DNA from: Selaginella moellendorffii
Lineage: Eukaryota; Plantae; Lycopodiophyta
Length of the DNA stretch: 64,000 bases
Reading direction: 5' to 3'
Assembly (NCBI RefSeq): GCF_000143415.4
Contig: NW_003314287.1
Location: 1,257,374 to 1,321,373 of the forward strand
Position numbers and translations under genes: made by a program. Shown piece after piece: positions 1-64,000 of this stretch. The notes under the pieces were generated by a model. That model was not told the origin of the DNA. It saw only the letters and a list, made by a program, of their open reading frames with translations, and ran no database searches. Within the stretch, counting starts at the first letter, position 1. Every line of letters starts with the position of its first letter.

Positions 1-967
1 TGGAGAACTCTCCTGGAACAGTATCACACCAAGTTGAAATTCAGCACAACCTATCACCCACAGACAGGTATTGGGTATTAAATCAAGTTTGATGGCACTA
101 ACACTTCTTGACAAACAGACAAACGAAAAGGATGAATAGGCAGTTGGAGGATTATTTGTGATGCTATGTCTCGGGAGACCAAACCGATTGGGTAAGTCAT
201 TTGGGACTTGCGGAAATGTGTTATAATAACTCACCACATTCGAGTATCGGGGTGAGTCCATGGGAAGTCATCAATGGGCGAGCTATTGAAGGTCCTATGG
301 AACTCGGTGTGGCCGAGTATCATGGAGAGTTACCCACAGTGGAGGTATTCACGGTGGAAAGATTCAACATTTGGAATCTAGTGAGGGATTCCTTGGAACA
401 GGCTCAACAAAGGCAAACCAAGTATGCGAACCAGAAGCGCCGGGATGTAGAGTTCCAAGCTGGGGAGAAGGTGTGGCTGAACACCAAGAACCTCAGGCTA
501 CCAAGTGGGATCAGCCAAAAGTTGACCCAAAGGTAAAAATGCATATATTCCTGTAAATGAATTGATTTTGAGTTCCTTAAGCAGGTTTGCGGGGCTTTAC
601 AAGATTGAGGCACGAATTGGTAAAGTGGATTACTGTCTCCGACTTCCTCGAGAGATGGGGAAAATGCACCAAGTGTTCCACGTGAACTTACTCAAGCCGT
701 ACTTTGAGGATCCGCTTCGCAAAGGACCAAGTAAGACCTTTACCTAAGGTTATCCAAGGGGAAGAGGAATACGAAGTCGAGGCTATCCTCAATACGCACA
801 AGAGCAAGCGACAAGGACGCGCGGTGAGAGAGTTCCATGTGAAGTGGAAAGGATTTCCACACTGCAAAGCAATATGGGAACCGGAGGAGAACTTAATGAA
901 CGCGCGAGATGTAGTGGAGGAATTTCTACAAGGCAGAACTCTATGTACTTATGCAAAGTTCAATTAA
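1..967 (+). mobile_element. Ty3/gypsy (chromovirus) pol 3' end: integrase C-terminus, GPY/F region and chromodomain, disrupted
   Basis: Translations give STTYHPQT, AEMCYNNSPHSSIGVSP, VEFQAGEKVWL, HQVFHVNLLKPY and chromodomain EEEYEVEAIL...FHVKWKGFPH..IWEPEENL; reading frame is broken by insertions/frameshifts. Confidence 0.92.
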
Positions 968-977
968 AGTATCAATT

Positions 978-2517
978 TGTGAAGTTGAGCAATGGCATAT
1001 GTTGGGAGCCAAAGGCGCGCCAAAGGTAAGCTAAGCTAATTAGCATGGGTTAGCTAGGTTGACCAAGCGTAAAGAATTACGCCCAACTCCCCATGGGGAT
1101 GTTAAATCCGTAAACGTATTCTACGGAGGTTGGGTTTGAGTCCCAACCCCCTAGTAAAGCAAGGTTGGGTTCAATTCCCAACCCCATACTAGGGCGTGGT
1201 GGGGTGAGGGGTATAGGGACACTTATATTCCGTTGTCATGGGCTCTTGGCTAGGGAGGCTAACTTAGGCACACTGCTAAGTGGGGGGGATACCCCCAGAA
1301 ACATGGTCAACAAGTCATAGGATAAAAAGAGACTTTCGATGTGGGCATCAAACTTCTTCTATGGGTGGTGGAGTTGTAAGGAACCAACTCCCCGAGGTGT
1401 CGTAGGCTAAAGGATCCCCGAAAGTATGACCAAAATGACAAAGAGTTCATCGGATGGGACCGAGTTGGAGATTGAGTCCAAGACCGACTCTGAGACCGAG
1501 TTCGAGATAGAGTCCGGGATCGAGTCCCAGGCCGAATTGGAGACCGAATTCGAGACCGAGTTCAAGAAAGAGTCCGAGATCCGAATCGGGTCCGAGACTG
1601 AGTCCGAGGTCGAGTCCGAAGTCAAGTCGAAGATCGGGTCCAAGATCGGGTCCGAGATCGAGTCCGAGATCGAGTCTGGGACCGGGTCCGAAGTCGGGTC
1701 CGAGATCGAGTTCGAGACCAACTTCGAGTATTAATACGGGTCAAGGGGTGAAAGCCCAAAGCGTCTCCCATGGGGGGGGGGGGGGGGGGGCTGCAGGGGT
1801 TCCAAAAGTATAGTAGGGATAGTGAGGTCCAGAAACTAGTCTTGAAGGAACTCTCCAGTGGTGCTTCCAAACTGACTTGAGGTTAAGGCTGGGGTCGAGG
1901 GGCCTTGGGTGGGAGTGAGCATGGACTCGGGTGGGGCTAGAGGGGCCACCCAAGGAAGTGCTCAAGAGCAACTCCCACTCCTGAAAGGGAAACTAACTGT
2001 GGTGCTCCCGGCTCATGTGGAGTGGTGCCCCACTTGAGTATCTTGTGGCTCATTGGTCCTCGCCCTTCCTAGGGGCTTGGGCCTTCCCTTTGGGATAGAA
2101 GTGGGAGGTACCCATACTGGGCCGTTAGGCTACAGTGTTTCGCCCCGATGTCTCGAAGTAAGTGTTGCACCCAAGGCTTAGAATTTAGAGGGTCCCATGA
2201 TCAAGTCTTGTTGTACCAAGGGATGTTAGAAACTTGGAGGCTTGGTGTGCTTGGCTGCTTGTGCCTATGGGGAGTGTAGCCAAACCTTAAGTCTAGTCTA
2301 ACCCGGGGAGGGGGATTGGGAGAGATTTGGGAATCCGTGGATGGATGGATAACACTCCGTTGCTTGTGTAGTGAGTAGCTGAAATCAAGTAGGACCAAGT
2401 AGGAGCTGATACAATAGGCGGGAACCTTGGCGAGGGAATTTAGCAAAAGCCAAGGCAGTGTTGGTCAGATAGACAAGGTAAGCTGGCAAATTGGAAAGGA
2501 AAAATTTTTGGCTTACA
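978..2517 (+). mobile_element. LTR (family A), ~1.5 kb
   Basis: Ends ...GGCTTACA at 2517 and is followed 3 nt later by a tRNA-iMet PBS; its end, TATA-like TATAGTAGGGATAGTG motif (~1810) and internal hexamer repeat match the solo LTR at 36296-38062. 5' TG at 978 is tentative. Confidence 0.75.
1455..1728 (+). repeat. Degenerate 6-bp-period tandem repeat (GAGTCC/GAGATC/GAGACC) inside the LTR
   Basis: Directly visible; produces the low-complexity ORFs 1407-1721 and 1426-1734. Confidence 0.9.
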
Positions 2518-2520
2518 ATT

Positions 2521-2532
2521 TGGTATCAGAGC
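2521..2532 (+). other. Primer binding site (tRNA-iMet) TGGTATCAGAGC
   Basis: Canonical plant LTR-retrotransposon PBS just after the LTR end CA+ATT. Confidence 0.9.
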
Positions 2533-2576
2533 CTTTTCCTCAATTCTAGCGAAGGATAGAGGTGGATTGCTGGGAG

Positions 2577-2948
2577 ATGGCAAAGGCAGGGCGGAAACGA
2601 ACCAAGGCAGAGATAGAACCTTCGCCAGAGTTGGAGCCTCCAGTCGAACAAAAGGCTATGAATGAGGAATCTTTGCATGAGGAGGACTCTAGTGAGGAAA
2701 CTTCCAAATAGGAGTCTGGTGGCGAGATTTGATCGTCCAAGGCTTGATTGGACGTTCTAGAAGGACAATTGGCACAGACCAATGCTCTGCTGGAGACTCT
2801 CGTACGCAAGCTGAAGCGTGACAAAAAGCGAAAGAAAAAGCGAAAGACTGCAGATGCTAGTAGCGCAAAAGGTGCGGACCCTTTGATAGGGATTGAGGCT
2901 GAACCAAAGTAAGTTGGCAAATTGGAAAGGAAAAATTTATGGCTTACA
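2577..2948 (+). mobile_element. Truncated gag-like 5' fragment joined directly to a second copy of the LTR 3' end
   Basis: ATG GCA AAG GCA GGG CGG... with in-frame stops; 2908-2948 (GTAAGTTGGCAAATTGGAAAGGAAAAATTTATGGCTTACA) repeats 2478-2517. Confidence 0.7.
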
Positions 2949-3406
2949 AAGAAGTGGAAAAGGCAATGTCTTATAATGTTGTGCTAAGTGAAGAGTATTG
3001 TCAAGAGTGGCATACACAAATATTACAAAATCTTGACGAAGTGCTAATTACAACATTCCCAATTTAGTCCGCTCTAACATGTTTTACTCTACACAAAGTA
3101 ATAAACTTCAAAAATGAAGCCAAATTGCATCATGGACTCAAATGGCATTTGATGAAAATGATATAATTGTTAGAAGGCATCATCACAATCGTTAACATGG
3201 CTAAATGCATATTTGAAGATGCTTCAATCCCCACGAGTGTTTGTACTCAAACCATTGTACCATTGCAATGCTGTCTTTTGAAGACACATGGGAAATTTAC
3301 ACAAACGCTAAACATCATCTTAAGAATGATATATAACAATCATTATAAAGTGATCAAACCAAAGGTATATATTATCCTTAGGACTCTGTAGCACATGTGA
3401 TCATGG

Positions 3407-4043
3407 GATGAGATTTGGATATACTGTCACTATGGATCCTTGGAACCTTGAGGGATAAATGGGGATAAAATAGCCACTAAGGGCTCTCTCATCAAACAAT
3501 TGCCCCTTTTCCAATTGGCTTAATGGGAGAGAGATAAGGTGCGCTAGAGTTGGTATCGGAGCAAATGGCACGGGTTTGATTCCCATTGATTAATGGCTAC
3601 TTAAAATATAATATACCCTTGAGCAAGGTATATTCTTACCCCTAAATTTGAAATTGTATGTATTGGGCATCCATGCGTACGTCCTTCCTTTTATGTGGAG
3701 TATCCACAGACGAAGGTATCCGACATCCATGTGTACGTCCTTCCTCTTGTGTGGAGTATCCACAGACGAAGGTATCCGACATCCATGCGTACGTCCTTCC
3801 TTTTGTGTAGAGTATCCACAGACGAAAGTATCCACTGTGGGATTGCAATATAGGTGAATGACTAATTGCCTCACATGGAATAATTAATCTACACAATGGA
3901 AAGATTGGTAGATTCAGTACGGAAATGGAGGTGAGATTTGGATATACTATCACTGTGAATCTTTGAAACCTTGGGGGATAAATGGGGATAAAATAGCCAT
4001 TAAGGGCTCTCTCATCAAGCAATTGCCCTTTTTCCAGTTGGCT
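3407..4043 (+). repeat. ~115-bp direct repeat pair (3407-3521 and 3929-4043) flanking the minisatellite
   Basis: GAGATTTGGATATACT...GGGATAAATGGGGATAAAATAGCCA..AAGGGCTCTCTCATCAA.CAATTGCCC.TTTTCCA.TTGGCT occurs twice. Confidence 0.85.
3668..3835 (+). repeat. Minisatellite, 3 x 56 bp
   Basis: Units start at 3668, 3724 and 3780 (CATCCATGCGTACGTCCTTCC...CCACAGACGAAGGTATCCGA). Confidence 0.92.
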
Positions 4044-4231
4044 ACAGAATCCCACGGAAAAATTATGAGGATTGGCAACAAAATCAAAAAGAGTTGTATT
4101 AGAAAAAAGAAAAAAAAATGGAAAGAGATATAAGGAAAGGGAGATTTAAATGATGCAAAAACTAAATCTAAACCAAAACCCCAAATCCAAACACTCCTCA
4201 AAGACAATCAAAACTACCTTTCTCCTCCACC

Positions 4232-4390
4232 AATGTGAATGTATGAAATATAGAAATGAAATATAGAAATGTGTATATTAATTAGCCCAGAAAACTTTAG
4301 TTTATATACAGGAGCAAGTGGTCCAAATTTAAACCAATTTAATATCTATTAAAATCCCATTATGATAATATTCATTATAGCCATACACTT
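4232..4390 (+). repeat. Dispersed ~160-bp AT-rich repeat; further copies at ~12228-12355 and ~12952-13112
   Basis: CCAATGTGA...AAATGAAATATA.AAAT.TG.ATAT.AATTA.CCC..AAA.CTTTAGTTTATATA.AGGAGCAAGTGGTCCA.ATT.AAAC shared by the copies. Confidence 0.75.
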
Positions 4391-5011
4391 AGACCTCACA
4401 TTGTTATTTTTTATTAATGACCAGTCTTTTTATATTATTTTGATTTACTATTATATTTTCTTTAGCTCTTATTTTTACAAATTTTGAAATTCTAACTATA
4501 TTATTTGTTCTGGATTACATCTTTTAATACTCTATCCGCTCCATTTACTACTCCATCTTCTATTGTTATATTTTGGATTATTTCAATTATTATTTTCTTT
4601 AAATGTAATTTTTATGTAATCCTTGTGTTTTTCTTGTGTCAGTCTGACATGTATAGGACAAATGCTTCAAATGTAGGGTTTAAGATAAAAATCACTTATA
4701 CAATCCATCCCACCAAAGTCTATTTCATATGTTGTTTTGAAGCTTTTACATCTTTTATGTATATTCTGTACTACTGAAATGGCGTGTGATCACACGCCAT
4801 CGGAACCACCCCATGCCACTGTTGAGCCAGTTGTACCAGAGTCTACAGCTGAAATGGCATGTGCCCACACGCCATCGGATGCGATTGACCCCACATTGCA
4901 GAGGAGAGTATTTCCGCCCTTCACGTTTCCTTGACCAAAACCCTTTCAACGACCATCGGGAGCACCATTCGCTAATATTGTAGATGGTAAAATTGACTTG
5001 TACCATTTTTT

Positions 5012-5895
5012 ATGCTGACGCATTTCATTTCAGAGTCACGGCGAAGGTACTGTATCGTTTTTAATCTGAATGGTGTCCTTTTCTCCCATGAGCGTGGCTC
5101 GTCCTCGAATGTCACTGCACCCTCCAAAGCCTACGGTCGCAAGTTGGTCAAAAGAAACAGATTCACATTAATCACACGAGAGAAACTGCAGGATCTAATA
5201 ATGACCATGCGATACTTAAAACAGAGGGCCAGGTTCAATTTGCAATTGGGAGTTTGGACATCCATGATGCGCCACAATGCATTAACGTTGCTACAGATGA
5301 TGCACGATCAGACGCGAGTAATATTACCATTTGACTTTCTCCTAACGCAGGAGGATTGCTTGACTATGGTCCATGTGAGGGGTAGCAAGCCCATCTTCGT
5401 CAAGCCAGAGGCTGTAGTGATGAATCGGACTGCTAGGTCAAGTGAAATTCTCATCATCGATAACTCGCCAATTAAAATGCAGTGAACACGCACACATATG
5501 CAATGCACCCCATCTCTTGCAGTATGGAAACTAGGGAGAAGAAACTATATGTTCTGGGGGACCTTGCAAAACGGCTTGGAGCGATGGTGATAGAGAACCG
5601 GCCAGTGCAAGAGGTGGCTGCAAAAATCAACCAAATGGCAGATGGAACAGTATATCAGAAGCCATTTGATCAGACAGACACCAGTCATCATTTATGGCAT
5701 GTATATTGTCTAGCCAAGCACTATCCACATCTCCATAATCTGCTCAACCGGATGGGTTCTTCGACCACTAAACATGAGCGTGGACGTATTAGAGAAAAGA
5801 TGGCATTACTATTGGGTTTAAATCCTGATAGTGTGGAGAGTGATGAAATTCCAAGATTATTGTATAGGCGTTGGAGGCAAAAAATAACAGTCTGA
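5012..5895 (+). pseudogene. FCP1-homology/NIF (HAD superfamily) phosphatase-like sequence, frameshifted
   Basis: Motif order IVFNLNGVL, LGVWTSM..HN, FLLTQEDC, KPIFVK, ILIIDNSPIK, then a frameshift into NTHTYAMHP, as in plant NIF/FCP1-like HAD proteins; first catalytic Asp is Asn. Confidence 0.65.
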
Positions 5896-6339
5896 GATGG
5901 CATGTATTTATTTAAAAATGTAACTTATTATGGCATGGGGTCCATGCCATTGTATTAATATTAAAAGACAATTTTTTGAGAGGATTTGCATTATACTAGA
6001 AGTGTTACAACATGTTATTGGAAGTCTACGAAGTTGTTTTATTAATAAGGGGAAAGTAAAGATTGAATGGGGACTTGGGCTCCACCTAGACTCGGAGCAA
6101 TTGAGTCAATATCAAAAGGATGGAAAGAAATTAGACGACGATGACAAGGAGAAAAGAGAGGTGAAGTAGTGGCAGGGGGAGGAGAAGTGATTGAGTAGAC
6201 ATTTCCTTGTTTAAAATAAAATGGCATGTGCCTCAATGCAGTTGAATTTTGTTATATTTATATACTATATAAAGGTTTGGAAACCTTATTTTACAAGTGG
6301 GATAATGACAATTCCCACTTTAACGAAATAGAGCTTGTA

Positions 6340-7150
6340 GCATTTATATTCTTACCAATGATAATTTATCTATAGCTAAGCATTTTATTGTTGATAACTT
6401 TCTTTTATATTTAACTAATGTATCATTAGCTAATACTGTTTGACAATGTTTTCATGCTTCTGGTTGAAATGCAAAAGTTGAATATATTGTTGAACCATTT
6501 ATATTACAAGTTGCTTTTCTTATAAATGCTAATATTGTTTGTTCTTGTTCAATATTTATATCTTGGTTTCTTTATAGTTTATAAATGTATCCAAAAGTAT
6601 GTAATTTCTAGTTCCTGCCACTCTTCTTTACTGTTTATTAGGTTATTTCATTTTTTATAATATGAAGTCATCATATATTATTCTTTTCTTTTGATTTAAG
6701 ATTCTTAATAATTGCCTTGTATTGTAAGTGTTTTTATATATTAATATTTATTATTTAAATTTTATATTTAATTTACATTTAATTGAATATACATGTTTCA
6801 ATATCAAATTCATCTGTTTAGTTTATATTTATTTCTTGTGCTTGTTGTTTTAATATTTTATTTGTATGCATTAATGTATGTTGTATACAGTTTTTAAGAC
6901 CTTATTTTCAAATATATATTCAGTTATTATCTCTGCTAATGTTAACACCTCTAATTCTTCTGGTCTTTAGATATATTTTTCAATTTCTCCTGGCACTTAT
7001 ATCTTTTTCTTACAATTTTGCAAGGTCTTGTTTTGATTTTATGCTTCTTGTTTGTTATTCCTTTAGTTTGGTATCACATGTGATGAAAAAGGATTGATAA
7101 TATTACAAAAATTACTTGTTGAATTGGCATTTCTCTAGCACATATGAAGT
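6340..7150 (-). mobile_element. Decayed Helitron/Helentron RepHel fragment (Rep-helicase linker and PIF1 N-terminal motifs)
   Basis: Manual minus-strand translation: AREMPIQQVIFVILS (REVSAQEA-like), EKYI*RPEELEVLTLAE, VAGTR (Walker A relic), LAFIRKATCNINGSTIYSTF (PIF1 motif Ia, APTGKAA.NI.G.TIHS) and LAIDKLSLV (Walker B IIDEISMV), in the correct order. Confidence 0.7.
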
Positions 7151-8141
7151 TATTTCCTAATAATCACATTATATTTAAATAAATAAATCACAAAAATAGA
7201 AAGATAAAATAAGTAGAAAAGTATTAAAATAAAATGAATACTATAAGTTATTTCAAAAAAACTTATTAAATTATTTATTCTTTTACTTTTTATTTAAAGA
7301 GAATTAGAGTGTCAATGAAATTACAAAACAGAAATCATAGAGTTAAATCAAGATGATTGTGAATGTAATATTATGATGAGGGCTTATTAAAATTATTCCT
7401 TGAGAACTTCTTTAGCGTAAATAGATTTTCATATTTACCAGCCTAAAATAAACCTTAAACTCTTATTATTATGAACTCAGTTTTTCATTTCACTTTATAA
7501 TAATTGTAAATATCTAAAAGCAAAAAAATGTAACTTACGCTAAAAACTTTTGTAACAGTGTGTAAGATAAGTTCTAAGAACCGAAAGTTTGCTCGCAAAA
7601 ATAGCTCTTTGTCATAAGCCGGGAGAATAGGTTGGCAGATGGTAGCATCCATCACCTACACTTCCAGATTGCTTCCAGATTGCTTTGTTAACGGCAGAAT
7701 TGACAGCAAAGGCTATGCCGACATACTTTGTTGCAGTTTTCTATCCTGCTTTCCAGTTCGTTCACTCTGTCCCAGCTTCATTTATCCTACGGCTCACCTC
7801 GTCTGATACTTCGTTAAGTTCTCATTTCCGTGTTCCACTCACCCCATTCAACCTCAGAGCCTCCCCTCTAATACAAAACCAGTGCCTTGGCAGCAGCATC
7901 TACAAGAAATTTACGCACTACAAACAGATACAATTATATCACCTTTCCAGTTTAGACCGTCTCCACCAAGCACTTGAGCCGTTCGACTTCATTCAAAAGG
8001 TTTGATGCTTGGTTCTTTTGCTCGACACGTTCCTTAATTCCAGCCAGGCTAAACACCTGCTCGATTAGGCCAACTGGGAAAAAAAGATTTATCAAGCAAA
8101 AACAGGCAAAAGCATAAAAGCAGCTTACCAGCATGTAATCT

Positions 8142-9050
8142 CTATTGTGTCAGCTTCTGTTTATACCATGTGACCACCTGGCATAAGAAATCTTGTGCTT
8201 TGAACAGGACATCCTCAAACTCGCAGGTACTTTTGTTGTCCCCTCCGAAAAAAGATTCCACCTCGCTTGCCATTTGCACTTTCACACTGTACTCCGCTGC
8301 TGTCAATTCAATCAGTGCTGGTGGCTTTAGAGTGAGCTCCTTTTGTGGCTTCATGGTTGCACCATATGTTGCATCGTGTTTGTAAACAGCCATCGGATGA
8401 GCACTTCCAGTGTGTAGAACTCTGATCTTCTCAACAAAGTGCTGGAGACCCTCTCTGCTCTTGACAATCCCTGTTTCCTTTTCGAACGTGCCGACTACTG
8501 CATCTAACAGCACGTTGATTTTCTCGAAGTTGTCTCCCTCTTGTTCCACATGAGAGGAGAACCTTGGAAAAGTAACAAGGTCTTGTTAGAGCTTGCTCAA
8601 GACCCATTTACTTCCTTGTATCTTCTTTTCGCTGATGACGAAATTTTGCCCATCCACTTTGAGTCTCCTGGACAGTGCGTCCGCCACCACTTGCTGCAAC
8701 TTCCAGTTCATGCACCTCAAAACCATATCCAAAATATCTGTGGCACACAGGCATCGACTCGTCCCCCTTGTTGTACAGACGAGGGGCTCCATTGCTGTTA
8801 TTCTTCACTCCATCTGTGCGATTTTTTCTGTGAGCAAGGCAAACTGCACCGCCGTCCTTGCCTCCGTCCTTGCATACCACAGACAGCTATGCCAGGCTTC
8901 AATCTGAAATCTTCAGGTTGTTTGGTACAAGCAGCAGCATTTTGTTGCCAGGCCTCCAGCCTTGCTCCAGCAGTGGGTATCCGAAGCTCGGCTTAAGACC
9001 AATATCTAGATGTCTGTGCTTTCTCGCTTGCCCTGACTCACCCTTCCATT
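8142..9050 (-). pseudogene. Orphan gene, paralog of 10424-11356, with in-frame stops
   Basis: Aligns colinearly with the 310-aa ORF (PEDFRLK, AMEPLV, WKLQ.VV.D.L..L.V.GQ.F, NF.K.NV.LDA, MKPQ..L.LK.P, WYK.KL); stops at ~8586 and ~8805. Confidence 0.8.
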
Positions 9051-9455
9051 AGACTTGTGCCCCATCAATATCCTGGGAAAAGAATGCAGTACAAGGTTTA
9101 ACTCTTGGAACAATATAAGCTTGTATACCTGCTGTAACTCACCCATGCTAGGACCAGCTTTAGCTTCAAACATGAGTTGCTCTCTCTTCCTGGACGCCTC
9201 CACCTAGAAAAACAATTGAGCAGGTTTGAAGGTTTAACTCTTGAAATGACCTATCCATACCTGCTGGACTCACTCTCTGGACGCTTCTGCCTCATCACTA
9301 GGCCAAGAGCTTGGACATTCTTCACCTCCTTGGGGCTACGTTTTGTCAGTATGTTGAGACTCCCAAGATCACCAGCCTGGAGGAGTTCCAGATGTTGATA
9401 CTAGTGACACACAGCACGTATGTAAGCTTATATTATTTTCAAATTTGAACTGTAA

Positions 9456-9742
9456 CCTTGTGGGAGATGGGGGTTACAACACCAATGTTTCTAAGACTAG
9501 CACATATAAGTGATGGGTAGAAAATCCTCTACATATCTAGTGTAGAAACCAAACGACATAATTGGGCAAAAATGATCACATGGAGTCGAGAGTTTTGGGC
9601 TTTTTGTCCATTGCTTGGCAAACCCTAAAACTCTGGACTCCTTGTGATCATTTCTACTCAACTATGTTACACTAGATATGTAAAAGGTTTTCTGCCCATT
9701 ACTTATATGCACCGGTCTCAAAAACACCCATCTCCCACAAGG
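9456..9742. repeat. Long imperfect inverted repeat (~130-bp arms, ~25-nt loop)
   Basis: CCTTGTGGGAGATGGG...CATATAAGTGATGGGTAGAAAA...ATGATCACATGGAGTC.AGAGTTTTGGG pairs with CCCTAAAACTCTGGACTCCTTGTGATCAT...TTTTCTGCCCATTACTTATATG...CCCATCTCCCACAAGG. Confidence 0.85.
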
Positions 9743-10423
9743 AGGCAGCATCACAACACATTGCTAAGCAAAACATCACTAATCTGCTAAACAGGATGGA
9801 GGCAAGATGTTATGAATAAGAAACCTAAACTAATTGCCTTATATGTGCCAATTTTAGAGACACTAGTGTTGTAACTCCAAGGACACAGCATCACAAGACG
9901 AGCAAGCTTGAGGCGAGCACTACAAATGAGAAACCCTAAACTGCTTGCACTGGTGTTTCAAGACATTGAATGTTTATATGAAAATTTCCATTGTAAATAA
10001 TATATGAATGAAAAACCCTAAACTTATGCACCGACCCATCAGTGAGAAACCCTAACCTCATTGCCCCAATGATTAGAGGAATTCATTGCTAAGTTGATTT
10101 AACTTAATCTGAATAATGTTCTATATTTATGAATAATTCTTGGTTTACTTCAAAATCATAAAACTCTAAATGTTTGCTTGTAATATAAGTTTCTAAAAAT
10201 CACAAAAATATCAAGCATGAAGTAAAAAGAGATATTTTGTTTATTAGATTAGCATTTTAACTTAATTTTTAAACATCAATGATTTGAGGGCCGCTTTCAG
10301 CCTTGAAAAGATTGCTGGTATCATTAGGGCAATCAGTTTTTAAGGGTTTCCTTTCCTTTCCAGCAGAATCCCGATAGAGTGTGCGGCAGGCAGCGCACCA
10401 GTGGCAGTGAGTAGCGCTTAGCA

Positions 10424-11356
10424 ATGTCTTCCGATGCAATGCCAAAACTAGGTATTTTGGGCAAGGGGAAGCACAATCACTTGGACAGCGAAGAAAAAGC
10501 AAGGAAATGTAGGTGGCAGGAAGAACGTCCAGATCCGGCTTGGCAGAAAGCTACTTCTCGTAGCAGACAACCTGAAGACTTCAGATTGAAGTCTGGCATA
10601 TGTGCTTGTGTGGGTCAATATGGAAGGACGGAGGCGGGGTTTGCATTGCTCACACAGCAGATTGCACGCTTGGAGGCGAGAATATCAGCTATGGAGCCCC
10701 TTGTATTTTCTTCTAGGGGGATTACTATATGCCAGTGTGCAGCAGGTGTTTTGGATGTGGCTATGAAGACCATGGATTGGAAGCTACAAGAAGTTGTGGT
10801 TGATGTGCTGTTTGCAAAACTTGAAGTCAAAGGGCAGAAGTTCATCGTTAGCAGGAAAGAGTTGCAAGGAACTAAGCAAGTCATGAAGAAACTCCAACAG
10901 GACTTCATTTCATTTTCAAGATTTTTCCATCACGTTCAGAGACAGGGAGAAAATTTTGACAAGGTAAATGTTATCTTGGATGCAGCAACTGTTGCATTTG
11001 AGAAACAGACAGGGATTGAGGGAAGCAGGCAGGGTTTTCAACATTATCTTATCAAGATCAAAGGTCTGTGTGTTGGAGGTGTTAATGCTATGGCTCTCTA
11101 CAAGTATGATTCAAATTACAGTGACGCAATGAAGCCTCAAGAAATGCTTGCTCTGAAGCGACCAAAGATGATCAAGTTATCACTAGCAGACAACACTCTC
11201 AAGTTGCAACTAACAAGTGAGATTAAACATTTTTTGGAAGAAGACAATGGCAGAAGTACCAGTGAGCTTGAGAGTGCTATCCTAGAAGCAAAAGTATTTT
11301 TGGGCCAAGTGCTGAAGTGGTATAAGAACAAGCTGAAAGAGAACTTGGAGGAGTAG
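10424..11356 (+). CDS. Uncharacterised 310-aa protein (lineage-specific family, probably helical)
   Basis: Uninterrupted ORF with amino-acid-level conservation against the paralog at 8142-9050; no recognisable domain; true start may be in an upstream exon. Confidence 0.65.
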   Translation: MSSDAMPKLGILGKGKHNHLDSEEKARKCRWQEERPDPAWQKATSRSRQPEDFRLKSGICACVGQYGRTEAGFALLTQQIARLEARISAMEPLVFSSRGITICQCAAGVLDVAMKTMDWKLQEVVVDVLFAKLEVKGQKFIVSRKELQGTKQVMKKLQQDFISFSRFFHHVQRQGENFDKVNVILDAATVAFEKQTGIEGSRQGFQHYLIKIKGLCVGGVNAMALYKYDSNYSDAMKPQEMLALKRPKMIKLSLADNTLKLQLTSEIKHFLEEDNGRSTSELESAILEAKVFLGQVLKWYKNKLKENLEE

Positions 11357-11393
11357 AGATTTTATGCTGGTGCTATTCTTGCTTTTGTATATA

Positions 11394-12230
11394 TTATATC
11401 TGATCTATTAGTTTCTTATAACGTGTATTATTTGTATGTATCCTTCTTTCTCCATTATTGTTTGATGGTTCTTTATATCGATAGTCAATATTGAAATCTC
11501 TTGTAATTATCATTGGTATTTTATTAACTATTTTTTGCATATAGTTATGTAGTCGTTGTATGAATATTTGTATATTTGTTCTGGGTTTTCTATATATATT
11601 TTGTATTTGTATTTGCTTTTGATTTTTCTTTAGTGATATATGCCATTGTTTCTGTTTAAAATGTTCTATTTTTTCGAATTGACAGTCATTTGTATGCAAT
11701 ATTGCTATATGTGGGGTTGTTCATGATATATTAGTTATATTCATTATGTCCTCATATGCTTGTTCTTACTTCTTGCATACATATTATATTTGATATTAAT
11801 AATTGTGAATCACTCTTTATATCTTCTTGATGTACTATAGGTGATATTGTATTTAGAACTTGTATAATTGCTTGGTTAGCTATTTTCTCTTCTTGTAAAT
11901 CTATTAAATCAATTTGCCATTATTGTCATTCTTATTATTTCTTTAGCTGCATCTTTATTAATTTTATATTTAATTGGTCTATATTGATGTATACCTTTAT
12001 AGTTTTTGTGCTCTTTTGATAATGTTGTTATGCTTATTCTCCATATTTTGTTTTATATATGCTATATTCTAATTGTTTTACTGTTAATTCTTGAGTTTTA
12101 TATTGTTTTACTATTGATTCTTGAGTTTAAATATCCTTCTTCCTACACACATGGTTGTATTGGAAATTAGTTTTTGCTTATAACATGATTTGGTTTTTAG
12201 TAATATTTATTATTCTTGTTGTGAGTGCTT
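11394..12230 (-). mobile_element. Decayed Helentron-like fragment: PIF1 helicase C-terminus fused to an AP-endonuclease (EEP) domain
   Basis: Minus strand gives FPIQPC, YKTQELTVKQL, GE*AY..LS.RA (helicase V/VI; frameshifted), then VLNTIS..VHQEDIKSD.QLLISNII, IQNIYRKP, PMIITRDFNID, T....LIDQI (EEP motifs YRPP, GDFN, IDHI). Confidence 0.7.
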
Positions 12231-14627
12231 GGAATATGGAAATGAAACACAAAAATGTGCATATCCCAAAAACCCTATGTTATATACATGAGTGAGTGGT
12301 TCAAATTGAAACTAATATAAAAACTATCAAAATCCCACTACATTAATATTAGTATACCGCATTATAATTGTATATTTGAACTTTACATCATCCCCTCCTC
12401 TCGGATAGATAGAAGATAATTAAGGTTCTCTAATAGATGGGCCAGGATCTAATAAAACATTAGGAAGGTAATGGTGGATCTGTAGATTGTGCCAGTTATT
12501 CCTAATCCCTTTGCACAAAGTGTTTTAGCCATTATATATACATGATTTCTAGAGGATTTACTTGTTGGACATCATGTTGAACTTTATAAACTTGTGATCC
12601 AATTTATTACAATACTTGATATAATCCTTTCTATTAAACAAAGAGCCCCTTAAATAAACCATGTACTGTAAGATTGAGAAAATAAACTAACACCAAGTCA
12701 TCCATTTTATACTTTGTAAGTGGACAATAATAGGACTTGTAATATCATTGTTGCCCATGGGCTAGATGTTTAGTCCAGATATCTAAGTTGTCAATACCTT
12801 TTTAAAATCCATAAACACTTGCTCAAAGTCCACAGATTAGATGAAAGATGATATTGACGACTTCAACAATACCCATAACGATTCAGTGTGATCAGAAAGA
12901 TGATCAACAAAATGACTGAGATACTACATCTTGCCCAAGTAGTGCTATACACCAATGTGATTGCATGGAATATGGAAATAAAATATAAAAATATGCATAT
13001 CAATTAACCCAAAAATCTTTAGTTTATATAAAGGAGCAAGTGGTCCAGATTGAAACTAATTTGATAGCTATCAAAATCTTATTACGTTAATATTCATTGT
13101 AGTTGTACACTTGGATATTTAATTAGTTCAAAAACTTTAAGTTATATATAGAGTGAAATCTATCAAAATTCCACTATAATAATAATAATATATAAGTGTA
13201 TATATAGCCTAAGAACTTTTACATGGTTTAGATCAAAATCAACCTAGCAAAATCCTATTATTATAATAAGTATAATACATTTCTTTTTATAATATATTAA
13301 ATAACTATTTGAATTAGTTTATTCTTATGTAAATTCAGTCGCTTAAATAAATAGCTAATATATGTAAATAGTCTCATGAATCTTTTTCAATTCAGTCCAC
13401 TAAAAATTTGATTCTGAATGCTTTACACTGTTGATGTTAAAACTTGAGTCTAATGTGATTAAAATACTCATATTTAAACTGTTGAAGCCTTGCCAAAATT
13501 GTACTTAAATATATTTCCTTCTCAACCCACAGGAAAGATCAAAAGAGAACATATAATACATACATATACTACTTTTATAGCGGGATCACAATGTGGGGCT
13601 ATTTGGATTTGGAACTTCTTACTTGCAACTCTTCTTGGACTGGCATAGGAATGTCTTGCCAACATCTCTATATTTGCATCCTAGACCTATGAACCATCTC
13701 GAGCGTTTAGTGCAGCTAGCGTAACTGGATCATTCATGTTATCTTTGTCAGCTTCTTCACATCTTCCAGAGCCTTGGGTTATGCCTCTGGGACGCTGCTC
13801 TAGAAGAATGCAAATGCTTGATCCGTCTGCACTAAACAATACTCACTCACTTAGCACCATGAACAGATGTGAAGTGAACTGGACGTGATAAGCTGGTGGG
13901 GATGGTCATGGTGGTGATCAAATGGAAGTGGGAATTGTTTTCCATTTTTCTTGGAATTTTGAAAGTGCAAAAAAGGAAATCAGTGTCACTGTTGTTTAGT
14001 TTTCTTGATAATTAGCAACAGCATTTCTATATCCATCATGTTTTGTCACCAAGGAAAATACGCGAGATCAGCTGACGCAGCTAAATTGGCATCTTTCTTC
14101 CCCGGATTCCTTGTTTTAAAAGCCCGTCTCGTCTTTCCTTCGGTTGTAATGCTAACTTATCGAATCCGATCGGTGGCAAGCCACGCAGAGAGACAAAACA
14201 CAAACCACTGTTGAGAAATGTAGGAAAAGAGAAAAAAACATCTTTCTTGGAAGCACGCGATATGGAATGCCCCCTGTCTTTACTAACAGCTGCATCCACG
14301 GAAGCAGAGGCCAAAGGCAAGGGTGGAGTTAACGGGGAACAAAACACTATTGAAAATCGAAAAAAAATGTAGTGTTTACAAGGAGCTAAAAGACGAGATT
14401 TACCAGATACCCACGCGTAATTCACCACATTAGCGACACATTCCTCTTCTCTGCTTCTGTCTCGCATGCTGCGTCCTCTCCCTTGCTCCACAGATCCTTT
14501 CATCCTTTCCTGCCAATATATTACGACGCAGGCATTTAGTCTTCCAAATCCCGTACTACTCTTACCTTGAGAGCGTAAGAGGGTCGCCAAGCTCACAGGA
14601 ACAAACCAGGAAGACGATTGGAACAGA

Positions 14628-15866
14628 ATGAGGACGCAGCAGCAGCAGCAGCAGCAGCTTTTCGGGGATGATCATAACAGCGAGAGCTGCGTCTACGATC
14701 CACCAGCAGCGGAAGGATCCTTGAGGTTCCAGATCTCATTGCGGTCCAAAGAAGGCTTGTTACCGCCACCACCTGGAGCAATGAATCGCGGGGTTTTAAA
14801 ACAGGAGCCAGAAGTAGAGCAGGAACGAGAGCAGTACCTTGTGGCCCCAAGCAGCAAACAGCAGCAGCAGCAGCAGCAGCAAACAAGTCGATCCTTGCCA
14901 TCGCCACCGGGGATCAAGAACAGGAAGAAGTTCGTTGGAGTGAGACAACGCCCGTCTGGTCGCTGGGTGGCGGAGATCAAGGACACCACCCAGAAGATCC
15001 GGCTGTGGCTGGGGACCTTCAATACTGCCGAGGATGCTGCTCGAGCTTACGACGAGGCTGCCTGTTTGCTCCGGGGCACAAACACCAGGACCAACTTCAT
15101 CAACACAGCTCCCGCTTCAGACGCATCGGCTCTTCCTTCCAAGGCCGCGAAGATGCTTCTCTTCCACCGTGGTTCCACACCCAGTAGCTCTACCACTGGC
15201 TCGTCTGCTGCTGAGAAGCTGCTCGATTTCTCCAGGCCGAAGAGAACTGCTGCTGTCGGTGATAAGAGTGTCAGCTGCTTTCTTCCTCCACCGAAAAAAA
15301 TCTGTAGCTCGTTGACACCCAGCAGCAGGCAGCAGCAGCAGCAGCAGGACGGCATTTTGGGATCGGAATTCATTGCCGAAGGCAGTGGCTTCTACAATCC
15401 TAGCTCCGGCCTGTACTCCCTGTCCTCCTCCAGTACCTCACACTATGTAAACTCGGAGGACCTGTCGAGCGTTGAATCGGCATTTGACATCTACTCCGGA
15501 TTTCCTCAGTCATTCGACGAGATTCCGCTGCTGGAAAGCTGCTGCAGCAACAGTGTTGACGCTTGCATGAACAGTAACGTTGCAGCAAACGTCGGCCTTG
15601 GTGTTGAGCAGCAACAGGTCCAGAAAGGTTTCTATGAGAGGCAAAATTCGGTTTCTCTGAATCAGGGGAACAGCGGCCAAGATTGTTGTCTCATGCTGGG
15701 AGCAACTTCTTCTTCCATGATGTCTTCTCCGAGCTTGTCGTTGCCTCCCTCGTTTTATTCTCAGAGATCGTCCGCATGGAAGCAGCAAAAACAGGAACCA
15801 GAACCCACCGGAAACGAGAATCAGGAGTGTTTATGGGATCTCACCCCTCTCTGCACTGTGAACTAG
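14628..15866 (+). CDS. AP2/ERF transcription factor, ERN1/RAP2.11-like (ERF group V)
   Basis: AP2 domain [57 protein letters not shown]; C-terminal ERQ.S.SL and LWDL.PLC motifs typical of ERN proteins; single exon with polyQ tracts. Confidence 0.93.
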
Positions 15867-17106
15867 GTACCACTGTGAAGAAGTTGATCGTCAGTGGTGT
15901 GAGCGAGGAGATCCCATAAACACTTCCCGATCAACAGGGTAGTTTTCGGAACCGCTTACACAGCAACTACAAGAGTGTTACAGTTAGCTGTGTATGAAGT
16001 TTTGAAACAAGAAACTACACCTGGAAATTTTACTTTTTATGCTCGCTTGAGTCACTTCGGCTCTGACATTGAAATTCTGCTACTGCGGCAGTGCAATCTA
16101 TTGCATTGTCTGGTGCAATAACTTGTTCGTTTTGTCGCCTCCATAGCTATCAAGTACCTGGGACGCTGCTGTCCATTTGACTCTGCTGAGAATCTGAATA
16201 AATCAAGCCCAGAAAAACTGAAGTTGTACCTTCGTGTTTACTATAGCTGGCAGTCCAGGATCACGTGAAAACTTCACTTCTGTAGTCCTTGATCCGGTCA
16301 CAGCGTTCCTTTTTAAAAGCATACAAAGTTCCGTGAAGGTACGCCCGCGCCTGAAACAAAAGAACTGTGCGCCTGCGTCAAAGCCCACACTACAAGAATC
16401 CAACCAACAATTCTCTGCGCTAACCTTTCTTGCTTCACTTGTCTCTTTTGCTACTTCAAAATGCTAAGGAAAATGAGAAAGAAAACCAGCTAGCGACTTC
16501 ACTCGTCCCTTTCTACATAGTGAGCGATTGCAACTTCAGTAGGTACCTCTCACCTGCCCGCTGTGGCTGCATTTTCTTCCAACAAGCCATGCTCTGTGCT
16601 CAAGGGAAAGGAAAACTTGCATTTTTTGTTATTCTTTGCGCCATCTCCCAAGGCATCTGTTCAGCCAAACACGTCAGTGGAAAACAACGACAGAAAAAGC
16701 TCATTTCTCTCACCTGCATTTGCCATCTTTCGCAATAACCAGCGCAGCTGCATCGTGTCCTCTGTGTGGCCATAGTCACAAACCTTTAACCCCGCTGCAA
16801 GACCATTGTTGCAAAGTCAATACTTTCAAGTCCAACAGGACAAAAAATGTAAGAAAATACCAACCGCGGCGACAAAAATCAACGTCAGCTGCGTGGGGTA
16901 CGAAGTATTCCTCCCAGTTACGTCGCGATAAGATGGCTGCATCAAAGCCAAGCTGTGCCACTGACGGACGAATATGGAAACGCTTAAGTCGTTGTTGATA
17001 GCTTTTCCCTTGGAACAAGCGAAGAGTACCCAGTATTGGGGCAGCAATCAATGTGTGATCTTCTCGATTCATTTGCTTCCATCAATCTTCTTCGTGGGAT
17101 CAAAGA

Positions 17107-18339
17107 ATGGACAGCAACACCGCCGTGGAGATGTCTCTGATCGTTAACAGCAACAACAGCAGTAAGTAGAAAGAAAATCCTGTGCTCGATCCAAATCTTA
17201 CCTTTGTTCTTTGATTCACATCCACAGCAGCTGCCGCTACCGGACCTATCGCTGCCACTCCACCCGCGAGCAAATTCTTTCTCCACGACTCGAAATTCCG
17301 GCGATCCCTCGTCTCCAAGCCGCTCGAGACCCTGCGATCCAAATCCCGGCTCCACTGGCTGCTCCTCTCGCTCAGCATTCTTTCGATGCTGACCGGGATG
17401 ATCGCCGGGCAGCTGCTCACGCGATTCTACTTCGCGGCCGGGGGATCGCGCAAGTGGCTCTCGACATGGCTCCAAACGTCGGGATGGCCGCTGCTAGCGG
17501 TGGCCACTGGATCGATCTACTGGAAGCGCGGCATCAAGCTCACGCCGCTCACACCGGCGCTCGCCGCGACCTACATCGCACTGGGATTTCTTGGAGCCCT
17601 AGATAATTTCATGTATGCCTATGGCCTGGCATACCTCCCGGCCTCCACGAATGGCCTCCTCTCCTCCAGCCAGCTCGCATTCAATGCGATCTTCGCGCTG
17701 ATCATCACGCGCCAGAGGATCAATCCCTTCGGGTGGAACGCGATCGTGCTGGTGAGCAGCGCCGCCGTGATCTTGGCGCTTCACTCCGACGATGAGAAGC
17801 TCCCGGGCGTGACGAGAAAGGAGGTCGTCCTGGGCTACGTGATGACGACCGGCGCCGCGGCGCTGTTTGGATTGCTCTATCCTCTCATCGAGCTTGCAAT
17901 CCGGAAATTTCTCACCAGATCGAGCGACGGCGGCGGCGGCGCCGTCGTGTTGGAGATGCAAACCCTGCTCTCGCTCGTCTCCACCGCGGTGGCCAGCGTC
18001 GCCATGGCGATCAACGGCGATTTCCTGGCGATCCCGGGCGAGTCGCGGCGATTCAAGCCCGGCGCTGCGAGCTACTACCTCACGCTCGTCTCCACCGCCG
18101 TGTCGTGGCAATTCGCATTCTTGGGAACGCTGGGAATAATCTTCCTTTCCTCGTCGCTGCTCGCGGGTGTGATTTTGGCGCTCGCGATTCCCATCGGCTC
18201 CATCTTCGCGGTCATCTTCTTTGGCGATAGCTTCGGCGGCGTCAAGATCATGTCCATGCTGCTCTCGCTCTGGGGATTTGTGTCTTACACCTTTGGCGGA
18301 TACGTGGACATGAAGAAGGCTTCCAAGTTGGAGCCCTAA
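17107..18339 (+). CDS. Purine permease (PUP family) copy 1; exons 17107-17161 and 17228-18339
   Basis: GQLLTRFY...GGSRKWLSTWLQTSGWP, YAYGLAYLPAST..LL.SSQLAFNAIF, SLWGFVSY; ~10 TM segments; the GT-AG intron restores frame. Confidence 0.92.
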
Positions 18340-18637
18340 AATAAAGAATATTTTACTTTTCGTCTTCTACCAAAGGAAAAAAATTAAGGATAAATATTCC
18401 TAAAGAACACATCTTAAATCCATACCAACACAAGCTTTTTGTCAAATCTAACACTGTGTTTGCCATACTGTCATTCTTGATTTAGGTTAGAAGCTTTTTG
18501 TTATGTTCACATAACAACACTACTCTTGCAGCTGCGTCACATGAGTTGGTTAGGATTTTATACTTCATGTAAGTGTTATAAACAAGATCTAAAACAATAT
18601 ATAGGTGTGATGTACTGCTCCAACTTCTGTAGGATGT

Positions 18638-19200
18638 GAGCGCCAAAATCACTCTTGCAAGCAATGACAAGGAGAGGAAAATTATACACCAGCCTTCTCA
18701 AGAAAGCGAATTGCCACGACATGGTGGTCATGAGGTAGTAGTTTGCAGCACAATCCCTTCATCCATCCCATGATGAGTTTTATATATATATATATATATA
18801 AACCCAAAAAAGCTACCTATTTATTTAGCTCTCCAGAGGTTCTCTACATTAGTTAATTAATTAGTTGCTGACTTAGTGTTCCACTTCATTTCTCTAGAGA
18901 TAGTCAAATTGAACCCTGAGCTCTGACCTTCACCTTGGTCTGCCACCAAACGGCAAAGACAATCATCTAGGCAACTTATTTAAATCCTTTGGTTTCATGG
19001 GGGTGTAACGAGACCATGTAAACAGAATATAAATGAATGAATGAATGAAATATGTTAGGCTTGGTGGTGGTCCTATATTTATTCATCCTCACTGGCAACT
19101 ATTGCTTTATCATACAACTTTTGCTTTTCTTTTCTTGCTCCTTTCTTTTATTCCTTCATTATACTTGCTGCACACTCCATATTTGTATATTAATTTCTAA
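18638..19200 (-). pseudogene. Inverted, decayed PUP remnant (C-terminal coding piece plus promoter-like sequence)
   Basis: Reverse complement of 18638-18750 matches PUP1 ~18062-18183; 18825-18870 and 19050-19180 are inverted copies of the PUP2 upstream region ~20780-21007. Confidence 0.75.
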
Positions 19201-21204
19201 GTATACCAGCATATGATCAGTCTTTTCTATTTCTATCTATATGTTCTTCCTATCTTTTTGTCAAATCTAAGATTTTACCTATCACTGTGTTTACATTTGC
19301 TCTTCCATTTTAATCCTCATTTCTTATACCATGCCACACTGTCATTCTAGATTTAGGTTAGAAGCTTTAAGTGCTACTTCGTTGTGTTCACATAGCAACA
19401 CACTCTTGCAGCTGCATCACATGAGTATTTATTTGTTTGGATTTTACACTTCATGTAAGTATTACAAACAAGATCTAAAACAATATATAACATGTTATGT
19501 AATTGTTTTGGTACTGCTAAAATCCTTGGTGTATTGCCATTTTCAACTTCTATAAAATGTGAATACAATGTTGCTTCTCTTATCCTCATAACAAGGAATT
19601 CAGAGATGAATTGAAATTTTCAGAATGGAATGGTGCCATTCTTTAAATTTAATATTTAACTTCCTTTTTTTTCTTTCTAATCTTATATTTTTTTCTTGGT
19701 CTTTACCCACTTACAACCATTTCTTTTTCTCATGATCTTTCTTATGATTGCATGGTTTCACAAAGGTTCTGGGCAGCTCAAGAACAAGAGAGTTTAGGAT
19801 AAAAGTGTTGCCTTTGTTCTTAGTGATCTTATGCCTCTAGATGGGTGCTATAAACCCCCAAAACATGATAGGTGTTAACAGATCCCAATTATTTCTTGCA
19901 CATTGATCACTAATGACTTTTAGTGACTTGTTTTGTCCCATTCCCCTGTTTTAATCGTTTAGAGTGTGAATGTCACTAAGAATTTTTTTCTTACTGTTGT
20001 TCAATTTCATTCTCTTGAGAGAATGATCCCATTTTCACATGCTTTTTGCCTCAACTTTTCTTCTTTTCCATGATTCTTTCTTTAGAAAATGGATGGATGA
20101 ATAAGAGTCTAGGTGTAATGATAGATTGAAAATAAGGATGAATAATTAGGATTGTGGTATAAAGACTGTGATCAAGGGGCTGGAGGATTGACAAGGCATG
20201 CAGACTCTTCAAGGAGCACTCCAAAAGTCAAAGATCAAGAAGCTGTTTGCAGTTGCATACATCTACTGCAGATACTTAGATTACCCCCTTCTAATATCCT
20301 AGGAATTTATCATAAATACAATGCAAACCATTTTTAAGTCAATTAGAAAACTTCTGCTAAGCTAAATTATCATTCTAGTCATGAATTAAATGTAACTGGG
20401 CCTTTAAGAGATTTCCACTAGTCATTTATACATCTTTAAGACAAAATGCTTTGGAGAAAGAATGAGCAAGTAGAACTAGAAATGAAGAAACACTCGAGCA
20501 CATAGAGAGACTAAAGAGAACTTGTGTGGATAGAATACAATGCCTTCAAACACCTACATCAGCATCAGGTGACGTCAACTTTCTCTCCCAATCCATGTAT
20601 TTTTCATTGCAAATGTTGACAAGTATGTAACAGCATGCACAACATGATAAAATTACAAGTTTCTGTTAACTCTATGATTTGCTATTGTTGAACAACAACA
20701 TTTTCAGCTAGATTATACTTAATTCGAAGCTTCCACATCCCCAAAATGTAATTTAAATAATAACAATAAATTAATACCAAGCGTGCAGCAAATTATTACT
20801 AGGCATAATGAAGGAATAAAAGGAGCAGCAATAAGCAGAAAGAAAAAGCAAAAGTGTATGAGAAAGCAACGGTTGCTAGTTAGGGTGAATAAGTATAAGA
20901 CCACCACCAAGTCTAACATTTCTTGTGCCAAGCCGCAAAGACAGCACCTAACTAATTAATATGAACTCCTTAATGTAGAGAACCATGCCACGATCTGGAG
21001 AGCTAAGTAATGCCATCTACTCTCGATTTGCCCATTGTAGAGGTGGTGTTTTTGCGGATGTGCTGGCAGTCGAAGAAGATTAGGAAAACATGGTGGTGGG
21101 TACTACATGACCATATCTAATAATAGTGGCTGGCAACTTTTCCTTGAGCATTGATCTTCTGGGTTCAAGTTTTGCCTCCATCAATCTTCTTCTTGGGATC
21201 AAGA

Positions 21205-22420
21205 ATGGACAACACCACCACCGTGGACATGTCTCTGATCAATAACGGCAAGAACAGCAGTAAGTAGAGAGAAATGAGAAAGAAGCAAAATGAAGGAACA
21301 TGCTCGATCCAAATCTCTAATTACCTTTTGTTCATCCACAGCAGCTGCGGCTCCACCCGCGACCAAAATCTTTCACCACGACTCAAGATTTCGGCAATTC
21401 CTCGTCTCCAAGCCCCTCGAGGCCCTGCGATCCAAACCCCGGCTCCACTGGCTGCTCCTCTCGCTCAGCATCCTTTCGATGATGATCGGGACGGTCGTCG
21501 GGCAGCTGCTCACGCGATTCTACTTCGCGGCCGGGGGATCGCGCAAGTGGCTCTCGACGTGGCTCCAAACGTCGGGATGGCCGCTGCTGGCAGTGGCGAC
21601 TGGATCGATCTACTGGAAGCGCGGCATCAAACTCACGCCGCTCACACCGGCGCTCGCTGCAACCTACACTGCACTAGGATTTCTTGTGGCTCTATATAGT
21701 TTCATGTATGCCTATGGCCTGTCCTACCTCCCGGCCTCCACCAGCGGCCTCCTCTCCTCCAGCCAGCTCGCATTCAACGCGATCTTCGCGCTGATCATCA
21801 CGCGCCAGAAGATCAATCCCTTTGGATGGAACGCGATCGTGCTGGTGACCAGCGCCGCCGTGATCTTGGCGCTTCACTCCGATGACGAGAAGCTCCCCGG
21901 CGTGACGAGGAAGGAGGTCGTCCTGGGCTACGTGATGACAATCGTCGCCGCGGCGCTGTCTGGATTTTTCTTTCCCATCACCGAGCTTGTAATCCGGAAA
22001 TTTCTCACCGGATCTTCCAGATCAAGCGACGCCGCCACCGTCTTGTTGGAGATGCAAACCCTGCTCTCGCTCATCTCCACCGCGGTGTCCAGCGTCGCCA
22101 TGGCGATCAACCACGATTTCCTGGCGATTCCGGGCGAGTCGCGGCGCTTCAAGGCCGGCGCTGCCCGCTACTACATCACGCTCGTCTCCACCGCCGTGTC
22201 GTGGCAATTCGCATTCTTGGGAACGCTGGGGATGATCTTCCTCTCCTCGTCGCTGCTCGCGGGCGTGATTATGGCTCTCGAGATTCCTATCGGCTCCATT
22301 TTCGCGGTCATCTTCTTTGGCGATAGCTTTGGCGGCCTCAAGATCATGTCTATGTTCCTCTCGCTCTGGGGGTTTGTGTCCTACACGTATGGCGGATATA
22401 TGGACATGAAGAACAAGTAA
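21205..22420 (+). CDS. Purine permease (PUP family) copy 2; exons 21205-21259 and 21342-22420
   Basis: Highly similar to copy 1, with the same 55-bp first exon and intron position. Confidence 0.92.
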
Positions 22421-22466
22421 GAGCCCTAAAAGAGAGCATATTCTACTTTTAAATTTGAATATACTT

Positions 22467-25400
22467 TCAAACAAAAATACACAAGCACATAAAAATTAGC
22501 GTAGTGGAAGACACGATCATGCGTGGTTGCGATGCTTTGATAAATGCAAGAGTCGGGCCTTCATAGATTCCTACACGAATCATCAAAGTAAAAGATCAAG
22601 ACAAGAAAAAGAAATCGTTTGTAACTTACTGGCGAGCATGTAAGATCCAGGCCGGGTCACAAGCGTAGTCACGTAAGTCCCCTCTTGATCTAGCTGCGCA
22701 GCCACAAGTTCCCACATTGTTGTCACGAGAATGGGCGATTCTCTGGTGTAAATAAGTTGGAGCTCATTCGTATAGTTTGGTGTTGCGTTTCCTGTCGAGA
22801 TTGCCAATGGCACTGTGGGACTACTCCTGTTAATGAATGCATTCAAGTCGTGAGCCAGAAACTATAAGAAAGCTTACTCGTTCGTCTTTCTCAGCATGAG
22901 GAAAATTGCAAAAGGCTGCTCGTCGTATGATGTTGAAGCCAGGGATGAAACGTTGGAAACTGGGACGCAGAGCCTGGCTACAATTCCCATGTCCAAAGCA
23001 TTTCCGCTAAGAGCAGCTGATGCGTAAGGACTAGAACTTAGTTCATAGTGACTTTTGCGAAGGCTCTTAGGAAATGCTATGATCGTCGCGCCGTCATATG
23101 TCGAAACTATGGTTCCACTTTGCGACAATGGAAACTTACATGTTCCTGAAAACAATGAGTCAGGAGAAAAGTATAGCAAAGCCAAAATTACCTGGAGTTC
23201 TACAAATGCGATAGCTCGAGTTCGTAGAGACATCTGAGGAAAAAGCGGAATGATAGAAAAAAGAATAGCTAATCAAGAAAATAGCTTGTGGAGGATTCGG
23301 ATCTACATTTCCGGCGGCATCAATCGAGCGCGCGTGAAAGATGTAAAGCGAGGCCGGACATAAACTGTATGTTACCAGCTGCCTGCTACACTTCCTCCAC
23401 GAATGTCTCTGGCCCTGCTACACAGACCTGAGTTCGCAACAAACTCAAAAACTGCATGATAAAATTTCACCTGTGGATCCAGTGACTGCAGCATACATTC
23501 ATATCTTTCGATACCCCCGCCATCGTATCCAGAGAGTTCAAAACTGGGACTCAAGGTGTTGACAACGCTACTACGAATCAAAGTTTCCGGCGTGCCCGTA
23601 TCTGAGAGAAAGAAAAGAAACAGTTACTATGAATCTATAATGCCTAGGATGCGCTTACCTATGTACCACTTGCAGCCACTCCACAAAGAAAACGAAGATA
23701 GGTACCTGACTTTGAAAGTGTGTGCTCCATCCACCAGAGGTCCGACGTGGTAGGGGCTTCCACAAGCCACGAATACTTGCTCATCAACTTCACACTCGGT
23801 CCAAGATAACGAGCTGTTGAAGGCCAATGTAGCTATCTGAAGGCGCGTGTAAGCCTCGGGGCACACCAGTCCATGAACTGCGCTCGAGTTCGACGTTAGA
23901 ACCAGCTTTTGCTCTGCGTGATCCAATGCTATGTTGGAAGCTCTGTCCTCGGCTTTAACCATGAACGTATGCTCCACTCCAGGTGCTAAATAAGATTGCT
24001 CCACTCTCCATGGACTCGAGCACGGTATCCAAGTGCCACCCTGCACTTGAGAGTCGAGGCGACAGTAGGATGTAGCAACACCAGATGTAGATCCAAGAGG
24101 CCCATCATCCACCGAAAACTCCGCAGTTACTACGTCGAGATCTGGCTGAGAGAGCACAAATGAGACAACCGACGGAGGCGTCGTATCCACGAGAAACCTG
24201 TGCTTGATGACGAGTCCGGTGTTTCCAGCTAAATCTGTTGCCGTCACGCTGAACTGATAGACACCGTCCTCCAGATTCCGAAACCTTGCCGGGCTTGTGC
24301 ACTGTTGCCAGCGTTCTTCTTCCGCGGTGTTTAGCTTCGTCATGCAGCAAGTCGTTGTTGACACCTCCGACGACGCAAACGCATAGCTGACATCTCTGGA
24401 CGACGAAAACAGCGGCGGTACTGCGAAGAACAGCACTTCAGGAGGCAAGCTATCGATGGTGACCGTGCAAGTGGCTGGAACGCTGCTCAGAGCACCTCCG
24501 CTTTCATTTTCCGCTGCTCGTACGCTGACTATATAGATCCCGTCGGGCAGATTACTCAGTTCCAACGGAGACGAGCACGACCTCCACCCGTAAACGGCGG
24601 CCCCTTCAATATCTGACAGGTTTAAACGGCATGACCATCTTGGTTCCTGTATACCTGGGAGATTTGGCACGTCAAGCTCGAAGTAAACACGACAAGTTGA
24701 AACGTTGGTCAAGTCCTTGGGTAGTATAGTAACTATCTTTGCTCTTGGACGTTCCCTGTGAAGTAGCCAGTGGACAAATACTGGTTGTGGATCTTGGTTG
24801 CCTGCTTTGTCAACTGCTCTGACATGAAAGGTGTACCGTCCGTCTGACCGTGCCTCGACTTTGACCGGAGACCCACAAAGCGTCCATCCATGACTCGAGA
24901 GGATTCCAGACGTGAACTGGCACTCGAAGTGGTCTGTGTCAGCTGAATCAGATGAGAACTCAAACACTGCGGTCTCGCAGAAGACGGATGCTGACGACGA
25001 TAGCAAAATTGTGCGAGGCGGTATGGTATCAATAGTAAAACTAGCGAAAGAAATCTCAGAGTAAGCAGTGTTCAAGAAGCTGCACAAAAAGCACGACTAT
25101 TATCCCGCACCAACTAAACAAGTCCACGTACCTTTCATCCCTTGCTTGAACAGAAAAAGTATAAAATGCATCTGGAAGGCCTTCAGCGAAGTAGTCATTC
25201 CCACATATTTCCCAGTCATGGCCCTTGGGAGTTTCAATGGATGCATCAAGCCTACAAAACCACTTTATGTAGGGACCAGAAGTTCCTTCCACGGTGATGC
25301 GAACATTGGCGATATTCCCGAATAACGGAGGAACTTCAACTGGATTGATAACTGCAAACATTCTAGTTAATGGTCGAGAAGCGAACATTGTTGCATATGG

Positions 25401-28400
25401 TAGGCAGGTACCTAAGCATGGTGTTGCACTCAAAGACGCGGCGCTTGCAACAAATGCAAAACGTTGTCCCAATCCGTCTGGACCTTCTTCTGGTACATAA
25501 TAACCATAAATCACTGCAACATAAAGTCCAGATTCTGGATCCGAAACAGACACCTACAACGTGAAGCGTCTTAAATCTTGCAAAGACATAAAATATTCCA
25601 ACCTGTTCAACATTGTTCATTCTGTCAGGACGTGGACCACCGTTTCCATACCGCTTGGTATTACTTGGATCAATCACGAACAAGTCCAAATCATTGACAA
25701 GGATGACACTTGCAGCCGGCAAGGCAGGCGGATCGTACCTGCAAATTACATCTGAGACGAATATAAACTGTTCCTCCAAGTCACTATACCATGCCAGCGT
25801 GAATTTCAAGTCCTCGGAGCCAGGAAAGCATGAGAAGCAATACCGTTGTCCAAATCCAGTTTTTAACGGGTTGCCTTCCTCCGCTGTAACGTTTAGTTTG
25901 TTGTGACCAGGGAGAAACAACGAGTGAAGAAGATCAATTCTTCCATAGCCTTGATTGAAGGAGAGTGGAGGATCTATGATCACTCCATTACCTGCTTAAA
26001 ACTTCAATATTAGCATACATCGTGTCTGAACAAACAAACCATTTAGTCCTCGCAGAGGCACAGCTCCATTAATAAGAATGGCTTTCACCAAGGCTCCCGA
26101 AGGTTGCCGAGAATGTGCGAGTACCTACAGTAACTGAGCTGTCAATTGAATTGCTGCAGCTTGACAGACAACCTTAGATCCTGTGGGGTAGAATCCATCC
26201 ATAAAATATTGACGGATGAGCGCTGCTCCTCCTGCTGTAATTGGTGTCGCCATCGAAGTTCCTGATAAAACTGCAGTGGAATGTCAGCGAAGACTAAACA
26301 CTAAGAACCACGACAACAACCTAAGGTCCTGCATGTGGCTTCTTTCGAGCCCATGTTGCTCCTGGCAGAGACAATCTTGTCACCTGCAAACAAGCGCGAC
26401 GTCAGCTCAAGGAAAATAGTCTCGTTTGGAAAACCTGGCGCAACAGTTTCTGGTTTTTGACGTCCGTCCAGCGTTGGACCCCACGACGAAAAACTTGTCA
26501 TGGAATCAATGCGTTCTCCATTAAAGGGAACGTGGCCCACCACTTCCACAAAGACTGAGTCACCGTGCGTGAGCATCGAGTCTAGATAATCCCCGAAAAC
26601 TCTGGGAATTGAACCGCTTGGAATGGTTATACTCTCCAGTGACGATCTTAACGACAACGGAAAGTAGCCTGTGTTTTCGTTGTTGAAAAACACGGCTGCC
26701 ACACTACCGGCGTCTTGTATGGCAACAAGCTGCAACGATAAGAAAACGTTGGCATGTACACTTAATCAAGGAAATTGTACCTTATCAATGCAGTCACAGC
26801 CTTCTCGACTTGCCAGCACCACCATTCCTGCTGCGTTGGGAGGTGAGATACATGCCTCTCCCGGTATTGCTCGTAGTAGCGGAAATGGACCCCAATTATC
26901 CTGAAACATTACTCCGAAAGAGTTCTCTAGCACCCCGACCCGCAAGTCACTGGTTCCGTTCAAAACGTAAAAACGTAAAAGAGCAAGGTTTTCATGACGT
27001 ATGGAATGCCCTGGGCCCATACTCGCGCCTACAGTTAAACTATTTTTTGACATTGCTGGAGAAGTGATAGTTCCTGCAAAACTTCAGAAGGGCCTCGAAT
27101 GAATGAAAGTAAAGAAAAAAGTCAGTCTTACCTACAGAGGAATAAGACGAGCCAGCATTGCCCGCAGCAAAAACAGGTAGGAAAGCCTGGAAAATGCAGA
27201 AACAAGGAAAAACGTGATGAATATGGGGAAAAAAGAGAATTTCAGAGATCTTACAGGATTGTTGTAGGTGAATGCATCCACACTTCGTGACATAAGGTTA
27301 TAGGAACGATCCACAGTTGTCCAAGAATCACTATGAATTCTTGCACCCAGACTGTATGCCTCCCTGTGGGTATTCATCTGAGAAATAGCAGGTTAGTAGA
27401 CATAAAACACCACACAAGCAGACATACCAGTAATAATCCGAAAGATCCATGGGTGGCGTGACATAAGTGTTCTTTCCAACGCCAATGTCCGTGAAGACAA
27501 GCTTCGCATGAGGCGCCATGCCGTTGTACTTGCTGGATTCGATAGTAAAGTCACTGAGTGTTTGATCGCACTGACCAAGAAGAGAACCAGCAACATGAGA
27601 ACCATGACCATAGCTGTCGATCAAGTCTCCACCCCACATCACTCTGTAAGACACCACCTTCCTGTGGTTTGGACCTGGCGAAGAAACTTGCTCGTCCCGA
27701 AAGTAGCAGCTGTTTGACATGACCAGTGTAAAGATCTTTTAGAAATGTATACGTACCTCAGTAAGTCGACACCACTGTCACCAACACCAACAATTTGGCC
27801 GTCACCCATGATGCCCATGCCCCAGAGTGGTCTGCTCGGAAAAAATGGAGCTCCTCTCTCCAGAGGAGCCGAGACGCCACTCTGTTGGATTGCGGATGAA
27901 AACATATTGCCAAGTCGTCCCCTGAACGCTGGAGCGATCCAAGTTACCCATTCTTGCTTCGACAGCCATTCCACATACTCTCTGGCTTGATCCAGCGGTA
28001 TTGCTGCTTGCAGTGCCGCAGGTTCTAGCTTTTTGAGCTCCACGACCTTACCATGCTCGTTTAAGCTGGAGTTCCAGTCTTGGATCAAAAGCTCCAGGAT
28101 ATCGACCTTAGCAGTGCATGGCTTACAAACAACTCCAGCAGCTGTTAGCACAGTAGCCACCACACGTCCCTGGCTATCAAAGAGGACGTCTTCTTCGAGT
28201 TTCTTCGCAAAAACTTCCTGCCACTCCGGAGCAACCTTGTATCGAGGCTTGTATTCCCCAATCCAGGAAACACCCTTGGTTCTCTTCACACGATCCACCT
28301 CCAAGTTTTTTGGAAGAAAAACGTTCCAGCTATGGTGTGGCAAGTAGTGGACGATAGCACAGCCGAGCTTCACTAGATCATCTCGGACTCCCGCATTGTC

Positions 28401-28637
28401 CCCTCGGCCGCTAAGCTTGACGATCACCTGTTTTGCAAGCTTCTCATACGCACAGCCCGACGAGCCAGTCTCGCCAAGATCGCGTGATGGAGCAAGCGCC
28501 GGCGATTTTCCAATGCGGATCTCCGAAATATTTGGCGCATTTCTGGTGTCGATCTTCATACGGCGCAGGCAGACGTGATAATGCTCGCAGCCGATCGCCA
28601 CAGCCGCTAGGGCTAGCAGCAGCAATGCCCGATGCAT
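22467..28637 (-). CDS. Multi-exon secreted subtilisin-like protease (S8, KP-43/TagC type) with PA insert, C-terminal jelly-roll, several bacterial-type Ig-like repeats and a hydrophobic GPI-like tail
   Basis: Signal peptide MHRALLLLALAAVAIG; triad GVGDSGVD / GHGSHVAGS / SGTSMATP; oxyanion FAAGN; HSDSW, SFSSWGPTLDGRQKPE, QGYGRIDL, FTLAWYDPP, VNDLDL, DRMNNVEQV; repeats C.SP....L.DG.Y.F.V.A.D.AGN....DT.PP; last exon RIYEGPTLAFIKASQPRMIVSSTTLIFMCLCIFV* (TGA at 22467-22469). Confidence 0.88.
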
Positions 28638-28813
28638 CGAGACCGAGATTATCGTCTAGCCGTCTCCAAAGAATGATCACATCCGAGGAGCGCCTACCCG
28701 ATTTTGCCGATGGAATCCATCAAAATGCGAGACGCTCGCGCGCATTCTTCCGCCAAGGAAATATTAGGGTTCTTCCGAGAACAGAATATACCAGATATTA
28801 TGCTCAAGGGCAA
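28638..28813. promoter_or_regulatory. Probable bidirectional promoter (176 bp between divergent start codons)
   Basis: Subtilase ATG at 28637 (-) and aminopeptidase ATG at 28814 (+); contains a telo-box-like TTAGGGTT at ~28764. Confidence 0.55.
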
Positions 28814-31070
28814 ATGGTAATGGCGAGCACGGCTGCCGTGGACGCGAGCTGGCTGTGGATTGGCAGCGAATGCGGGCGGAGGAGCGCCAGAAGGCGCGGG
28901 GAGGTTTTTCCATCCGCGATTCAGAGATGCCAGAGGAGGTTTGGATTGTGGAAGAATCACCGCCACGCAATTGTTTCCGGCCCTCCTCCTCCATCGAGAA
29001 TCCCTATCGGCGGCGTGAGATTTTCTTCTACTCTCGCTGGAACCGGCAGTGTTCTCGGGAAGGTAAGATTGGCAAAAAATCTCTTCTTCCTCTCATCGAT
29101 TTTTTTCCTTGCAGCCTCCAAAAACTGAGGAGGATACCTCGATCTTATCAGATTTTCTTTGCTTTCTCAATGCGTCGTGGACTCCTTTCCATGCTACGAG
29201 TAAGTTGCTATAGAGTGAGTAAGTTCTTCTCGACCGATAGATTCTTCCTTACAGCTCTTTCTTTCTTCTCTGATGGATTAGTGGAAGCTAAGAAATTGCT
29301 ACTGGACGCTGGATTCTTGCAACTAAACGAAGAAGATGAGTGGTCCATTGAGCCTGGAGGTCGCTATTTCTTCACCAGGAACATGTCAACATTGGTGGCA
29401 TTTGCCATAGGTCAGAAGTATGTCAATTGCAGTTCTTTTTTACGTAGATAGGCAAAGCTTTTACTTCTCACGCGATTGTTTTTTCCTTTTCTTTTCTTTC
29501 CTGCTTGCTACATACAGGTATCAGACAGGCAATGGATTTCATGTAGTTGCGGCACACACTGACAGCCCCTGTCCAAAGCTCAAGCCCGTTTCAGCGTTAT
29601 CCAAGTCGGGTTTCTTAAACTTGGGGGTGCAAACTTACGGAGGTGGATTGTGGCACACCTGGTTCGACAGGGATTTGAGTGTTGCCGGGCGAGCTCTAGT
29701 GAAGGGCAAAGACGGAGCTCTTGATCACAGGCTCGTGCAAGTCAATGATCCAATTTTGCGGATTCCAACCTTGGCTATCCATTTAGACAAGTTTGTTTTT
29801 GCTATCATCTTTAGCTTGCTGATATCTTGTTTGGTGTAGAAATGTGAACACTGATGGTTTTAAGCCCAACTTGGAAACGCACCTGGCTCCTGTTCTTGCA
29901 ACTAAAATCAAATCGGAGCTTGCACATTCAAACGATGGTAATGGTGCGATATATTCGAATGCTAGTGTCCATCATCCTATACTTTTGCAGGTTCTTTTCT
30001 ACCCTTTTCTTTGTTCCAGAGAAAAGACAATCGTGAAAGTTTGTGTTGTTGTTCCCGCTCAGATTCTTGCCAAGGAGCTGCAGTGTGACATTGAGCAGAT
30101 TGCGGATTTTGAACTGAATGTCTGTGACACTCAGCCCAGCTGCATCGGTGGTGCAAAGAAAGAGTTTATTTTTTCAGGAAGGCTTGATAATCTAGCGTCG
30201 TCATTTTGTGCTCTACGTGCTTTAAGAGACACTTGCAAAGACAAGACCAGTCTGGAAGACGAGAGCTCGGTACGAATGGTTGCTCTTTTTGACAATGAAG
30301 AGGTCTGTCAATAGCCCCTTTTCTTCTTCAATAGCTGATGTATCAACAAACTTTTACAGGTTGGTTCGGACTCTACTCAAGGAGCTGGATCGCCAATAAT
30401 GTTTGAAGCGATGAAACGCATCGCGACATGGTTGTCCCGTACGAGTGACAGTGAGGGGATTGTGGAACGAACAATACGAAAGTCTTTCCTGGGTAATAAG
30501 CCTTGCAAATATTTTATATTCTTCTAGAATTGTGTGTTCTCTTTGCCAGTCTCTGCTGATATGGCCCATGCTCTCCACCCCAACTACTCCGAAAAGCACG
30601 AAGAAAACCATCAGCCAAAGCTCCATGAAGGCTTGGTGATCAAACACAACGCAAACCAACGATACGCTACAAACTCCGTCACTGCGTTTCTCTTCAAAGA
30701 AGTTGCTCGACTTGCTGGCATACAAACTCAGGTATGCTTGTGTATCAGCAAACGTTTTCGAAAACTCTCTTTTTTCTACTCCTTTTTAGAACTTTATTGT
30801 GCGCAATGACATGGGATGTGGCTCAACGATTGGTCCCATACTAGCGTCAGGCATCGGCATAAGGACAGTAGATTGTGGAATGCCTCAGCTCTCAATGCAT
30901 AGGTATGGTATTTACCACTTAATTTCGCTTCTCGTTGGTGAAATATCCTTGCTTTCATTAGTATTCGCGAAATGTGTGGAACACAAGATATCGACACGGC
31001 ATACAAACACTTCAAGGCGTTTTATAGAACATTTACCTCCATTGATCAACAGGTTTCCGTGGATAAGTAG
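28814..31070 (+). CDS. Aspartyl aminopeptidase (peptidase M18, DNPEP/DAP-like), multi-exon, with probable N-terminal transit peptide
   Basis: [109 protein letters not shown]; stop TAG 31068-31070. Confidence 0.95.
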
Positions 31071-31139
31071 GGTCTCCGGGTGTACAAAATTACGGCCATA
31101 GTAGCATTGATCTGAAAAGAATGATAGCAGCAAATTCAC

Positions 31140-31615
31140 AGCCTTTTACTGCCTATGAATGCCATTGACGAGGAGGTCCATGTACTCCATGTAGCAATAC
31201 GAAGGGTGCTTGGGAGGCGGCAAGCTGACCAACACCAGGGCCGCCATTCTCGAGTATCTCATGATGATCGAGTTGAGCTTCACCTCAGCTTGCATGCATA
31301 CAAGAACTTCTTCATGTCAGCCTTGAGCCCCTGTCCTCCAAGAGCATGAGATATCCCGAGATCTGGAGGGACTAGCAACATGGCCGTGTGTCCGATGTTT
31401 TCATTAGCAACTGCTCCATCACAAACAAGGCCGTGGTAATTGTCAAAGGGGCTGTGCAAAAAGCTTTGATCTTGCAGCTCTTGAAGCTGTCCATTGCTAA
31501 GAGAGAAAAAGCATGAGGCCACTGTCGCAAACGATCCAGTAGAGGTCGATGGTTCCATATTGCTTCTGGTACTCGCCAGGCCACTTGTCGGACAGTGTTT
31601 GCCAAGTTCCATATC
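31140..31615 (-). pseudogene. Truncated, internally deleted copy of the CCC1 3' end
   Basis: Pieces match 53700-54470 ([30 protein letters not shown]) with deletions and rearrangements. Confidence 0.85.
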
Positions 31616-31682
31616 ATGCTTTATTTCTTTGGGGAAGGGAGTTAATAACAAAAATATTGCTTTATTTTTTTTGAAGGTCATA

Positions 31683-31823
31683 CTTTATAACAAACACAAG
31701 TATAACTTATGCAAAACATTAGTATGTTGTTGTTAAAGGATGTAAAATTCCACTTTTAGTGAGTTTGCTTGTTGGTACAATTCAAGGGATTGCATCTCTA
31801 GAACTTGCAACAAGAGTAAAAAT

Positions 31824-31871
<48 letters not shown>

Positions 31872-31882
31872 AGAAAGTATAT
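31683..31882 (-). pseudogene. Cys-rich peptide family pseudogene 1
   Basis: MIFTLVASSRDAIP*IVPTSKLTKSGILHPL matches the precursor; an (AT)n tract interrupts the signal-peptide codons; conserved upstream TTGTTT.TTTCACTTAATTCATT. Confidence 0.8.
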
Positions 31883-33269
31883 TTTTTCCTATAATGAATT
31901 AAGTGAAATAAACAAGTTGAAATGTATTGTAAAAATTATAATTTTTTTATATTGCTAAATACGACATTTGTGCAAACTAAGCGTTATTTGAGTTGGTGGA
32001 ATATATGTCATTCTAGGCTCCCTGAAATTTATAGTATTGTATTTAACTTTTCCCTTAAACCTTATGTTGTTTGGCATTGTCATTATTAATTATTATAGCC
32101 TAGAGCAATTTTCTAAAAGATTAACATCTTTTCTCTAAAACACAAGCACAACAACTAATGAGATATAAATGCAGGCCATAGGTAGTTCTTCCACAGACGT
32201 CAAATGTAAAACCTCCAATTATAGCAGTAGCATATGCACACAACTACACTTGATTATGCATTGATTGCATCCCAAAAACATAATTCTAGATAGTCTTGTG
32301 AAGTGATAATGCAATTAACAACCTTTTCTACATAATATTTCAAATATATTTAGTAAGAAAATGTACGATTCAAAATGTGATATGCATTAAAAGATTGCAA
32401 GATTTATTGCATGCTCAAGGCCATAAAAATGCATGCATGAAATGGTATGCAAATCATTTTGGAATAGCAAGGATGAATCAACTCCCTAAATTCAATGTAA
32501 GGAAAGAGCATAATAAACCAGAAGAACAACCAAGAAAATAAAAGGCAAAAAAGCCTTTACCATGATATTTTCATGTTTAAATAAATCACCTTTACCACTT
32601 GTCTTTGAAGAAAACCACCAAATATATATTGCTTGGGCGAATTGTGGTGTAAAGGTGAATTGTGGATTCAATTCATGATTCATTTTAACTAGGTGAGCTA
32701 GGATCAATAGTTTCCTCAACTTGCTTTTCATTTGATTGTGATAGGAGAAGAACATGTCAATTCTAACACACTAACATTGCCACTCATTCACATCCAAACA
32801 AAAAAAGACAGAAAGAACTCATCCCAAGATCAACCCAAGCCCTAAAAATACCCACCACTAATAAGTATCCTCAATTGACCAAGATTGAAACAAATAAAAA
32901 TGAGGTAAAAACAAGGAGGAAATAAGTTTATAAGTAATTGTGATTGCTTTGCACTTACCAATTCCAACAGCAGCTCAATTAAGATGTCCTCTTGTATCAT
33001 TCTAATTGCAATTGCCTTAGTTTGTCACAAGTTCAGTGAAGATGTAAATGCTGTAGGCATTTGGAGAGACACTTAAATTCTTTCTATAAATCTAAAATTC
33101 TCAAATTCAATTAATTGTACTAAGAATTACATTTTAGATCTTAGACACTTATAAGTGTTTTGAGTCACAAAAACTAGTTGCAACAATACTAGATCTCAAT
33201 TTTGCCTTGGTGGGTTATCTATTAGGATTAGAAATACATATATAAAGTTGAATTTAATTTCGAATATAC

Positions 33270-33400
<131 letters not shown>

Positions 33401-33871
33401 CAAGGTAGTTAAACATGTATTAGACTGTCACTTCCCAAGAGTGTCTCTCCAATATTGCATCTTTGTTGCATCTTTTGCATATGAATTTTAAAGTATTGTC
33501 TTATGAGAAGAAACTACACATGTTATCATGTTGCAGCAAAAAAAAGATAGTTAGGGTTCTTCTCTGATTGTGAGATGAGAAATTACATGTCACTAATGTC
33601 ACAAACACATGTCCTAACAAGGAGGCAAAGGTTTATGTATGCATTCATTATGATGATTTGGAGCAAATTTTCCTCTAACCCAAAACTTCACACTTCATTT
33701 CCCTCTTAATTTCTGTAGCTTTTCTTACCTCCTCCTTTGTTTTGTCTTATTTCTACAATTTACAACAGTTACCAACTCTTGGCATCATACTTCTTCAACT
33801 TGGTCATGGATTCTCACCATGTCAAAACCTCTAGTGATCCATTGTAGTTGTTTATTGTAGCTACGAGCATC

Positions 33872-33872
<1 letters not shown>

Positions 33873-33909
<37 letters not shown>
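33873..33909. repeat. (AG)n microsatellite
   Basis: Directly visible. Confidence 0.95.
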
Positions 33910-33913
<4 letters not shown>

Positions 33914-34479
33914 ATATTTTGATTCTCAAAATATTCTGAATGGAAGGAGGATTGAAATACCACACCTCAACAATGTGTGTAGTAACATCAACAAGACCAA
34001 TAGTTACATACAAATGCCTAAAATAATGAATATCACAAATATGTATAATAGATATCACTTTCATTGGATCAAGAAAGAGTTAAAAACCTCTAATAATATT
34101 TTCATTTACCTTTTTTAACATGGTAGTCCAATGTGGTGTTTGTCTTCCCTTCTTGCACCATGTGTTTCACATATGGCATCATGATGTGGTAGGGCCCTAT
34201 AGGAACCCATCTAAATGCATACACATACATATCACTCTTATAGCAATTTGAGTATGTTTGCAAACAAAGTTAAAAGCAACAATAAAAAATCACATGGACT
34301 CTTCTTCTAGGTTTGGGCTTGAGGCTCACCATCACTTTTCCGTTGCTATATGCATTTGAATATTGATTGTTTTAAGCCCAACTTAAAAACCTTTATAGAT
34401 ATGTTATTACTTTTTAATCTATTGATAATTAAAAAAAATTATTGAACAATGTTCATTATCACATACTTTTATAAATTCT

Positions 34480-35600
34480 ATTCTACTCTTTTTTTTGTTC
34501 CTAAAGTAAAGAAATTTGTGAAAATTTACATGTTTCCTACTTAAATTCTTGCCTCTTTAACTTTTGCCAAAGTGCTACAGTTCAAAGTGTGCTTCATTTT
34601 ATTTAAATCAATTAAATTATAAATTGATCAAATCATATTAGTTGATCAATTCATGATTTAATTGATCAACTCAAAAGATGATTGACCAATTAAGTTTATT
34701 GAAAAAATCGTGATTGTTTCGTCAATTCAAAAGTAAATTGATCAATTGATTGATACTTAATAATTGTCATGGTAATTATTATATATTAAATTTAAAATTA
34801 TAAAAAATTCAATCAACTGAATTAGCTTTAAGTATAATCATTTAAAGTTTTTTAATTTTTTTAGACTTAAGGCAGAGCTTACAAATTTCAACTACTACTT
34901 TGCCCCATTTGAGATTGTTAGCCTAGAAGTGGGGCAAGGCAATGCCTTAGAGGCAATTGTGTTATCATATATATTGCTACAAGTGATAGGGTTAGGGTTG
35001 ACCACCCTGTGAAATAGCCTATAAATACTCACCATTTTAGTAAAGAGGTGTGTGTGATGTGAAATACTTTTAATTGTTGTCAATGATGCCCCATTAGTGC
35101 CATTCAACTTAGCTGTAACCAAGGCAAATGTGCCCACATTTCAATGCACTAGCACTAGAAATGGTGGTGCTAAGGCTAGCCATCTAAGCAAATGAAAAGT
35201 ATAATATACATAATTTTATAAAACCCATAAAGATTGCTACTCCAAAATTTTAAAATAAAATAATTATTAATGTTTAGTTATTTTTACCTTAGATTTCATT
35301 ATTTTGAAATTAAATATCAACTAGCAACTTAAACTCCTCAATAACTTATGAAGTGAATCAATCAACTCATGAATTGATCAATAAACTAATGAAGTGATTA
35401 ATCAACTTATTAATTGATAAATTTATAATTCAATTAGATCAAATAAATTGTCAATAATGAAGCACACTTTGTCCACTAGTGTGACATTAAAACAATTGTG
35501 GATTTGGAATTGAGCATCTACAACATAAAGCCTAGTTGCATTGGTGGTGTGAAGAAAGAGTTTATTTTTTCAAGAAGGCTTAATAATTTAACTATCCTTT
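34480..35600 (+). pseudogene. Decayed aspartyl aminopeptidase fragment (intron plus exon), split by a MITE
   Basis: 34480-34582 matches intron/exon ~29997-30082 and 35478-35595 matches ~30082-30195 (AGTGTGACATT...TGCATTGGTGGTG.GAAGAAAGAGTTTATTTTTTCA.GAAGGCTT). Confidence 0.75.
34583..35471. mobile_element. MITE / non-autonomous DNA transposon with 16-bp terminal inverted repeats
   Basis: CAAAGTGTGCTTCATT (34583-34598) and AATGAAGCACACTTTG (35456-35471), with subterminal TTGATCAA repeats at both ends; TSD degraded. Confidence 0.75.
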
Positions 35601-35749
35601 TCTATAGATATCCTTTGCTTGGAGCTAAATTATCAAATAAATGTTAATAATTTAGTTGTGGATTATTAAATAACATAATCATGCTTTAGTTTCTAAGGAA
35701 GGTAGACAAAAATATAAGTAATGTAGTTATACTTTATTTCTTTTAAGAT

Positions 35750-35979
35750 TAAATAAAAAATAGCACAATATAGATTATAATCACATATTATGGATGTTGG
35801 TTATTATGGATCAGGATAATAATATGTAAGACATGAGCAAGATGTGATGAAAGGATGTGAAATTTCATCTTTAAAGAGCTTTCTTGTTGGTACAATTTCT
35901 AGGTTTGGACATCTAGAACTTGTAATTAGAGTAACAGTCATTCAAAAAAAAAATATATTATACTATTAGAAAATATCAT
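35750..35979 (-). pseudogene. Cys-rich peptide family pseudogene 2
   Basis: MIFSNSII..(frameshift)..TLITSSRCPNLEIVPTRKLFKDEISHPFITSCSCLTYYYPDP** followed by ICDYN. Confidence 0.8.
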
Positions 35980-36295
35980 TATTAGTGGAATGAATTAAGT
36001 GAAACAAAAATTGAACTATAGAGATTATAAGATTTTCACATTGCTAAATACTGGTCACAAAAGCTCATTTTTTTTAATATAAATTAATAGAAAATTTAAA
36101 GTAGTTGATAATTTTACAAATTTGGTAGCTTTAGCATTTCAATAAAATTTTAACACTTAGGGGGTTAAATAGGGTATGTAGAAGGCTATGGAACATTTAT
36201 ATATGCCAATGTATGCTTGTTTGGTTTTTGATACCATTACTAAAAAATAGACAAAACAAATAGGGATAATGATCTAGCTCTCACAATTACATAGG

Positions 36296-38062
36296 TGTAA
36301 GCGACTAAATTTTTCATTCTACTTTAGTCACTTAACCACACCTCCGACCACTTGGAGGAGTCTCACTCACAACCTCCATAAGTTCTATTCCGGGCTTGGG
36401 CGTGCCAACCTTTGCACTTGGCCCAAGTGCTCCACGTGTTCAATCCCATGACCAACACCCCAAAGTACCATCAACATATTAGCCTGTTACGCTAAGGCCA
36501 TGCCCCTTCACCTTGGTCACACCGGTGGTCTAACACCACTTGTATCACAGTCCCATCTCTCAAAGACTGGGCCATCCATCCATGAGTGATCATCCCTGAT
36601 CCACTCCTTAGCATCCTTAGGATGCCCACAGACATGGGGATTAACTTTCCCCAATATCCCTTTTCCAATCCCCACCAAATCCCTTTTTGTCCATGGCCAT
36701 GTTCACCAACACTGCCACTAGATTAAGGCCTACAAGCCTGACCATTAAGTCCCTTAGTCCTCTGGGACTACCTCCTCACATGACCGTATCCTTGGTCTCT
36801 ACACTAAAGGATGGCTCCTCCTCCTTTTCACAGTCTGGGACTTTGGGGCAACATTTTGGAACACCGCAGCTTTACGTGAGCCTCATGGGTACTCTCCCCG
36901 CCTTCTGCCTTTGGGTGCTCTAGCCATGGGCTTAGAGCAAGGTTCCGTTGAGCCACGCCAGGTATCCAAGTAGGTAGTGCCACCCACACTTGGACTGGGA
37001 GCATCGGCCAATCGATCTCTTGGGGGAACTAAAGCCAGCTCTTGAACACTTCACCAAGCTACCTTGCTTGTCAATCCATGTTCACTCTAGTCTTGGACTT
37101 CCCAGTGGGCAGCTCATCACTCAACACTGGGTACAGCCTTCCTAGGCTAAACTGGCCTTTCCTGGCCAAACTGACTCCACTGCAATCCTCCCCCTTACTA
37201 TACTTTTGGAGCTTACCAAACCCCCTAGGGTCTGGGAGACAAACGCTTTGGGCTTTCACCCTCTCAGACTTGAACTCGGACTCGGACTCGAACTCAGACT
37301 CAGACTCAGTCTCGGGCTCGGGCTCGGTCTCGGGCTCGGGCTCGGGCTCGGTCTCGACCTCGGCCTCGGTCTTGGTCTCGGTCCTAATCTCGGTCTCAGT
37401 CCCGGTCTCGGTCCCGGTCTCGGTCTCGACCTCGGACTCCATCTCGGGTCCTTCTTGGACTCCATCTCAGACTCCGTCTCGGATTCCATTTCGGACTCCG
37501 TCTTGGATTCCATCTCAGACTCCGTTTTGGTCCATCTCAGACTCCATCTCGGACTCCATCTCGGTCCATCTCAGACTCCATCTCGGACTCCATCTCAGAC
37601 TCCATCTCGGACTCCATCTCAGACTCCATCTCGGGTCCATCTCGGGTCCATCTCGGACTCCATCTTGGACTCCAACTCGGGTCCATCTCGGACTCCAACT
37701 CGGGTCCATCTCGGACTCTAACTCGGGTCCATCTTAGACTCCAACTCGGGTCCATCTCGGAGTCCATCTCGGACTCCAACTCGGGTCCATCTCGGACTCC
37801 ATCTCGGGTCCATCTCGAACTCCAACTCGGGTCCATCTCGGACTCCTCCATGTGTCATGTGTTGGTCCTTTTGGGTCCCTTTTTGGAGCCTCGCTTATTG
37901 CTCACTTCATGCTTATTCTTTGAGCACTTTGTTGGGAGTTCCACTCTCGCTCTCCACCTTTCAAGTCGGAGCTTTCAATCCAAACGTGTTACATTCGTTT
38001 GGCTTTCGCTTCGGCCACTACCACATGGCACCCTTTCGGCTCCACTTTTTTTGTGTCTCACA
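36296..38062 (-). mobile_element. Solo LTR (family A-related), 1767 bp, with 5-bp TSD ATAGG
   Basis: TG at 36296 ... CA at 38062; ATAGG at 36291-36295 and 38063-38067; minus-strand end ...GAAAAATTTAGTCGCTTACA resembles the LTR end at 2517; internal hexamer tandem repeat 37270-37850. Confidence 0.9.
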
Positions 38063-38068
38063 ATAGGC

Positions 38069-40270
38069 TGATAGCATGGGAAAGAAATCCATGGAAACTT
38101 GAAAGGTAAATGTTGGATTTTGAGTAAGGCTTTTTTTTCCTGTACTCACATTCTCGCTCCTGCTTACAAAACAGTGACAAAAAAATAGAGACAAGAATGT
38201 AGTAGAAGAAGAGAAGAAGATAGAAGAGAATAAAATATAACTCAACCTCAAACCCCATAAGTAAGGATAAGTATATATCACTCTCTCCACTTTGCATTAA
38301 CAGTCATAAGCGAGAGAAAAAATGGTTAATTCAATGTAAATGCATACAATAGTGAGTGAGTTGTTTTTCAACACATTTAAGTTCTACTTATATACTACAT
38401 AATTTTATAACCATTCTTAATTGCTTCTCGCCTATGTCAGGTCTTTTCTTTTTGGATGCTTAAACTTAAGTATAAATACATTTTGCCTAAGTTTGCTTAT
38501 TTTGCTCTACTTGGGAAAATATAGAAAATAAAACATTTACCTCTTTATCACTCCCCCATAACAAAGTTACTATTTGTCCTCAGGCAGTCAAATTCTCCAA
38601 ATCCTACTCCAGGTTGCTAAACTTGGTCTTCATAGTGATAAGCTCGATGCTTCAGACTACTAACTTGCTTGGTTGATTTGCAGTCTTGTGAGGGAGGGTG
38701 CTGCTAACCTTGACTTTGTAGTGCTGTTGTGGTGTTTGTTGTTGTTGTGGCTGCCTCATCTTGCTAGATTGATCAGTCAAGAGTGTATCATTGTTGGATG
38801 CCTCTCCGATTCAACTAGAACCTCTTCTGTAGCTTGTCAATCCAGATTTGGGATTGATTTAATGTTTATTAGCCCAATTATCAGCAAGTGTATTTTTGCC
38901 TATGGGTATTCAATCTTTATTGTGAACTGTTAAAGTTCCTACAATAGCTTCTTTGCCTAAGATTGCATAAAATTGTAACAATTGTTTAGTAGGTAAAATT
39001 TTATAAATCCTTTGTAAGTTATAATACTTAAAATTTGCATTTAGCTTGGATAGGCAAATTATATTTTTGTCTAGAAAGAATCCTAGCACTATTTTCTTTT
39101 TGTATAGGTAACTTCATAGATATAAGTCTTACTTACACTATACACCTACAAAATAATCTACATGTATTATCACACCTTCTTTGACATTAGTAAAGGTACT
39201 AAAAGTCAGACTTCTATATACCTTGAGCAGAATATTATCAAGTATTTTGCTTGGTAATTTGTCAAGCTATTTAAGCAATTTCGTTAAATTTATCATTCGC
39301 TGACTTAGTTAGGCACACAAGATAATTTAATTTTTGCCTTTTTATACTTTTGCCTAGTCACATAGAGTGAAGATCAACCAACTTTCATCTAGGTTTATAA
39401 GAAAAATGTATCTTTTAATAAATGTAATGGATCATTGGCAAACATTCTTATTTTGTCTACCCTAATTCCCCTATTCAACTTTTATCAAGACAATGGATGG
39501 TCATCAATTTTCAATCTCTCCACCTAGATGTGTAAGGGTCTTTTCCTTTCTACCCATGCCTAATGTGGTTAATATTAATTCAATGCAAAGACTTTAATGC
39601 ATGATAGTCAATTCCAGAGTAGCTTATTTGCTTCATAGTGGGTCTTACCCTCTAGCTTATAGTCAACTTTGCTCTTATAACTGTGAAATTAGAAAGAATG
39701 ACCTATTGCTCTTAGCAAATTTTAAGCAAATTAGATCAACACTAGGGACTAATTTGAATGGGGTATAAAGATTAATCCATGAAATTGCTTTGTAGAATCA
39801 ACACAAGAGTCAAATTGTTTAATGCATGATAGCCTATTCTAGATCAATTTCTTTGTGTAATGACATTAGATAGCTTTTTAAATATATGATAGCTAATTTG
39901 CAGAAGACTTTGCTTCAAATCTAAATAAAAATTACTTTTCAAAGTAGCTTTTTCATTAATGGGTGGTTATGGTTAATACAAGTCTTTGCTCAAGCTTGTA
40001 TGAAATTTTTTTGAGCTTTAATTAATTTACCTAAGTGTACTAAGTGTAAATTGGTTTGAACAGTTAGAATAATTTGTGATAACCATTTCAAAATTTTGAC
40101 TTATGAGTCTCATAAGCTTTTACAATATGCATAGGAGATTTAAACTTGAGACAAAACTACTCTTAAATTATGTCTAAGTAGTAGTCCAAGCTAAAAGACC
40201 TTAGATCAAAGCCTTAAGACAACACAATGTTTTAATTGTGATTCTACCTTTGTCAAAGCTTTGTAATATT
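38069..40270 (-). mobile_element. Old Ty3/gypsy element (family B): 3' LTR 38069-38550, PPT 38551-38557, decayed RT-RNaseH/integrase
   Basis: Minus strand GGGGGAG followed by TGATAAAGAGGTAAATG; the LTR is the reverse complement homolog of 49153-49553; faint pol-like motifs in 38940-40270. Confidence 0.65.
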
Positions 40271-42589
40271 TAGGTGAATAATTCCTTAATTTGTTTTTTA
40301 CTAAGGCTAGCTTTATCTCTCTTACATTTTAAAAAATAAGGCACAAAAACTACAATAAGTAACATGAGGAGAATAGTAATAGACTTGCAAAATATTAAAG
40401 TTAAAATCATCAATGATTTAGATGTAAAATTAACTTTAGAATATAAAGGATATGTGTTTTTTGATAAATACTTCCACCTTACCATATCAATTAACATAGA
40501 TGCAACTAAAAGTGGAAATTTAGTGATTGGGATAAAATCCCAATCCTATTAGCAATTCTGGAAGCTACTAAAGAACAAGGTAAATTAGTAGTAACAAGAG
40601 ATTGAGTTGTATGCCTAAGCATAATACCAAGTATTATGTAAATTCCAATTGCAAGTATAAGGCTCAATGTAAAAACTTAATATAAACTTAGTGTTAATAT
40701 AAGGAGGAATAAAATTAAACAAAAAGGGTTCTTATGGAATCTTTTTTATTTCTCAGTGGATGAATAAATGCTAGGAAACACTAGGGTAGCTCCAAAAGCA
40801 AAAGAAAAAAATTCCAAATGATTCCAAGGATTCCACCTAAGGATTCCAAAGAAAAAATTCCAAATGATTCCAAAAAATGATTCCAAGGATTCAACCTAAT
40901 TTTAGTATTTTTGGTATATGATGAAATCATGTTTCTTTTGCACCTAAAAATCTTTAAACAATGTTATCCATTGTTTTTGAAAGGCTATTGCAACTTTTGC
41001 CATTTGGAAGCTTGTGGAATCTTGTAAAAACCACCGAGGGAGAGCATTAAAAAACCAATATCAAGTCCTACTTTAGTAGTGTTCAAGTAGTTCTTGTTTC
41101 TTTCTTCTTCTTTTTCTTCTTTGTTTTTGATTGAAGCTTGTAGTGATGGCATTTGGGCTTAGCCAAGTTATTGCAATGCTTCTACTCTTCCTTCACTAAT
41201 TCTTTGCTTTTTAAAATAAACTCAACCTTTATTTAATTGAAGCTTGCAATGATGGCATTTGCACCTGGCCGAGTTATTGCAATGCTTCTACTCTTCTTTC
41301 ATTGGTTCTTTACTCTTTAAAATATACTTAGCTTTTGTGTGATTGAAACTTACAGTGATAGCATTTGCGCTTAAGTGAGTTATTGTTGTGTTTTTGCTCT
41401 TCCTTCATTGGTTTTTTGCTCTTTAAAATATACTCTACCTTTGTCTCATCTTTTTACGCTTGTTTCCATGCTTGTTCCTTTGTTTTGTTTTCTCTGGTGA
41501 ATTCTATTTTTTTCATTACACCCCTTGTATGGCTTAATATAGCTTCTTCCTCTTTTTCTAAAACCCTACTCAATTTTTTAGAAAAGGAGCATTGGTGTAA
41601 AAGGAGATTTGGGAGGTGTAGATTGCATATGTGCAGATCATAAGCTCTAGGTGCTCCTACAAATCCAGCAGCACACTCATTTATTAGCAAATCTAGTAGC
41701 ACACTCATCGCTTAGCAAGGGTGTCAATGTGAAGCACCCCTCCTCTAGGCCAAGGATAGTATTTCAAAGATATAGAAAATGGTACAATAATGACATTGAA
41801 ATGCTTAAATTTAATAAATTTGGCACTTTAATAAATTGTTTGATTTTATTGATAGGTAGATTGTTTTCTTTATATAGTGAAGGTTTTAATATCTTATTTT
41901 AATATCAGGATTAGCAATATTATCATCACTATATACTATTGCTCGTAGTGGACAGGTGGGGATATTAATGTGCATAATAGTTATAGAACTTTATTGACAT
42001 ACCACCCTCCTCATATTCAAATGCATGGAATCTAATAATATAGATTCCTACATGATATTAGCAAAGTAGGCTTTCCCACATTAGGGACATAATGTCATCA
42101 CTACTTTGTTTTATCTAGAGACATTTGGAACTTTGGTGGGATTTTTTATATCTATTGGTGACATGTCAGAAATTGCAATGCTTCACCTTGTACACCTCCA
42201 TTTCAACATTTTCTAAGGTTGTGATATTGCTATTTTGATAGCATTCTTTATTATATTGCCAATGACGTGGCAGCATTTAACAATCATGTTATTATTTTCT
42301 TTCCTTTGAAACCTGTCACTAATTATTATTATGGGATATGTGCTATCTATAGATACATTATATTTATATTTGCCCTCTAATATATTTTTAATCTTTGGCT
42401 TGGCCACAACCTTTTTTACAATATCTCTAGTAAGAGTTTTCTCCCTTTAATATGCTTATCTAAAGGTTTCAATGTTATTAACATAGTTCCTTTTCACCAT
42501 TTATATATATTTCTATTAATAAAAAATATACATACAGTATTCTATAAAAGTTGGATAGAAATTATTAAGACAATTCCTTTTATATTAAT

Positions 42590-43150
42590 TGTAGTGCCGA
42601 ATTTAGAGTCAAACTCCAAGCTTAGAATGAGGGTCCAATACACACTGAAATCCCTTATGAGCACCAATTCCCTATATTTGGCTTCTACATGCAAAATAAA
42701 TAGAATTTACCACAATTTTAATATGCTGATAGCCTAATATAAGAAGGGGGTACCCCATTAACTAATATAGATTGAGAGTCTTATTTTTTTGATACCCCAC
42801 ACCTCAGGTTTAACCCAACTAGAGTAAATTAAACTGCCAAATATCAATTTCAATATGTTGTATGATTCCTCTAGCTAACCAATAAAGTTAGATTTAAAAT
42901 TATTCTAATACCAAATATTAAATTTTAAATTTAAATTTCCTAGAAGGTCACCCAACCTAATACTACTCAAACCCAAAAATATCCAATACCTTTAGCCGAT
43001 TAAAAGAAGAGGTGCACTCTTAGGTGAACCCCAATAAACTTTCTCTCAAATTATTATCTTTGGTTGTTTATATATATTTCTAACTACTATCCTAGTATAT
43101 ATTTGGAATCCTTAGACATTCAATTTAAAATGTAAAATCTATTAACAATG
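42590..43150 (-). mobile_element. Degenerate LTR fragment related to 51494-52180
   Basis: TGTAGTGC end, and shared CTAG.AGGTCA.CCAA.C.AATA and CTACTATCC.AGTATATATTTGGAA.CC segments. Confidence 0.5.
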
Positions 43151-44319
43151 TTATATTGCACCTCCTTGGCAAAAATGTAAATGGAAAAAATATAAACTTT
43201 CATGATTGTCTTTTCTTAAGGAACAAAGAGAAAGGTAGAAAAGTACTTGCAAAAGTTTAGGATGATAAACACTACCACTCACTATTACCCTTATTCAAAT
43301 GTTGATAAAATTAAAGTTAGATATGTTTCTTGAGCTTAAAACCATTAATGTTCATTTACAATTCTACACTAAAAGATTATAGTGAAAAAAAAACACTTTC
43401 ATTTACAAATATTAACCCTATATTTAATACTTTGTCAATATCTTTGATGGTAATTAAATTAAATTTTTATTAAAGCTTGATATACATTTCCACCAGGGTG
43501 TTGCCCAAAGTTAAAATAAAAGTAAGTACTTGCTCCTTGAAAATTCAATTTCTCAAAATTATAAGAATTGTTTACTTTCTATTGAGCTTTTCACTCAAGT
43601 AAGAATGATAGGAATCAAATATTGAAGCTTTTATAACAGCATCAATAACTTGCTTTGGCTTAGGAGAGATGGTGAATTAAGAGTGTATAAATCGACAAGA
43701 ATACTTGTCATGAACATCTATAATTCATCTTGATACACTTAAACAAGATTTTCAAATTTACAAAAAACTTATCAATTTCTCTATACCAAGTATGAGTGGA
43801 TGTACTTTTTATAGACAATCTAATTTCCTAGATAAGTTTTATACTTAGTCATATAAAAAACTTTGTGAATAAGGTTGCTCAAAAGGTATGTGCAAATTTA
43901 ATTCTTGCCTTCCAAATTCTCGTAGGATTTATTAATGCACTATTAACTTGTGTAATGATGAGAGCTAGATTGTTGTCCTTGATTGGTTTAAAAGTTTTGT
44001 TATAATGCCAAGGCATAGCATCAAAAACAAAATGGGCATCCATAATAATTTTGCACTTGGCATATAAATTGTCGCGCATGTGACTTCGGGTATCGAAAGT
44101 TACCTGTCGACCAGTCCTTACGGACACTCTTACCTTACTGCCACGATGGCAGAAGGTCGGTATTGCTGGACCCTTTATCAGCCCCTCTTGTTCAAGTGTT
44201 AGTAAACTGGACTTTGCATCTGTACTTGGCCAGATGAGCATAAGGACGGAATTCCTAAGTGTCTATTCAGCCAAGCATACTTGGCCTGGCTTTTTAGGTC
44301 TCTTTTGCTCTGTCTTGCA

Positions 44320-44419
44320 NNNNNNNNNNNNNNNNNNNNNNNNNNNNNNNNNNNNNNNNNNNNNNNNNNNNNNNNNNNNNNNNNNNNNNNNNNNNNNNNN
44401 NNNNNNNNNNNNNNNNNNN
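44320..44419. other. Assembly gap (100 N)
   Basis: Run of N. Confidence 1.
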
Positions 44420-44730
44420 ACTTGGGTCTAAGCCCAAGTTCCATTCCATGCTAGCTGGTGGAGTACCCATATCCTCACGTTAGGCCACCAGTATGCCGAA
44501 ATAGCGCCAGACTCTGTTTGGCTCCGTTTTGCATGCTGGTCCTGGCATTGGGATGCTGGTTGCTTCAAGACTATTCCAAGTCGCTCCGGGCTCCTGTCCT
44601 TTCGCTCCTTGGGCTATATGCTCGGGAGTTGCTCCATGGTCCGGTTCCATCACTCCTTGGTGTCACGCTTGGGAGTTTGGCACTGTTCCTTCGTTCAGTG
44701 GCCCAAGGCCCTAAACCTCGGGTTCCTATA

Positions 44731-44860
44731 GACACGTGGCACGGACACGTGGTATGTGACACATGGCATCTGTCACGTGGCACAAAGAGGGTTTAGGTTC
44801 CGCTTCGTGGTGTTATCCTATGGTAAATCACCATAGGATAAAGGGTCAAAACCACGTGCG
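44731..44860 (+). promoter_or_regulatory. LTR-borne cluster of four CACGTG G-box/ABRE motifs plus a perfect 12-bp hairpin (44813-44841); repeated in every unit
   Basis: GACACGTGGC, GACACGTGG, TCACGTGGC, CCACGTG; TTATCCTATGGT-AAATC-ACCATAGGATAA. Confidence 0.6.
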
Positions 44861-45124
44861 CTACATAAATCCAAAAGTACCTTGAGTATGTATTTTTATT
44901 TTCTTCTACAGAATATTACTCTTGTGTTTTGTACACTCATAACCTTCCAAGTGTTAAATTTATATTCAAAGGCATAAAGTTACAAAATTCATAATGTAAA
45001 ACTATTTGTAGATTTCTACAAGAAATAGTGAGTTTTTGTAGCTAATATTTAGCAATGTGAAAATTTTATAATCTTTATAATATAATTCAGCTTGTTTGTT
45101 TCACTTAACTCATTTTAGGAAGAA

Positions 45125-45349
45125 ATGGTGTTTTCTAAAAATATGATATGTGTTTTTTTGATGATTTTTACTTTAGTTACAAGTTTTAGAGATGCAAACT
45201 TAGGAATTGTACCAGCAAGTAAGCTCTCTAAAGGTGGAATTTTACATCCTTTAGCAGCATCTTGCTCATGTTCTACATATTATTGTGTCAATCCATACAT
45301 AATATGTGATTGTAATCCAGGTTGTAGTTGTTTATGTTACTCTTCATAA
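45125..45349 (+). CDS. Small secreted 8-Cys peptide precursor (74 aa), array copy 1
   Basis: Hydrophobic signal peptide, ~22-aa pro-region, C-terminal SCSCSTYYCVNPYIICDCNPGCSCLCYSS; Cys spacing conserved in the diverged paralog at 60215. Confidence 0.85.
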   Translation: MVFSKNMICVFLMIFTLVTSFRDANLGIVPASKLSKGGILHPLAASCSCSTYYCVNPYIICDCNPGCSCLCYSS

Positions 45350-46337
45350 AAATAAAGCATGATTATGTTACTTCCTTACAAAAATAAAGTATGATTATAA
45401 ATCTATGACTAAATTATTTACAATTCTTAAATTACAAGATATGGTTTTCTATACATAGTCATATAAAGTTTTTGAAAATATGCTTTAGAGGAATTTGAGT
45501 TCATTTAAAAATCTAATAAAGAGGTAAATGTTTTCAAATGTATAGTAGGGATAGTGGGTAGGTTGGGCATGGCCGACCAACCTGAGGCATAGTCTAGCTC
45601 CCGCTTGCGTGCCTGTCCTTGTTCTGCGTCCAGCTTGGGTCTAAGCCCAAGTTCCATTCCATGCTAGCTGGTGGAGTACCCATATCCTCACGTTAGGCCA
45701 CCAGTATGCCGAAATAGCGCCAGACTCTGTTTGGCTCCGTTTTGCATGCTGGTCCTGGCATTGGGATGCTGGTTGCTTCAAGACTATTCCAAGTCGCTCC
45801 GGGCTCCTGTCCTTTCGCTCCTTGGGCTATATGCTCGGGAGTTGCTCCATGGTCCGGTTCCATCACTCCTTGGTGTCACGCTTGGGAGTTTGGCACTGTT
45901 CCTTCGTTCAGTGGCCCAAGGCCCTAAACCTCGGGTTCCTATAGACACGTGGCACGGACACGTGGTATGTGACACATGGCATCTGTCACGTGGCACAAAG
46001 AGGGTTTAGGTTCCGCTTCGTGGTGTTATCCTATGGTAAATCACCATAGGATAAAGGGTCAAAACCACGTGCGCTACATAAATCCAAAAGTACCTTGAGT
46101 ATGTATTTTTATTTTCTTCTACAGAATATTACTCTTGTGTTTTGTACACTCATAACCTTCCAAGTGTTAAATTTATATTCAAAGGCATAAAGTTACAAAA
46201 TTCATAATGTAAAACTATTTGTAGATTTCTACAAGAAATAGTGAGTTTTTGTAGCTAATATTTAGCAATGTGAAAATTTTATAATCTTTATAATATAATT
46301 CAGCTTGTTTGTTTCACTTAACTCATTTTAGGAAGAA

Positions 46338-46562
46338 ATGGTGTTTTCTAAAAATATGATATGTGTTTTTTTGATGATTTTTACTTTAGTTACAAGTTTT
46401 AGAGATGCAAACTTAGGAATTGTACCAGCAAGTAAGCTCTCTAAAGGTGGAATTTTACATCCTTTAGCAGCATCTTGCTCATGTTCTACATATTATTGTG
46501 TCAATCCATACATAATATGTGATTGTAATCCAGGTTGTAGTTGTTTATGTTACTCTTCATAA
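46338..46562 (+). CDS. Small secreted 8-Cys peptide precursor, array copy 2
   Basis: Identical protein to copy 1. Confidence 0.82.
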   Translation: MVFSKNMICVFLMIFTLVTSFRDANLGIVPASKLSKGGILHPLAASCSCSTYYCVNPYIICDCNPGCSCLCYSS

Positions 46563-47550
46563 AAATAAAGCATGATTATGTTACTTCCTTACAAAAATAA
46601 AGTATGATTATAAATCTATGACTAAATTATTTACAATTCTTAAATTACAAGATATGGTTTTCTATACATAGTCATATAAAGTTTTTGAAAATATGCTTTA
46701 GAGGAATTTGAGTTCATTTAAAAATCTAATAAAGAGGTAAATGTTTTCAAATGTATAGTAGGGATAGTGGGTAGGTTGGGCATGGCCGACCAACTTGAGG
46801 CATAGTCTAGCTCCCGCTTGCGTGCCTGTCCTTGTTCTGCGTCCAGCTTGGGTCTAAGCCCAAGTTCCATTCCATGCTAGCTGGTGGAGTACCCATATCC
46901 TCACGTTAGGCCACCAGTATGCCGAAATAGCGCCAGACTCTGTTTGGCTCCGTTTTGCATGCTGGTCCTGGCATTGGGATGCTGGTTGCTTCAAGACTAT
47001 TCCAAGTCGCTCCGGGCTCCTGTCCTTTCGCTCCTTGGGCTATATGCTCGGGAGTTGCTCCATGGTCCGGTTCCATCACTCCTTGGTGTCACGCTTGGGA
47101 GTTTGGCACTGTTCCTTCGTTCAGTGGCCCAAGGCCCTGAACCTCGGGTTCCTATAGACACGTGGCACGGACACGTGGTATGTGACACATGGCATCTGTC
47201 ACGTGGCACAAAGAGGGTTTAGGTTCCGCTTCGTGGTGTTATCCTATGGTAAATCACCATAGGATAAAGGGTCAAAACCACGTGCGCTACATAAATCCAA
47301 AAGTACCTTGAGTATGTATTTTTATTTTCTTCTACAGAATATTACTCTTGTGTTTTGTACACTCATAACCTTCCAAGTGTTAAATTTATATTCAAAGGCA
47401 TAAAGTTACAAAATTCATAATGTAAAACTATTTGTAGATTTCTACAAGAAATAGTGAGTTTTTGTAGCTAATATTTAGCAATGTGAAAATTTTATAATCT
47501 TTATAATATAATTCAGCTTGTTTGTTTCACTTAACTCATTTTAGGAAGAA

Positions 47551-47775
47551 ATGGTGTTTTCTAAAAATATGATATGTGTTTTTTTGATGATTTTTACTTT
47601 AGTTACAAGTTTTAGAGATGCAAACTTAGGAATTGTACCAGCAAGTAAGCTCTCTAAAGGTGGAATTTTACATCCTTTAGCAGCATCTTGCTCATGTTCT
47701 ACATATTATTGTGTCAATCCATACATAATATGTGATTGTAATCCAGGTTGTAGTTGTTTATGTTACTCTTCATAA
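47551..47775 (+). CDS. Small secreted 8-Cys peptide precursor, array copy 3
   Basis: Identical protein to copy 1. Confidence 0.82.
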   Translation: MVFSKNMICVFLMIFTLVTSFRDANLGIVPASKLSKGGILHPLAASCSCSTYYCVNPYIICDCNPGCSCLCYSS

Positions 47776-48763
47776 AAATAAAGCATGATTATGTTACTTC
47801 CTTACAAAAATAAAGTATGATTATAAATCTATGACTAAATTATTTACAATTCTTAAATTACAAGATATGGTTTTCTATACATAGTCATATAAAGTTTTTG
47901 AAAATATGCTTTAGAGGAATTTGAGTTCATTTAAAAATCTAATAAAGAGGTAAATGTTTTCAAATGTATAGTAGGGATAGTGGGTAGGTTGGGCATGGCC
48001 GACCAACTTGAGGCATAGTCTAGCTCCCGCTTGCGTGCCTGTCCTTGTTCTGCGTCCAGCTTGGGTCTAAGCCCAAGTTCCATTCCATGCTAGCTGGTGG
48101 AGTACCCATATCCTCACGTTAGGCCACCGGTATGCCAAAATAGCGCCAGACTCTGTTTGGCTCCGTTTTGCATGCTGGTCCTGGCATTGGGATGCTGGTT
48201 GCTTCAGGACTATTCCAAGTCGCTCCGGGCTCCTGTCCTTTCGCTCCTTGGGCTATATGCTCGGGAGTTGCTCCATGGTCCGGTTCCATCACTCCTTGGT
48301 GTCACGCTTGGGAGTTTGGCACTGTTCCTTCGTTCAGTGGCCCAAGGCCCTAAACCTCGGGTTCCTATAGACACGTGGCACGGACACGTGGTATGTGACA
48401 CATGGCATCTGTCACGTGGCACAAAGAGGGTTTAGGTTCCGCTTCGTGGTGTTATCCTATGGTAAATCACCATAGGATAAAGGGTCAAAACCACGTGCGC
48501 TACATAAATCCAAAAGTACCTTGAGTATGTATTTTTATTTTCTTCTACAGAATATTACTCTTGTGTTTTGTACACTCATAACCTTCCAAGTGTTAAATTT
48601 ATATTCAAAGGCATAAAGTTACAAAATTCATAATGTAAAACTATTTGTAGATTTCTACAAGAAATAGTGAGTTTTTGTAGCTAATATTTAGCAATGTGAA
48701 AATTTTATAATCTTTATAATATAATTCAGCTTGTTTGTTTCACTTAACTCATTTTAGGAAGAA

Positions 48764-48988
48764 ATGGTGTTTTCTAAAAATATGATATGTGTTTTTTTGA
48801 TGATTTTTACTTTAGTTACAAGTTTTAGAGATGCAAACTTAGGAATTGTACCAGCAAGTAAGCTCTCTAAAGGTGGAATTTTACATCCTTTAGCAGCATC
48901 TTGCTCATGTTCTACATATTATTGTGTCAATCCATACATAATATGTGATTGTAATCCAGGTTGTAGTTGTTTATGTTACTCTTCATAA
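48764..48988 (+). CDS. Small secreted 8-Cys peptide precursor, array copy 4
   Basis: Identical protein to copy 1. Confidence 0.82.
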   Translation: MVFSKNMICVFLMIFTLVTSFRDANLGIVPASKLSKGGILHPLAASCSCSTYYCVNPYIICDCNPGCSCLCYSS

Positions 48989-49152
48989 AAATAAAGCATG
49001 ATTATGTTACTTCCTTACAAAAATAAAGTATGATTATAAATCTATGACTAAATTATTTACAATTCTTAAATTACAAGATATGGTTTTCTATACATAGTTA
49101 TATAAATTTTTTGAAAATATGCTTTAGAGGAATTTGAGTTCATTTAAAAATC

Positions 49153-51120
49153 TAATAAAGTGGTAAATGTTTTATCATGTATATTTTCCCAGGCAGAGCA
49201 AAAGAAGGAACTTAGACGAAATAGAGTTACGCTTAAATTTAGGCATCCAAAGAAGAAAGACTAAACCTAAGCAAAAAATAGTTAGAAATGGTTATAAAAT
49301 AATGTAGTATATAAGTAACACTTAAACGTACTGAAAAACAACTCCCACTCACTATTGTATACATATGCATTGAATTAACTATCTTTGGGGTTTGATACTG
49401 AGTTATATTCTATTCTTTTTTATTTTCTTCTCTTCTTCTTCTATGTTTTTGTCTTTGTTTGTTTGTCACTGTTTTGCAGGCAGGAGTGAGAACGTGAGTA
49501 CAAGTAGAAAAAGCCTTACCTACTTTTGGCAACTATGGTAGGATAAACTGTCATTCTTTGGTTTAAAAAATAATTGGGAGAAAATTGTTTATGAATTCCA
49601 AATATGCACAACACTAAGAATAATAAATAGATCTTTTCAGTGATTGTAAAGGCCCTAAGCCTAAACAACACTAAACAAAGGAACTCTTCTTGCAATTAAA
49701 ATGGTTTAATGCCCAAACAACGTAGGAAAGATAGTTTCTCAACTGTCACTAAAGCCATAGAGTATGGGATGAGTTTGAAATTGAAGTTCGGCATACATTG
49801 CCAAAAAACTCAAATTTAAATTGTTTTGTTAATAATTTCTTGAAAAAAATCTAAAAGAATAAGGAATAGAGTTTGTTTGATGTGGAAAACATAATCAACT
49901 ACTCTAGAATTCTTTCTTTCTGAGCAAGTTTTTATTTGGATTTTTAAAGGATACATTTTTTAGCAACATGTCACAATTTTTCTAGGCATATAGAAGTAGA
50001 AAAATTGAGCACCTGTAACTCTTGTCTTCGACTCCAACTTGAGGAAGAGTTTGGGCCTAAAGCTATACCACCATAGTAAAATATTGAGATTGAGATTAAA
50101 TTTATAAATTAAATAAGGAGAAAAGAAAGAAGTAGGGTAGCTAAACCAACTAAATCTAAACAATTAAGTTTTGAGAATGATAAAATTTTGAAACTACCTT
50201 CGATTGCACAAATTTCAATGTTGAAGCTTTAAAATCACCCAACTTCAAAGGTTTACAAGACTATTAGGTTCTAGAAGATTGAGTTTATGATATGGAAAAT
50301 TATTATAACAGATATTGATGATCATATAAAAGTTGCATATACATAATTTTTTCTCATCAATCATGCTAAGACTTACTGGTGTTAGGTGTGATATAAAAGC
50401 TATACACACCGTAATAACTAAATATTTAGCTAAGTTGTTAGGATTGAGAGTTAAGAAAATATACCTACATATTTTTAGTTTATTGAAAATAGACAAGTTG
50501 CAAAGAAATTTGTAAATAATGTACCAATAAAAATAATCAAATAGAAAGACTTAGTAATGTTGAAGATACTAAATTTTTAGATGATGTTTGGTATCTTCAA
50601 GAAATATATCCAGGGATACATAATGTTAGATAGAGTTGCATTATATTAAAGTCAAATTTCTAATTGCAAAAGTGCTTCTTGAAGGATTGAGATACTAGAT
50701 TTCTATCTATAAGAGTATCTCAAAGAACATCTAAGAATAAATGTTGAACCTTTTGGGTTTAAGTGATGGAAGAGAAAGTGATAGTGATTAAGTTAAAATA
50801 GGTAATAGTGTTGATTTAGTATCAAGGGAAATCATTGAATTATTAAGGAATTATATTATCTTCTCAACAAATTACTATTAAAGTAAACTTAATGTAAAAT
50901 TTACCATCATACCTCACCTCTTAATTGTGAGGTTGATCATCAAATTGAGATTTCTTTGGGTTCTAAGCCGCCAATAAAGGTTCTATATCATTTGAACATC
51001 AAGAAAAAATTTGAACTTAAGAACCAACTCATAAAAATTCTTGACAAATATCATAGTAAGTCACCTTATAGGGATGGTACTATAAGGATATATATTGATT
51101 ACAAGCTCTTAGACTAAAAG
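49153..51120 (+). mobile_element. Old Ty3/gypsy element (family B): 5' LTR ~49153-49553 and decayed gag-pol up to the RT start
   Basis: LTR is homologous (inverted) to 38069-38550; 50920-51110 translates to VDHQIEISLGSKPPIK..YHL....ELKNQL..IL...SKSPY..DGTIR.YIDY (gypsy RT N-terminus). Confidence 0.7.
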
Positions 51121-51259
51121 TATAGTGAAAGTTGTACTAAACTTCATTTGACAATGTAGGAATCAAATATGAGGAGCTAGTGCTTATAAAGGATTTGAGA
51201 GTGTACCAAACTCTCATTCCATAGTGCAATAGGTTTAAAATTTAGGCTTTAAATTCAAG

Positions 51260-51470
51260 TGTATAATTTACAATAGTTATTAGTGTGGGCTTTGGTGGTT
51301 TGAAGGAGTTTATATTTTTAGGAAGACCTAATATATTTAGTTTCATCATTTTTTACTCTACATGCTTTAAGAGACACTTGCAAAAAGGAGACCACTCTAG
51401 AAGATAAGAGCTTAATAAGTATGATTGCTTATTTAAATAATGGAGAGGTCTATTTGAATAGCTCTTTTTC
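51260..51470 (+). pseudogene. Decayed aspartyl aminopeptidase fragment
   Basis: GGAGTTTAT.TTTT.AGGAAG.C...CTCTAC.TGCTTTAAGAGACACTTGCAAA...GACCA.TCT.GAAGA matches ~30160-30310. Confidence 0.75.
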
Positions 51471-51493
51471 TTGAAAAAACTTTATAAGCCTCT

Positions 51494-52180
51494 TGTAGTG
51501 CACATGGTTTTCACCCATTATCCTATGGTAATTTACTATAGGATAACTATGGAGCAAAATATAACACTTAAACATGTGTGTAAAGGGCAATAGAGTGAAA
51601 TTAAGTTTTAAAGCCTTAGATTATTAAATTAAGGGAAAGAGCTAAACATTTGAGTTTATAACCAAGGAGTGAATGAATTTGAGCATAAAGTAACTTTCAA
51701 GCATATAGCCAAAAACGAAGAAGTAAGAGCATGAAATGATATTAAAACAATCCTAGAGTATCTAGCATCCCAATGCTAAGACCAAAATGCAAAATGGAGC
51801 CAAATGAAATTTGACATTATTTCAGTATACCAATGGCTTAACATAAGAATATAGATACTTCATTAGGTAGTATGGCATAAATTTTAGGGTTAAATCTAAA
51901 CCAAATGTAAAAAAAGACAAATATGTTGAATTTAAACTTCTAGGAGGTCATCCAATCCAATATTATTTAAATTAAGGACACTTAACCCAAATATCCCAAA
52001 ACCCTTAACTAATTAAAAAAAAAGCACTTTTATTCATAAGCTCTTTCCTTTTATATTTAAACCCTTATGGACCATTATTCCCTTATACATAACATATGGT
52101 TACTTACACATACAGTTAAACTATATTTTAAATTGGACCTTCCCACTATCCCTACTATATATTTGGAACCCCATAGATGC
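51494..52180 (-). mobile_element. Degenerate inverted copy of the family-A LTR 3' part found in the tandem array
   Basis: TGTAGTGCACATGGTTTT.ACCC.TTATCCTATGG... is the reverse complement of the array LTR end; CCCACTATCCCTACTATA matches the array TATA-like segment. Confidence 0.75.
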
Positions 52181-53194
52181 CTTTATATGAAAGCATGCTT
52201 TTGGCTTTCATCCTAGTCTTAAGAATTAGTCTTTAGAGTAATCATAAAAATTTACTTAATATAAAATGGTGTTAGATTGTGAATTTGGACATAAGAATAA
52301 CACTATCATGTTCAAAACAATATCTATATTCTATAGATATGCTTAACTAGTAATTTAGACACTTTTCCATAAATAGCTTATAGGAATTAACACATGTAGC
52401 ATGATTGTAAGAGTGTATTGGTGGACATGGTAAGCTATTATATAATGAATATTAACTCAACATTAGTAAGTGCAAGTAGTCTTTTATCCTGGACCAAGTA
52501 TGCTCAACAAGAAACATATACAAATGCTTACTTTATACTTATTTAGCATAAATATATATATGATAATCAATTTCTCAACTAATTTGGGTGGAAACTAATA
52601 AAGGGAACAGATAGTACCAATCCAAAAAGGCTCATTAATAGATAAATTTTGATATCTACAATCATATTTAAAATACCTCTACTCAAAAGAACCAAATCAA
52701 TAGAAACACATTGGAATATAATTGTCTTGTAAAAGTGACCACAAGGGGATTGTAGAATGAATAATTCAAAAGCCTTTCCTGGCTGGCAAGAAAGGTAATT
52801 AGAGCTATGCATAAATCTGATCCTCCTCTAAGGAAACAAAATAAGAACAGCAAAATAATATCATCATTTCTCACTGTTGGCTATGTCAAGAAAGTGGGAA
52901 GGAAACTCTCACCAGTGGGAGAATATCTTTGGGATCTTTTAGAAATGGCTGCACTAGAATCACTCTCTAATGTACATTCTTAATGTGCAAAAACCCATGG
53001 AATCGTTTGCCTTTCACACATGCAAAGCCACTATGGAGGAAAAATATTTACACAGAATTACATTAGAGATGGCTTCATTTTATTGGCTCCACCTCTACTT
53101 TTAATGTTACCTTCCCCACTGACTATGACTGGAGAATCAGTTTTATGCTCAGCTAAGCAAACTTAGAGTTAGGCTATGAGATGACGAGTAGATA

Positions 53195-53720
53195 TTCTTC
53201 TATAATCGTTTCTTTCTGCCAGTCTCTGCTGATATGGCCCAACTACTCCCAAAAGAACGAAGAAAACCATCAGCAAGGCTTGGTGATCAAACACAACGCA
53301 AACTAACAATACGCTACAAACTCCGTCACTGCATTTCTCTTCAAAGAAGTTGCTCGACTTGCAAATATACAAACTCAGGTAACCTTGAGCTTCGTAGAGC
53401 CATTTTTTTCAGTCATTGTTTTGCTACTGCGCAATGTCATGGGGTGTGGCTTAACAGTTAGTCCCATACTAGCGTCAGGACGGTAGATTGTGGACTGCCT
53501 CAGCTTTCAATGCACAAATATGGTATGTACCACTCATTTTCGCTTCTCATCGTTGGCTTTTACTAGCATTCGCAAAATGTGTGGAACACAAGATATCGAC
53601 ACCAATGGTCTATAAAATGCCCATTAATCAACAGCTTTCCACGGATACAGAGTCCCCGGGTGTACAAAATTTCGGCCATAGTAGCAGTGACGAAAAGAAT
53701 GATAGCAGCAAATTCACAGC
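53195..53720 (+). pseudogene. Aspartyl aminopeptidase 3' duplicate (pseudogene), including its 3' UTR
   Basis: Colinear with ~30510-31145 (GTCTCTGCTGATATGGCC...ACGCTACAAACTCCGTCACTGC...GAACACAAGATATCGACAC...GATAGCAGCAAATTCACAGCC) with deletions. Confidence 0.88.
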
Positions 53721-53724
53721 CATT

Positions 53725-56700
53725 TTACGTGAAGATGGTGATCACGTCTCTCCTGTAGCCACGGACCATTAGCAGCCTGGGAATGCCATCGACGAGGAGG
53801 TCCATGTACTCCATGTAGCAATATGAGGGATGCTTGGGAGGTGGCGGTGGCAAGCTGACCAGCACCACGGCCGCCATTCTCGAGTATCTCATGATGATTG
53901 AGTTGAGCTTGAGGCTGGTGTAGAGGAACTTGTTAACTTGCTGCTCGTTGTAAGAGTGCTGGACCTCGTCCTCGATCGACGCAGCTTTCTTCTTGAGCTC
54001 GGCAGACCTGTGAGCAATCCTCTTCCTGGCCTTGGAGAAGGCCTCCATTGCGTCCTCCCGTCCAGTATCCACGCCACGGTCCTCCTGGTGAGCCTCCCAC
54101 GACTTCATCGTCACCACAATCACCTCGGCTTGCATGCGCAGGTCATACAAGAACTTCTTCACGTCGGCCTTGAGCTCCTCCGCCTCGGTGTCCTCCTCCG
54201 AGATGCAAAAGACTTGAATCTTACAGCTCTCGAAGCTGTCCTTTGCTCGGAGGAGCTGGGAGAGGAGCAGCATGAGGCCACCGTCGCGGACGATCCAGTA
54301 GAGGTCGATGGTTCCATACTGCTTCTGGTATTCGCCCGGCCACTCGTCCAGCCCCTTGACGATCACCACGGCCTTGTTTGCGATGGAGCAGTCGTTGATA
54401 ATGCTTACGAAAACATCGGAGACGCGGCCATGTTGTTCGTCCCTCCAGATCTCAGGATATCTCATGCAGACGATGTTTGGCTTGAGGTTGCCAAGTCCCA
54501 TAGTCTGTACAATACCCCGGAACCCCTCGCAGACATCCTTCGCAATGATCACCTCGGCCACCCCTTCGCAGTTTTTGTAGTCGATGTAAGTTCCAAGTAA
54601 TCGACACGCCTGACGTGCCTCGTCTACCTTATCTATATACTCTCCCTCCGAAATGGAAACGAATATGGACATACCGCGGCCCTTCTTCTTCATGCAGTTG
54701 GCAAAGTCGGCGAGTTTGGGATGGCATGGAACGTCTTGTGGCAAAATCCCCCAAGGCTTGCAAAATATAAGTGGAATGGGATACCAGTTTTTCGGGTGGA
54801 CGTTGTTTGCTGCAGAAGTAACAATAATTTAAAGAGTTTGAAGATAGGAAAAAGCTTACCTCCTAAGGAACGAAGACTTCTTAAAGCAAGCTGAAAGTAA
54901 GCACTTTTAAAACCATCACCCCAGTCTCCTGCTTTGCCTTTCAAGCTAACGTAATAATATATGAGACTTGCCAACGCGAGTGATACAGTTGTGAAAATCC
55001 AGGATATTAAAAACATTATAACTGTAATCCAGATAAACACTGTTACAGGTAACTTCAGTAATTGGTAAAAGTATGTACCTATGCACAATAGAGCACCCAG
55101 GAGCGAAAAGCTCCAGTGATGAAATTTCCACCGAGGACGCCAGCTTGGAGCATCAAGTAAGTCGAGCAAAAGACAGGAAAGATTAACTCCCGCATAGCAC
55201 AAGAGAAAGAACATGGTAATAACGGGAGAGATGAGGTCGAGATCACCAATGATGACGCAGCTTGAACATATGAACATGGTGAAAAGAGTTGCCAAATGAG
55301 GCTCGACCCCGTCTGGTGCCTTGAAATATTTCAAAACTGGGAGTATGTCGTCATTTGCAATAGCAGCTAGCAGCCTTGGCGCACCGGTTAAACTTTGAAG
55401 AGCTGCGCCAAGTGTCGAAAGGATAATGCCAACTTGAACGACTGCGGGAACAGGCCAAGCTAATGTCGCGGTCAGCAATCTAGATAACCAAAAAAAAAAA
55501 AAAGAATTTGTTACAAACATACAAATAGAGTTTTCTCAATGCATACCGATTTGTTAAGAGTTCTTCACGGTTTGCCACAGAGCCAAACATGATAGCTGAA
55601 ATTAAATAAAGACATGTCGTGGAGGCAATGGCTAGCAAAGTTCCCACCGGTATAGAACGCTGTGTATCTCTCAGAGATGCAGAGCGATTGGAGCCAGCCA
55701 TAATACCAGTAACTGCCGGGAAGAAAAGCCCCAGCAGGTCCCTGAAAAACAAAGAAGTCACGCAAAAGATAACGGCGTCCGACAAACAGAAATTAAAAGC
55801 ATGCGATATAGAATTTGACGAAATAGAAAGAAAACGATTCATGCATTCCCTAGCAAACCAGATGAAAAACGCAACGACACATACTCAAAATTCCAGTATA
55901 TGATACCATCTGGCGCAGGAATTCCAGCTCTGTTGGTACGCTGGTACTCGGGACCCCAGTTAGCATGGAGTGTTCTCCATCTGAGGCCCGTCACTCCCGC
56001 TGGACATCACAGATATTAGAACGGCTCAATAAACATTTGATTGCTTACATGGATCACCACGTCGAGGAGCAGCAAAGATACCAATAAAGATGAGGAAAAC
56101 GGATAATAAAACTGGAATAAGAAAAGCCGGGGCCACTCTGTTGATGATCTTCACACCTCCAAAGACGATAAGACATAAGATAATTGTCACAATTACTCCA
56201 TACACTTGAAGGTCATGCAAACTGGGACTTTTTAATATCTCAGGACTCGAGCCTGCTGGAGCTGGTGCTAGTTGTGTCACGCTTTCTGCACATGAAAAAT
56301 CAAGCAAATTAAAAACACGCAAAAGAATAGAAAGGGAACTCTTGAGATTTACTAGCCTTGAAATATGCCGGCCCCAGGAAGAGCATCCAGAAAAGTTTCT
56401 ACTGCACCTAAAATATACCTAAGAAGTGTCCAGTTATGATCGAACAATCAAGGACAGGGGAACACTTACAGTGATCCAGCAACCGCATTTCCAAGGAAAA
56501 AGCAAAGCCCAATACTAATACCGACTTCCGGACCAAGAGCTCGACCAATCAGATAATACGGTCCGCCACCCTATAAACCAGTGCTTAACCAAAAGAAAAA
56601 CTGTCGCAACGCAAAATTTTGAACCTTCATCGCGCCATTGGTGGCTATGGCGCTCAGCGAGATCCCAGTCAAGAATGTGCATAAGCAGCACAAAGAGACG

Positions 56701-57410
56701 AGCACCAAACTCTGTCCAATTCCAGCAAGGCCTACAATCCTGGATATCGTCACCGAATAGCATCACCAAATCTTAATACAACTCGGAGAAAACTTACCAC
56801 GAAAAACGGATGTAGAAAATAATTCCTAGAATGTTTTGAAGACATGGTACAAAGACTCCCATGAGTGTTCCAAGCTTTGCACCGCGAGGCTGAAAATTAA
56901 TTTTTTTCAAGACAAGAACATGAGCGAACAGTGGATTTTCGACGTACCCGAGGACGGCCAAGCGTGATAGCAATCTCTTCTCCAGCCCTGGGACTAAAAG
57001 CTTGTGGTGGCTGCTGGCCTCCCATACTGAGGTAAGACACTTGAGTTCTATAGGACATAGAAAAATTAGAAGCCTTGCACATACCTTTTGAGCCCGACCA
57101 CATCGACGAGCGAATCAATCTCGAAAAGCTCCAGCTTTGTTTCTCTCTCGGTTTGATCAAAAATCTCGTCAGTCGGAGACACCGGCCCATCATCTTGATC
57201 AAAGCGAGCATTTTGACTGGATCTGCCAGTATTGACCGACCTGGCGGATGCGGATTGCGTGAATTCCAGAAAGTTTGCGCACAAGACTTACTTAATCCCC
57301 GCTGGTACTTCCAGATCCACGACATCGAGCTCGCCATTCGCTCGCGGCGATTCCCGCCGCCCGGCCGCATTGGCGTCGTCGGCGTCGCCGCCGCCCTTCT
57401 CCACTCCCAT
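53725..57410 (-). CDS. CCC1: Cation-chloride cotransporter (SLC12 family), multi-exon
   Basis: [123 protein letters not shown]; ATG at 57410. Confidence 0.96.
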
Positions 57411-57935
57411 CGCTCTGATCTAAACCCTCATTCGATCCCGGCCTGGAATGCGCCAATTTGGATCGAGATTACGCGTGAGCAGCTACCTGGATCGCCAGTG
57501 ACAGCAGCTGCGCCGCAAGATCCGACCGCAACAGGGACGCGACCGCGACACGGCAAGGTGCTCGTTCCTAGGGTTTAACAAACATCCCAGAGAAACATCC
57601 TAGGGCACGAACGGCACTGTACGGCCGGATTGAATTTCAAAACCCGCGCGCCTAAAATGTTCTAAGGGCAGAGATCGCAAATGATTCTATTGCGAGGCCG
57701 AATTGGAGGCGTTAATCGCGTCATTCAAGCACGGCCTCTTGATCGTCGGAGATGAAGAAGTATAGCTTTTGGACACAATCGGGAAGAAATCGCGCTAGGG
57801 CAAGAGTCGAGGAGCGATCATCCAGATGATCACAAGCACGAACGGCGCTGTACGGCGTGACCCTTTCTCTTTGCAGAAACGCGCGCGCCTTTAAAACCAT
57901 AAACGTGTGGGCATTGCTCTTCGCTAGGCTAAGAT

Positions 57936-59283
57936 ATGCGGTCTTCGCAGGGTAAAAGAGTGGCTCCTTTCATCTTGCTCGCCGCGATTTGCCTGGTTTT
58001 CCATGGAGTGGATCGCCCATCGTCCCGGTTGCGATCAACGAGACTGGCCTTCTTCGTCCACAATCAGCAAAGGAATCCTCGCGCACACAAGCTTGCGGTA
58101 TGCGCTGTTTCAGAAAAAAAAACATTGGTGGAATTCTCGTGTTCTTTCAGGATCCCCGGGTCGCAATTTGTCTTGTAGGCGGAGCCAGAGCCTTCGAGAT
58201 CACTGGACCAAGCATAGTGGACCAAATCCTCCACGTCTACGGAAACAATTCGGATGTGTTCCTCCACGCGCCGCTGGACGAGAACACTTACAAGCTCTTC
58301 CTGCTGGGCAGGGGCGCTAGATCGAACAGAAATTCTTCGTCCTCGCGGTTGGCAGCAGCGCGGATCTTCGATCAAACACCCATACCCGAGCTTGATTTTC
58401 GCAAGCAAGTCCTCACATCCGATGGGATTCAAGTAAGCTCTCTTTGCATCGATCTAGGTACTCTGTTTTTAGCTTTGGCCACCTTCTTTCCAAACTTGAC
58501 ATCTCGCAGGGATTACTGCAATATTTCAATCTCGTCGAGGGCTGCTGGGATCTCATCACGAAACACGAACGTCGTCATGGTTTCCAGTACGATTGGATCG
58601 TAAGAACAAGGCTAGATGGCTACTGGAGTGCCCCTATGCCGCCCATCTCCACCTTCGATGGCGCCCACTACACTATCCCATACGGCTCCCAATTCGGCGG
58701 CCTCAACGACAGGTTAGGCATCGGCACTCGCAACTCCAGCCGCATCGCTCTCCACCGCCTCCAATGCCTCGATCGCCTCCACGCAAACGGATTCCAGCGC
58801 CTAAATTCCGAGAGAGCATTCAAGGCGCAGCTCCAAATCACGCACACCAGCGTCCAGCTCAAGAAATTCCCCTTTTGCGTGGTGAGCGCGAAGAAGTACG
58901 ATTGGCCGCCCAGGGAATGGGGCGTGCCTGTGATGACCATGGCGAGCAAAGGACCTCTAAATGGAGCGAAGTGTCGTCCATGCCGGGCGAAGATCAGAGG
59001 AGAGGAAGCTCACGCCATCGCCGAGGCACTAAACAGGGGGTGGAGCTGGAGTGGACCTAACGAAGGGGTGGAGCTTTGCGATGCCACGGGGGACTGGGAT
59101 GCTGACTGGGAGGCTGTCTATGACAACGTGGTTGGTCAGTGCAGTCAATTGGAGAGGTTGCGGGTGTCTCGCCTGGGGACGCTAGACGAGTGTGTGGAGA
59201 GATTGACCGAGTTTGAGAGAATGTGGGGTGAATGGGATGCTCCTTCTCCTGTTAGTATTTGCGAAAGGAAGTTTATAATTTGA
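57936..59283 (+). CDS. Conserved plant protein of unknown function with N-terminal membrane anchor (DUF7796-like; possibly glycosyltransferase-like), 3 exons
   Basis: RVAICLVGGARAFE.TGPSI, FLHAPLD, GIQGLLQYFNLVEGC, YDWIVRTRLDGYW, PYGSQFGGLNDRLGIG, SKGPLNGAKCRPC; GT-AG introns at ~58098-58150 and ~58432-58509. Domain name is from recall. Confidence 0.8.
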
Positions 59284-59376
59284 TTAGAATGATATCTTAT
59301 TTACAAACTTCTTTTTCTGGTGGAAGTGACTAAGATTAAAAAAAAAAAAGTATGATTAATGCTTTATTTCATAACT

Positions 59377-59574
59377 TTAGGATTTCGTTACAAGTAACAA
59401 AAACAAGCAAATGGCATCATCACAATTGCATATAAGACATGGAACAAGACAATAATATGGAGGGCATGTAGCCACTGTTATTAAAGGATGTAAAACTCCA
59501 TCCTTACAAAGCTTGCTTGCTAGAAAAATATTCAAGTTTCCATCTCTAGAATTTGTAACAAGAGTAAAAATCAT
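59377..59574 (-). pseudogene. Cys-rich peptide family pseudogene 3
   Basis: MIFTLVTNSRDGNLNIFLASKLCKDGVLHPLITVATCPPYYCLVPCLICNCDDAIC then a frameshift; original start and first Cys lost. Confidence 0.75.
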
Positions 59575-60214
59575 CAGAAAAAAACATTAAAATATATAGT
59601 TTTTAAATGGCTCTGTGATCCCACTATGCTAATATTAGTATATGGCATCTTAGCTGTACACAGCTCTAATTATTTTGTAAAATGTTTATTAAAATAGTAA
59701 ATTAAACTTATAATTTTTTTCATATATCATATGTAAATTTTTACAACAAAAAATACTGCTGAGAATTTGGAAAAAGGCCCTTTCCAACAGCATACAAATA
59801 TAGAACAAAGTATTTAGAGGATTTTGAAAAAAATGTTTTTATTCCATCAACTTATTAGTTCTACCTTAAATTTTTTGACTAAATGTGCAAGAGATTTATT
59901 ATACAAGGGTGTTCTCTTACACTCATATTACCATGTACTAAGTATGGAAAAAAAACATTTATTTATTTGATATAAAATGAATTATGATTTGTCTCTATTT
60001 TTTTGGTAAAGGACAAAAAAGATTAACATTGCTAAATACAAAGGCTTTTGATGCTTTTAAAGAAATAGCTATTTTATATAAGAAAAGGACATAAAAAAAT
60101 CAAGATAAAGTCTATAGACAATTGTATTTACCAATGCTAGCCTTTTGTTTCTTTCCACTATATTACTATATAAAAGCTTGTTTGTTTGAAATTAATTCAT
60201 TCAAGTCTTAAGAA

Positions 60215-60436
60215 ATGGTGTTTTCTACTCACATTATCTGTTTTTTCTTGATGATTTTTACTGTTGTTGCAAGTTCTAGAGATGCAACCCCAAATATTAT
60301 TCCAGCACACAAGCTCCTTGAGGGTGAAGTTTTATATCCTTCAAGAGTGCGTTGCCACTGCTTTTCATATTATTGTCCTGATCCATATAGTGTTTGCAAT
60401 TGTGATGGGATTTGTGCTTGCTTTTGTGAATTTTAA
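60215..60436 (+). CDS. Small secreted 8-Cys peptide precursor (73 aa), diverged intact paralog
   Basis: MVFSTHIICFFLMIFTVVASSRDA...YPSRVRCHCFSYYCPDPYSVCNCDGICACFCEF; TATAAAA at ~60168, same 5' leader as array copies, downstream AATAAA. Confidence 0.85.
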   Translation: MVFSTHIICFFLMIFTVVASSRDATPNIIPAHKLLEGEVLYPSRVRCHCFSYYCPDPYSVCNCDGICACFCEF

Positions 60437-62449
60437 CAAATATTTAAAGAAATAAAGGATTAATCACAAAATAATACTAATTTTTCATTTACAAAATCTT
60501 TCATTCCTGCATGATTTGTCAATGCATACTAGGGCATCCTGTTCACCCTACATTCTCTCAAACTTTGCCAATCCAGACACTTACAACCTTTCGAGTTGAC
60601 TAGCCATGTCCCATGCTGACTGCCTCCTACTCCCCATCTCCAGCCCAAAGCTTGTATCCTCTAATCTTTGCTGGGCATGGATTCTCTACTCAAGTTGAAG
60701 ATAAACCCTTGTGAATGCAACTTGTGTCCTCAACCAAGAGGGACTGGTGCATTAAATGTTGGATCTTAGCAGTTTAGAGAGTAGCAAAAAGGTGCTCAAT
60801 TAGGCAAAGGCTTGATGCTGTTGGAGCCAAAAATTTGGTAAGCCTTGAGTTTGAGGCTAAGGGTTATAGCATATGAGACATACCATTCACAGTTTCCAGG
60901 ATATAAAATTAAATTGTCTTCAACTTCACTAAACTACTATGTATCCAACTCCACAACTGAAATAAGGTCCTCTATTCGTTTTTCCTTCTCCTAGGGTGTC
61001 ATCTCTTTCCATTGTGATTGTACAATAGTGAAATAGTGTGTTTTCTCATATTAAAGTATAAGTAACAAACATAGATACATTTGCAAAACTGGTATAATAA
61101 TGGGGTCTTTCAGTGTTTTTTTGGCACCCAATTGGAGACATATAACTAATGGTAATTACAATAGTAATTTGTCATTGCAATTGTTTCCCCTTGGAGAAAT
61201 TTCCTGCCAAAATCATTTATTTCTTCAAATGTATATATAGTGGTAAGTTTGTTGTAAAAAAGCAATTTTGATTATTTTACAGTAAATAACTTTATGAAAT
61301 GGACTTATGAAGTTGCTGTTCTCTCCATATAATCAACTTTAAGATTTTTGTGTATTTAGGGTTCTTTGATTCTCCTAAAAAATGTATGTATCAAGTTTTT
61401 GCAATAGTACATTTGATCTTCATTGCACTCAGAGCATGTGCTCTATTTGAAGAGCTACTAGAGGATCCACAGTGTTATCACCAACAACAGTGTGAATGCC
61501 TTTGCAAAATGCTAGGGTATAGTGAAGAGTTACATGGCATTCAATTAAATGCTATAACATGGCACCATGTCTAGGAATTCTTGGGGATGATCCAAAATTG
61601 AGTTAAACTCATGAATTGAGCTCAACTCAACTCAAGTCAATGCTACTTAATGTAATCAACTATAAGTTTACAAAGAAATTTTATTGAATTTGAAATTTAT
61701 AAATTTAATTGTTAATGGTTAGAAATTTATATTATTTTGAAACTATTAATGAAGAGAACTTCTAATTTTTAATACGAGCTATACAATAGAATATTGATTA
61801 AGTAGTTTCTAGAATTAGAATTTTATCCAAACCTATATAATTGTTAGTTTCTATATTCACAATTTTCTAGTTAAAAGAAGCCTTTTTTGTCCCAAATAAA
61901 AATAGAAATATTAAAGTTTGCCATGAACTTGAAAATTTCTATCTTAACATCTTGATATGTTGACATTTTGACATTTTGACATTTCAACAATTGACCACCA
62001 CACATCAAGCGAAAAATATATAGATAATTCAAAATATTTCATCATTCATTCTCTAGTGTTTTCCAAAGATGGGAAGCAAAGAAAACCAAAAATCTGCAAG
62101 TAATTCTAGCATAAAGAAATGTGAAAATATTGCTTCACTACCATGATTTTCATATTACACTCTTAGTCCTTATTACCCATCCAAGAATATAAAGTCTATT
62201 ATCACTATTAATAAAAATACTCATATTACTTCTGAAACAATAATCTAGAGTCAAATATTATACAGAAAAGTAAGTTGTTTGTTTATTTTCTATTCTCCTT
62301 GTATGAGCATAATATATTATTATAGTGAATCTCTATAAAGAGTATAAATGTATAATATATTCATCTTGTATCATATGATGTGGATGACTGTTGCAATTGT
62401 CAAGTTACAACGTAGCCTCTGAAAAGGGCAATGCTTAAAACCATTTTAA

Positions 62450-63700
62450 GATAATGAGAAAAAAAAACTACCCCGGATTATACACATGAGCTCCCATGGT
62501 TGTCTAACCTGCCACCTACTCCATATGGTCAAAATGTACCTATGCATTAGCAAGGTCACTCGACCCAGACATATCCATTTGGGAAATAAGATCTACACTA
62601 GAGGCGGGGCCTATGGTAGAAAATTTTGAAAACGAAGGGGTGTTTTTGCTCACTAACGACTTGATCTGGAAATAAACTCCCATGGATAAACTCGTAGGGA
62701 TAAGTTTGTTTTATTTCAAAGATTGAGTTGATTTTTTATTGGAGTTTCCCCTCTCGAGATTCACACATCCAAGACTTTATCCTAAATAAAACAGAATGTA
62801 AGAGAGATATTATTGAAAAGTATGTAATAATATTTTTATACCTTCTAAGGCTAGTTGCAGGTTGCATATGTCGTAGTAACTCTGGCAAGCTAGCCTCATC
62901 CAGTTGAGTATTCTCGTAGTCCAGATCAAGTAAAGTGCTTGCGATAAAATCCTTGAGCATTGTTTTTTGAACATGCTTCGAAGTTGCAGATGAGTTTCTC
63001 ACAGTTTCTATCTACACTACATATTTAAAACGGTTGATTGAACTCCTTTGTATCCCTTCATGCATTGGATGTGTGTGTGTGCCAATATATACTACAGCTC
63101 TACCATCCTCTCCATCCCATGGAAGAAAATAATACATCTTGGCCCTGCATATGGCACGACACAGTGGAGCATTCTTGCAAAATTGACATTTGAATCCAAT
63201 ACCAATGGTGTCACAGATGGGAGGATTGGTTGCAGATCCTTCAAAAAATGTGGAGTTTTTACCACGCTCTCGATTGCATGCTTTATTCACACAATCCAAA
63301 TACCCACCACAATGAACCATAGATACTGTGCTTTCGAAATGCTGGAAATGTGTGGTCTTGATCTTGCACCAGTTGTGGACATCTTACTTAGTCTCCATCC
63401 CCTTTTGTTTTGAGCTGACAAGAGGTGGTAGTTCAAAGAAGATATTGCCATTGTATGTAGATGGGATCTCGTTAACGGGCCTATGCAGAAAGGAATGCAT
63501 GTCGATAGAGAGGTGGGAAAACTGGAAAGCGTTGCAAACAACTTTAAATATCGGTGAAGTTGGAGTTTGGAAATTCTTGGCTCACATTGGACTAACATCT
63601 CCACTAGAACTAGAAGAGGAAGAAATGATGACGAATATTCACTTTGGCAGGATTGCAGCCTTGCACTTTGATTGGAGATCCAAAAACTTGAATCTCCTTC
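62450..63700 (-). mobile_element. Decayed DNA-transposase-like gene with a GCM/WRKY-like zinc-binding region
   Basis: CGGYLDCVNKAC...CQFC...CRAKMYY...RAVVYIGTHTHP, followed by YEFIH..YF, STIGPASSVDL, A*VHFDH...G*TTMGAHVYNP with stops; from recall this resembles a MULE-related transposase family seen in mosses and marine invertebrates. Confidence 0.55.
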
Positions 63701-64000
63701 GACTTAGAATGTTGCAAATCCCAATGTTGTCCACCTTCACCTACACCCGAAAGAAGAAACTTTGATTGTTCAACTACACCAATGTTGTTGTGAATCACAG
63801 CCTCCAATGAAATAGAACCGAGAGAAAGATCGAAACGTCGGCAAAGAAAACTTTCTGAAATAAGACTTTGGGAGAAAGAAAGTGGTGGGTGATCTCGGTA
63901 ATGCAAAAGGAAACTCTCCATTTTGTTGCTTTTAGGTTTTGGAACTTTAAACTTTTATAAAGAAAATGTCACCTCAAACATGGCTTTTTTTTTTTTTTTT

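Follow-up and report, generated by a model that had tools for sequence, protein, structure and literature searches.

A KP-43-type subtilase with an Ig-like stalk in Selaginella moellendorffii, probably inherited from streptophyte algae

When analysing a stretch of 64,000 nucleotides from the genome of Selaginella moellendorffii (hereinafter, the window), we observed that the gene LOC9637875 / SELMODRAFT_442725, delineated by exon translation and mapping of the RefSeq protein (22467..28637, minus strand), encodes a protease of the S8 family that, as judged from its sequence, is of the KP-43 type, carries a PA insert and lies outside the standard plant SBT, S1P and TPPII groups. Its 1735-aa product would comprise, in this order, a signal peptide, a pro-region, the S8 domain with the PA insert, a beta-barrel, seven Big_13 repeats, a membrane-proximal domain and a hydrophobic end. 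Probably, the gene belongs to a family of KP-43-like, membrane-tethered S8 proteases that is old in the green lineage, and descended vertically from streptophyte algae.

The locus is 100% identical to SELMODRAFT_442725, the RefSeq protein P0348 matches the window letter for letter when mapped, and RefSeq isoform X4 fits it exactly with 17 GT-AG exons. The gene model presented here consists of 19 exons separated by 18 GT-AG introns of 46-68 nt, and spans 5205 coding nucleotides or 1735 codons. Two of the exons are present in none of the public models. Exon 1 (27757..28637, minus strand) is an uninterrupted 881-nt reading frame that opens with the ATG at 28637 and encodes a signal-peptide-like N-terminus, the pro-region and the catalytic Asp; its portion at 28577-27765 matches residues 42-356 of the Klebsormidium protein P0227 with 28% identity (tblastn). 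Exon 2 (27428..27709, minus strand), which encodes the catalytic His, shows 47% identity to Klebsormidium residues 358-455 and a fragment match to the Pfam S8 family. The codon split between the two exons specifies Ser, the spacing agrees with that in the orthologues, and the combined 1163 nt are free of stops, with the motifs of the Asp and the His both preserved and correctly spaced.

The connection of these exons to the rest of the gene depends on intron 2 (27364..27427, minus strand), which has two candidate AG acceptors. At the first (27379-27378), the junction reads TG+A, that is, a TGA stop, and the ATG at 27377, the RefSeq start, follows directly; at the second (27365-27364), the junction reads TGG and the frame is preserved. 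Exons 1 and 2 are in frame with exon 3 only via the second AG, which brings the coding length to 5205 nt, a multiple of 3. Of the two acceptors, it is the first that has the better, more pyrimidine-rich tract. All six public protein models (v1, RefSeq X1-X5, other haplotype) begin no earlier than the ATG behind the first AG, past the Asp and the His, and none has exons 1 and 2 joined in frame to exon 3. Four RefSeq-supported introns (8, 10, 12 and 15), however, each bypass an AG located 10-14 nt upstream of the acceptor used, and in intron 10 the sequence context of the skipped AG is nearly identical to that in intron 2; we infer that the second AG is used in the transcript.

Elsewhere in the gene, a 51-nt in-frame intron within the barrel (25789-25739, minus strand) is spliced in X4 and retained in X1-X3 and X5, as seen by isoform comparison, and several intron-retention and NAGNAG isoforms occur among the public models. 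An apparent frameshift at the end of the large exon, where an AGN-like motif is followed by TAG, was rejected because it arises from reading out of frame: with the GTAAGC donor at 23658, the open reading frame continues, in agreement with RefSeq. A second copy of the gene was not found elsewhere in the 64-kb window. A convergent PUNUT permease gene (21290-22420, plus strand) ends 47 nt from the TGA stop.

Domain searches and fold predictions were run on single exons and on the public RefSeq/GenBank proteins in place of the joined 1735-aa product. The Peptidase_S8 family (PF00082) matches P0348 with an E-value of 4e-23 (Pfam). The codons for the catalytic Asp (27779-27777, exon 1), His (27606-27604, exon 2) and Ser (26254..26256, in a translated exon), all on the minus strand, occur in the Asp-His-Ser order of the S8 class, the former two being in the unannotated exons; exons 3 and 4 (27132..27363, minus strand) contain the conserved S8 core motif past the His and the oxyanion Asn (27159-27157). 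Thus, the intact catalytic triad that had been claimed in an earlier note on this DNA stands in that all three codons are in the locus, but the Asp and the His belong to exons outside every public model, and an intact triad requires that these be spliced in via the downstream AG. The PA domain (26586..26864, minus strand) is inserted in the catalytic domain and spans the intron at 26780-26730; PF02225 matches residues 130-205 of P0348 (E-value 3e-07, 30.9 bits against a cut-off of 23.9), and the PDB matches of this region are C5a peptidase, SpyCEP and lactocepin-type enzymes.

The catalytic domain is directly followed by a C-terminal beta-barrel (25479..25986, minus strand; phmmer to 1wmd and 5fax) that is homologous to residues ~300-434 of KP-43, the arrangement that defines the KP-43 subgroup. 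In a phmmer search of the PDB, the best matches were KP-43 (1wmd, 4e-38) and SubHal (5fax, 2e-38), with the next match only at 1e-11; residues 229-475 of P0348 align to residues 197-425 of 1wmd (phmmer, E 4e-38), and the barrel motifs align to KP-43 residues 352-404. All the protease motifs from which a KP-43-type enzyme had been proposed in the earlier note are present in the translated exons. Placement within the SBT, S1P or TPPII clades, named there as a potential refutation, found no backing: no structure of a plant SBT, S1P or TPPII was matched in the PDB at E <= 1e-3 (phmmer), no plant SBT occurs among the 120 best database matches, and neither S1P nor TPPII occurs among the database matches listed. 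The Pfam domains I9 (PF05922) and Fn3-like had no match in the exons or in P0348.

Upstream of the protease domain, the product of exon 1 has a basic residue at its start and then approximately 12 hydrophobic ones, and residues 2-15 form a helix in the AF2 model. The pro-region is modelled (pLDDT 73) as two beta-alpha-beta units, with weak Foldseek matches to ferredoxin-like, ACT-like and propeptide folds including the propeptide of Tk-subtilisin; a search of the N-terminal region against NCBIfam gave no matches. The model suggests that the pro-region, of ~220 aa, consists of two ferredoxin-like (I9-propeptide-like) domains.

Downstream of the barrel, the gene encodes seven Big_13-type Ig-like repeats (23262..25351, minus strand), identified with Pfam Big_13, an HMM of bacterial units and AF2/Foldseek. 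Big_13 (PF19077) matches the large exon with 4e-13 (50.2 bits) and P0348 with 3e-12 (47.4 bits), against a cut-off of 27 (Pfam). The repeat HMM, which was built solely from four repeat units of one bacterial protein, gave seven domain matches with i-E from 3e-11 to 9e-03; several repeats have weak scores, and repeat 6 lacks the AGN motif. The earlier note had counted five to six repeats, mostly in one 1.4-kb exon. The latter part holds, as repeats 2-6 together with the end of repeat 1 are in the 1421-nt exon (25079-23659), and it is the total that changes to seven. The AF2 model of this exon (pLDDT 86.7) is all beta, with beta-sandwich arrays, and Foldseek retrieves tandem FN3/Ig arrays, GhpA and SiiE. 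The PA and Big-type domains anticipated in that note were both recovered, and its concern that the Ig-repeat exons could belong to a separate transcript is answered by five RefSeq isoforms and the collinear orthologues, which place them in the same gene.

The repeats are followed by a conserved membrane-proximal domain of ~200 aa (22521..23261, minus strand) that matches no Pfam family and has a counterpart in the C-terminal region of the Klebsormidium protein, as detected by local similarity. The protein then ends, just before the TGA stop (22469-22467), with 17 hydrophobic residues (22467..22520 with the stop, minus strand; Kyte-Doolittle mean 2.4), as had been noticed before. No canonical GPI omega site was found, and by eye there is no small omega/omega+2 pair with a 5-8-residue spacer; a transmembrane helix cut short would explain the tail just as well as a GPI signal. 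The overall layout is that of a secretory protease carried on a stalk and closed by a hydrophobic tail, in line with the protease on a stalk proposed previously.

The closest full-length relative is the Klebsormidium protein P0227 (2075 aa), with 553 bits, 36% identity and 84% query coverage, and collinear orthologues were also found in Myrmecia, Auxenochlorella, Coccomyxa and Tetraselmis; a fragment from Mesotaenium (Zygnematophyceae) is 50% identical. The algal orthologues share a layout of signal peptide, pro-region, S8 domain with PA, barrel, 5-9 Big_13 repeats and membrane-proximal domain, followed by a transmembrane helix; the cytoplasmic tail behind it measures 130-170 aa and contains UIM-like motifs in chlorophytes. 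Some of the algal database matches bear 'tagA' names. The top bacterial match scores 178 bits over 22% of the query, and the prokaryotic proteins included in the tree lack the PA domain. In that tree, Selaginella is the sister of Klebsormidium (SH-aLRT 91) and the prokaryotes form a separate group; the Selaginella branch is long (1.05 vs 0.48 for Klebsormidium), and an AU test restricted to the catalytic domain did not reject a grouping of Selaginella with the prokaryotes (p 0.27). Four intron positions, with their phases (APG|D, GxK|, LxW|, VEQ|V), are common to the Selaginella gene and a Klebsormidium sp. contig, and five are shared, in position and phase, with a second algal-like contig. 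No other land plant, be it a bryophyte, a fern or any other, occurs among the best database matches listed. The P0091/P0350 cluster, considered as a candidate plant relative, was rejected because both the protease and the genes around it are bacterial. The ESM Atlas includes the sequence but gave no usable neighbour for it.

The most serious challenge to a functional protease is that the gene might be decaying or re-purposed, such that the main transcript either is spliced at the first AG of intron 2 or is initiated within that intron, and translation of the long product begins with the Met at 27377. The product would then lack the signal peptide, the pro-region, the Asp and the His, leaving a catalytically dead fragment in the cytosol or a substrate of nonsense-mediated decay. 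The start of every public model at or downstream of this Met, the more pyrimidine-rich tract of the stop-generating AG, the long branch, the disappearance of the cytoplasmic tail and the intron-retention and NAGNAG isoforms are all in line with such decay, but the 1163 nt of exons 1 and 2 have remained stop-free with their catalytic motifs properly spaced, the second AG restores the frame exactly, and the same kind of AG skipping occurs in four other introns, once in a near-identical context. Moreover, the Ser, the Asn and the barrel have all been preserved, and the two haplotypes differ least in the protease part (0.6% allelic differences vs 2.0% in the repeats). On balance, we consider the decay or re-purposing of this gene unlikely.

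Far less credible are two scenarios that concern the origin of the gene. Both Big_13 arrays and KP-43-like S8 domains occur commonly in bacteria, and some bacterial proteins (P0009, P0079, P0328 and P0358) unite the two, which, along with the result of the AU test and the lack of other land plants among the best matches listed, is compatible with a transfer of a bacterial S8-plus-Big_13 gene into the Selaginella lineage and later gain of introns. Such a transfer is nevertheless highly improbable given the gap in score and coverage between the best bacterial match and the Klebsormidium protein, the Zygnematophyceae fragment, the sharing of the PA insert, the pro-region at the N-terminus and the membrane-proximal domain with the algal orthologues, and the intron positions and phases common with Klebsormidium. 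That the nearest relatives are algae could also point to contamination of the assembly with algal DNA, a possibility that we regard as negligible: the gene is on a 1.97-Mb scaffold with a second allele on a 1.80-Mb scaffold, its neighbours are a plant PUNUT permease gene and an M18 aminopeptidase gene, and all 18 introns are 46-68 nt long vs 150-450 nt in the algal contigs.

Inheritance from algae is favoured because Klebsormidium is the nearest relative over the whole length of the protein, chlorophytes have the same architecture and introns are held in common. Accordingly, of the two origins put forward in the earlier note, an ancient lineage or a horizontal acquisition, the former is favoured and a recent bacterial acquisition is disfavoured, the AU result notwithstanding; the accompanying suggestion of a loss in seed plants understates the pattern, given that there is no bryophyte or fern match either. 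In the favoured reading, the protein would enter the secretory pathway, with the pro-region probably acting as a folding chaperone and inhibitor and the PA insert probably contributing to substrate selection, and the stalk would hold the protease some tens of nanometres off the membrane, towards the cell wall, where extracellular proteins would be its substrates. The algal orthologues are membrane proteins of type I, and their cytoplasmic tail was lost in Selaginella; because the Selaginella protein ends within the hydrophobic segment, the tether would be either that stub or a GPI anchor that replaced the helix. A bolder proposition, tentative and in our estimate rather doubtful as a whole, is that Selaginella may be the sole land-plant lineage, or one of few, with an algal-type surface KP-43-like protease on an Ig-like stalk, in which the transmembrane helix and the endocytic, UIM-bearing tail were replaced by a GPI anchor or stub, and that the enzyme acts on the extracellular matrix, for example, in remodelling of the spore or gamete wall similarly to algal hatching enzymes. 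If so, this would be a proteolytic system missing from all model plants.

Surveys take SBT1-7 as the complete set of land-plant subtilases; the locus described here appears to provide a vascular plant with a KP-43-type, PA-bearing, Ig-stalked protease of algal descent. It would also represent a case of differential loss of an ancestral streptophyte gene, and of a change of anchor, in which a transmembrane helix and its cytoplasmic tail gave way to nothing more than a hydrophobic end. As the public models omit the signal peptide, the pro-region, the Asp and the His, automated pipelines miss both the secretion and the complete protease.

Among the known systems, the oxidatively stable protease KP-43 of Bacillus sp. 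KSM-KP43 (PDB 1WMD; MEROPS S08.123; CDD cd04842, 'Peptidases_S8_Kp43_protease') and SubHal (5FAX) share with the Selaginella protein the S8 core and the C-terminal barrel, but the 434-aa KP-43 is secreted by its bacterial host and has no PA insert, Ig-like array or membrane tether. The Klebsormidium nitens 'Peptidase S8 family with Protease-associated domain' (P0227) is collinear in the pro-region, S8/PA, barrel, Big_13 and membrane-proximal domain, and the difference is confined to the end, where the Selaginella protein stops inside the hydrophobic segment whereas the algal orthologues have a true transmembrane helix and a cytoplasmic tail. To our knowledge, none of the algal orthologues has been characterised experimentally. 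Xu et al. 2019 (PMC6713707) assign algal members to a 'KP43 proteinase' cluster and apply the Peptidases_S8_Kp43_protease label to relatives from Klebsormidium, Chara and other algae; they list no Selaginella member, and according to them the non-SBT S8 clusters reach no further than bryophytes.

The plant subtilases SBT1-5 (tomato SBT3, cucumisin), S1P (SBT6.1/SBT7) and TPPII (SBT6.2) have the S8 fold and the secretory route in common with the Selaginella protein, and SBT1-5 also the PA insert, but they have an Fn3-like C-terminal domain in place of the KP-43-type barrel, and the apparent tandem ferredoxin-like pair of the Selaginella pro-region, with no Pfam I9 match, is unlike the plant SBT. 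The C5a peptidase ScpA, SpyCEP and the lactocepin PrtP similarly combine S8 and PA on a beta-sandwich stalk and are anchored at the surface; they differ in the Fn3-type stalk, the LPXTG wall anchor and the absence of the KP-43 barrel, and are distant in sequence (E 1e-11). These streptococcal and lactococcal cell-envelope proteinases can serve as a model for a 'protease on a stalk' by way of a working analogy. Finally, Dictyostelium TagA/TagC and Chlamydomonas sporangin are, like the Selaginella protein, eukaryotic S8 proteases outside the classical groups. A homology between TagC and the C-terminal half of KP-43 has been reported (PMC9549277), but the Dictyostelium Tag proteins, unlike the Selaginella protein, are fusions with ABC transporters. 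Sporangin is an algal wall-digesting S8 enzyme (PMC9549277), and its role suggests, by analogy, the kind of role that the Selaginella protease might perform.

Positions 28637-22467 of the minus strand hold a single multi-exon gene, which encodes a protease. Comparison of its barrel-encoding stretch with 1.84 billion representative proteins yielded a 100%-identical match, P0088, which a word search identified as SELMODRAFT_442725 of Selaginella moellendorffii. In RefSeq, the locus is LOC9637875, whose isoforms X1-X5 range from 1303 to 1369 aa, and a second allele, LOC9639335, lies on a different scaffold; no further copy of the gene was found within the window. Isoform X4 (P0348) matches the window letter for letter in 17 GT-AG exons (27377..22470), with introns of 46-68 nt and a stop codon that ends at 22467. 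Among the RefSeq isoforms, a NAGNAG acceptor (23414-23417, minus strand) accounts for one extra Gln, a 51-nt in-frame intron within the KP-43-type barrel (25739-25789, minus strand) is either spliced or retained, and a further junction, near 22826-22878, is alternative.

None of the six public proteins (SELMODRAFT_442725, RefSeq X1-X5 and the allele LOC9639335 being among the models) starts upstream of the ATG at 27377, and all of them, therefore, lack the catalytic Asp and His. The region that these models omit (27364-28637, minus strand) holds two intact coding exons with a putative signal peptide, a pro-region and both of these residues. Exon 1 (28637-27757) and exon 2 (27709-27428), both open, on the minus strand and separated by a 47-nt GT-AG intron, align with residues 42-356 (28% identity) and 358-455 (47% identity), respectively, of P0227, the orthologue from Klebsormidium nitens; they encode a signal-peptide-like start followed by the pro-region, and the minus-strand codons for Asp and His are located at 27779-27777 and 27606-27604. 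The model of the pro-region (pLDDT 73) consists of two ferredoxin-like units, with the Tk-subtilisin propeptide among the weak Foldseek matches. Intron 2 contains two AGs spaced 14 nt: with the first (27379-27378), the split codon becomes TGA and the RefSeq start ATG follows directly, and with the second (27365-27364), it becomes TGG and the frame runs straight into a conserved core motif, so that 19 exons would add up to 5205 nt or exactly 1735 codons and the catalytic triad would come together in one protein. The second AG is a plausible acceptor because, in four introns of this gene that RefSeq supports, splicing likewise passes over an AG lying 10-14 nt before the acceptor used, and for intron 10 the sequence context is near-identical.

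The protease motifs, Ig-like repeats and hydrophobic end that had been read from the sequence alone were all recovered. Pfam detected Peptidase_S8 (4e-23), a PA domain (3e-07, above threshold) and Big_13 (3e-12) in isoform X4. Among all PDB sequences, the closest were SubHal (5fax, 2e-38) and KP-43 (1wmd, 4e-38), residues 352-404 of which align with the barrel motifs; both are far apart from the rest, the next matches being PA-bearing cell-envelope proteinases (1e-11), and none of the plant SBT3, cucumisin, S1P and TPPII chains reached 1e-3. A repeat profile built solely from four repeat units of P0009, a bacterial protein, found seven units in isoform X4 (i-E 3e-11 to 9e-03), so the tandem repeats of the earlier note stand, with one or two more than the 5-6 it had counted. 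Most of five repeats are encoded in one exon of 1421 nt (25079-23659, minus strand; Big_13 4e-13 on the exon alone), for which AlphaFold predicts a row of beta-sandwiches (pLDDT 86.7) with structural matches to arrays of FN3/Ig domains in tandem as well as to the rods of bacterial adhesins, GhpA and SiiE among them. The core of repeat 7 (23192-23417, minus strand), a good match to the repeat consensus, is spliced away in the older model SELMODRAFT_442725 and retained in the RefSeq models.

The gene belongs to a recognised S8 subgroup and is already in the databases as an uncharacterised protein; its gene model is corrected here, as predicted from sequence, and its taxonomic distribution is unusual. 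KP-43, TagA/TagC and sporangin are summarised in Falkenberg et al. 2022 (PMC9549277). The 'KP43 proteinase' cluster was defined by Xu et al. 2019 (PMC6713707); its members include Klebsormidium, Chara, a Coleochaete fragment, Cyanophora, stramenopiles and bacteria, without a Selaginella entry, and non-SBT clusters such as KP43 are said to reach only up to bryophytes. Outside Selaginella, P0088 is matched best by the 2075-aa Klebsormidium protein (553 bits; 36% identical across 84% of the query), followed by chlorophyte proteins of 1300-1780 aa from Myrmecia, Auxenochlorella, Coccomyxa, Tetraselmis and Symbiochloris; a Mesotaenium fragment shows 50% identity, and the best bacterial matches reach 178 bits over ~22% of the query. 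Bryophyte, fern and seed-plant proteins were found neither among the best 120 of 1254 matches to P0088 nor in a search seeded with the Klebsormidium N-terminus, both in one database and within a length window, which is not proof of loss. A bacterial Logan contig (L003, ERR14790927) encodes a KP-43-like S8 protease of 817 aa (1428-3881) next to a ThiF-like gene, a Peptidase_C2 (calpain-like) gene and a two-component system.

The earlier note envisaged either an ancient lineage or a horizontal acquisition. A tree built on 54 rows of the catalytic region joins Selaginella with Klebsormidium (SH-aLRT 91) and keeps the prokaryotes in a group of their own; however, the Selaginella branch is long and the AU test did not reject a forced grouping with the prokaryotes (p 0.27), so the tree by itself is not decisive. 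More weight attaches to collinearity with the algal proteins over the whole length, including the common order of S8, PA and 4-9 Big_13 units detected with Pfam and the repeat profile, to the PA insert, pro-region and membrane-proximal domain that they have in common, and to the introns: a contig of a Klebsormidium sp. (L002) shares four of them in position and phase, and a homologue 46-58% identical to the Selaginella protein, on another Logan contig (L001:500-3020, SRR24319163), shares five. The latter contig is eukaryotic and algal-like (GC 56%, introns ~150-300 nt), possibly from another streptophyte. This same evidence makes both a recent bacterial transfer into the Selaginella lineage and contamination unlikely, and the ancient-lineage reading is largely right; the family as a whole may still be of bacterial origin, dating from the base of the green lineage or earlier.

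The protease gene is flanked by an M18 aminopeptidase gene on one side and by a single-exon plant PUNUT purine permease gene on the other (21290-22420, plus strand, E 2e-93). The permease gene is convergent with the protease gene, and only 47 nt separate the two stop codons, so their 3' UTRs must be very short or overlap. The last 17 residues of the Selaginella protein are hydrophobic (Kyte-Doolittle mean 2.4), with no canonical omega site visible by eye. The cytoplasmic tails of chlorophyte and related metagenome orthologues contain UIM-like motifs (acidic residues, then L/M..A...S), one to three within the C-terminal 60-100 residues of P0228, P0230, P0234-P0236, P0238 and P0239; in a scan of 404 proteins, all 19 pattern matches fell in these tails, and none in the Klebsormidium or Selaginella protein. 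These motifs raise the possibility that the algal proteases are sorted by a ubiquitin-linked route. With the permease gene ending so close, there is no room for additional exons; the algal orthologues, besides a signal peptide, have a strong transmembrane helix followed by 130-170 aa of cytoplasmic tail, but the Selaginella protein terminates inside the hydrophobic segment, which could be a bare membrane stub or a GPI signal.

Follow-up and report, generated by a model that had tools for sequence, protein, structure and literature searches.

Introduction

Plant genes for cysteine-rich peptides, including the defensin-like and NCR families, form classic clustered arrays generated by tandem duplication and unequal crossing-over. 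Microhomology-mediated template switching (FoSTeS/MMBIR) or end joining gives rise to tandem duplications with novel junctions and few shared bases. Promoters and enhancers derived from LTRs are exemplified by Ruby in blood orange and by the heat response conferred by ONSEN in Arabidopsis. At the GAP1 locus of yeast, the homologous solo LTRs that flank the gene recombine, or template switching (ODIRA) produces inverted triplications (PMC11790251). The genome of Selaginella moellendorffii was assembled from Sanger reads and carries 6,693 tandem gene duplications, with no whole-genome duplication (PMC5750206).

Here we describe a tandem array of a small peptide gene in a 64,000-nucleotide stretch of the S. 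moellendorffii genome (GCF_000143415.4 NW_003314287.1:1257374-1321373; hereafter the window). Coordinates are counted from the first nucleotide of the window, and features are on the plus strand unless the minus strand is given.

Results

A 1,213-bp unit is repeated head-to-tail from an N gap to approximately position 49176, in the form of three full units and one unit cut by the gap, with 99.4-100% identity among them. The tandem unit of this length that the initial annotation of the window had proposed was recovered by both BLAST and a self-comparison at a shift of 1,213. BLAST delimited the full units at 45538-46750, 46751-47963 (99.8%) and 47964-49173 (99.4%), and the partial first unit at 44421-45537, which matches unit positions 97-1213 (45634-46750) at 100% identity. 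In the shifted self-comparison the matches extend from 44420/44421, the first bases past the N run (44320-44419), to ∼47979+1213; the first base after the gap is a mismatch in the unit comparison. Within each unit, the 3'-terminal 541-544 bp of a solo LTR precede 259 bp of native upstream sequence and an intact 74-aa ORF, which is followed by its 3' flank and by 23 bp from another repeat (repeat B). The period is constant at 1,213 bp and the novel B|LTR junctions are identical (45534|45535, 46747|46748, and 47960|47961), which is the pattern of a tandemly arrayed gene. The period-1213 array is confirmed in the assembly; the number of copies is uncertain, four being the count in the assembly, and the N gap adjoining the array in this Sanger assembly could hide more units. 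An Rfam search of the unit at E<=1 returned no RNA gene or other hidden feature. A recombinant LTR-internal-LTR array of a retrotransposon was rejected: the units are without the first 250 nt, at least, of the LTR, and no PBS was found past the LTR end.

The solo LTR starts at 44070 with TGTCGCGCATGTG, directly after the 5-mer TAAAT (44065-44069). Its 5' part (44070-44319) is unique in the window and lies outside the repeated unit. The N run at 44320-44419, an assembly gap, falls within the LTR and covers the LTR-side parent of the junction as well as unit positions 1-95 of the first copy. The 3' part (44420-44865), recognized by BLAST identity, belongs to the first (partial) unit and ends in ...GCGCTACA. 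We placed the LTR end at 44865 because of the TG...CA ends and the TSD, the same TAAAT being found again at 44866-44870. The 5' end TGTCGCGCATGTG and the reverse complement of the 3' end, TGTAGCGCACGTG, agree at 11/13 positions. The LTR has the same orientation as the peptide gene, whose ATG (45125) is 259 bp downstream, in good agreement with the earlier description of an LTR with these termini and this TSD ∼260 bp upstream of the ATG. A degenerate paralog of the peptide gene at 35716-36298 (minus strand), found by homology, supplies the empty site in its upstream region: its homology to the array (36298-35716) crosses the LTR insertion point with an alignment score of 491. A second member of the family, an old and C>T-decayed full solo LTR of 1,182 bp, is located at 51494-52675 (minus strand) with the TSD AGAGG on both sides, and both of its halves align to the array LTR. 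The 5' LTR part aligns to 52667-52489 of this relative (score 69 vs a shuffle maximum of 42), and the LTR fragment of unit 1 aligns to 51925-51494 (score 349, shuffle maximum 37.5). Termini with an inverted repeat, a TSD with an empty site, and a second family copy with its own TSD all characterize the element as a solo LTR. Judging from the TSD, the terminal inverted repeat, the empty site and a relative with the two halves in the same order, both sides of the gap are parts of one genuine insertion, 44070-44865. In the region of the N run the old relative has 329 nt vs 38 nominal nt in the array LTR; if the gap has its nominal length, position 44319 is equivalent to 45532 in the unit, which is 2-3 nt short of the switch point. 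The gap falls in non-coding LTR DNA and therefore no reading frame is affected.

The motif TATAGTAGGGATAGTG occurs at 45541, 46754, 47967, and 1809 on the plus strand, and at 52159-52144 on the minus strand, compared with a chance expectation of ∼0.01 matches. The occurrence near 1810 had been pointed out in the initial annotation; the minus-strand match is additional. In the old relative the motif is 517 nt from the LTR start, i.e., it is internal to this LTR family. The repeated fragment had been described as the TATA-to-end half of the LTR; it is indeed a partial LTR, but as judged from the 1,182-bp relative with its motif at 517 nt it amounts to approximately the 3' half to two-thirds. A different reading, prompted by the position of the motif just past a G run (1771-1790), in which every unit carries a whole LTR starting at the motif, was rejected because the relative (52675-51494) has the motif 517 nt inside and because position 44070 has the TSD, the inverted repeat and the empty site. 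The fragment (the 3' 544 nt of the LTR) is located by sequence alignment at 45535-46078 in unit 1, where it begins CAAATGTATAGTAGGG..., and by unit alignment at 46748-47291 in unit 2 and at 47961-48504 in unit 3, the last with three private transitions (48129, 48137, and 48207). It holds a block of 27 nt whose sequence is conserved across three LTR lineages and a 14-bp tandem repeat (x3.8) with three ACGTGG (G-box/ABRE-like) cores, of which the old family member has one unit only.

The opposite end of the unit is formed by the first 23 nt of repeat B (45512-45534 in the first copy). The complete repeat B, the 3' parent of the junction, is found at 49152-49520 as an old AT-rich, LTR-like sequence with 80-84% identity to a second copy at 38548-38124 (minus strand); this second copy begins TGATAAAGAGG, the TG coming straight after the purine run GGGGGAG. 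The unit had been thought to stop ∼25 bp inside an older LTR. It ends 23 bp into repeat B, close to that estimate, whereas the assignment of repeat B as an LTR is plausible without being proven; no TSD was found for it. Repeat B gave no significant alignment to any of the four LTR copies, and the reading that the two are distant relatives and that homeologous recombination took place first was rejected on this basis. The proposal of a duplication between two unrelated repeats is supported by these results, both unit ends being located in repeats without detectable mutual homology.

The junction reads GTTTT|CAAATGTATAG (switch point GTTTT|CAAATG), and the terminal flank reads GTTTT-ATC-ATGTATA, with ATT at that place in the other B copy. 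Related LTRs carry CAA(A/T)(G/A)TATAG. The 3 nt just 5' of ATGTATA are CAA in 3/3 junctions and ATC in the terminal flank, and because of this difference we placed the switch upstream of ATGTATA, with no clean microhomology at the junction. The earlier suggestion of ATGTATA as junctional microhomology is right in that the string is present at both places (45538-45544 and 49177-49183), but the real switch is 3 nt upstream of it. The 3' parent could be read for this comparison (49152-49190), and the LTR parent is inside the N run; since the LTR-side parent sits there, the junction type is not classifiable and the term microhomology-mediated is not established.

The last unit has an outer edge (49099-49176) that has not been homogenized, with 3 differences in 78 bp followed by ATC in place of CAA. 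This is 3.8% divergence vs 0.35% elsewhere (4 in 1,132; Fisher p=0.007), a contrast that rests on 3 sites. Private changes are concentrated in one unit (6/8; p ∼0.02 vs a star-like pattern), with p=0.41 when the edge sites are left out. The amplification had been called very recent, which suits the homogenized body but not the outer 78 bp. Because these last 78 bp are ten times more diverged, the data point not to one burst but to a two-phase history, in which the first duplication would be older and unequal crossing-over or conversion would have acted recently. The later expansion assumed in the initial annotation is supported.

The ORF was called at 45125-45349, 46338-46562, 47551-47775, and 48764-48988, and the copies are identical (4/4). 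The 74-aa product has a signal peptide, a propeptide and a mature part with 8 Cys, and is predicted to be secreted. An intact paralog at 60215-60433 encodes a product in which all 8 Cys are conserved. The peptide matched 0 Pfam families at E<=10, and a word search of protein sets gave no match. A profile search of 1.84 billion representatives returned just two long Cys-repeat proteins, which were matched in 8-9 short stretches and taken as spurious, and an atlas search returned generic toxin-like precursors only (0.82). The peptide thus appears to be an orphan, with no relatives detected in public protein sets.

The native upstream region (44871-45124) is repeated in each unit and includes a conserved proximal promoter of ∼170 bp per unit, which is shared with paralogs that are without this LTR, together with TATAAT strings that precede the ATG by 44-58 nt. 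The native promoter has been neither lost nor replaced, as the conserved block and TATAAT at -44 to -58 are present in every unit, and AATAAA signals follow the stop in each. In comparison, an RNA starting at the motif would carry a leader of ∼800 nt with 14 uATGs, 11 of them within the LTR. The idea of promoter capture is not borne out by these features. With a native proximal promoter, an ORF and poly(A) signals of its own, each unit is predicted to form a self-contained gene. The LTR piece was most likely carried along as a passenger, because the breakpoint happened to fall there; a role of this piece in driving the gene is unsupported.

Discussion

We consider the locus an ordinary young tandem gene duplication that amplified a small secreted peptide gene, with the LTR piece probably carried along as a passenger (probability of ∼0.6). 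A solo LTR inserted 259 bp upstream of a gene for a small secreted 8-cysteine peptide, after which a 1,213-bp segment, from inside the LTR to 23 bp into the downstream repeat B, was duplicated head-to-tail, creating the novel B|LTR junction. Because the two repeats have no detectable homology, this first duplication was presumably non-homologous, involving at most a few bases of microhomology in a replication template switch or in end joining. Unequal crossing-over or gene conversion would then have enlarged the array and homogenized it except for the outermost 78 bp of the last unit, which stayed diverged. The effect, if any, would be a raised dosage of an orphan secreted peptide.

Other explanations differ in what they make of the same features. 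Two units, or some other number, may be real, with the four-gene layout assembled from near-identical Sanger reads, possibly of mixed haplotypes: the array begins exactly at the N run, 1,117 bp of the partial unit at its start match the following unit at 100% identity, a mismatch falls on the base right after the gap, and the Sanger reads (PMC5750206) are shorter than the 1,213-bp unit. A single-copy locus, however, cannot produce the junction, which was assembled three times and, together with three distinct unit haplotypes over unit positions 45-389, indicates at least two units per haplotype. We regard such inflation as unlikely; copy number, and even copy order, could be assembly products in an array that touches a gap and has its first two copies 100% identical. 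The very high unit identity and the constant junction would also be expected if a 1.2-kb segment had been excised as an eccDNA circle, or copied by a rolling circle, and re-inserted as a multimer in a single burst, and yeast GAP1 is a known case in which circles arise between LTRs on either side of the gene (PMC11790251). Nothing was found in favor of the rolling-circle or eccDNA route that had been put forward for this locus. The private changes weakly disfavor a star-like pattern, as of one burst, the edge is ten-fold more diverged, and the array lies in place and in register with parental flanks on both sides, as in-situ duplication predicts. In addition, LTR-LTR recombination would be unable to form a circle because the two flanking repeats are not homologous. 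This burst is the least probable of the explanations discussed here.

A further explanation is LTR exaptation, in which the fragment would provide a promoter or stress-responsive enhancer and the LTR and gene would have been amplified as an advantageous cassette. The sense orientation of the LTR 259 bp upstream of the gene fits it, and so do the 27-nt block conserved in three LTR lineages and the three ACGTGG cores in a tandem repeat of which the old member has one unit. On the other hand, the native promoter and its TATA-like strings are kept and are shared with paralogs without this LTR, a transcript started at the motif would have the long leader with 14 uATGs, the breakpoint cuts off all LTR sequence upstream of the motif, and a breakpoint in TE-derived DNA is expected for TE-rich intergenic space. 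We therefore consider exaptation distinctly unlikely. Its stronger form, in which the ACGTGG cluster and the 27-nt block would make the peptide gene stress/ABA-responsive and the enhancer and gene would have been amplified under dosage selection to give an adaptive copy-number variant of recent age in a lineage without whole-genome duplications, has slimmer odds again, though not as slim as those of a single burst.

If the array is real, young tandem duplication would have left a clean, datable record of the growth of a lineage-specific secreted peptide family in a plant dependent on local duplication. It would exemplify a first duplication that was non-homologous and had its two ends in transposon debris, and a subsequent homogenization by unequal exchange. 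This is textbook behavior and common in Selaginella; therefore the value of the locus is mainly that of a well-resolved case and of a caution on assembly near gaps. Greater interest would attach to the locus only if the gene turned out to be controlled by the co-amplified LTR piece, or if accessions differed in copy number and, with it, in phenotype.

Compared with FoSTeS/MMBIR events, the sequences that meet at the junction are likewise unrelated and share no more than a few bases where the switch occurred, with an ATGTATA patch nearby, but in contrast to a clean case the 7-mer is set off from the switch by three mismatched bases and one parental sequence is in the N run. The array resembles Ruby and ONSEN in having a sense LTR upstream of a gene, at a distance of a few hundred bp, and stress-type ACGTGG motifs; it differs in that the native promoter of the gene is intact and the would-be LTR leader is long and uATG-rich. 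As at yeast GAP1 (PMC11790251), a gene bracketed by two LTR-derived repeats has become amplified. Unlike at GAP1, the repeats show no homology, and all copies are in direct orientation and are joined non-homologously. With plant Cys-rich peptide clusters the locus shares a small secreted Cys-rich gene that has paralogs and pseudogenes close by. Its unit is tiny (1.2 kb) for a tandemly arrayed gene, both unit ends are in transposon remnants and the peptide family is an orphan, whereas the head-to-tail order, the constant period and junction, the near-identical inner units and the more diverged outer edge are those of tandemly arrayed genes.

Structure and copy number of the tandem array

Comparison of the sequence with itself, shifted by 1,213 nt, gave a period-1,213 match from 44420/44421 (the first bases past the N run) to ~49176. 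BLAST with one unit located three full units on the plus strand, at 45538-46750 (unit 1), 46751-47963 (unit 2, 99.8%) and 47964-49173 (unit 3, 99.4%), and a partial first unit (44421-45537, plus strand) that is 100% identical to the next unit over the latter's positions 97-1213. Tandem Repeats Finder has a period limit of 500 and therefore missed the 1,213-bp period; it detected internal 14-bp and 32-bp repeats that recur at 1,213-bp spacing. The 1,213-bp array of the initial annotation is thus borne out by self-comparison and BLAST, with small corrections. Only nine positions vary among the array copies: unit position 45 is C in unit 1 and T in units 2 and 3, unit 2 has one private site and unit 3 has six, and the ninth is the first base past the gap, probably a contig-end error. 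The four peptide ORFs (45125-45349, 46338-46562, 47551-47775 and 48764-48988, plus strand) encode identical 74-aa products. Four gene copies is the assembly's count. Because three distinct unit variants are present and the novel junction was assembled three times, each haplotype must carry at least two units but need not carry four.

The array LTR and the assembly gap

The N run (44320-44419) sits in non-coding DNA, so the reading frame is not at issue. Four independent observations indicate that both of its sides belong to one LTR insertion. Copies of TAAAT at 44065-44069 and 44866-44870 form a target site duplication (TSD), which places the LTR at 44070-44865 with its end 259 bp before the peptide ATG. 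The two LTR ends form an imperfect inverted repeat: TGTCGCGCATGTG at the 5' end agrees with the reverse-complemented 3' end in 11 of 13 bases. Once the GC-rich block is taken out, the two flanks give one unbroken alignment (score 491) with the DNA upstream of a degenerate paralog (36298-35716, minus strand); this DNA represents the empty site. An LTR of the same family at 52675-51494 (minus strand), a full solo LTR of 1,182 bp with its own perfect TSD (AGAGG), aligns by its 5' part to 44078-44289 (score 69 vs. shuffle maximum 42) and by its last 430 nt to the LTR fragment of the unit (score 349 vs. shuffle maximum 37.5). This relative is heavily decayed, its differences being nearly all C>T or G>A, and is an old copy worn by deamination beside a young GC-rich one.

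The motif TATAGTAGGGATAGTG, found near the start of each unit's LTR fragment, stands 517 nt inside the LTR of the full relative; what the repeated units hold is therefore the 3' part of the LTR alone, as had been proposed. The opposite reading, that the units carry a whole LTR beginning at the motif, was prompted by a polypurine-tract-like G run before the motif at 1809; it was dropped, as alignment of the 1809 lineage with the array LTR is limited to a 27-nt block and a short stretch in the centre. The distance from the aligned 5' part to the motif is 329 nt in the relative vs. 38 nominal nt in the array. The left contig end lies 2-3 nt before the switch-point equivalent (with a nominal 100 N), which is no more than consistent with the assembler stopping where unique sequence meets repeat. 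Further units could be hidden in the gap.

The 27-nt block, TTCCAAA(A/T)(G/A)TATAGTAGGGATAGTG, is nearly unchanged in three LTR lineages that are otherwise barely alignable (1800-1826, plus strand; 45535-45558 and its repeats; 52175-52144, minus strand), and in the 1.8-kb lineage it directly follows the long G run. The block probably serves some function in the LTR. The array LTR also carries a 14-bp tandem of 3.8 copies with three ACGTGG (G-box/ABRE-like) cores at 45944-45995 (and +1213 repeats), present as a single unit in the old relative, and an inverted repeat at 46026-46054, 24 nt before the LTR end, made of two perfectly matching 12-bp arms around a 5-nt loop, which the old relative has kept. 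No Rfam match to an RNA gene was found in 43500-50000. Elsewhere (2478-2530), an initiator tRNA-Met-type primer-binding site, TGGTATCAGAGC, comes after an LTR end at 2517. The last ~35 nt of this LTR appear a second time at 2917-2950, only ~400 nt of internal sequence lying between; the element is truncated or rearranged.

Repeat B and the duplication junction

Repeat B, downstream of the peptide gene, starts at 49152 with TAATAAAG. The only other copy in the window (38548-38124, minus strand; 80-84% identity) begins TGATAAAGAGG directly after GGGGGAG. B resembles an old LTR; a search for its TSD found none, and none of the window's other four LTR copies showed significant similarity to it. 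The terminal part of each unit is 23 nt of B. The three novel junctions read GTTTT-CAA-ATGTATA-GTAGGG, and in the genuine downstream flank the sequence is GTTTT-ATC-ATGTATA-TTTTCC. ATC is replaced by ATT in the other B copy, and related LTRs have CAAA(A/T)(G/A)TATAG at this place. Since CAA occurs in related LTRs and ATC or ATT in B copies, CAA is LTR-derived and the switch is GTTTT|CAAATG. ATGTATA, previously taken as the junction microhomology, lies 3' of the switch and is an identical patch close to it rather than the crossover itself; as a crossover it would need correction of three heteroduplex mismatches. Comparison with relatives suggests 0-3 shared bases at the switch, a count that cannot be read directly because the LTR-side parent sequence is inside the gap. 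A microhomology-mediated first duplication is possible but not established.

Peptide gene and family

In the peptide, a hydrophobic N-terminus is followed by a variable middle and, at the end, by CxCx4Cx6CxCx3CxCxC. An intact paralog at 60215-60436 (plus strand) keeps all eight cysteines at 51% identity, with dN/dS of 0.66 overall and 0.43 in the signal and mature parts. A degenerate copy (59377-59574, minus strand) stands head to head with it, and two more pseudogene-like copies lie at ~35760-35980 and 31708-31961 (both minus strand). The peptide matched no Pfam family. A word search did not return even its own protein, and the gene is therefore unannotated. A profile search of 1.84 billion representatives found only two long proteins (627 and 1,777 aa), aligned over 8-9 short stretches and taken as spurious Cys-repeat matches, and an atlas search gave only generic toxin-like precursors (0.82, under its reliability line). 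On these searches the 8-Cys family could not be given a name and appears to be missing from public protein sets.

Promoter content of the unit

The initial annotation proposed that the LTR supplies a captured promoter, and our results do not support this. The 170 bp before the ATG are the best conserved non-coding block between the array gene and the 36k and 31k paralogs, TATAAT strings occur 44-58 nt upstream of the start codon, and AATAAA occurs twice within 40 nt past the stop codon; each unit holds a complete gene even when the LTR piece is left aside. For an RNA started at the motif, the predicted leader is ~800 nt long and contains 14 upstream ATGs, of which 11 lie in the LTR; it would be poorly suited to translation of a 74-codon ORF. 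The breakpoint drops all LTR sequence upstream of the motif, whose reading as a TATA box is a guess. With its 27-nt block, ACGTGG tandem and inverted repeat, the LTR fragment might have an enhancer effect, but nothing supports one. The simpler reading is that, this intergenic space being full of transposon debris, the breakpoint landed in some of it.

A different LTR (36298-37215, minus strand), related to the 1.8-2.5 kb LTR, ends ~320 bp upstream of the degenerate 36k peptide paralog in the same orientation; two peptide loci thus each have an independent sense-oriented upstream LTR. Before this LTR come a long, degenerate tandem tract of short period, whose mechanical translation is rich in Ser/Asp or Glu, and the second B copy (38124-38548, minus strand).

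History of the amplification and genomic setting

Unit 3 differs from unit 1 at seven positions, three of them in the last 78 bp before the switch; divergence there is 3.8%, vs. 0.35% in the remaining 1,132 bp (Fisher p=0.007). This edge-versus-body contrast is the signature of a homogenised array with an older outer edge: exchange between units, through unequal crossing-over or gene conversion, would keep the array body uniform, and the outer edge, lacking a partner farther out, would retain the age of the first duplication. At assumed substitution rates of angiosperm type (7e-9 to 1.3e-8 per site and year), which may not be those of Selaginella, the edge dates to ~1.5-2.7 million years, the body of the last unit to 0.14-0.4 million years, and units 1 and 2 to ~0.1 million years. 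A single burst through a rolling circle or circle-derived multimer, also suggested initially, is not supported: it predicts an even spread of private changes, but six of eight fall in one unit (p ~0.02; the test loses its power once the edge sites are removed, p=0.41), and the array is in register between both parental flanks, which favours in-situ duplication. We concluded that duplication between two unrelated repeats, followed by expansion, is supported.

The window consists of AT-rich intergenic sequence broken up by GC-rich retrotransposon pieces. An ORF at 58444-59280 has 97% identity to the S. moellendorffii DUF7796 protein LOC9656132, and its next best matches are in other lycophytes and mosses (≤55%). 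On this evidence the window is nuclear DNA of a spikemoss. A 1.3-kb direct repeat (17056-18360 and 21152-22450; 86% identity, 4.1 kb apart) ends just upstream of a subtilase gene; its two copies may be the LTRs of a short non-autonomous element. A segmental duplicate with gene fragments, whose frames resemble parts of neighbouring genes (30516-31280 and 53192-53910; 72% identity), shows that this region also underwent local duplication at an older date. The Sanger-read assembly of the S. moellendorffii genome contains 37.5% transposable elements (PMC5750206) and 6,693 tandem gene duplications, without whole-genome duplication (PMC5750206). The array is a new, well-resolved case of a very common type of event.

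Follow-up and report, generated by a model that had tools for sequence, protein, structure and literature searches.

A candidate family of secretion-type eight-cysteine peptides at one locus of Selaginella moellendorffii

The window analysed here, a 64,000-nt stretch of Selaginella moellendorffii DNA, carries eight members of a family of small genes encoding cysteine-rich peptides (Table 1). The species assignment is backed by matches of 97-98% to S. moellendorffii proteins. A sequence-only reading had listed four identical copies, one diverged intact copy and three pseudogenes, and all eight were found where it had placed them, using the ORF list, tblastn and a regular expression for the Cys pattern. 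Five members have an intact ORF: the four A-type copies (74 codons), whose nucleotide sequences are identical, and one B-type gene. Their open frames exceed chance: a 222-nt shuffled sequence of the same AT-rich composition was open in 0.36% of trials, and here two lineages that differ by 30% in nucleotides are both open with 8/8 Cys. The B protein is 52% identical to the A protein, with 8/8 Cys in register, and the spacing CxCx4Cx6CxCx3CxCxC is the same in both intact types, as had been proposed. The three broken copies are all on the minus strand and keep only 4-5 of the 8 Cys; in the copy at 31614..31964, the 3′ half, including the Cys domain, is unrecognisable. The copy at 59347..59697 stands head-to-head with the B gene. 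No further family relic was detected in the window with an nhmmer nucleotide profile.

Table 1. Coordinates of family members and associated features. Positions refer to the window, except those prefixed L001, which refer to the matching stretch of GL377599.1.
Feature	Position	Strand	Remarks
A-type peptide gene, copy 1	45125..45349	+	74 aa; N-terminus resembling a signal peptide, then linker and 8-Cys domain; ORF list, tblastn, Cys regex
A-type peptide gene, copy 2	46338..46562	+	ORF list, tblastn, Cys regex
A-type peptide gene, copy 3	47551..47775	+	ORF list, tblastn, Cys regex
A-type peptide gene, copy 4	48764..48988	+	within most diverged array unit
B-type peptide gene, intact	60215..60436	+	73 aa
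Broken copy	about 59347..59697	-	start codon lost; stop 59589-59587; Cys 1 lost; one-base insertion before Cys 6
Broken copy	about 35719..36070	-	stops 35944-35942 and 35806-35801; 12-nt insertion; 3-4 of 8 Cys lost (4 left)
Broken copy	about 31614..31964	-	TA microsatellite within signal-peptide part; stops 31784-31782 and 31721-31719
Conserved upstream block, A copy 1	45046..45101	+	12-nt motif 45046-45057; TATA-like run 45076-45086; leader motif 45090-45101
Same three upstream elements, B gene	60125-60136, 60167-60174, 60176-60187	+	alignment of five window copies
AAATAAAGCAT (contains AATAAA), likely poly(A) signal	45350..45360	+	directly after copy 1 stop; B counterpart 60450-60457
Tandem array, 3.9 units of 1,213 bp	44421..49183	+	one unit vs window by blastn, 99.2-99.9% identity
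Assembly gap, 100 N	44321..44420	.	directly 5′ of array (sequence read)
Retrotransposon LTR, split by gap	44066..44865	+	matches L001:868-1121 and 1480-2024
B-type intact copy, GL377599.1	L001:12280-12501
B-type intact copy, GL377599.1	L001:14943-15164

Each unit of the array that carries the A-type genes joins a GC-rich 3′ portion of an LTR, about 545 bp long and matching L001:1480-2024, to an AT-rich gene segment of about 666 bp. Units 1 to 3 show 1-2 base differences and unit 4 about 9 over 1,124 bp; A-type copy 4 is probably the founder copy. Because the array begins right at the assembly gap, the A-type copy number of four is a minimum. The true 3′ end of the LTR (...TACA) is at 44865 and adjoins the first gene segment. 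This position was assigned on the basis of a contig from sequencing run X20, which runs on beyond 44866 into what we take to be a primer-binding site of the tRNA-iMet type.

Each gene consists of one exon, measures about 330-400 nt and has a TATA box and an AATAAA signal of its own. The upstream motif, the TATA-like run, the leader motif, the context of the start codon (A at -3 and G at +4 in A copy 1) and AAATAAAGCAT, which is likely the poly(A) signal, are kept in all five aligned window copies. GC3 of the family ORFs is 0.16-0.26, versus 0.62-0.82 in neighbouring genes, a low value that fits a gene in AT-rich DNA that is either weakly expressed or young. Three RNA-seq runs labelled with the same species name, each sampled at about 9.2 million reads, gave 0 reads on one A array unit, a search that covered this unit only and is formally invalid as an expression test.

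A stretch of GL377599.1 that matches the window was taken as the other haplotype. It contains two intact B-type copies, which arose by a 2,663-bp duplication, and two broken copies, while the A array is absent at the matching junction. The copy numbers seen are thus four A and one B in the window, and two B on GL377599.1. Broken copies amount to 3/8 in the window and to 2/4 of those found on GL377599.1. The broken copy at 59347..59697 is old, since it is also present on GL377599.1. We conclude that local tandem duplication adds copies and that decay removes them. The birth-and-death evolution proposed beforehand is visible here: the tandem copies are identical and recent, one paralogue is old, and so are the pseudogenes that the window has in common with GL377599.1. 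The two intact GL377599.1 copies are absent from the gene calls of the public annotation, in keeping with the earlier suspicion that annotation had missed the family.

The two window types and the two GL377599.1 copies provide four distinct intact proteins, which share 37 invariant columns, including the 8 Cys, a YYC and a PY motif. The N-terminus consists of Lys5, a hydrophobic core of 14-15 residues (maximal Kyte-Doolittle value 3.1) and a V-x-S before the predicted cut. Such a hydrophobic core, with small residues at -3 and -1, fits a predicted cleavable signal peptide of about 20-21 residues, a call made solely with the n/h/c-region rule. Between the predicted signal peptide and the Cys domain lies a linker of roughly 25 residues, in which RDA, I-x-P-A-x-K-L, a G and L-x-P are fixed. 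The Cys domain itself is C-terminal, 28-29 residues long, Tyr-rich, 28% Cys and acidic, with a pI of 4.0-4.5 and a net charge of -1.6 to -2.6, the A type being devoid of basic residues. It contains four or five aromatic residues, of which three Tyr are invariant, and its cysteines form three CxC pairs and one CxCxC run, with no CC pair. The loops between cysteines are the most variable part of the protein. In size (<160 aa) and in having ≥4 conserved C-terminal Cys, the four sequences (73-74 aa, 8 Cys) agree with the operational class of plant secreted CRPs, a class further defined by a cleavable N-terminal signal peptide and by transcription and translation. AlphaFold modelling gave only middling results, with a pLDDT of 73.5 in the Cys domain and of 49 in the precursor, whose residues 4-24 form one helix.

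To estimate how often the cysteines would persist by chance, neutral evolution was simulated at the observed divergence (64/213 differences, 30% nucleotide). The mode of the simulations was 3-4 Cys kept, the level that the broken copies also show (4-5 of 8). All 8 Cys were retained with a probability of 8×10−4 (0.08%), an open frame with its Met with a probability of 0.057, and the 8 Cys together with an open frame with a probability of 3×10−5 (0.003%). Selection on the cysteines is therefore statistically clear, and the selected Cys scaffold put forward by the sequence-only reading holds. The dN/dS comparison of paralogues, also suggested there, gave a divided answer: A versus B-type genes yielded 0.46-0.71, as expected under constraint, but the window B gene and its GL377599.1 counterpart yielded 2.2 on 18 differences, with 15/73 residues differing. 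In this last pair, divergence was 8.1% in the ORF and 7.4% in the flanking non-coding DNA (Fisher p = 0.69), and no constraint was visible outside the Cys on this time scale. We conclude that selection has retained the reading frame, the predicted signal peptide and all 8 Cys, and that almost all the rest between the Cys evolves at a near neutral rate.

Relatives were sought in Pfam and PDB, among 1.84 billion protein representatives, and in metagenomes and prokaryote genomes; none was found, the sole Pfam match being Metallothio_5 in one member, at a chance level E value of 0.95. The four exact intact proteins were also absent from 15 billion predicted proteins, which include gene calls on assembled public runs. 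The motifs of six plant antimicrobial-peptide families, in their commonest published forms, do not fit the CxCx4Cx6CxCx3CxCxC spacing. For plant defensins, the motif is for instance CX10CX5CX3CX9CX6CXCX3C, with broader DEF32 and DEF34 patterns (PMC7168108). The DEF06, DEF32 and DEF34 expressions all failed, in strict and loose form, and none of the four intact proteins matched the defensin/DEFL profile (Gamma-thionin, PF00304) at E ≤ 10. Thionins (PF00321) start their mature peptide straight after the signal peptide with a CC (THI018: CCX11CX9-15CX5CX6-11C) and have an acidic propeptide at the C-terminal end; here the motif failed, there is no CC pair and no Pfam match, and the Cys domain is C-terminal, not N-terminal. 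Hevein-like or chitin-binding peptides (PF00187), defined by CX3-8CX4CCX5CX6CX3-5CX1-3C, which includes a CC pair, and by a Gly-rich, aromatic core that binds chitin, gave neither a motif nor a Pfam match. For knottins and cyclotides (PF03784), characterised by the six-Cys CX3CX4-5CX4-6CXCX4-5C and a cystine-knot fold, CYC01 and CYC02 failed, no Pfam or fold match was obtained, and a protein-language-model similarity of 0.75-0.77 lies in the chance range. Finally, both the 12-Cys SNA02 motif of snakin/GASA and the 8-Cys motif of nsLTP (CC and CXC over 70-90 residues) failed, again with no Pfam match.

The earlier view that no known CRP family profile or published Cys motif would fit was thus borne out. 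Its description as a new class was too strong, since what we have is one more orphan plant CRP family, known to date from a single locus in a single species. Judged from its sequences, it appears to be a lineage-restricted CRP family with a Cys framework matching no known peptide family, and lineage-specific CRPs are themselves well known, and common, in plants. Plant CRP genes are small, with a single or few exons, and encode a signal peptide and a short Cys-rich mature domain. Their Cys and signal peptide are conserved while loops vary; they form tandem clusters with pseudogenes, and are often missed by annotation. To our knowledge, the characterised families come nearly all from seed plants, and lycophyte peptide repertoires are poorly known. 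The spikemoss family shares its small-gene, signal peptide and Cys-domain anatomy with the defensin-like, thionin, hevein-like, knottin/cyclotide, snakin and nodule-specific NCR families, but differs from them by its own spacing, its acidic rather than basic domain and its roughly 25-residue linker. The nearest protein-language-model neighbours of the precursor were conotoxin, theraphotoxin and cyclotide precursors, with weak scores (0.75-0.82) that shuffled sequences often equal, so that this similarity is only a lead. These precursors have in common with the family, as predicted, a layout of pre, pro and mature parts in which the signal peptide is conserved and the disulfide-rich mature part hypervariable, but no sequence, motif or fold match links them to it, and the host here is a plant.

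The reading we favour, with a probability of about 0.6, is that of a real, lineage-restricted Selaginella moellendorffii family of secretion-type 8-Cys peptides, most likely with an extracellular role of the arms-race type. The product would enter the secretory pathway, where the eight Cys would form four disulfides and so hold together a small knot with a beta-hairpin, the activity residing in the variable loops at its surface. This activity may serve to defend the plant against microbes or herbivores, or in recognition between cells; the acidic Cys domain argues against a classical cationic antimicrobial peptide. An arms-race role is proposed because plant CRP families in such a setting combine a scaffold that stays fixed with loops that vary, and show both tandem amplification and presence/absence variation. 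If so, the new Cys framework, the selected scaffold and the copy-number differences would enlarge plant peptide diversity in a modest but tangible way, the family would be another case of real small genes missed by standard annotation, and the framework could offer peptide engineers a new compact scaffold. More tentatively, the Cys domain may adopt a four-disulfide miniprotein fold of a kind not seen before. This acidic, Tyr-rich fold would have two CxC hairpin strands cross-linked to a CxC...C N-terminal segment, and the lycophyte would make it as an extracellular peptide for defence or recognition that varies between haplotypes and is amplified for dosage. The model of the Cys domain gave no fold match by Foldseek, and VIA-align Z scores were ≤2.2. 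Such a fold would add one scaffold to the few known for disulfide-rich plant peptides.

A secreted signalling ligand has the same anatomy of signal peptide, linker and C-terminal Cys domain, and the 8-Cys domain might then bind a receptor kinase or surface receptor in development or reproduction, as do EPF, RALF, LURE or SCR/SP11. The acidic, non-cationic domain suits a ligand better than a membrane-active antimicrobial, the residue differences between the B gene and its GL377599.1 counterpart recall polymorphic recognition peptides, and expression limited to reproductive cells would account for the zero RNA-seq reads. We nevertheless find this role doubtful, as no sequence or motif ties the family to any known ligand family. 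Besides, ligands of a conserved receptor usually keep their loop residues, whereas loops are the most variable part here, and recent amplification to four identical copies is seen more typically in defence genes under selection for dosage.

It is rather unlikely that the family, once selected, is now decaying or silent, its intact ORFs, especially those of the A array in LTR and AT-rich DNA, being unexpressed and functionless. The lack of reads on the array unit, the absence of the exact proteins from large predicted-protein collections and the low GC3 all agree with such a decay, as do the proportions of broken copies in the window and on GL377599.1, and the B gene diverging from its counterpart at the rate of its flanks; the A array, missing from the matching GL377599.1 place, may be dispensable. 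However, four independent intact sequences keep 8/8 Cys, start context, TATA box and poly(A) signal, a retention over 30% divergence that is very unlikely without selection, and recent duplicates are still intact in both the window and GL377599.1, while the RNA test has no formal validity and covered one A array unit only.

Lastly, a metallothionein-like domain binding Zn, Cu or Cd through its thiolates, without disulfides, is highly improbable: with plant metallothioneins the family shares small size, high Cys content and repeated CxC, its CxCx3CxCxC second half resembling their Cys clusters, and its domain is acidic (without basic residues in the A type), but metallothioneins are recognised by an HMM match, a cytosolic location without signal peptide and few or no aromatics (they usually have none), whereas no metallothionein Pfam family was significant beyond the chance-level Metallothio_5 match, all members have a hydrophobic secretion-type N-terminus, which would lead to an oxidising pathway that favours disulfides, and the Cys domain carries its four or five aromatics with the three invariant Tyr.

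The sequence contains a real gene family, whose eight-cysteine scaffold is under selection and follows a new framework. The sequence-only reading had counted eight members in the window: four identical ORFs encoding a 74-aa peptide (A), a diverged intact copy (B) and three pseudogenes. This count was recovered in every part from the ORF list, from tblastn with the A protein and from a regex of the cysteine pattern (see Table). The four A ORFs do not differ by a single nucleotide, and a nucleotide profile made from all copies detected no further family copy in the window. The formula proposed for the cysteines, CxCx4Cx6CxCx3CxCxC, fits all four distinct intact proteins. Two of the intact genes lie outside the window, on L001; this is one of three pieces of scaffold GL377599.1 (L001, L002 and L003) that match the region and are described below.

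Table. Members of the eight-cysteine peptide family in the window and on the GL377599.1 piece L001
Feature	Position	Strand	State	Found by
A-type ORF	start 45125	+	intact, 74 codons	ORF list
A-type ORF	start 46338	+	intact, 74 codons	ORF list
A-type ORF	start 47551	+	intact, 74 codons	ORF list
A-type ORF	start 48764	+	intact, 74 codons	ORF list
B	60215-60436	+	intact, 73 aa, 52% identity to A	tblastn with A protein, Cys-pattern regex
Broken copy	~59.4-59.7 kb	-	start codon gone; stop 59589-59587; Cys 1 gone; one-base insertion before Cys 6	tblastn with A protein, Cys regex
Broken copy	35.7-36.1 kb (approx.)	-	stops 35944-35942 and 35806-35801; 12-nt insertion; four Cys gone	tblastn with A protein, Cys regex
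Broken copy	31.6-32.0 kb (approx.)	-	TA microsatellite in signal-peptide part; two stops; Cys domain past recognition	tblastn with A protein, Cys regex
B-type gene	L001:12280-12501		intact, 74 aa	
B-type gene	L001:14943-15164		intact, 74 aa	

The claim that selection acts on the cysteine scaffold was borne out by a neutral simulation, in which the number of differences and the substitution spectrum were those of the A versus B comparison (64 of 213 aligned nucleotides). All eight cysteines were retained in 0.083% of the trials, an open frame with its Met in 5.7%, and both together in 0.003%. Simulated sequences most often kept 3 to 4 cysteines; the broken copies, with 4 to 5 out of 8, look alike. 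Among the four distinct intact proteins, 37 columns are invariant: the 8 Cys, YYC and PY, a handful of linker residues and the greater part of the signal peptide. Conservation between A and B is about equal at the three codon positions (47/71, 52/71 and 50/71), meaning that constraint is focused on the cysteines and the signal peptide, and is not distributed over the whole protein. The dN/dS ratio between paralogs, proposed earlier as a check, was 0.46-0.71 for A against the three B-type genes. B and its GL377599.1 counterpart, which differ by 18 nucleotides and 15 amino acids, yielded 2.2. We set aside positive selection for this last pair, as divergence is no greater in the ORF (8.1%) than in the flanking DNA (7.4%; p = 0.69), and read the changes as probably near neutral and outside the scaffold.

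Could the family have been silenced recently, or be decaying? Three observations leave this reading some weight. One array unit, the sole RNA-seq target, collected 0 reads in three runs that, going by their label alone, would be from this species, with about 9.2 million sampled reads each. All four intact proteins were absent, by exact look-up, from a collection of 15 billion proteins. Finally, GC3 is 0.16-0.26 in the peptide genes (45125-45349 and 60215-60436), compared to 0.62-0.82 in five neighbouring coding stretches (14628-15866, 17386-18339, 21290-22420, 53725-54744 and 58444-59283). We nevertheless hold a silent or decaying family to be unlikely. The window as a whole is a mosaic of blocks of 28-33% and 45-52% GC.

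An ORF borne by a transposon was rejected. Homology between the dispersed copies is confined to a block running from ~95 nt before the start to ~15 nt after the stop, i.e. from promoter to poly(A) signal alone, and no terminal repeats were noted in the alignments of these copies. The five aligned window copies contain a 12-nt motif, a shared leader, a TATA element ~50 nt before the ATG and, 3′ of the stop, AAATAAAGCAT, which includes AATAAA. The start codon of the intact copies has an A at -3 and a G at +4. This block has the look of a compact, self-contained gene, and its signals suggest that the A gene needs no promoter from the adjoining LTR, although read-through from the LTR into the gene is possible. 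Chance ORFs in AT-rich DNA were also dismissed, a shuffled 222-nt sequence of the same composition being open in 0.36% of trials.

Relatives were sought at several levels. A word-based search for homologues of the A protein returned nothing, and an exhaustive phmmer search against 1.84 billion protein representatives gave three matches, none of them a true relative: on reading, they were judged spurious, being long repetitive proteins in which weak stretches sum up. In a sequence search of the PDB, neither the precursor, nor the profile, nor the Cys domain by itself had a match at E ≤ 10. At the same threshold, Pfam returned just Moricin (0.067) and Metallothio_5 (0.95), both at chance level, so that the novelty claimed for the family survives comparison with the HMMs of known cysteine-rich peptides. 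When degenerate patterns were run over JGI metagenomes and over 185,579 prokaryote genomes, nothing was detected. Neighbours in the ESM Atlas were toxin-like and cyclotide precursors (0.75-0.82), a weak lead with scores in the chance range. None of the commonest published cysteine motifs of snakins, LTPs, heveins, thionins, cyclotides and defensins fits the family (PMC7168108), and nothing resembling its framework was found in reports on Selaginella thionins (PMC8279376) or in the 1KP survey of cysteine motifs (PMC7168108).

The precursor is small and of the secretion type. Its N-terminus has one Lys, a hydrophobic core of 14-15 residues and V-x-S before the predicted cut, which fits a putative signal peptide and is too short for a membrane anchor. 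It is followed by ~25 linker residues and a Cys domain of 28-29 residues. The linker may be a cleaved pro-region, as the sequence-only reading supposed; known processing sites, dibasic ones included, are absent. The computed mass is 3.1-3.3 kDa for the Cys domain and 5.7-6.0 kDa for all that follows the signal peptide; the domain contains three invariant Tyr, and has a pI of 4.0-4.5 with a net charge between -1.6 and -2.6. AlphaFold gave an unusable model of the whole precursor (pLDDT 49) and middling ones of the Cys domain alone (73.5 for the best, 53.6-68.7 for the other four). The domain model has a short turn at YY and a beta-hairpin pairing both CxC strands. With this model, Foldseek found no match in the PDB; the highest VIA-align score was Z 2.2, reached by a scorpion-like peptide and by EGF modules, and is no evidence for a common fold. 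Because the Pfam, PDB, protein, motif and fold comparisons were all without match, the family is best placed among plant secreted cysteine-rich peptides in general, outside every known family of that class. Lineage-specific families of such peptides are a well-known phenomenon in plants. By analogy, the product is likely to be a secreted miniprotein locked by disulfides, whose variable loops would work extracellularly, either in defence or in recognition.

The A genes belong to a tandem array (44421-49183) whose units measure 1,213 bp, each made of the 3′ 545 bp of a ~1.16-kb LTR and of a gene segment of ~666 bp. Units 1 to 3 have one or two base differences, and unit 4, in the 1,124 bp where homology persists, differs at ~9 bases. 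Four A copies is a minimum number, because the array starts immediately after a gap of 100 N. The junction between units sits where the LTR interior shares a short stretch of similarity with the DNA 3′ of the gene, which suggests that a microhomology-mediated duplication created the array, and that unequal crossing-over would have expanded it later. In X20, one of the three public runs and presumably RNA, a single contig covered the array unit, limited to its LTR part; at the LTR terminus (44865) it runs on into sequence of the full element resembling a primer-binding site, which we take to be of the tRNA-iMet type. The LTR beside the array (44720-44866) looks like that of a true retrotransposon, and a diverged relic of it is present at 51451-51916 on the minus strand.

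Neighbouring ORFs in the window encode an AP2 factor, two purine permeases, an SLC12 transporter and a DUF7796 protein. A permease ORF and the DUF7796 ORF are 98% and 97% identical to SELMODRAFT_417454 and LOC9656132, respectively, both on S. moellendorffii GL377599.1 (GCA_000143415.2). The public assembly contains both haplotypes, and the window and this scaffold are most likely the two. The two B-type genes of L001, which together span 2,885 bp, stem from a tandem duplication of 2,663 bp, in which a broken gene and a DUF7796 piece were copied along. With the A array and the broken copies, this pair substantiates the proposed birth-and-death evolution, and the family turns over quickly via tandem duplication and decay. 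Neither gene is among the called genes of the GL377599.1 record, so the family is unannotated there, as the sequence-only reading had anticipated. Within the duplication region (L001:10933-16259), the duplicated 3′ part of the DUF7796 gene is called as a separate 174-aa gene, and the broken peptide gene is old.

In the window, the DNA from 49862 onward comes after the array; in GL377599.1, its equivalent adjoins the LTR end (L001:2024) with nothing in between. Both the array and the AT-rich tail of 678 bp behind it (44866-49861) are therefore absent at this junction, a presence/absence difference of 4,996 bp. A search of 6.7 kb upstream of this LTR terminus found no A-type copy; one may lie in the ~39 kb of the scaffold between L003 and L002 (about 1,456,113-1,495,115). 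The distance from permease to DUF7796 is ~41 kb in the window and ~65 kb on GL377599.1. Between the two, LTR copies are 85-86% identical, compared to 90-95% for nearby matching DNA. Around B (59233-61300 against L001), non-coding divergence is 5-17% per 111-bp bin, with a mean of 7.4%, and the adjacent DUF7796 exon diverges by 1-3%; the non-coding value looks high if both haplotypes come from a single plant. A long imperfect tandem repeat of 12 nt (also 46, 58 and 104 nt), TCTCGGACTCCA, occupies 37275-37846, inside overlapping ORFs (37042-37737) that have no Pfam match, and a similar repeat is found at L002:4022-4359. Finally, a tandem repeat with a unit of 106 bp is present in three copies in AT-rich DNA at 41126-41442.
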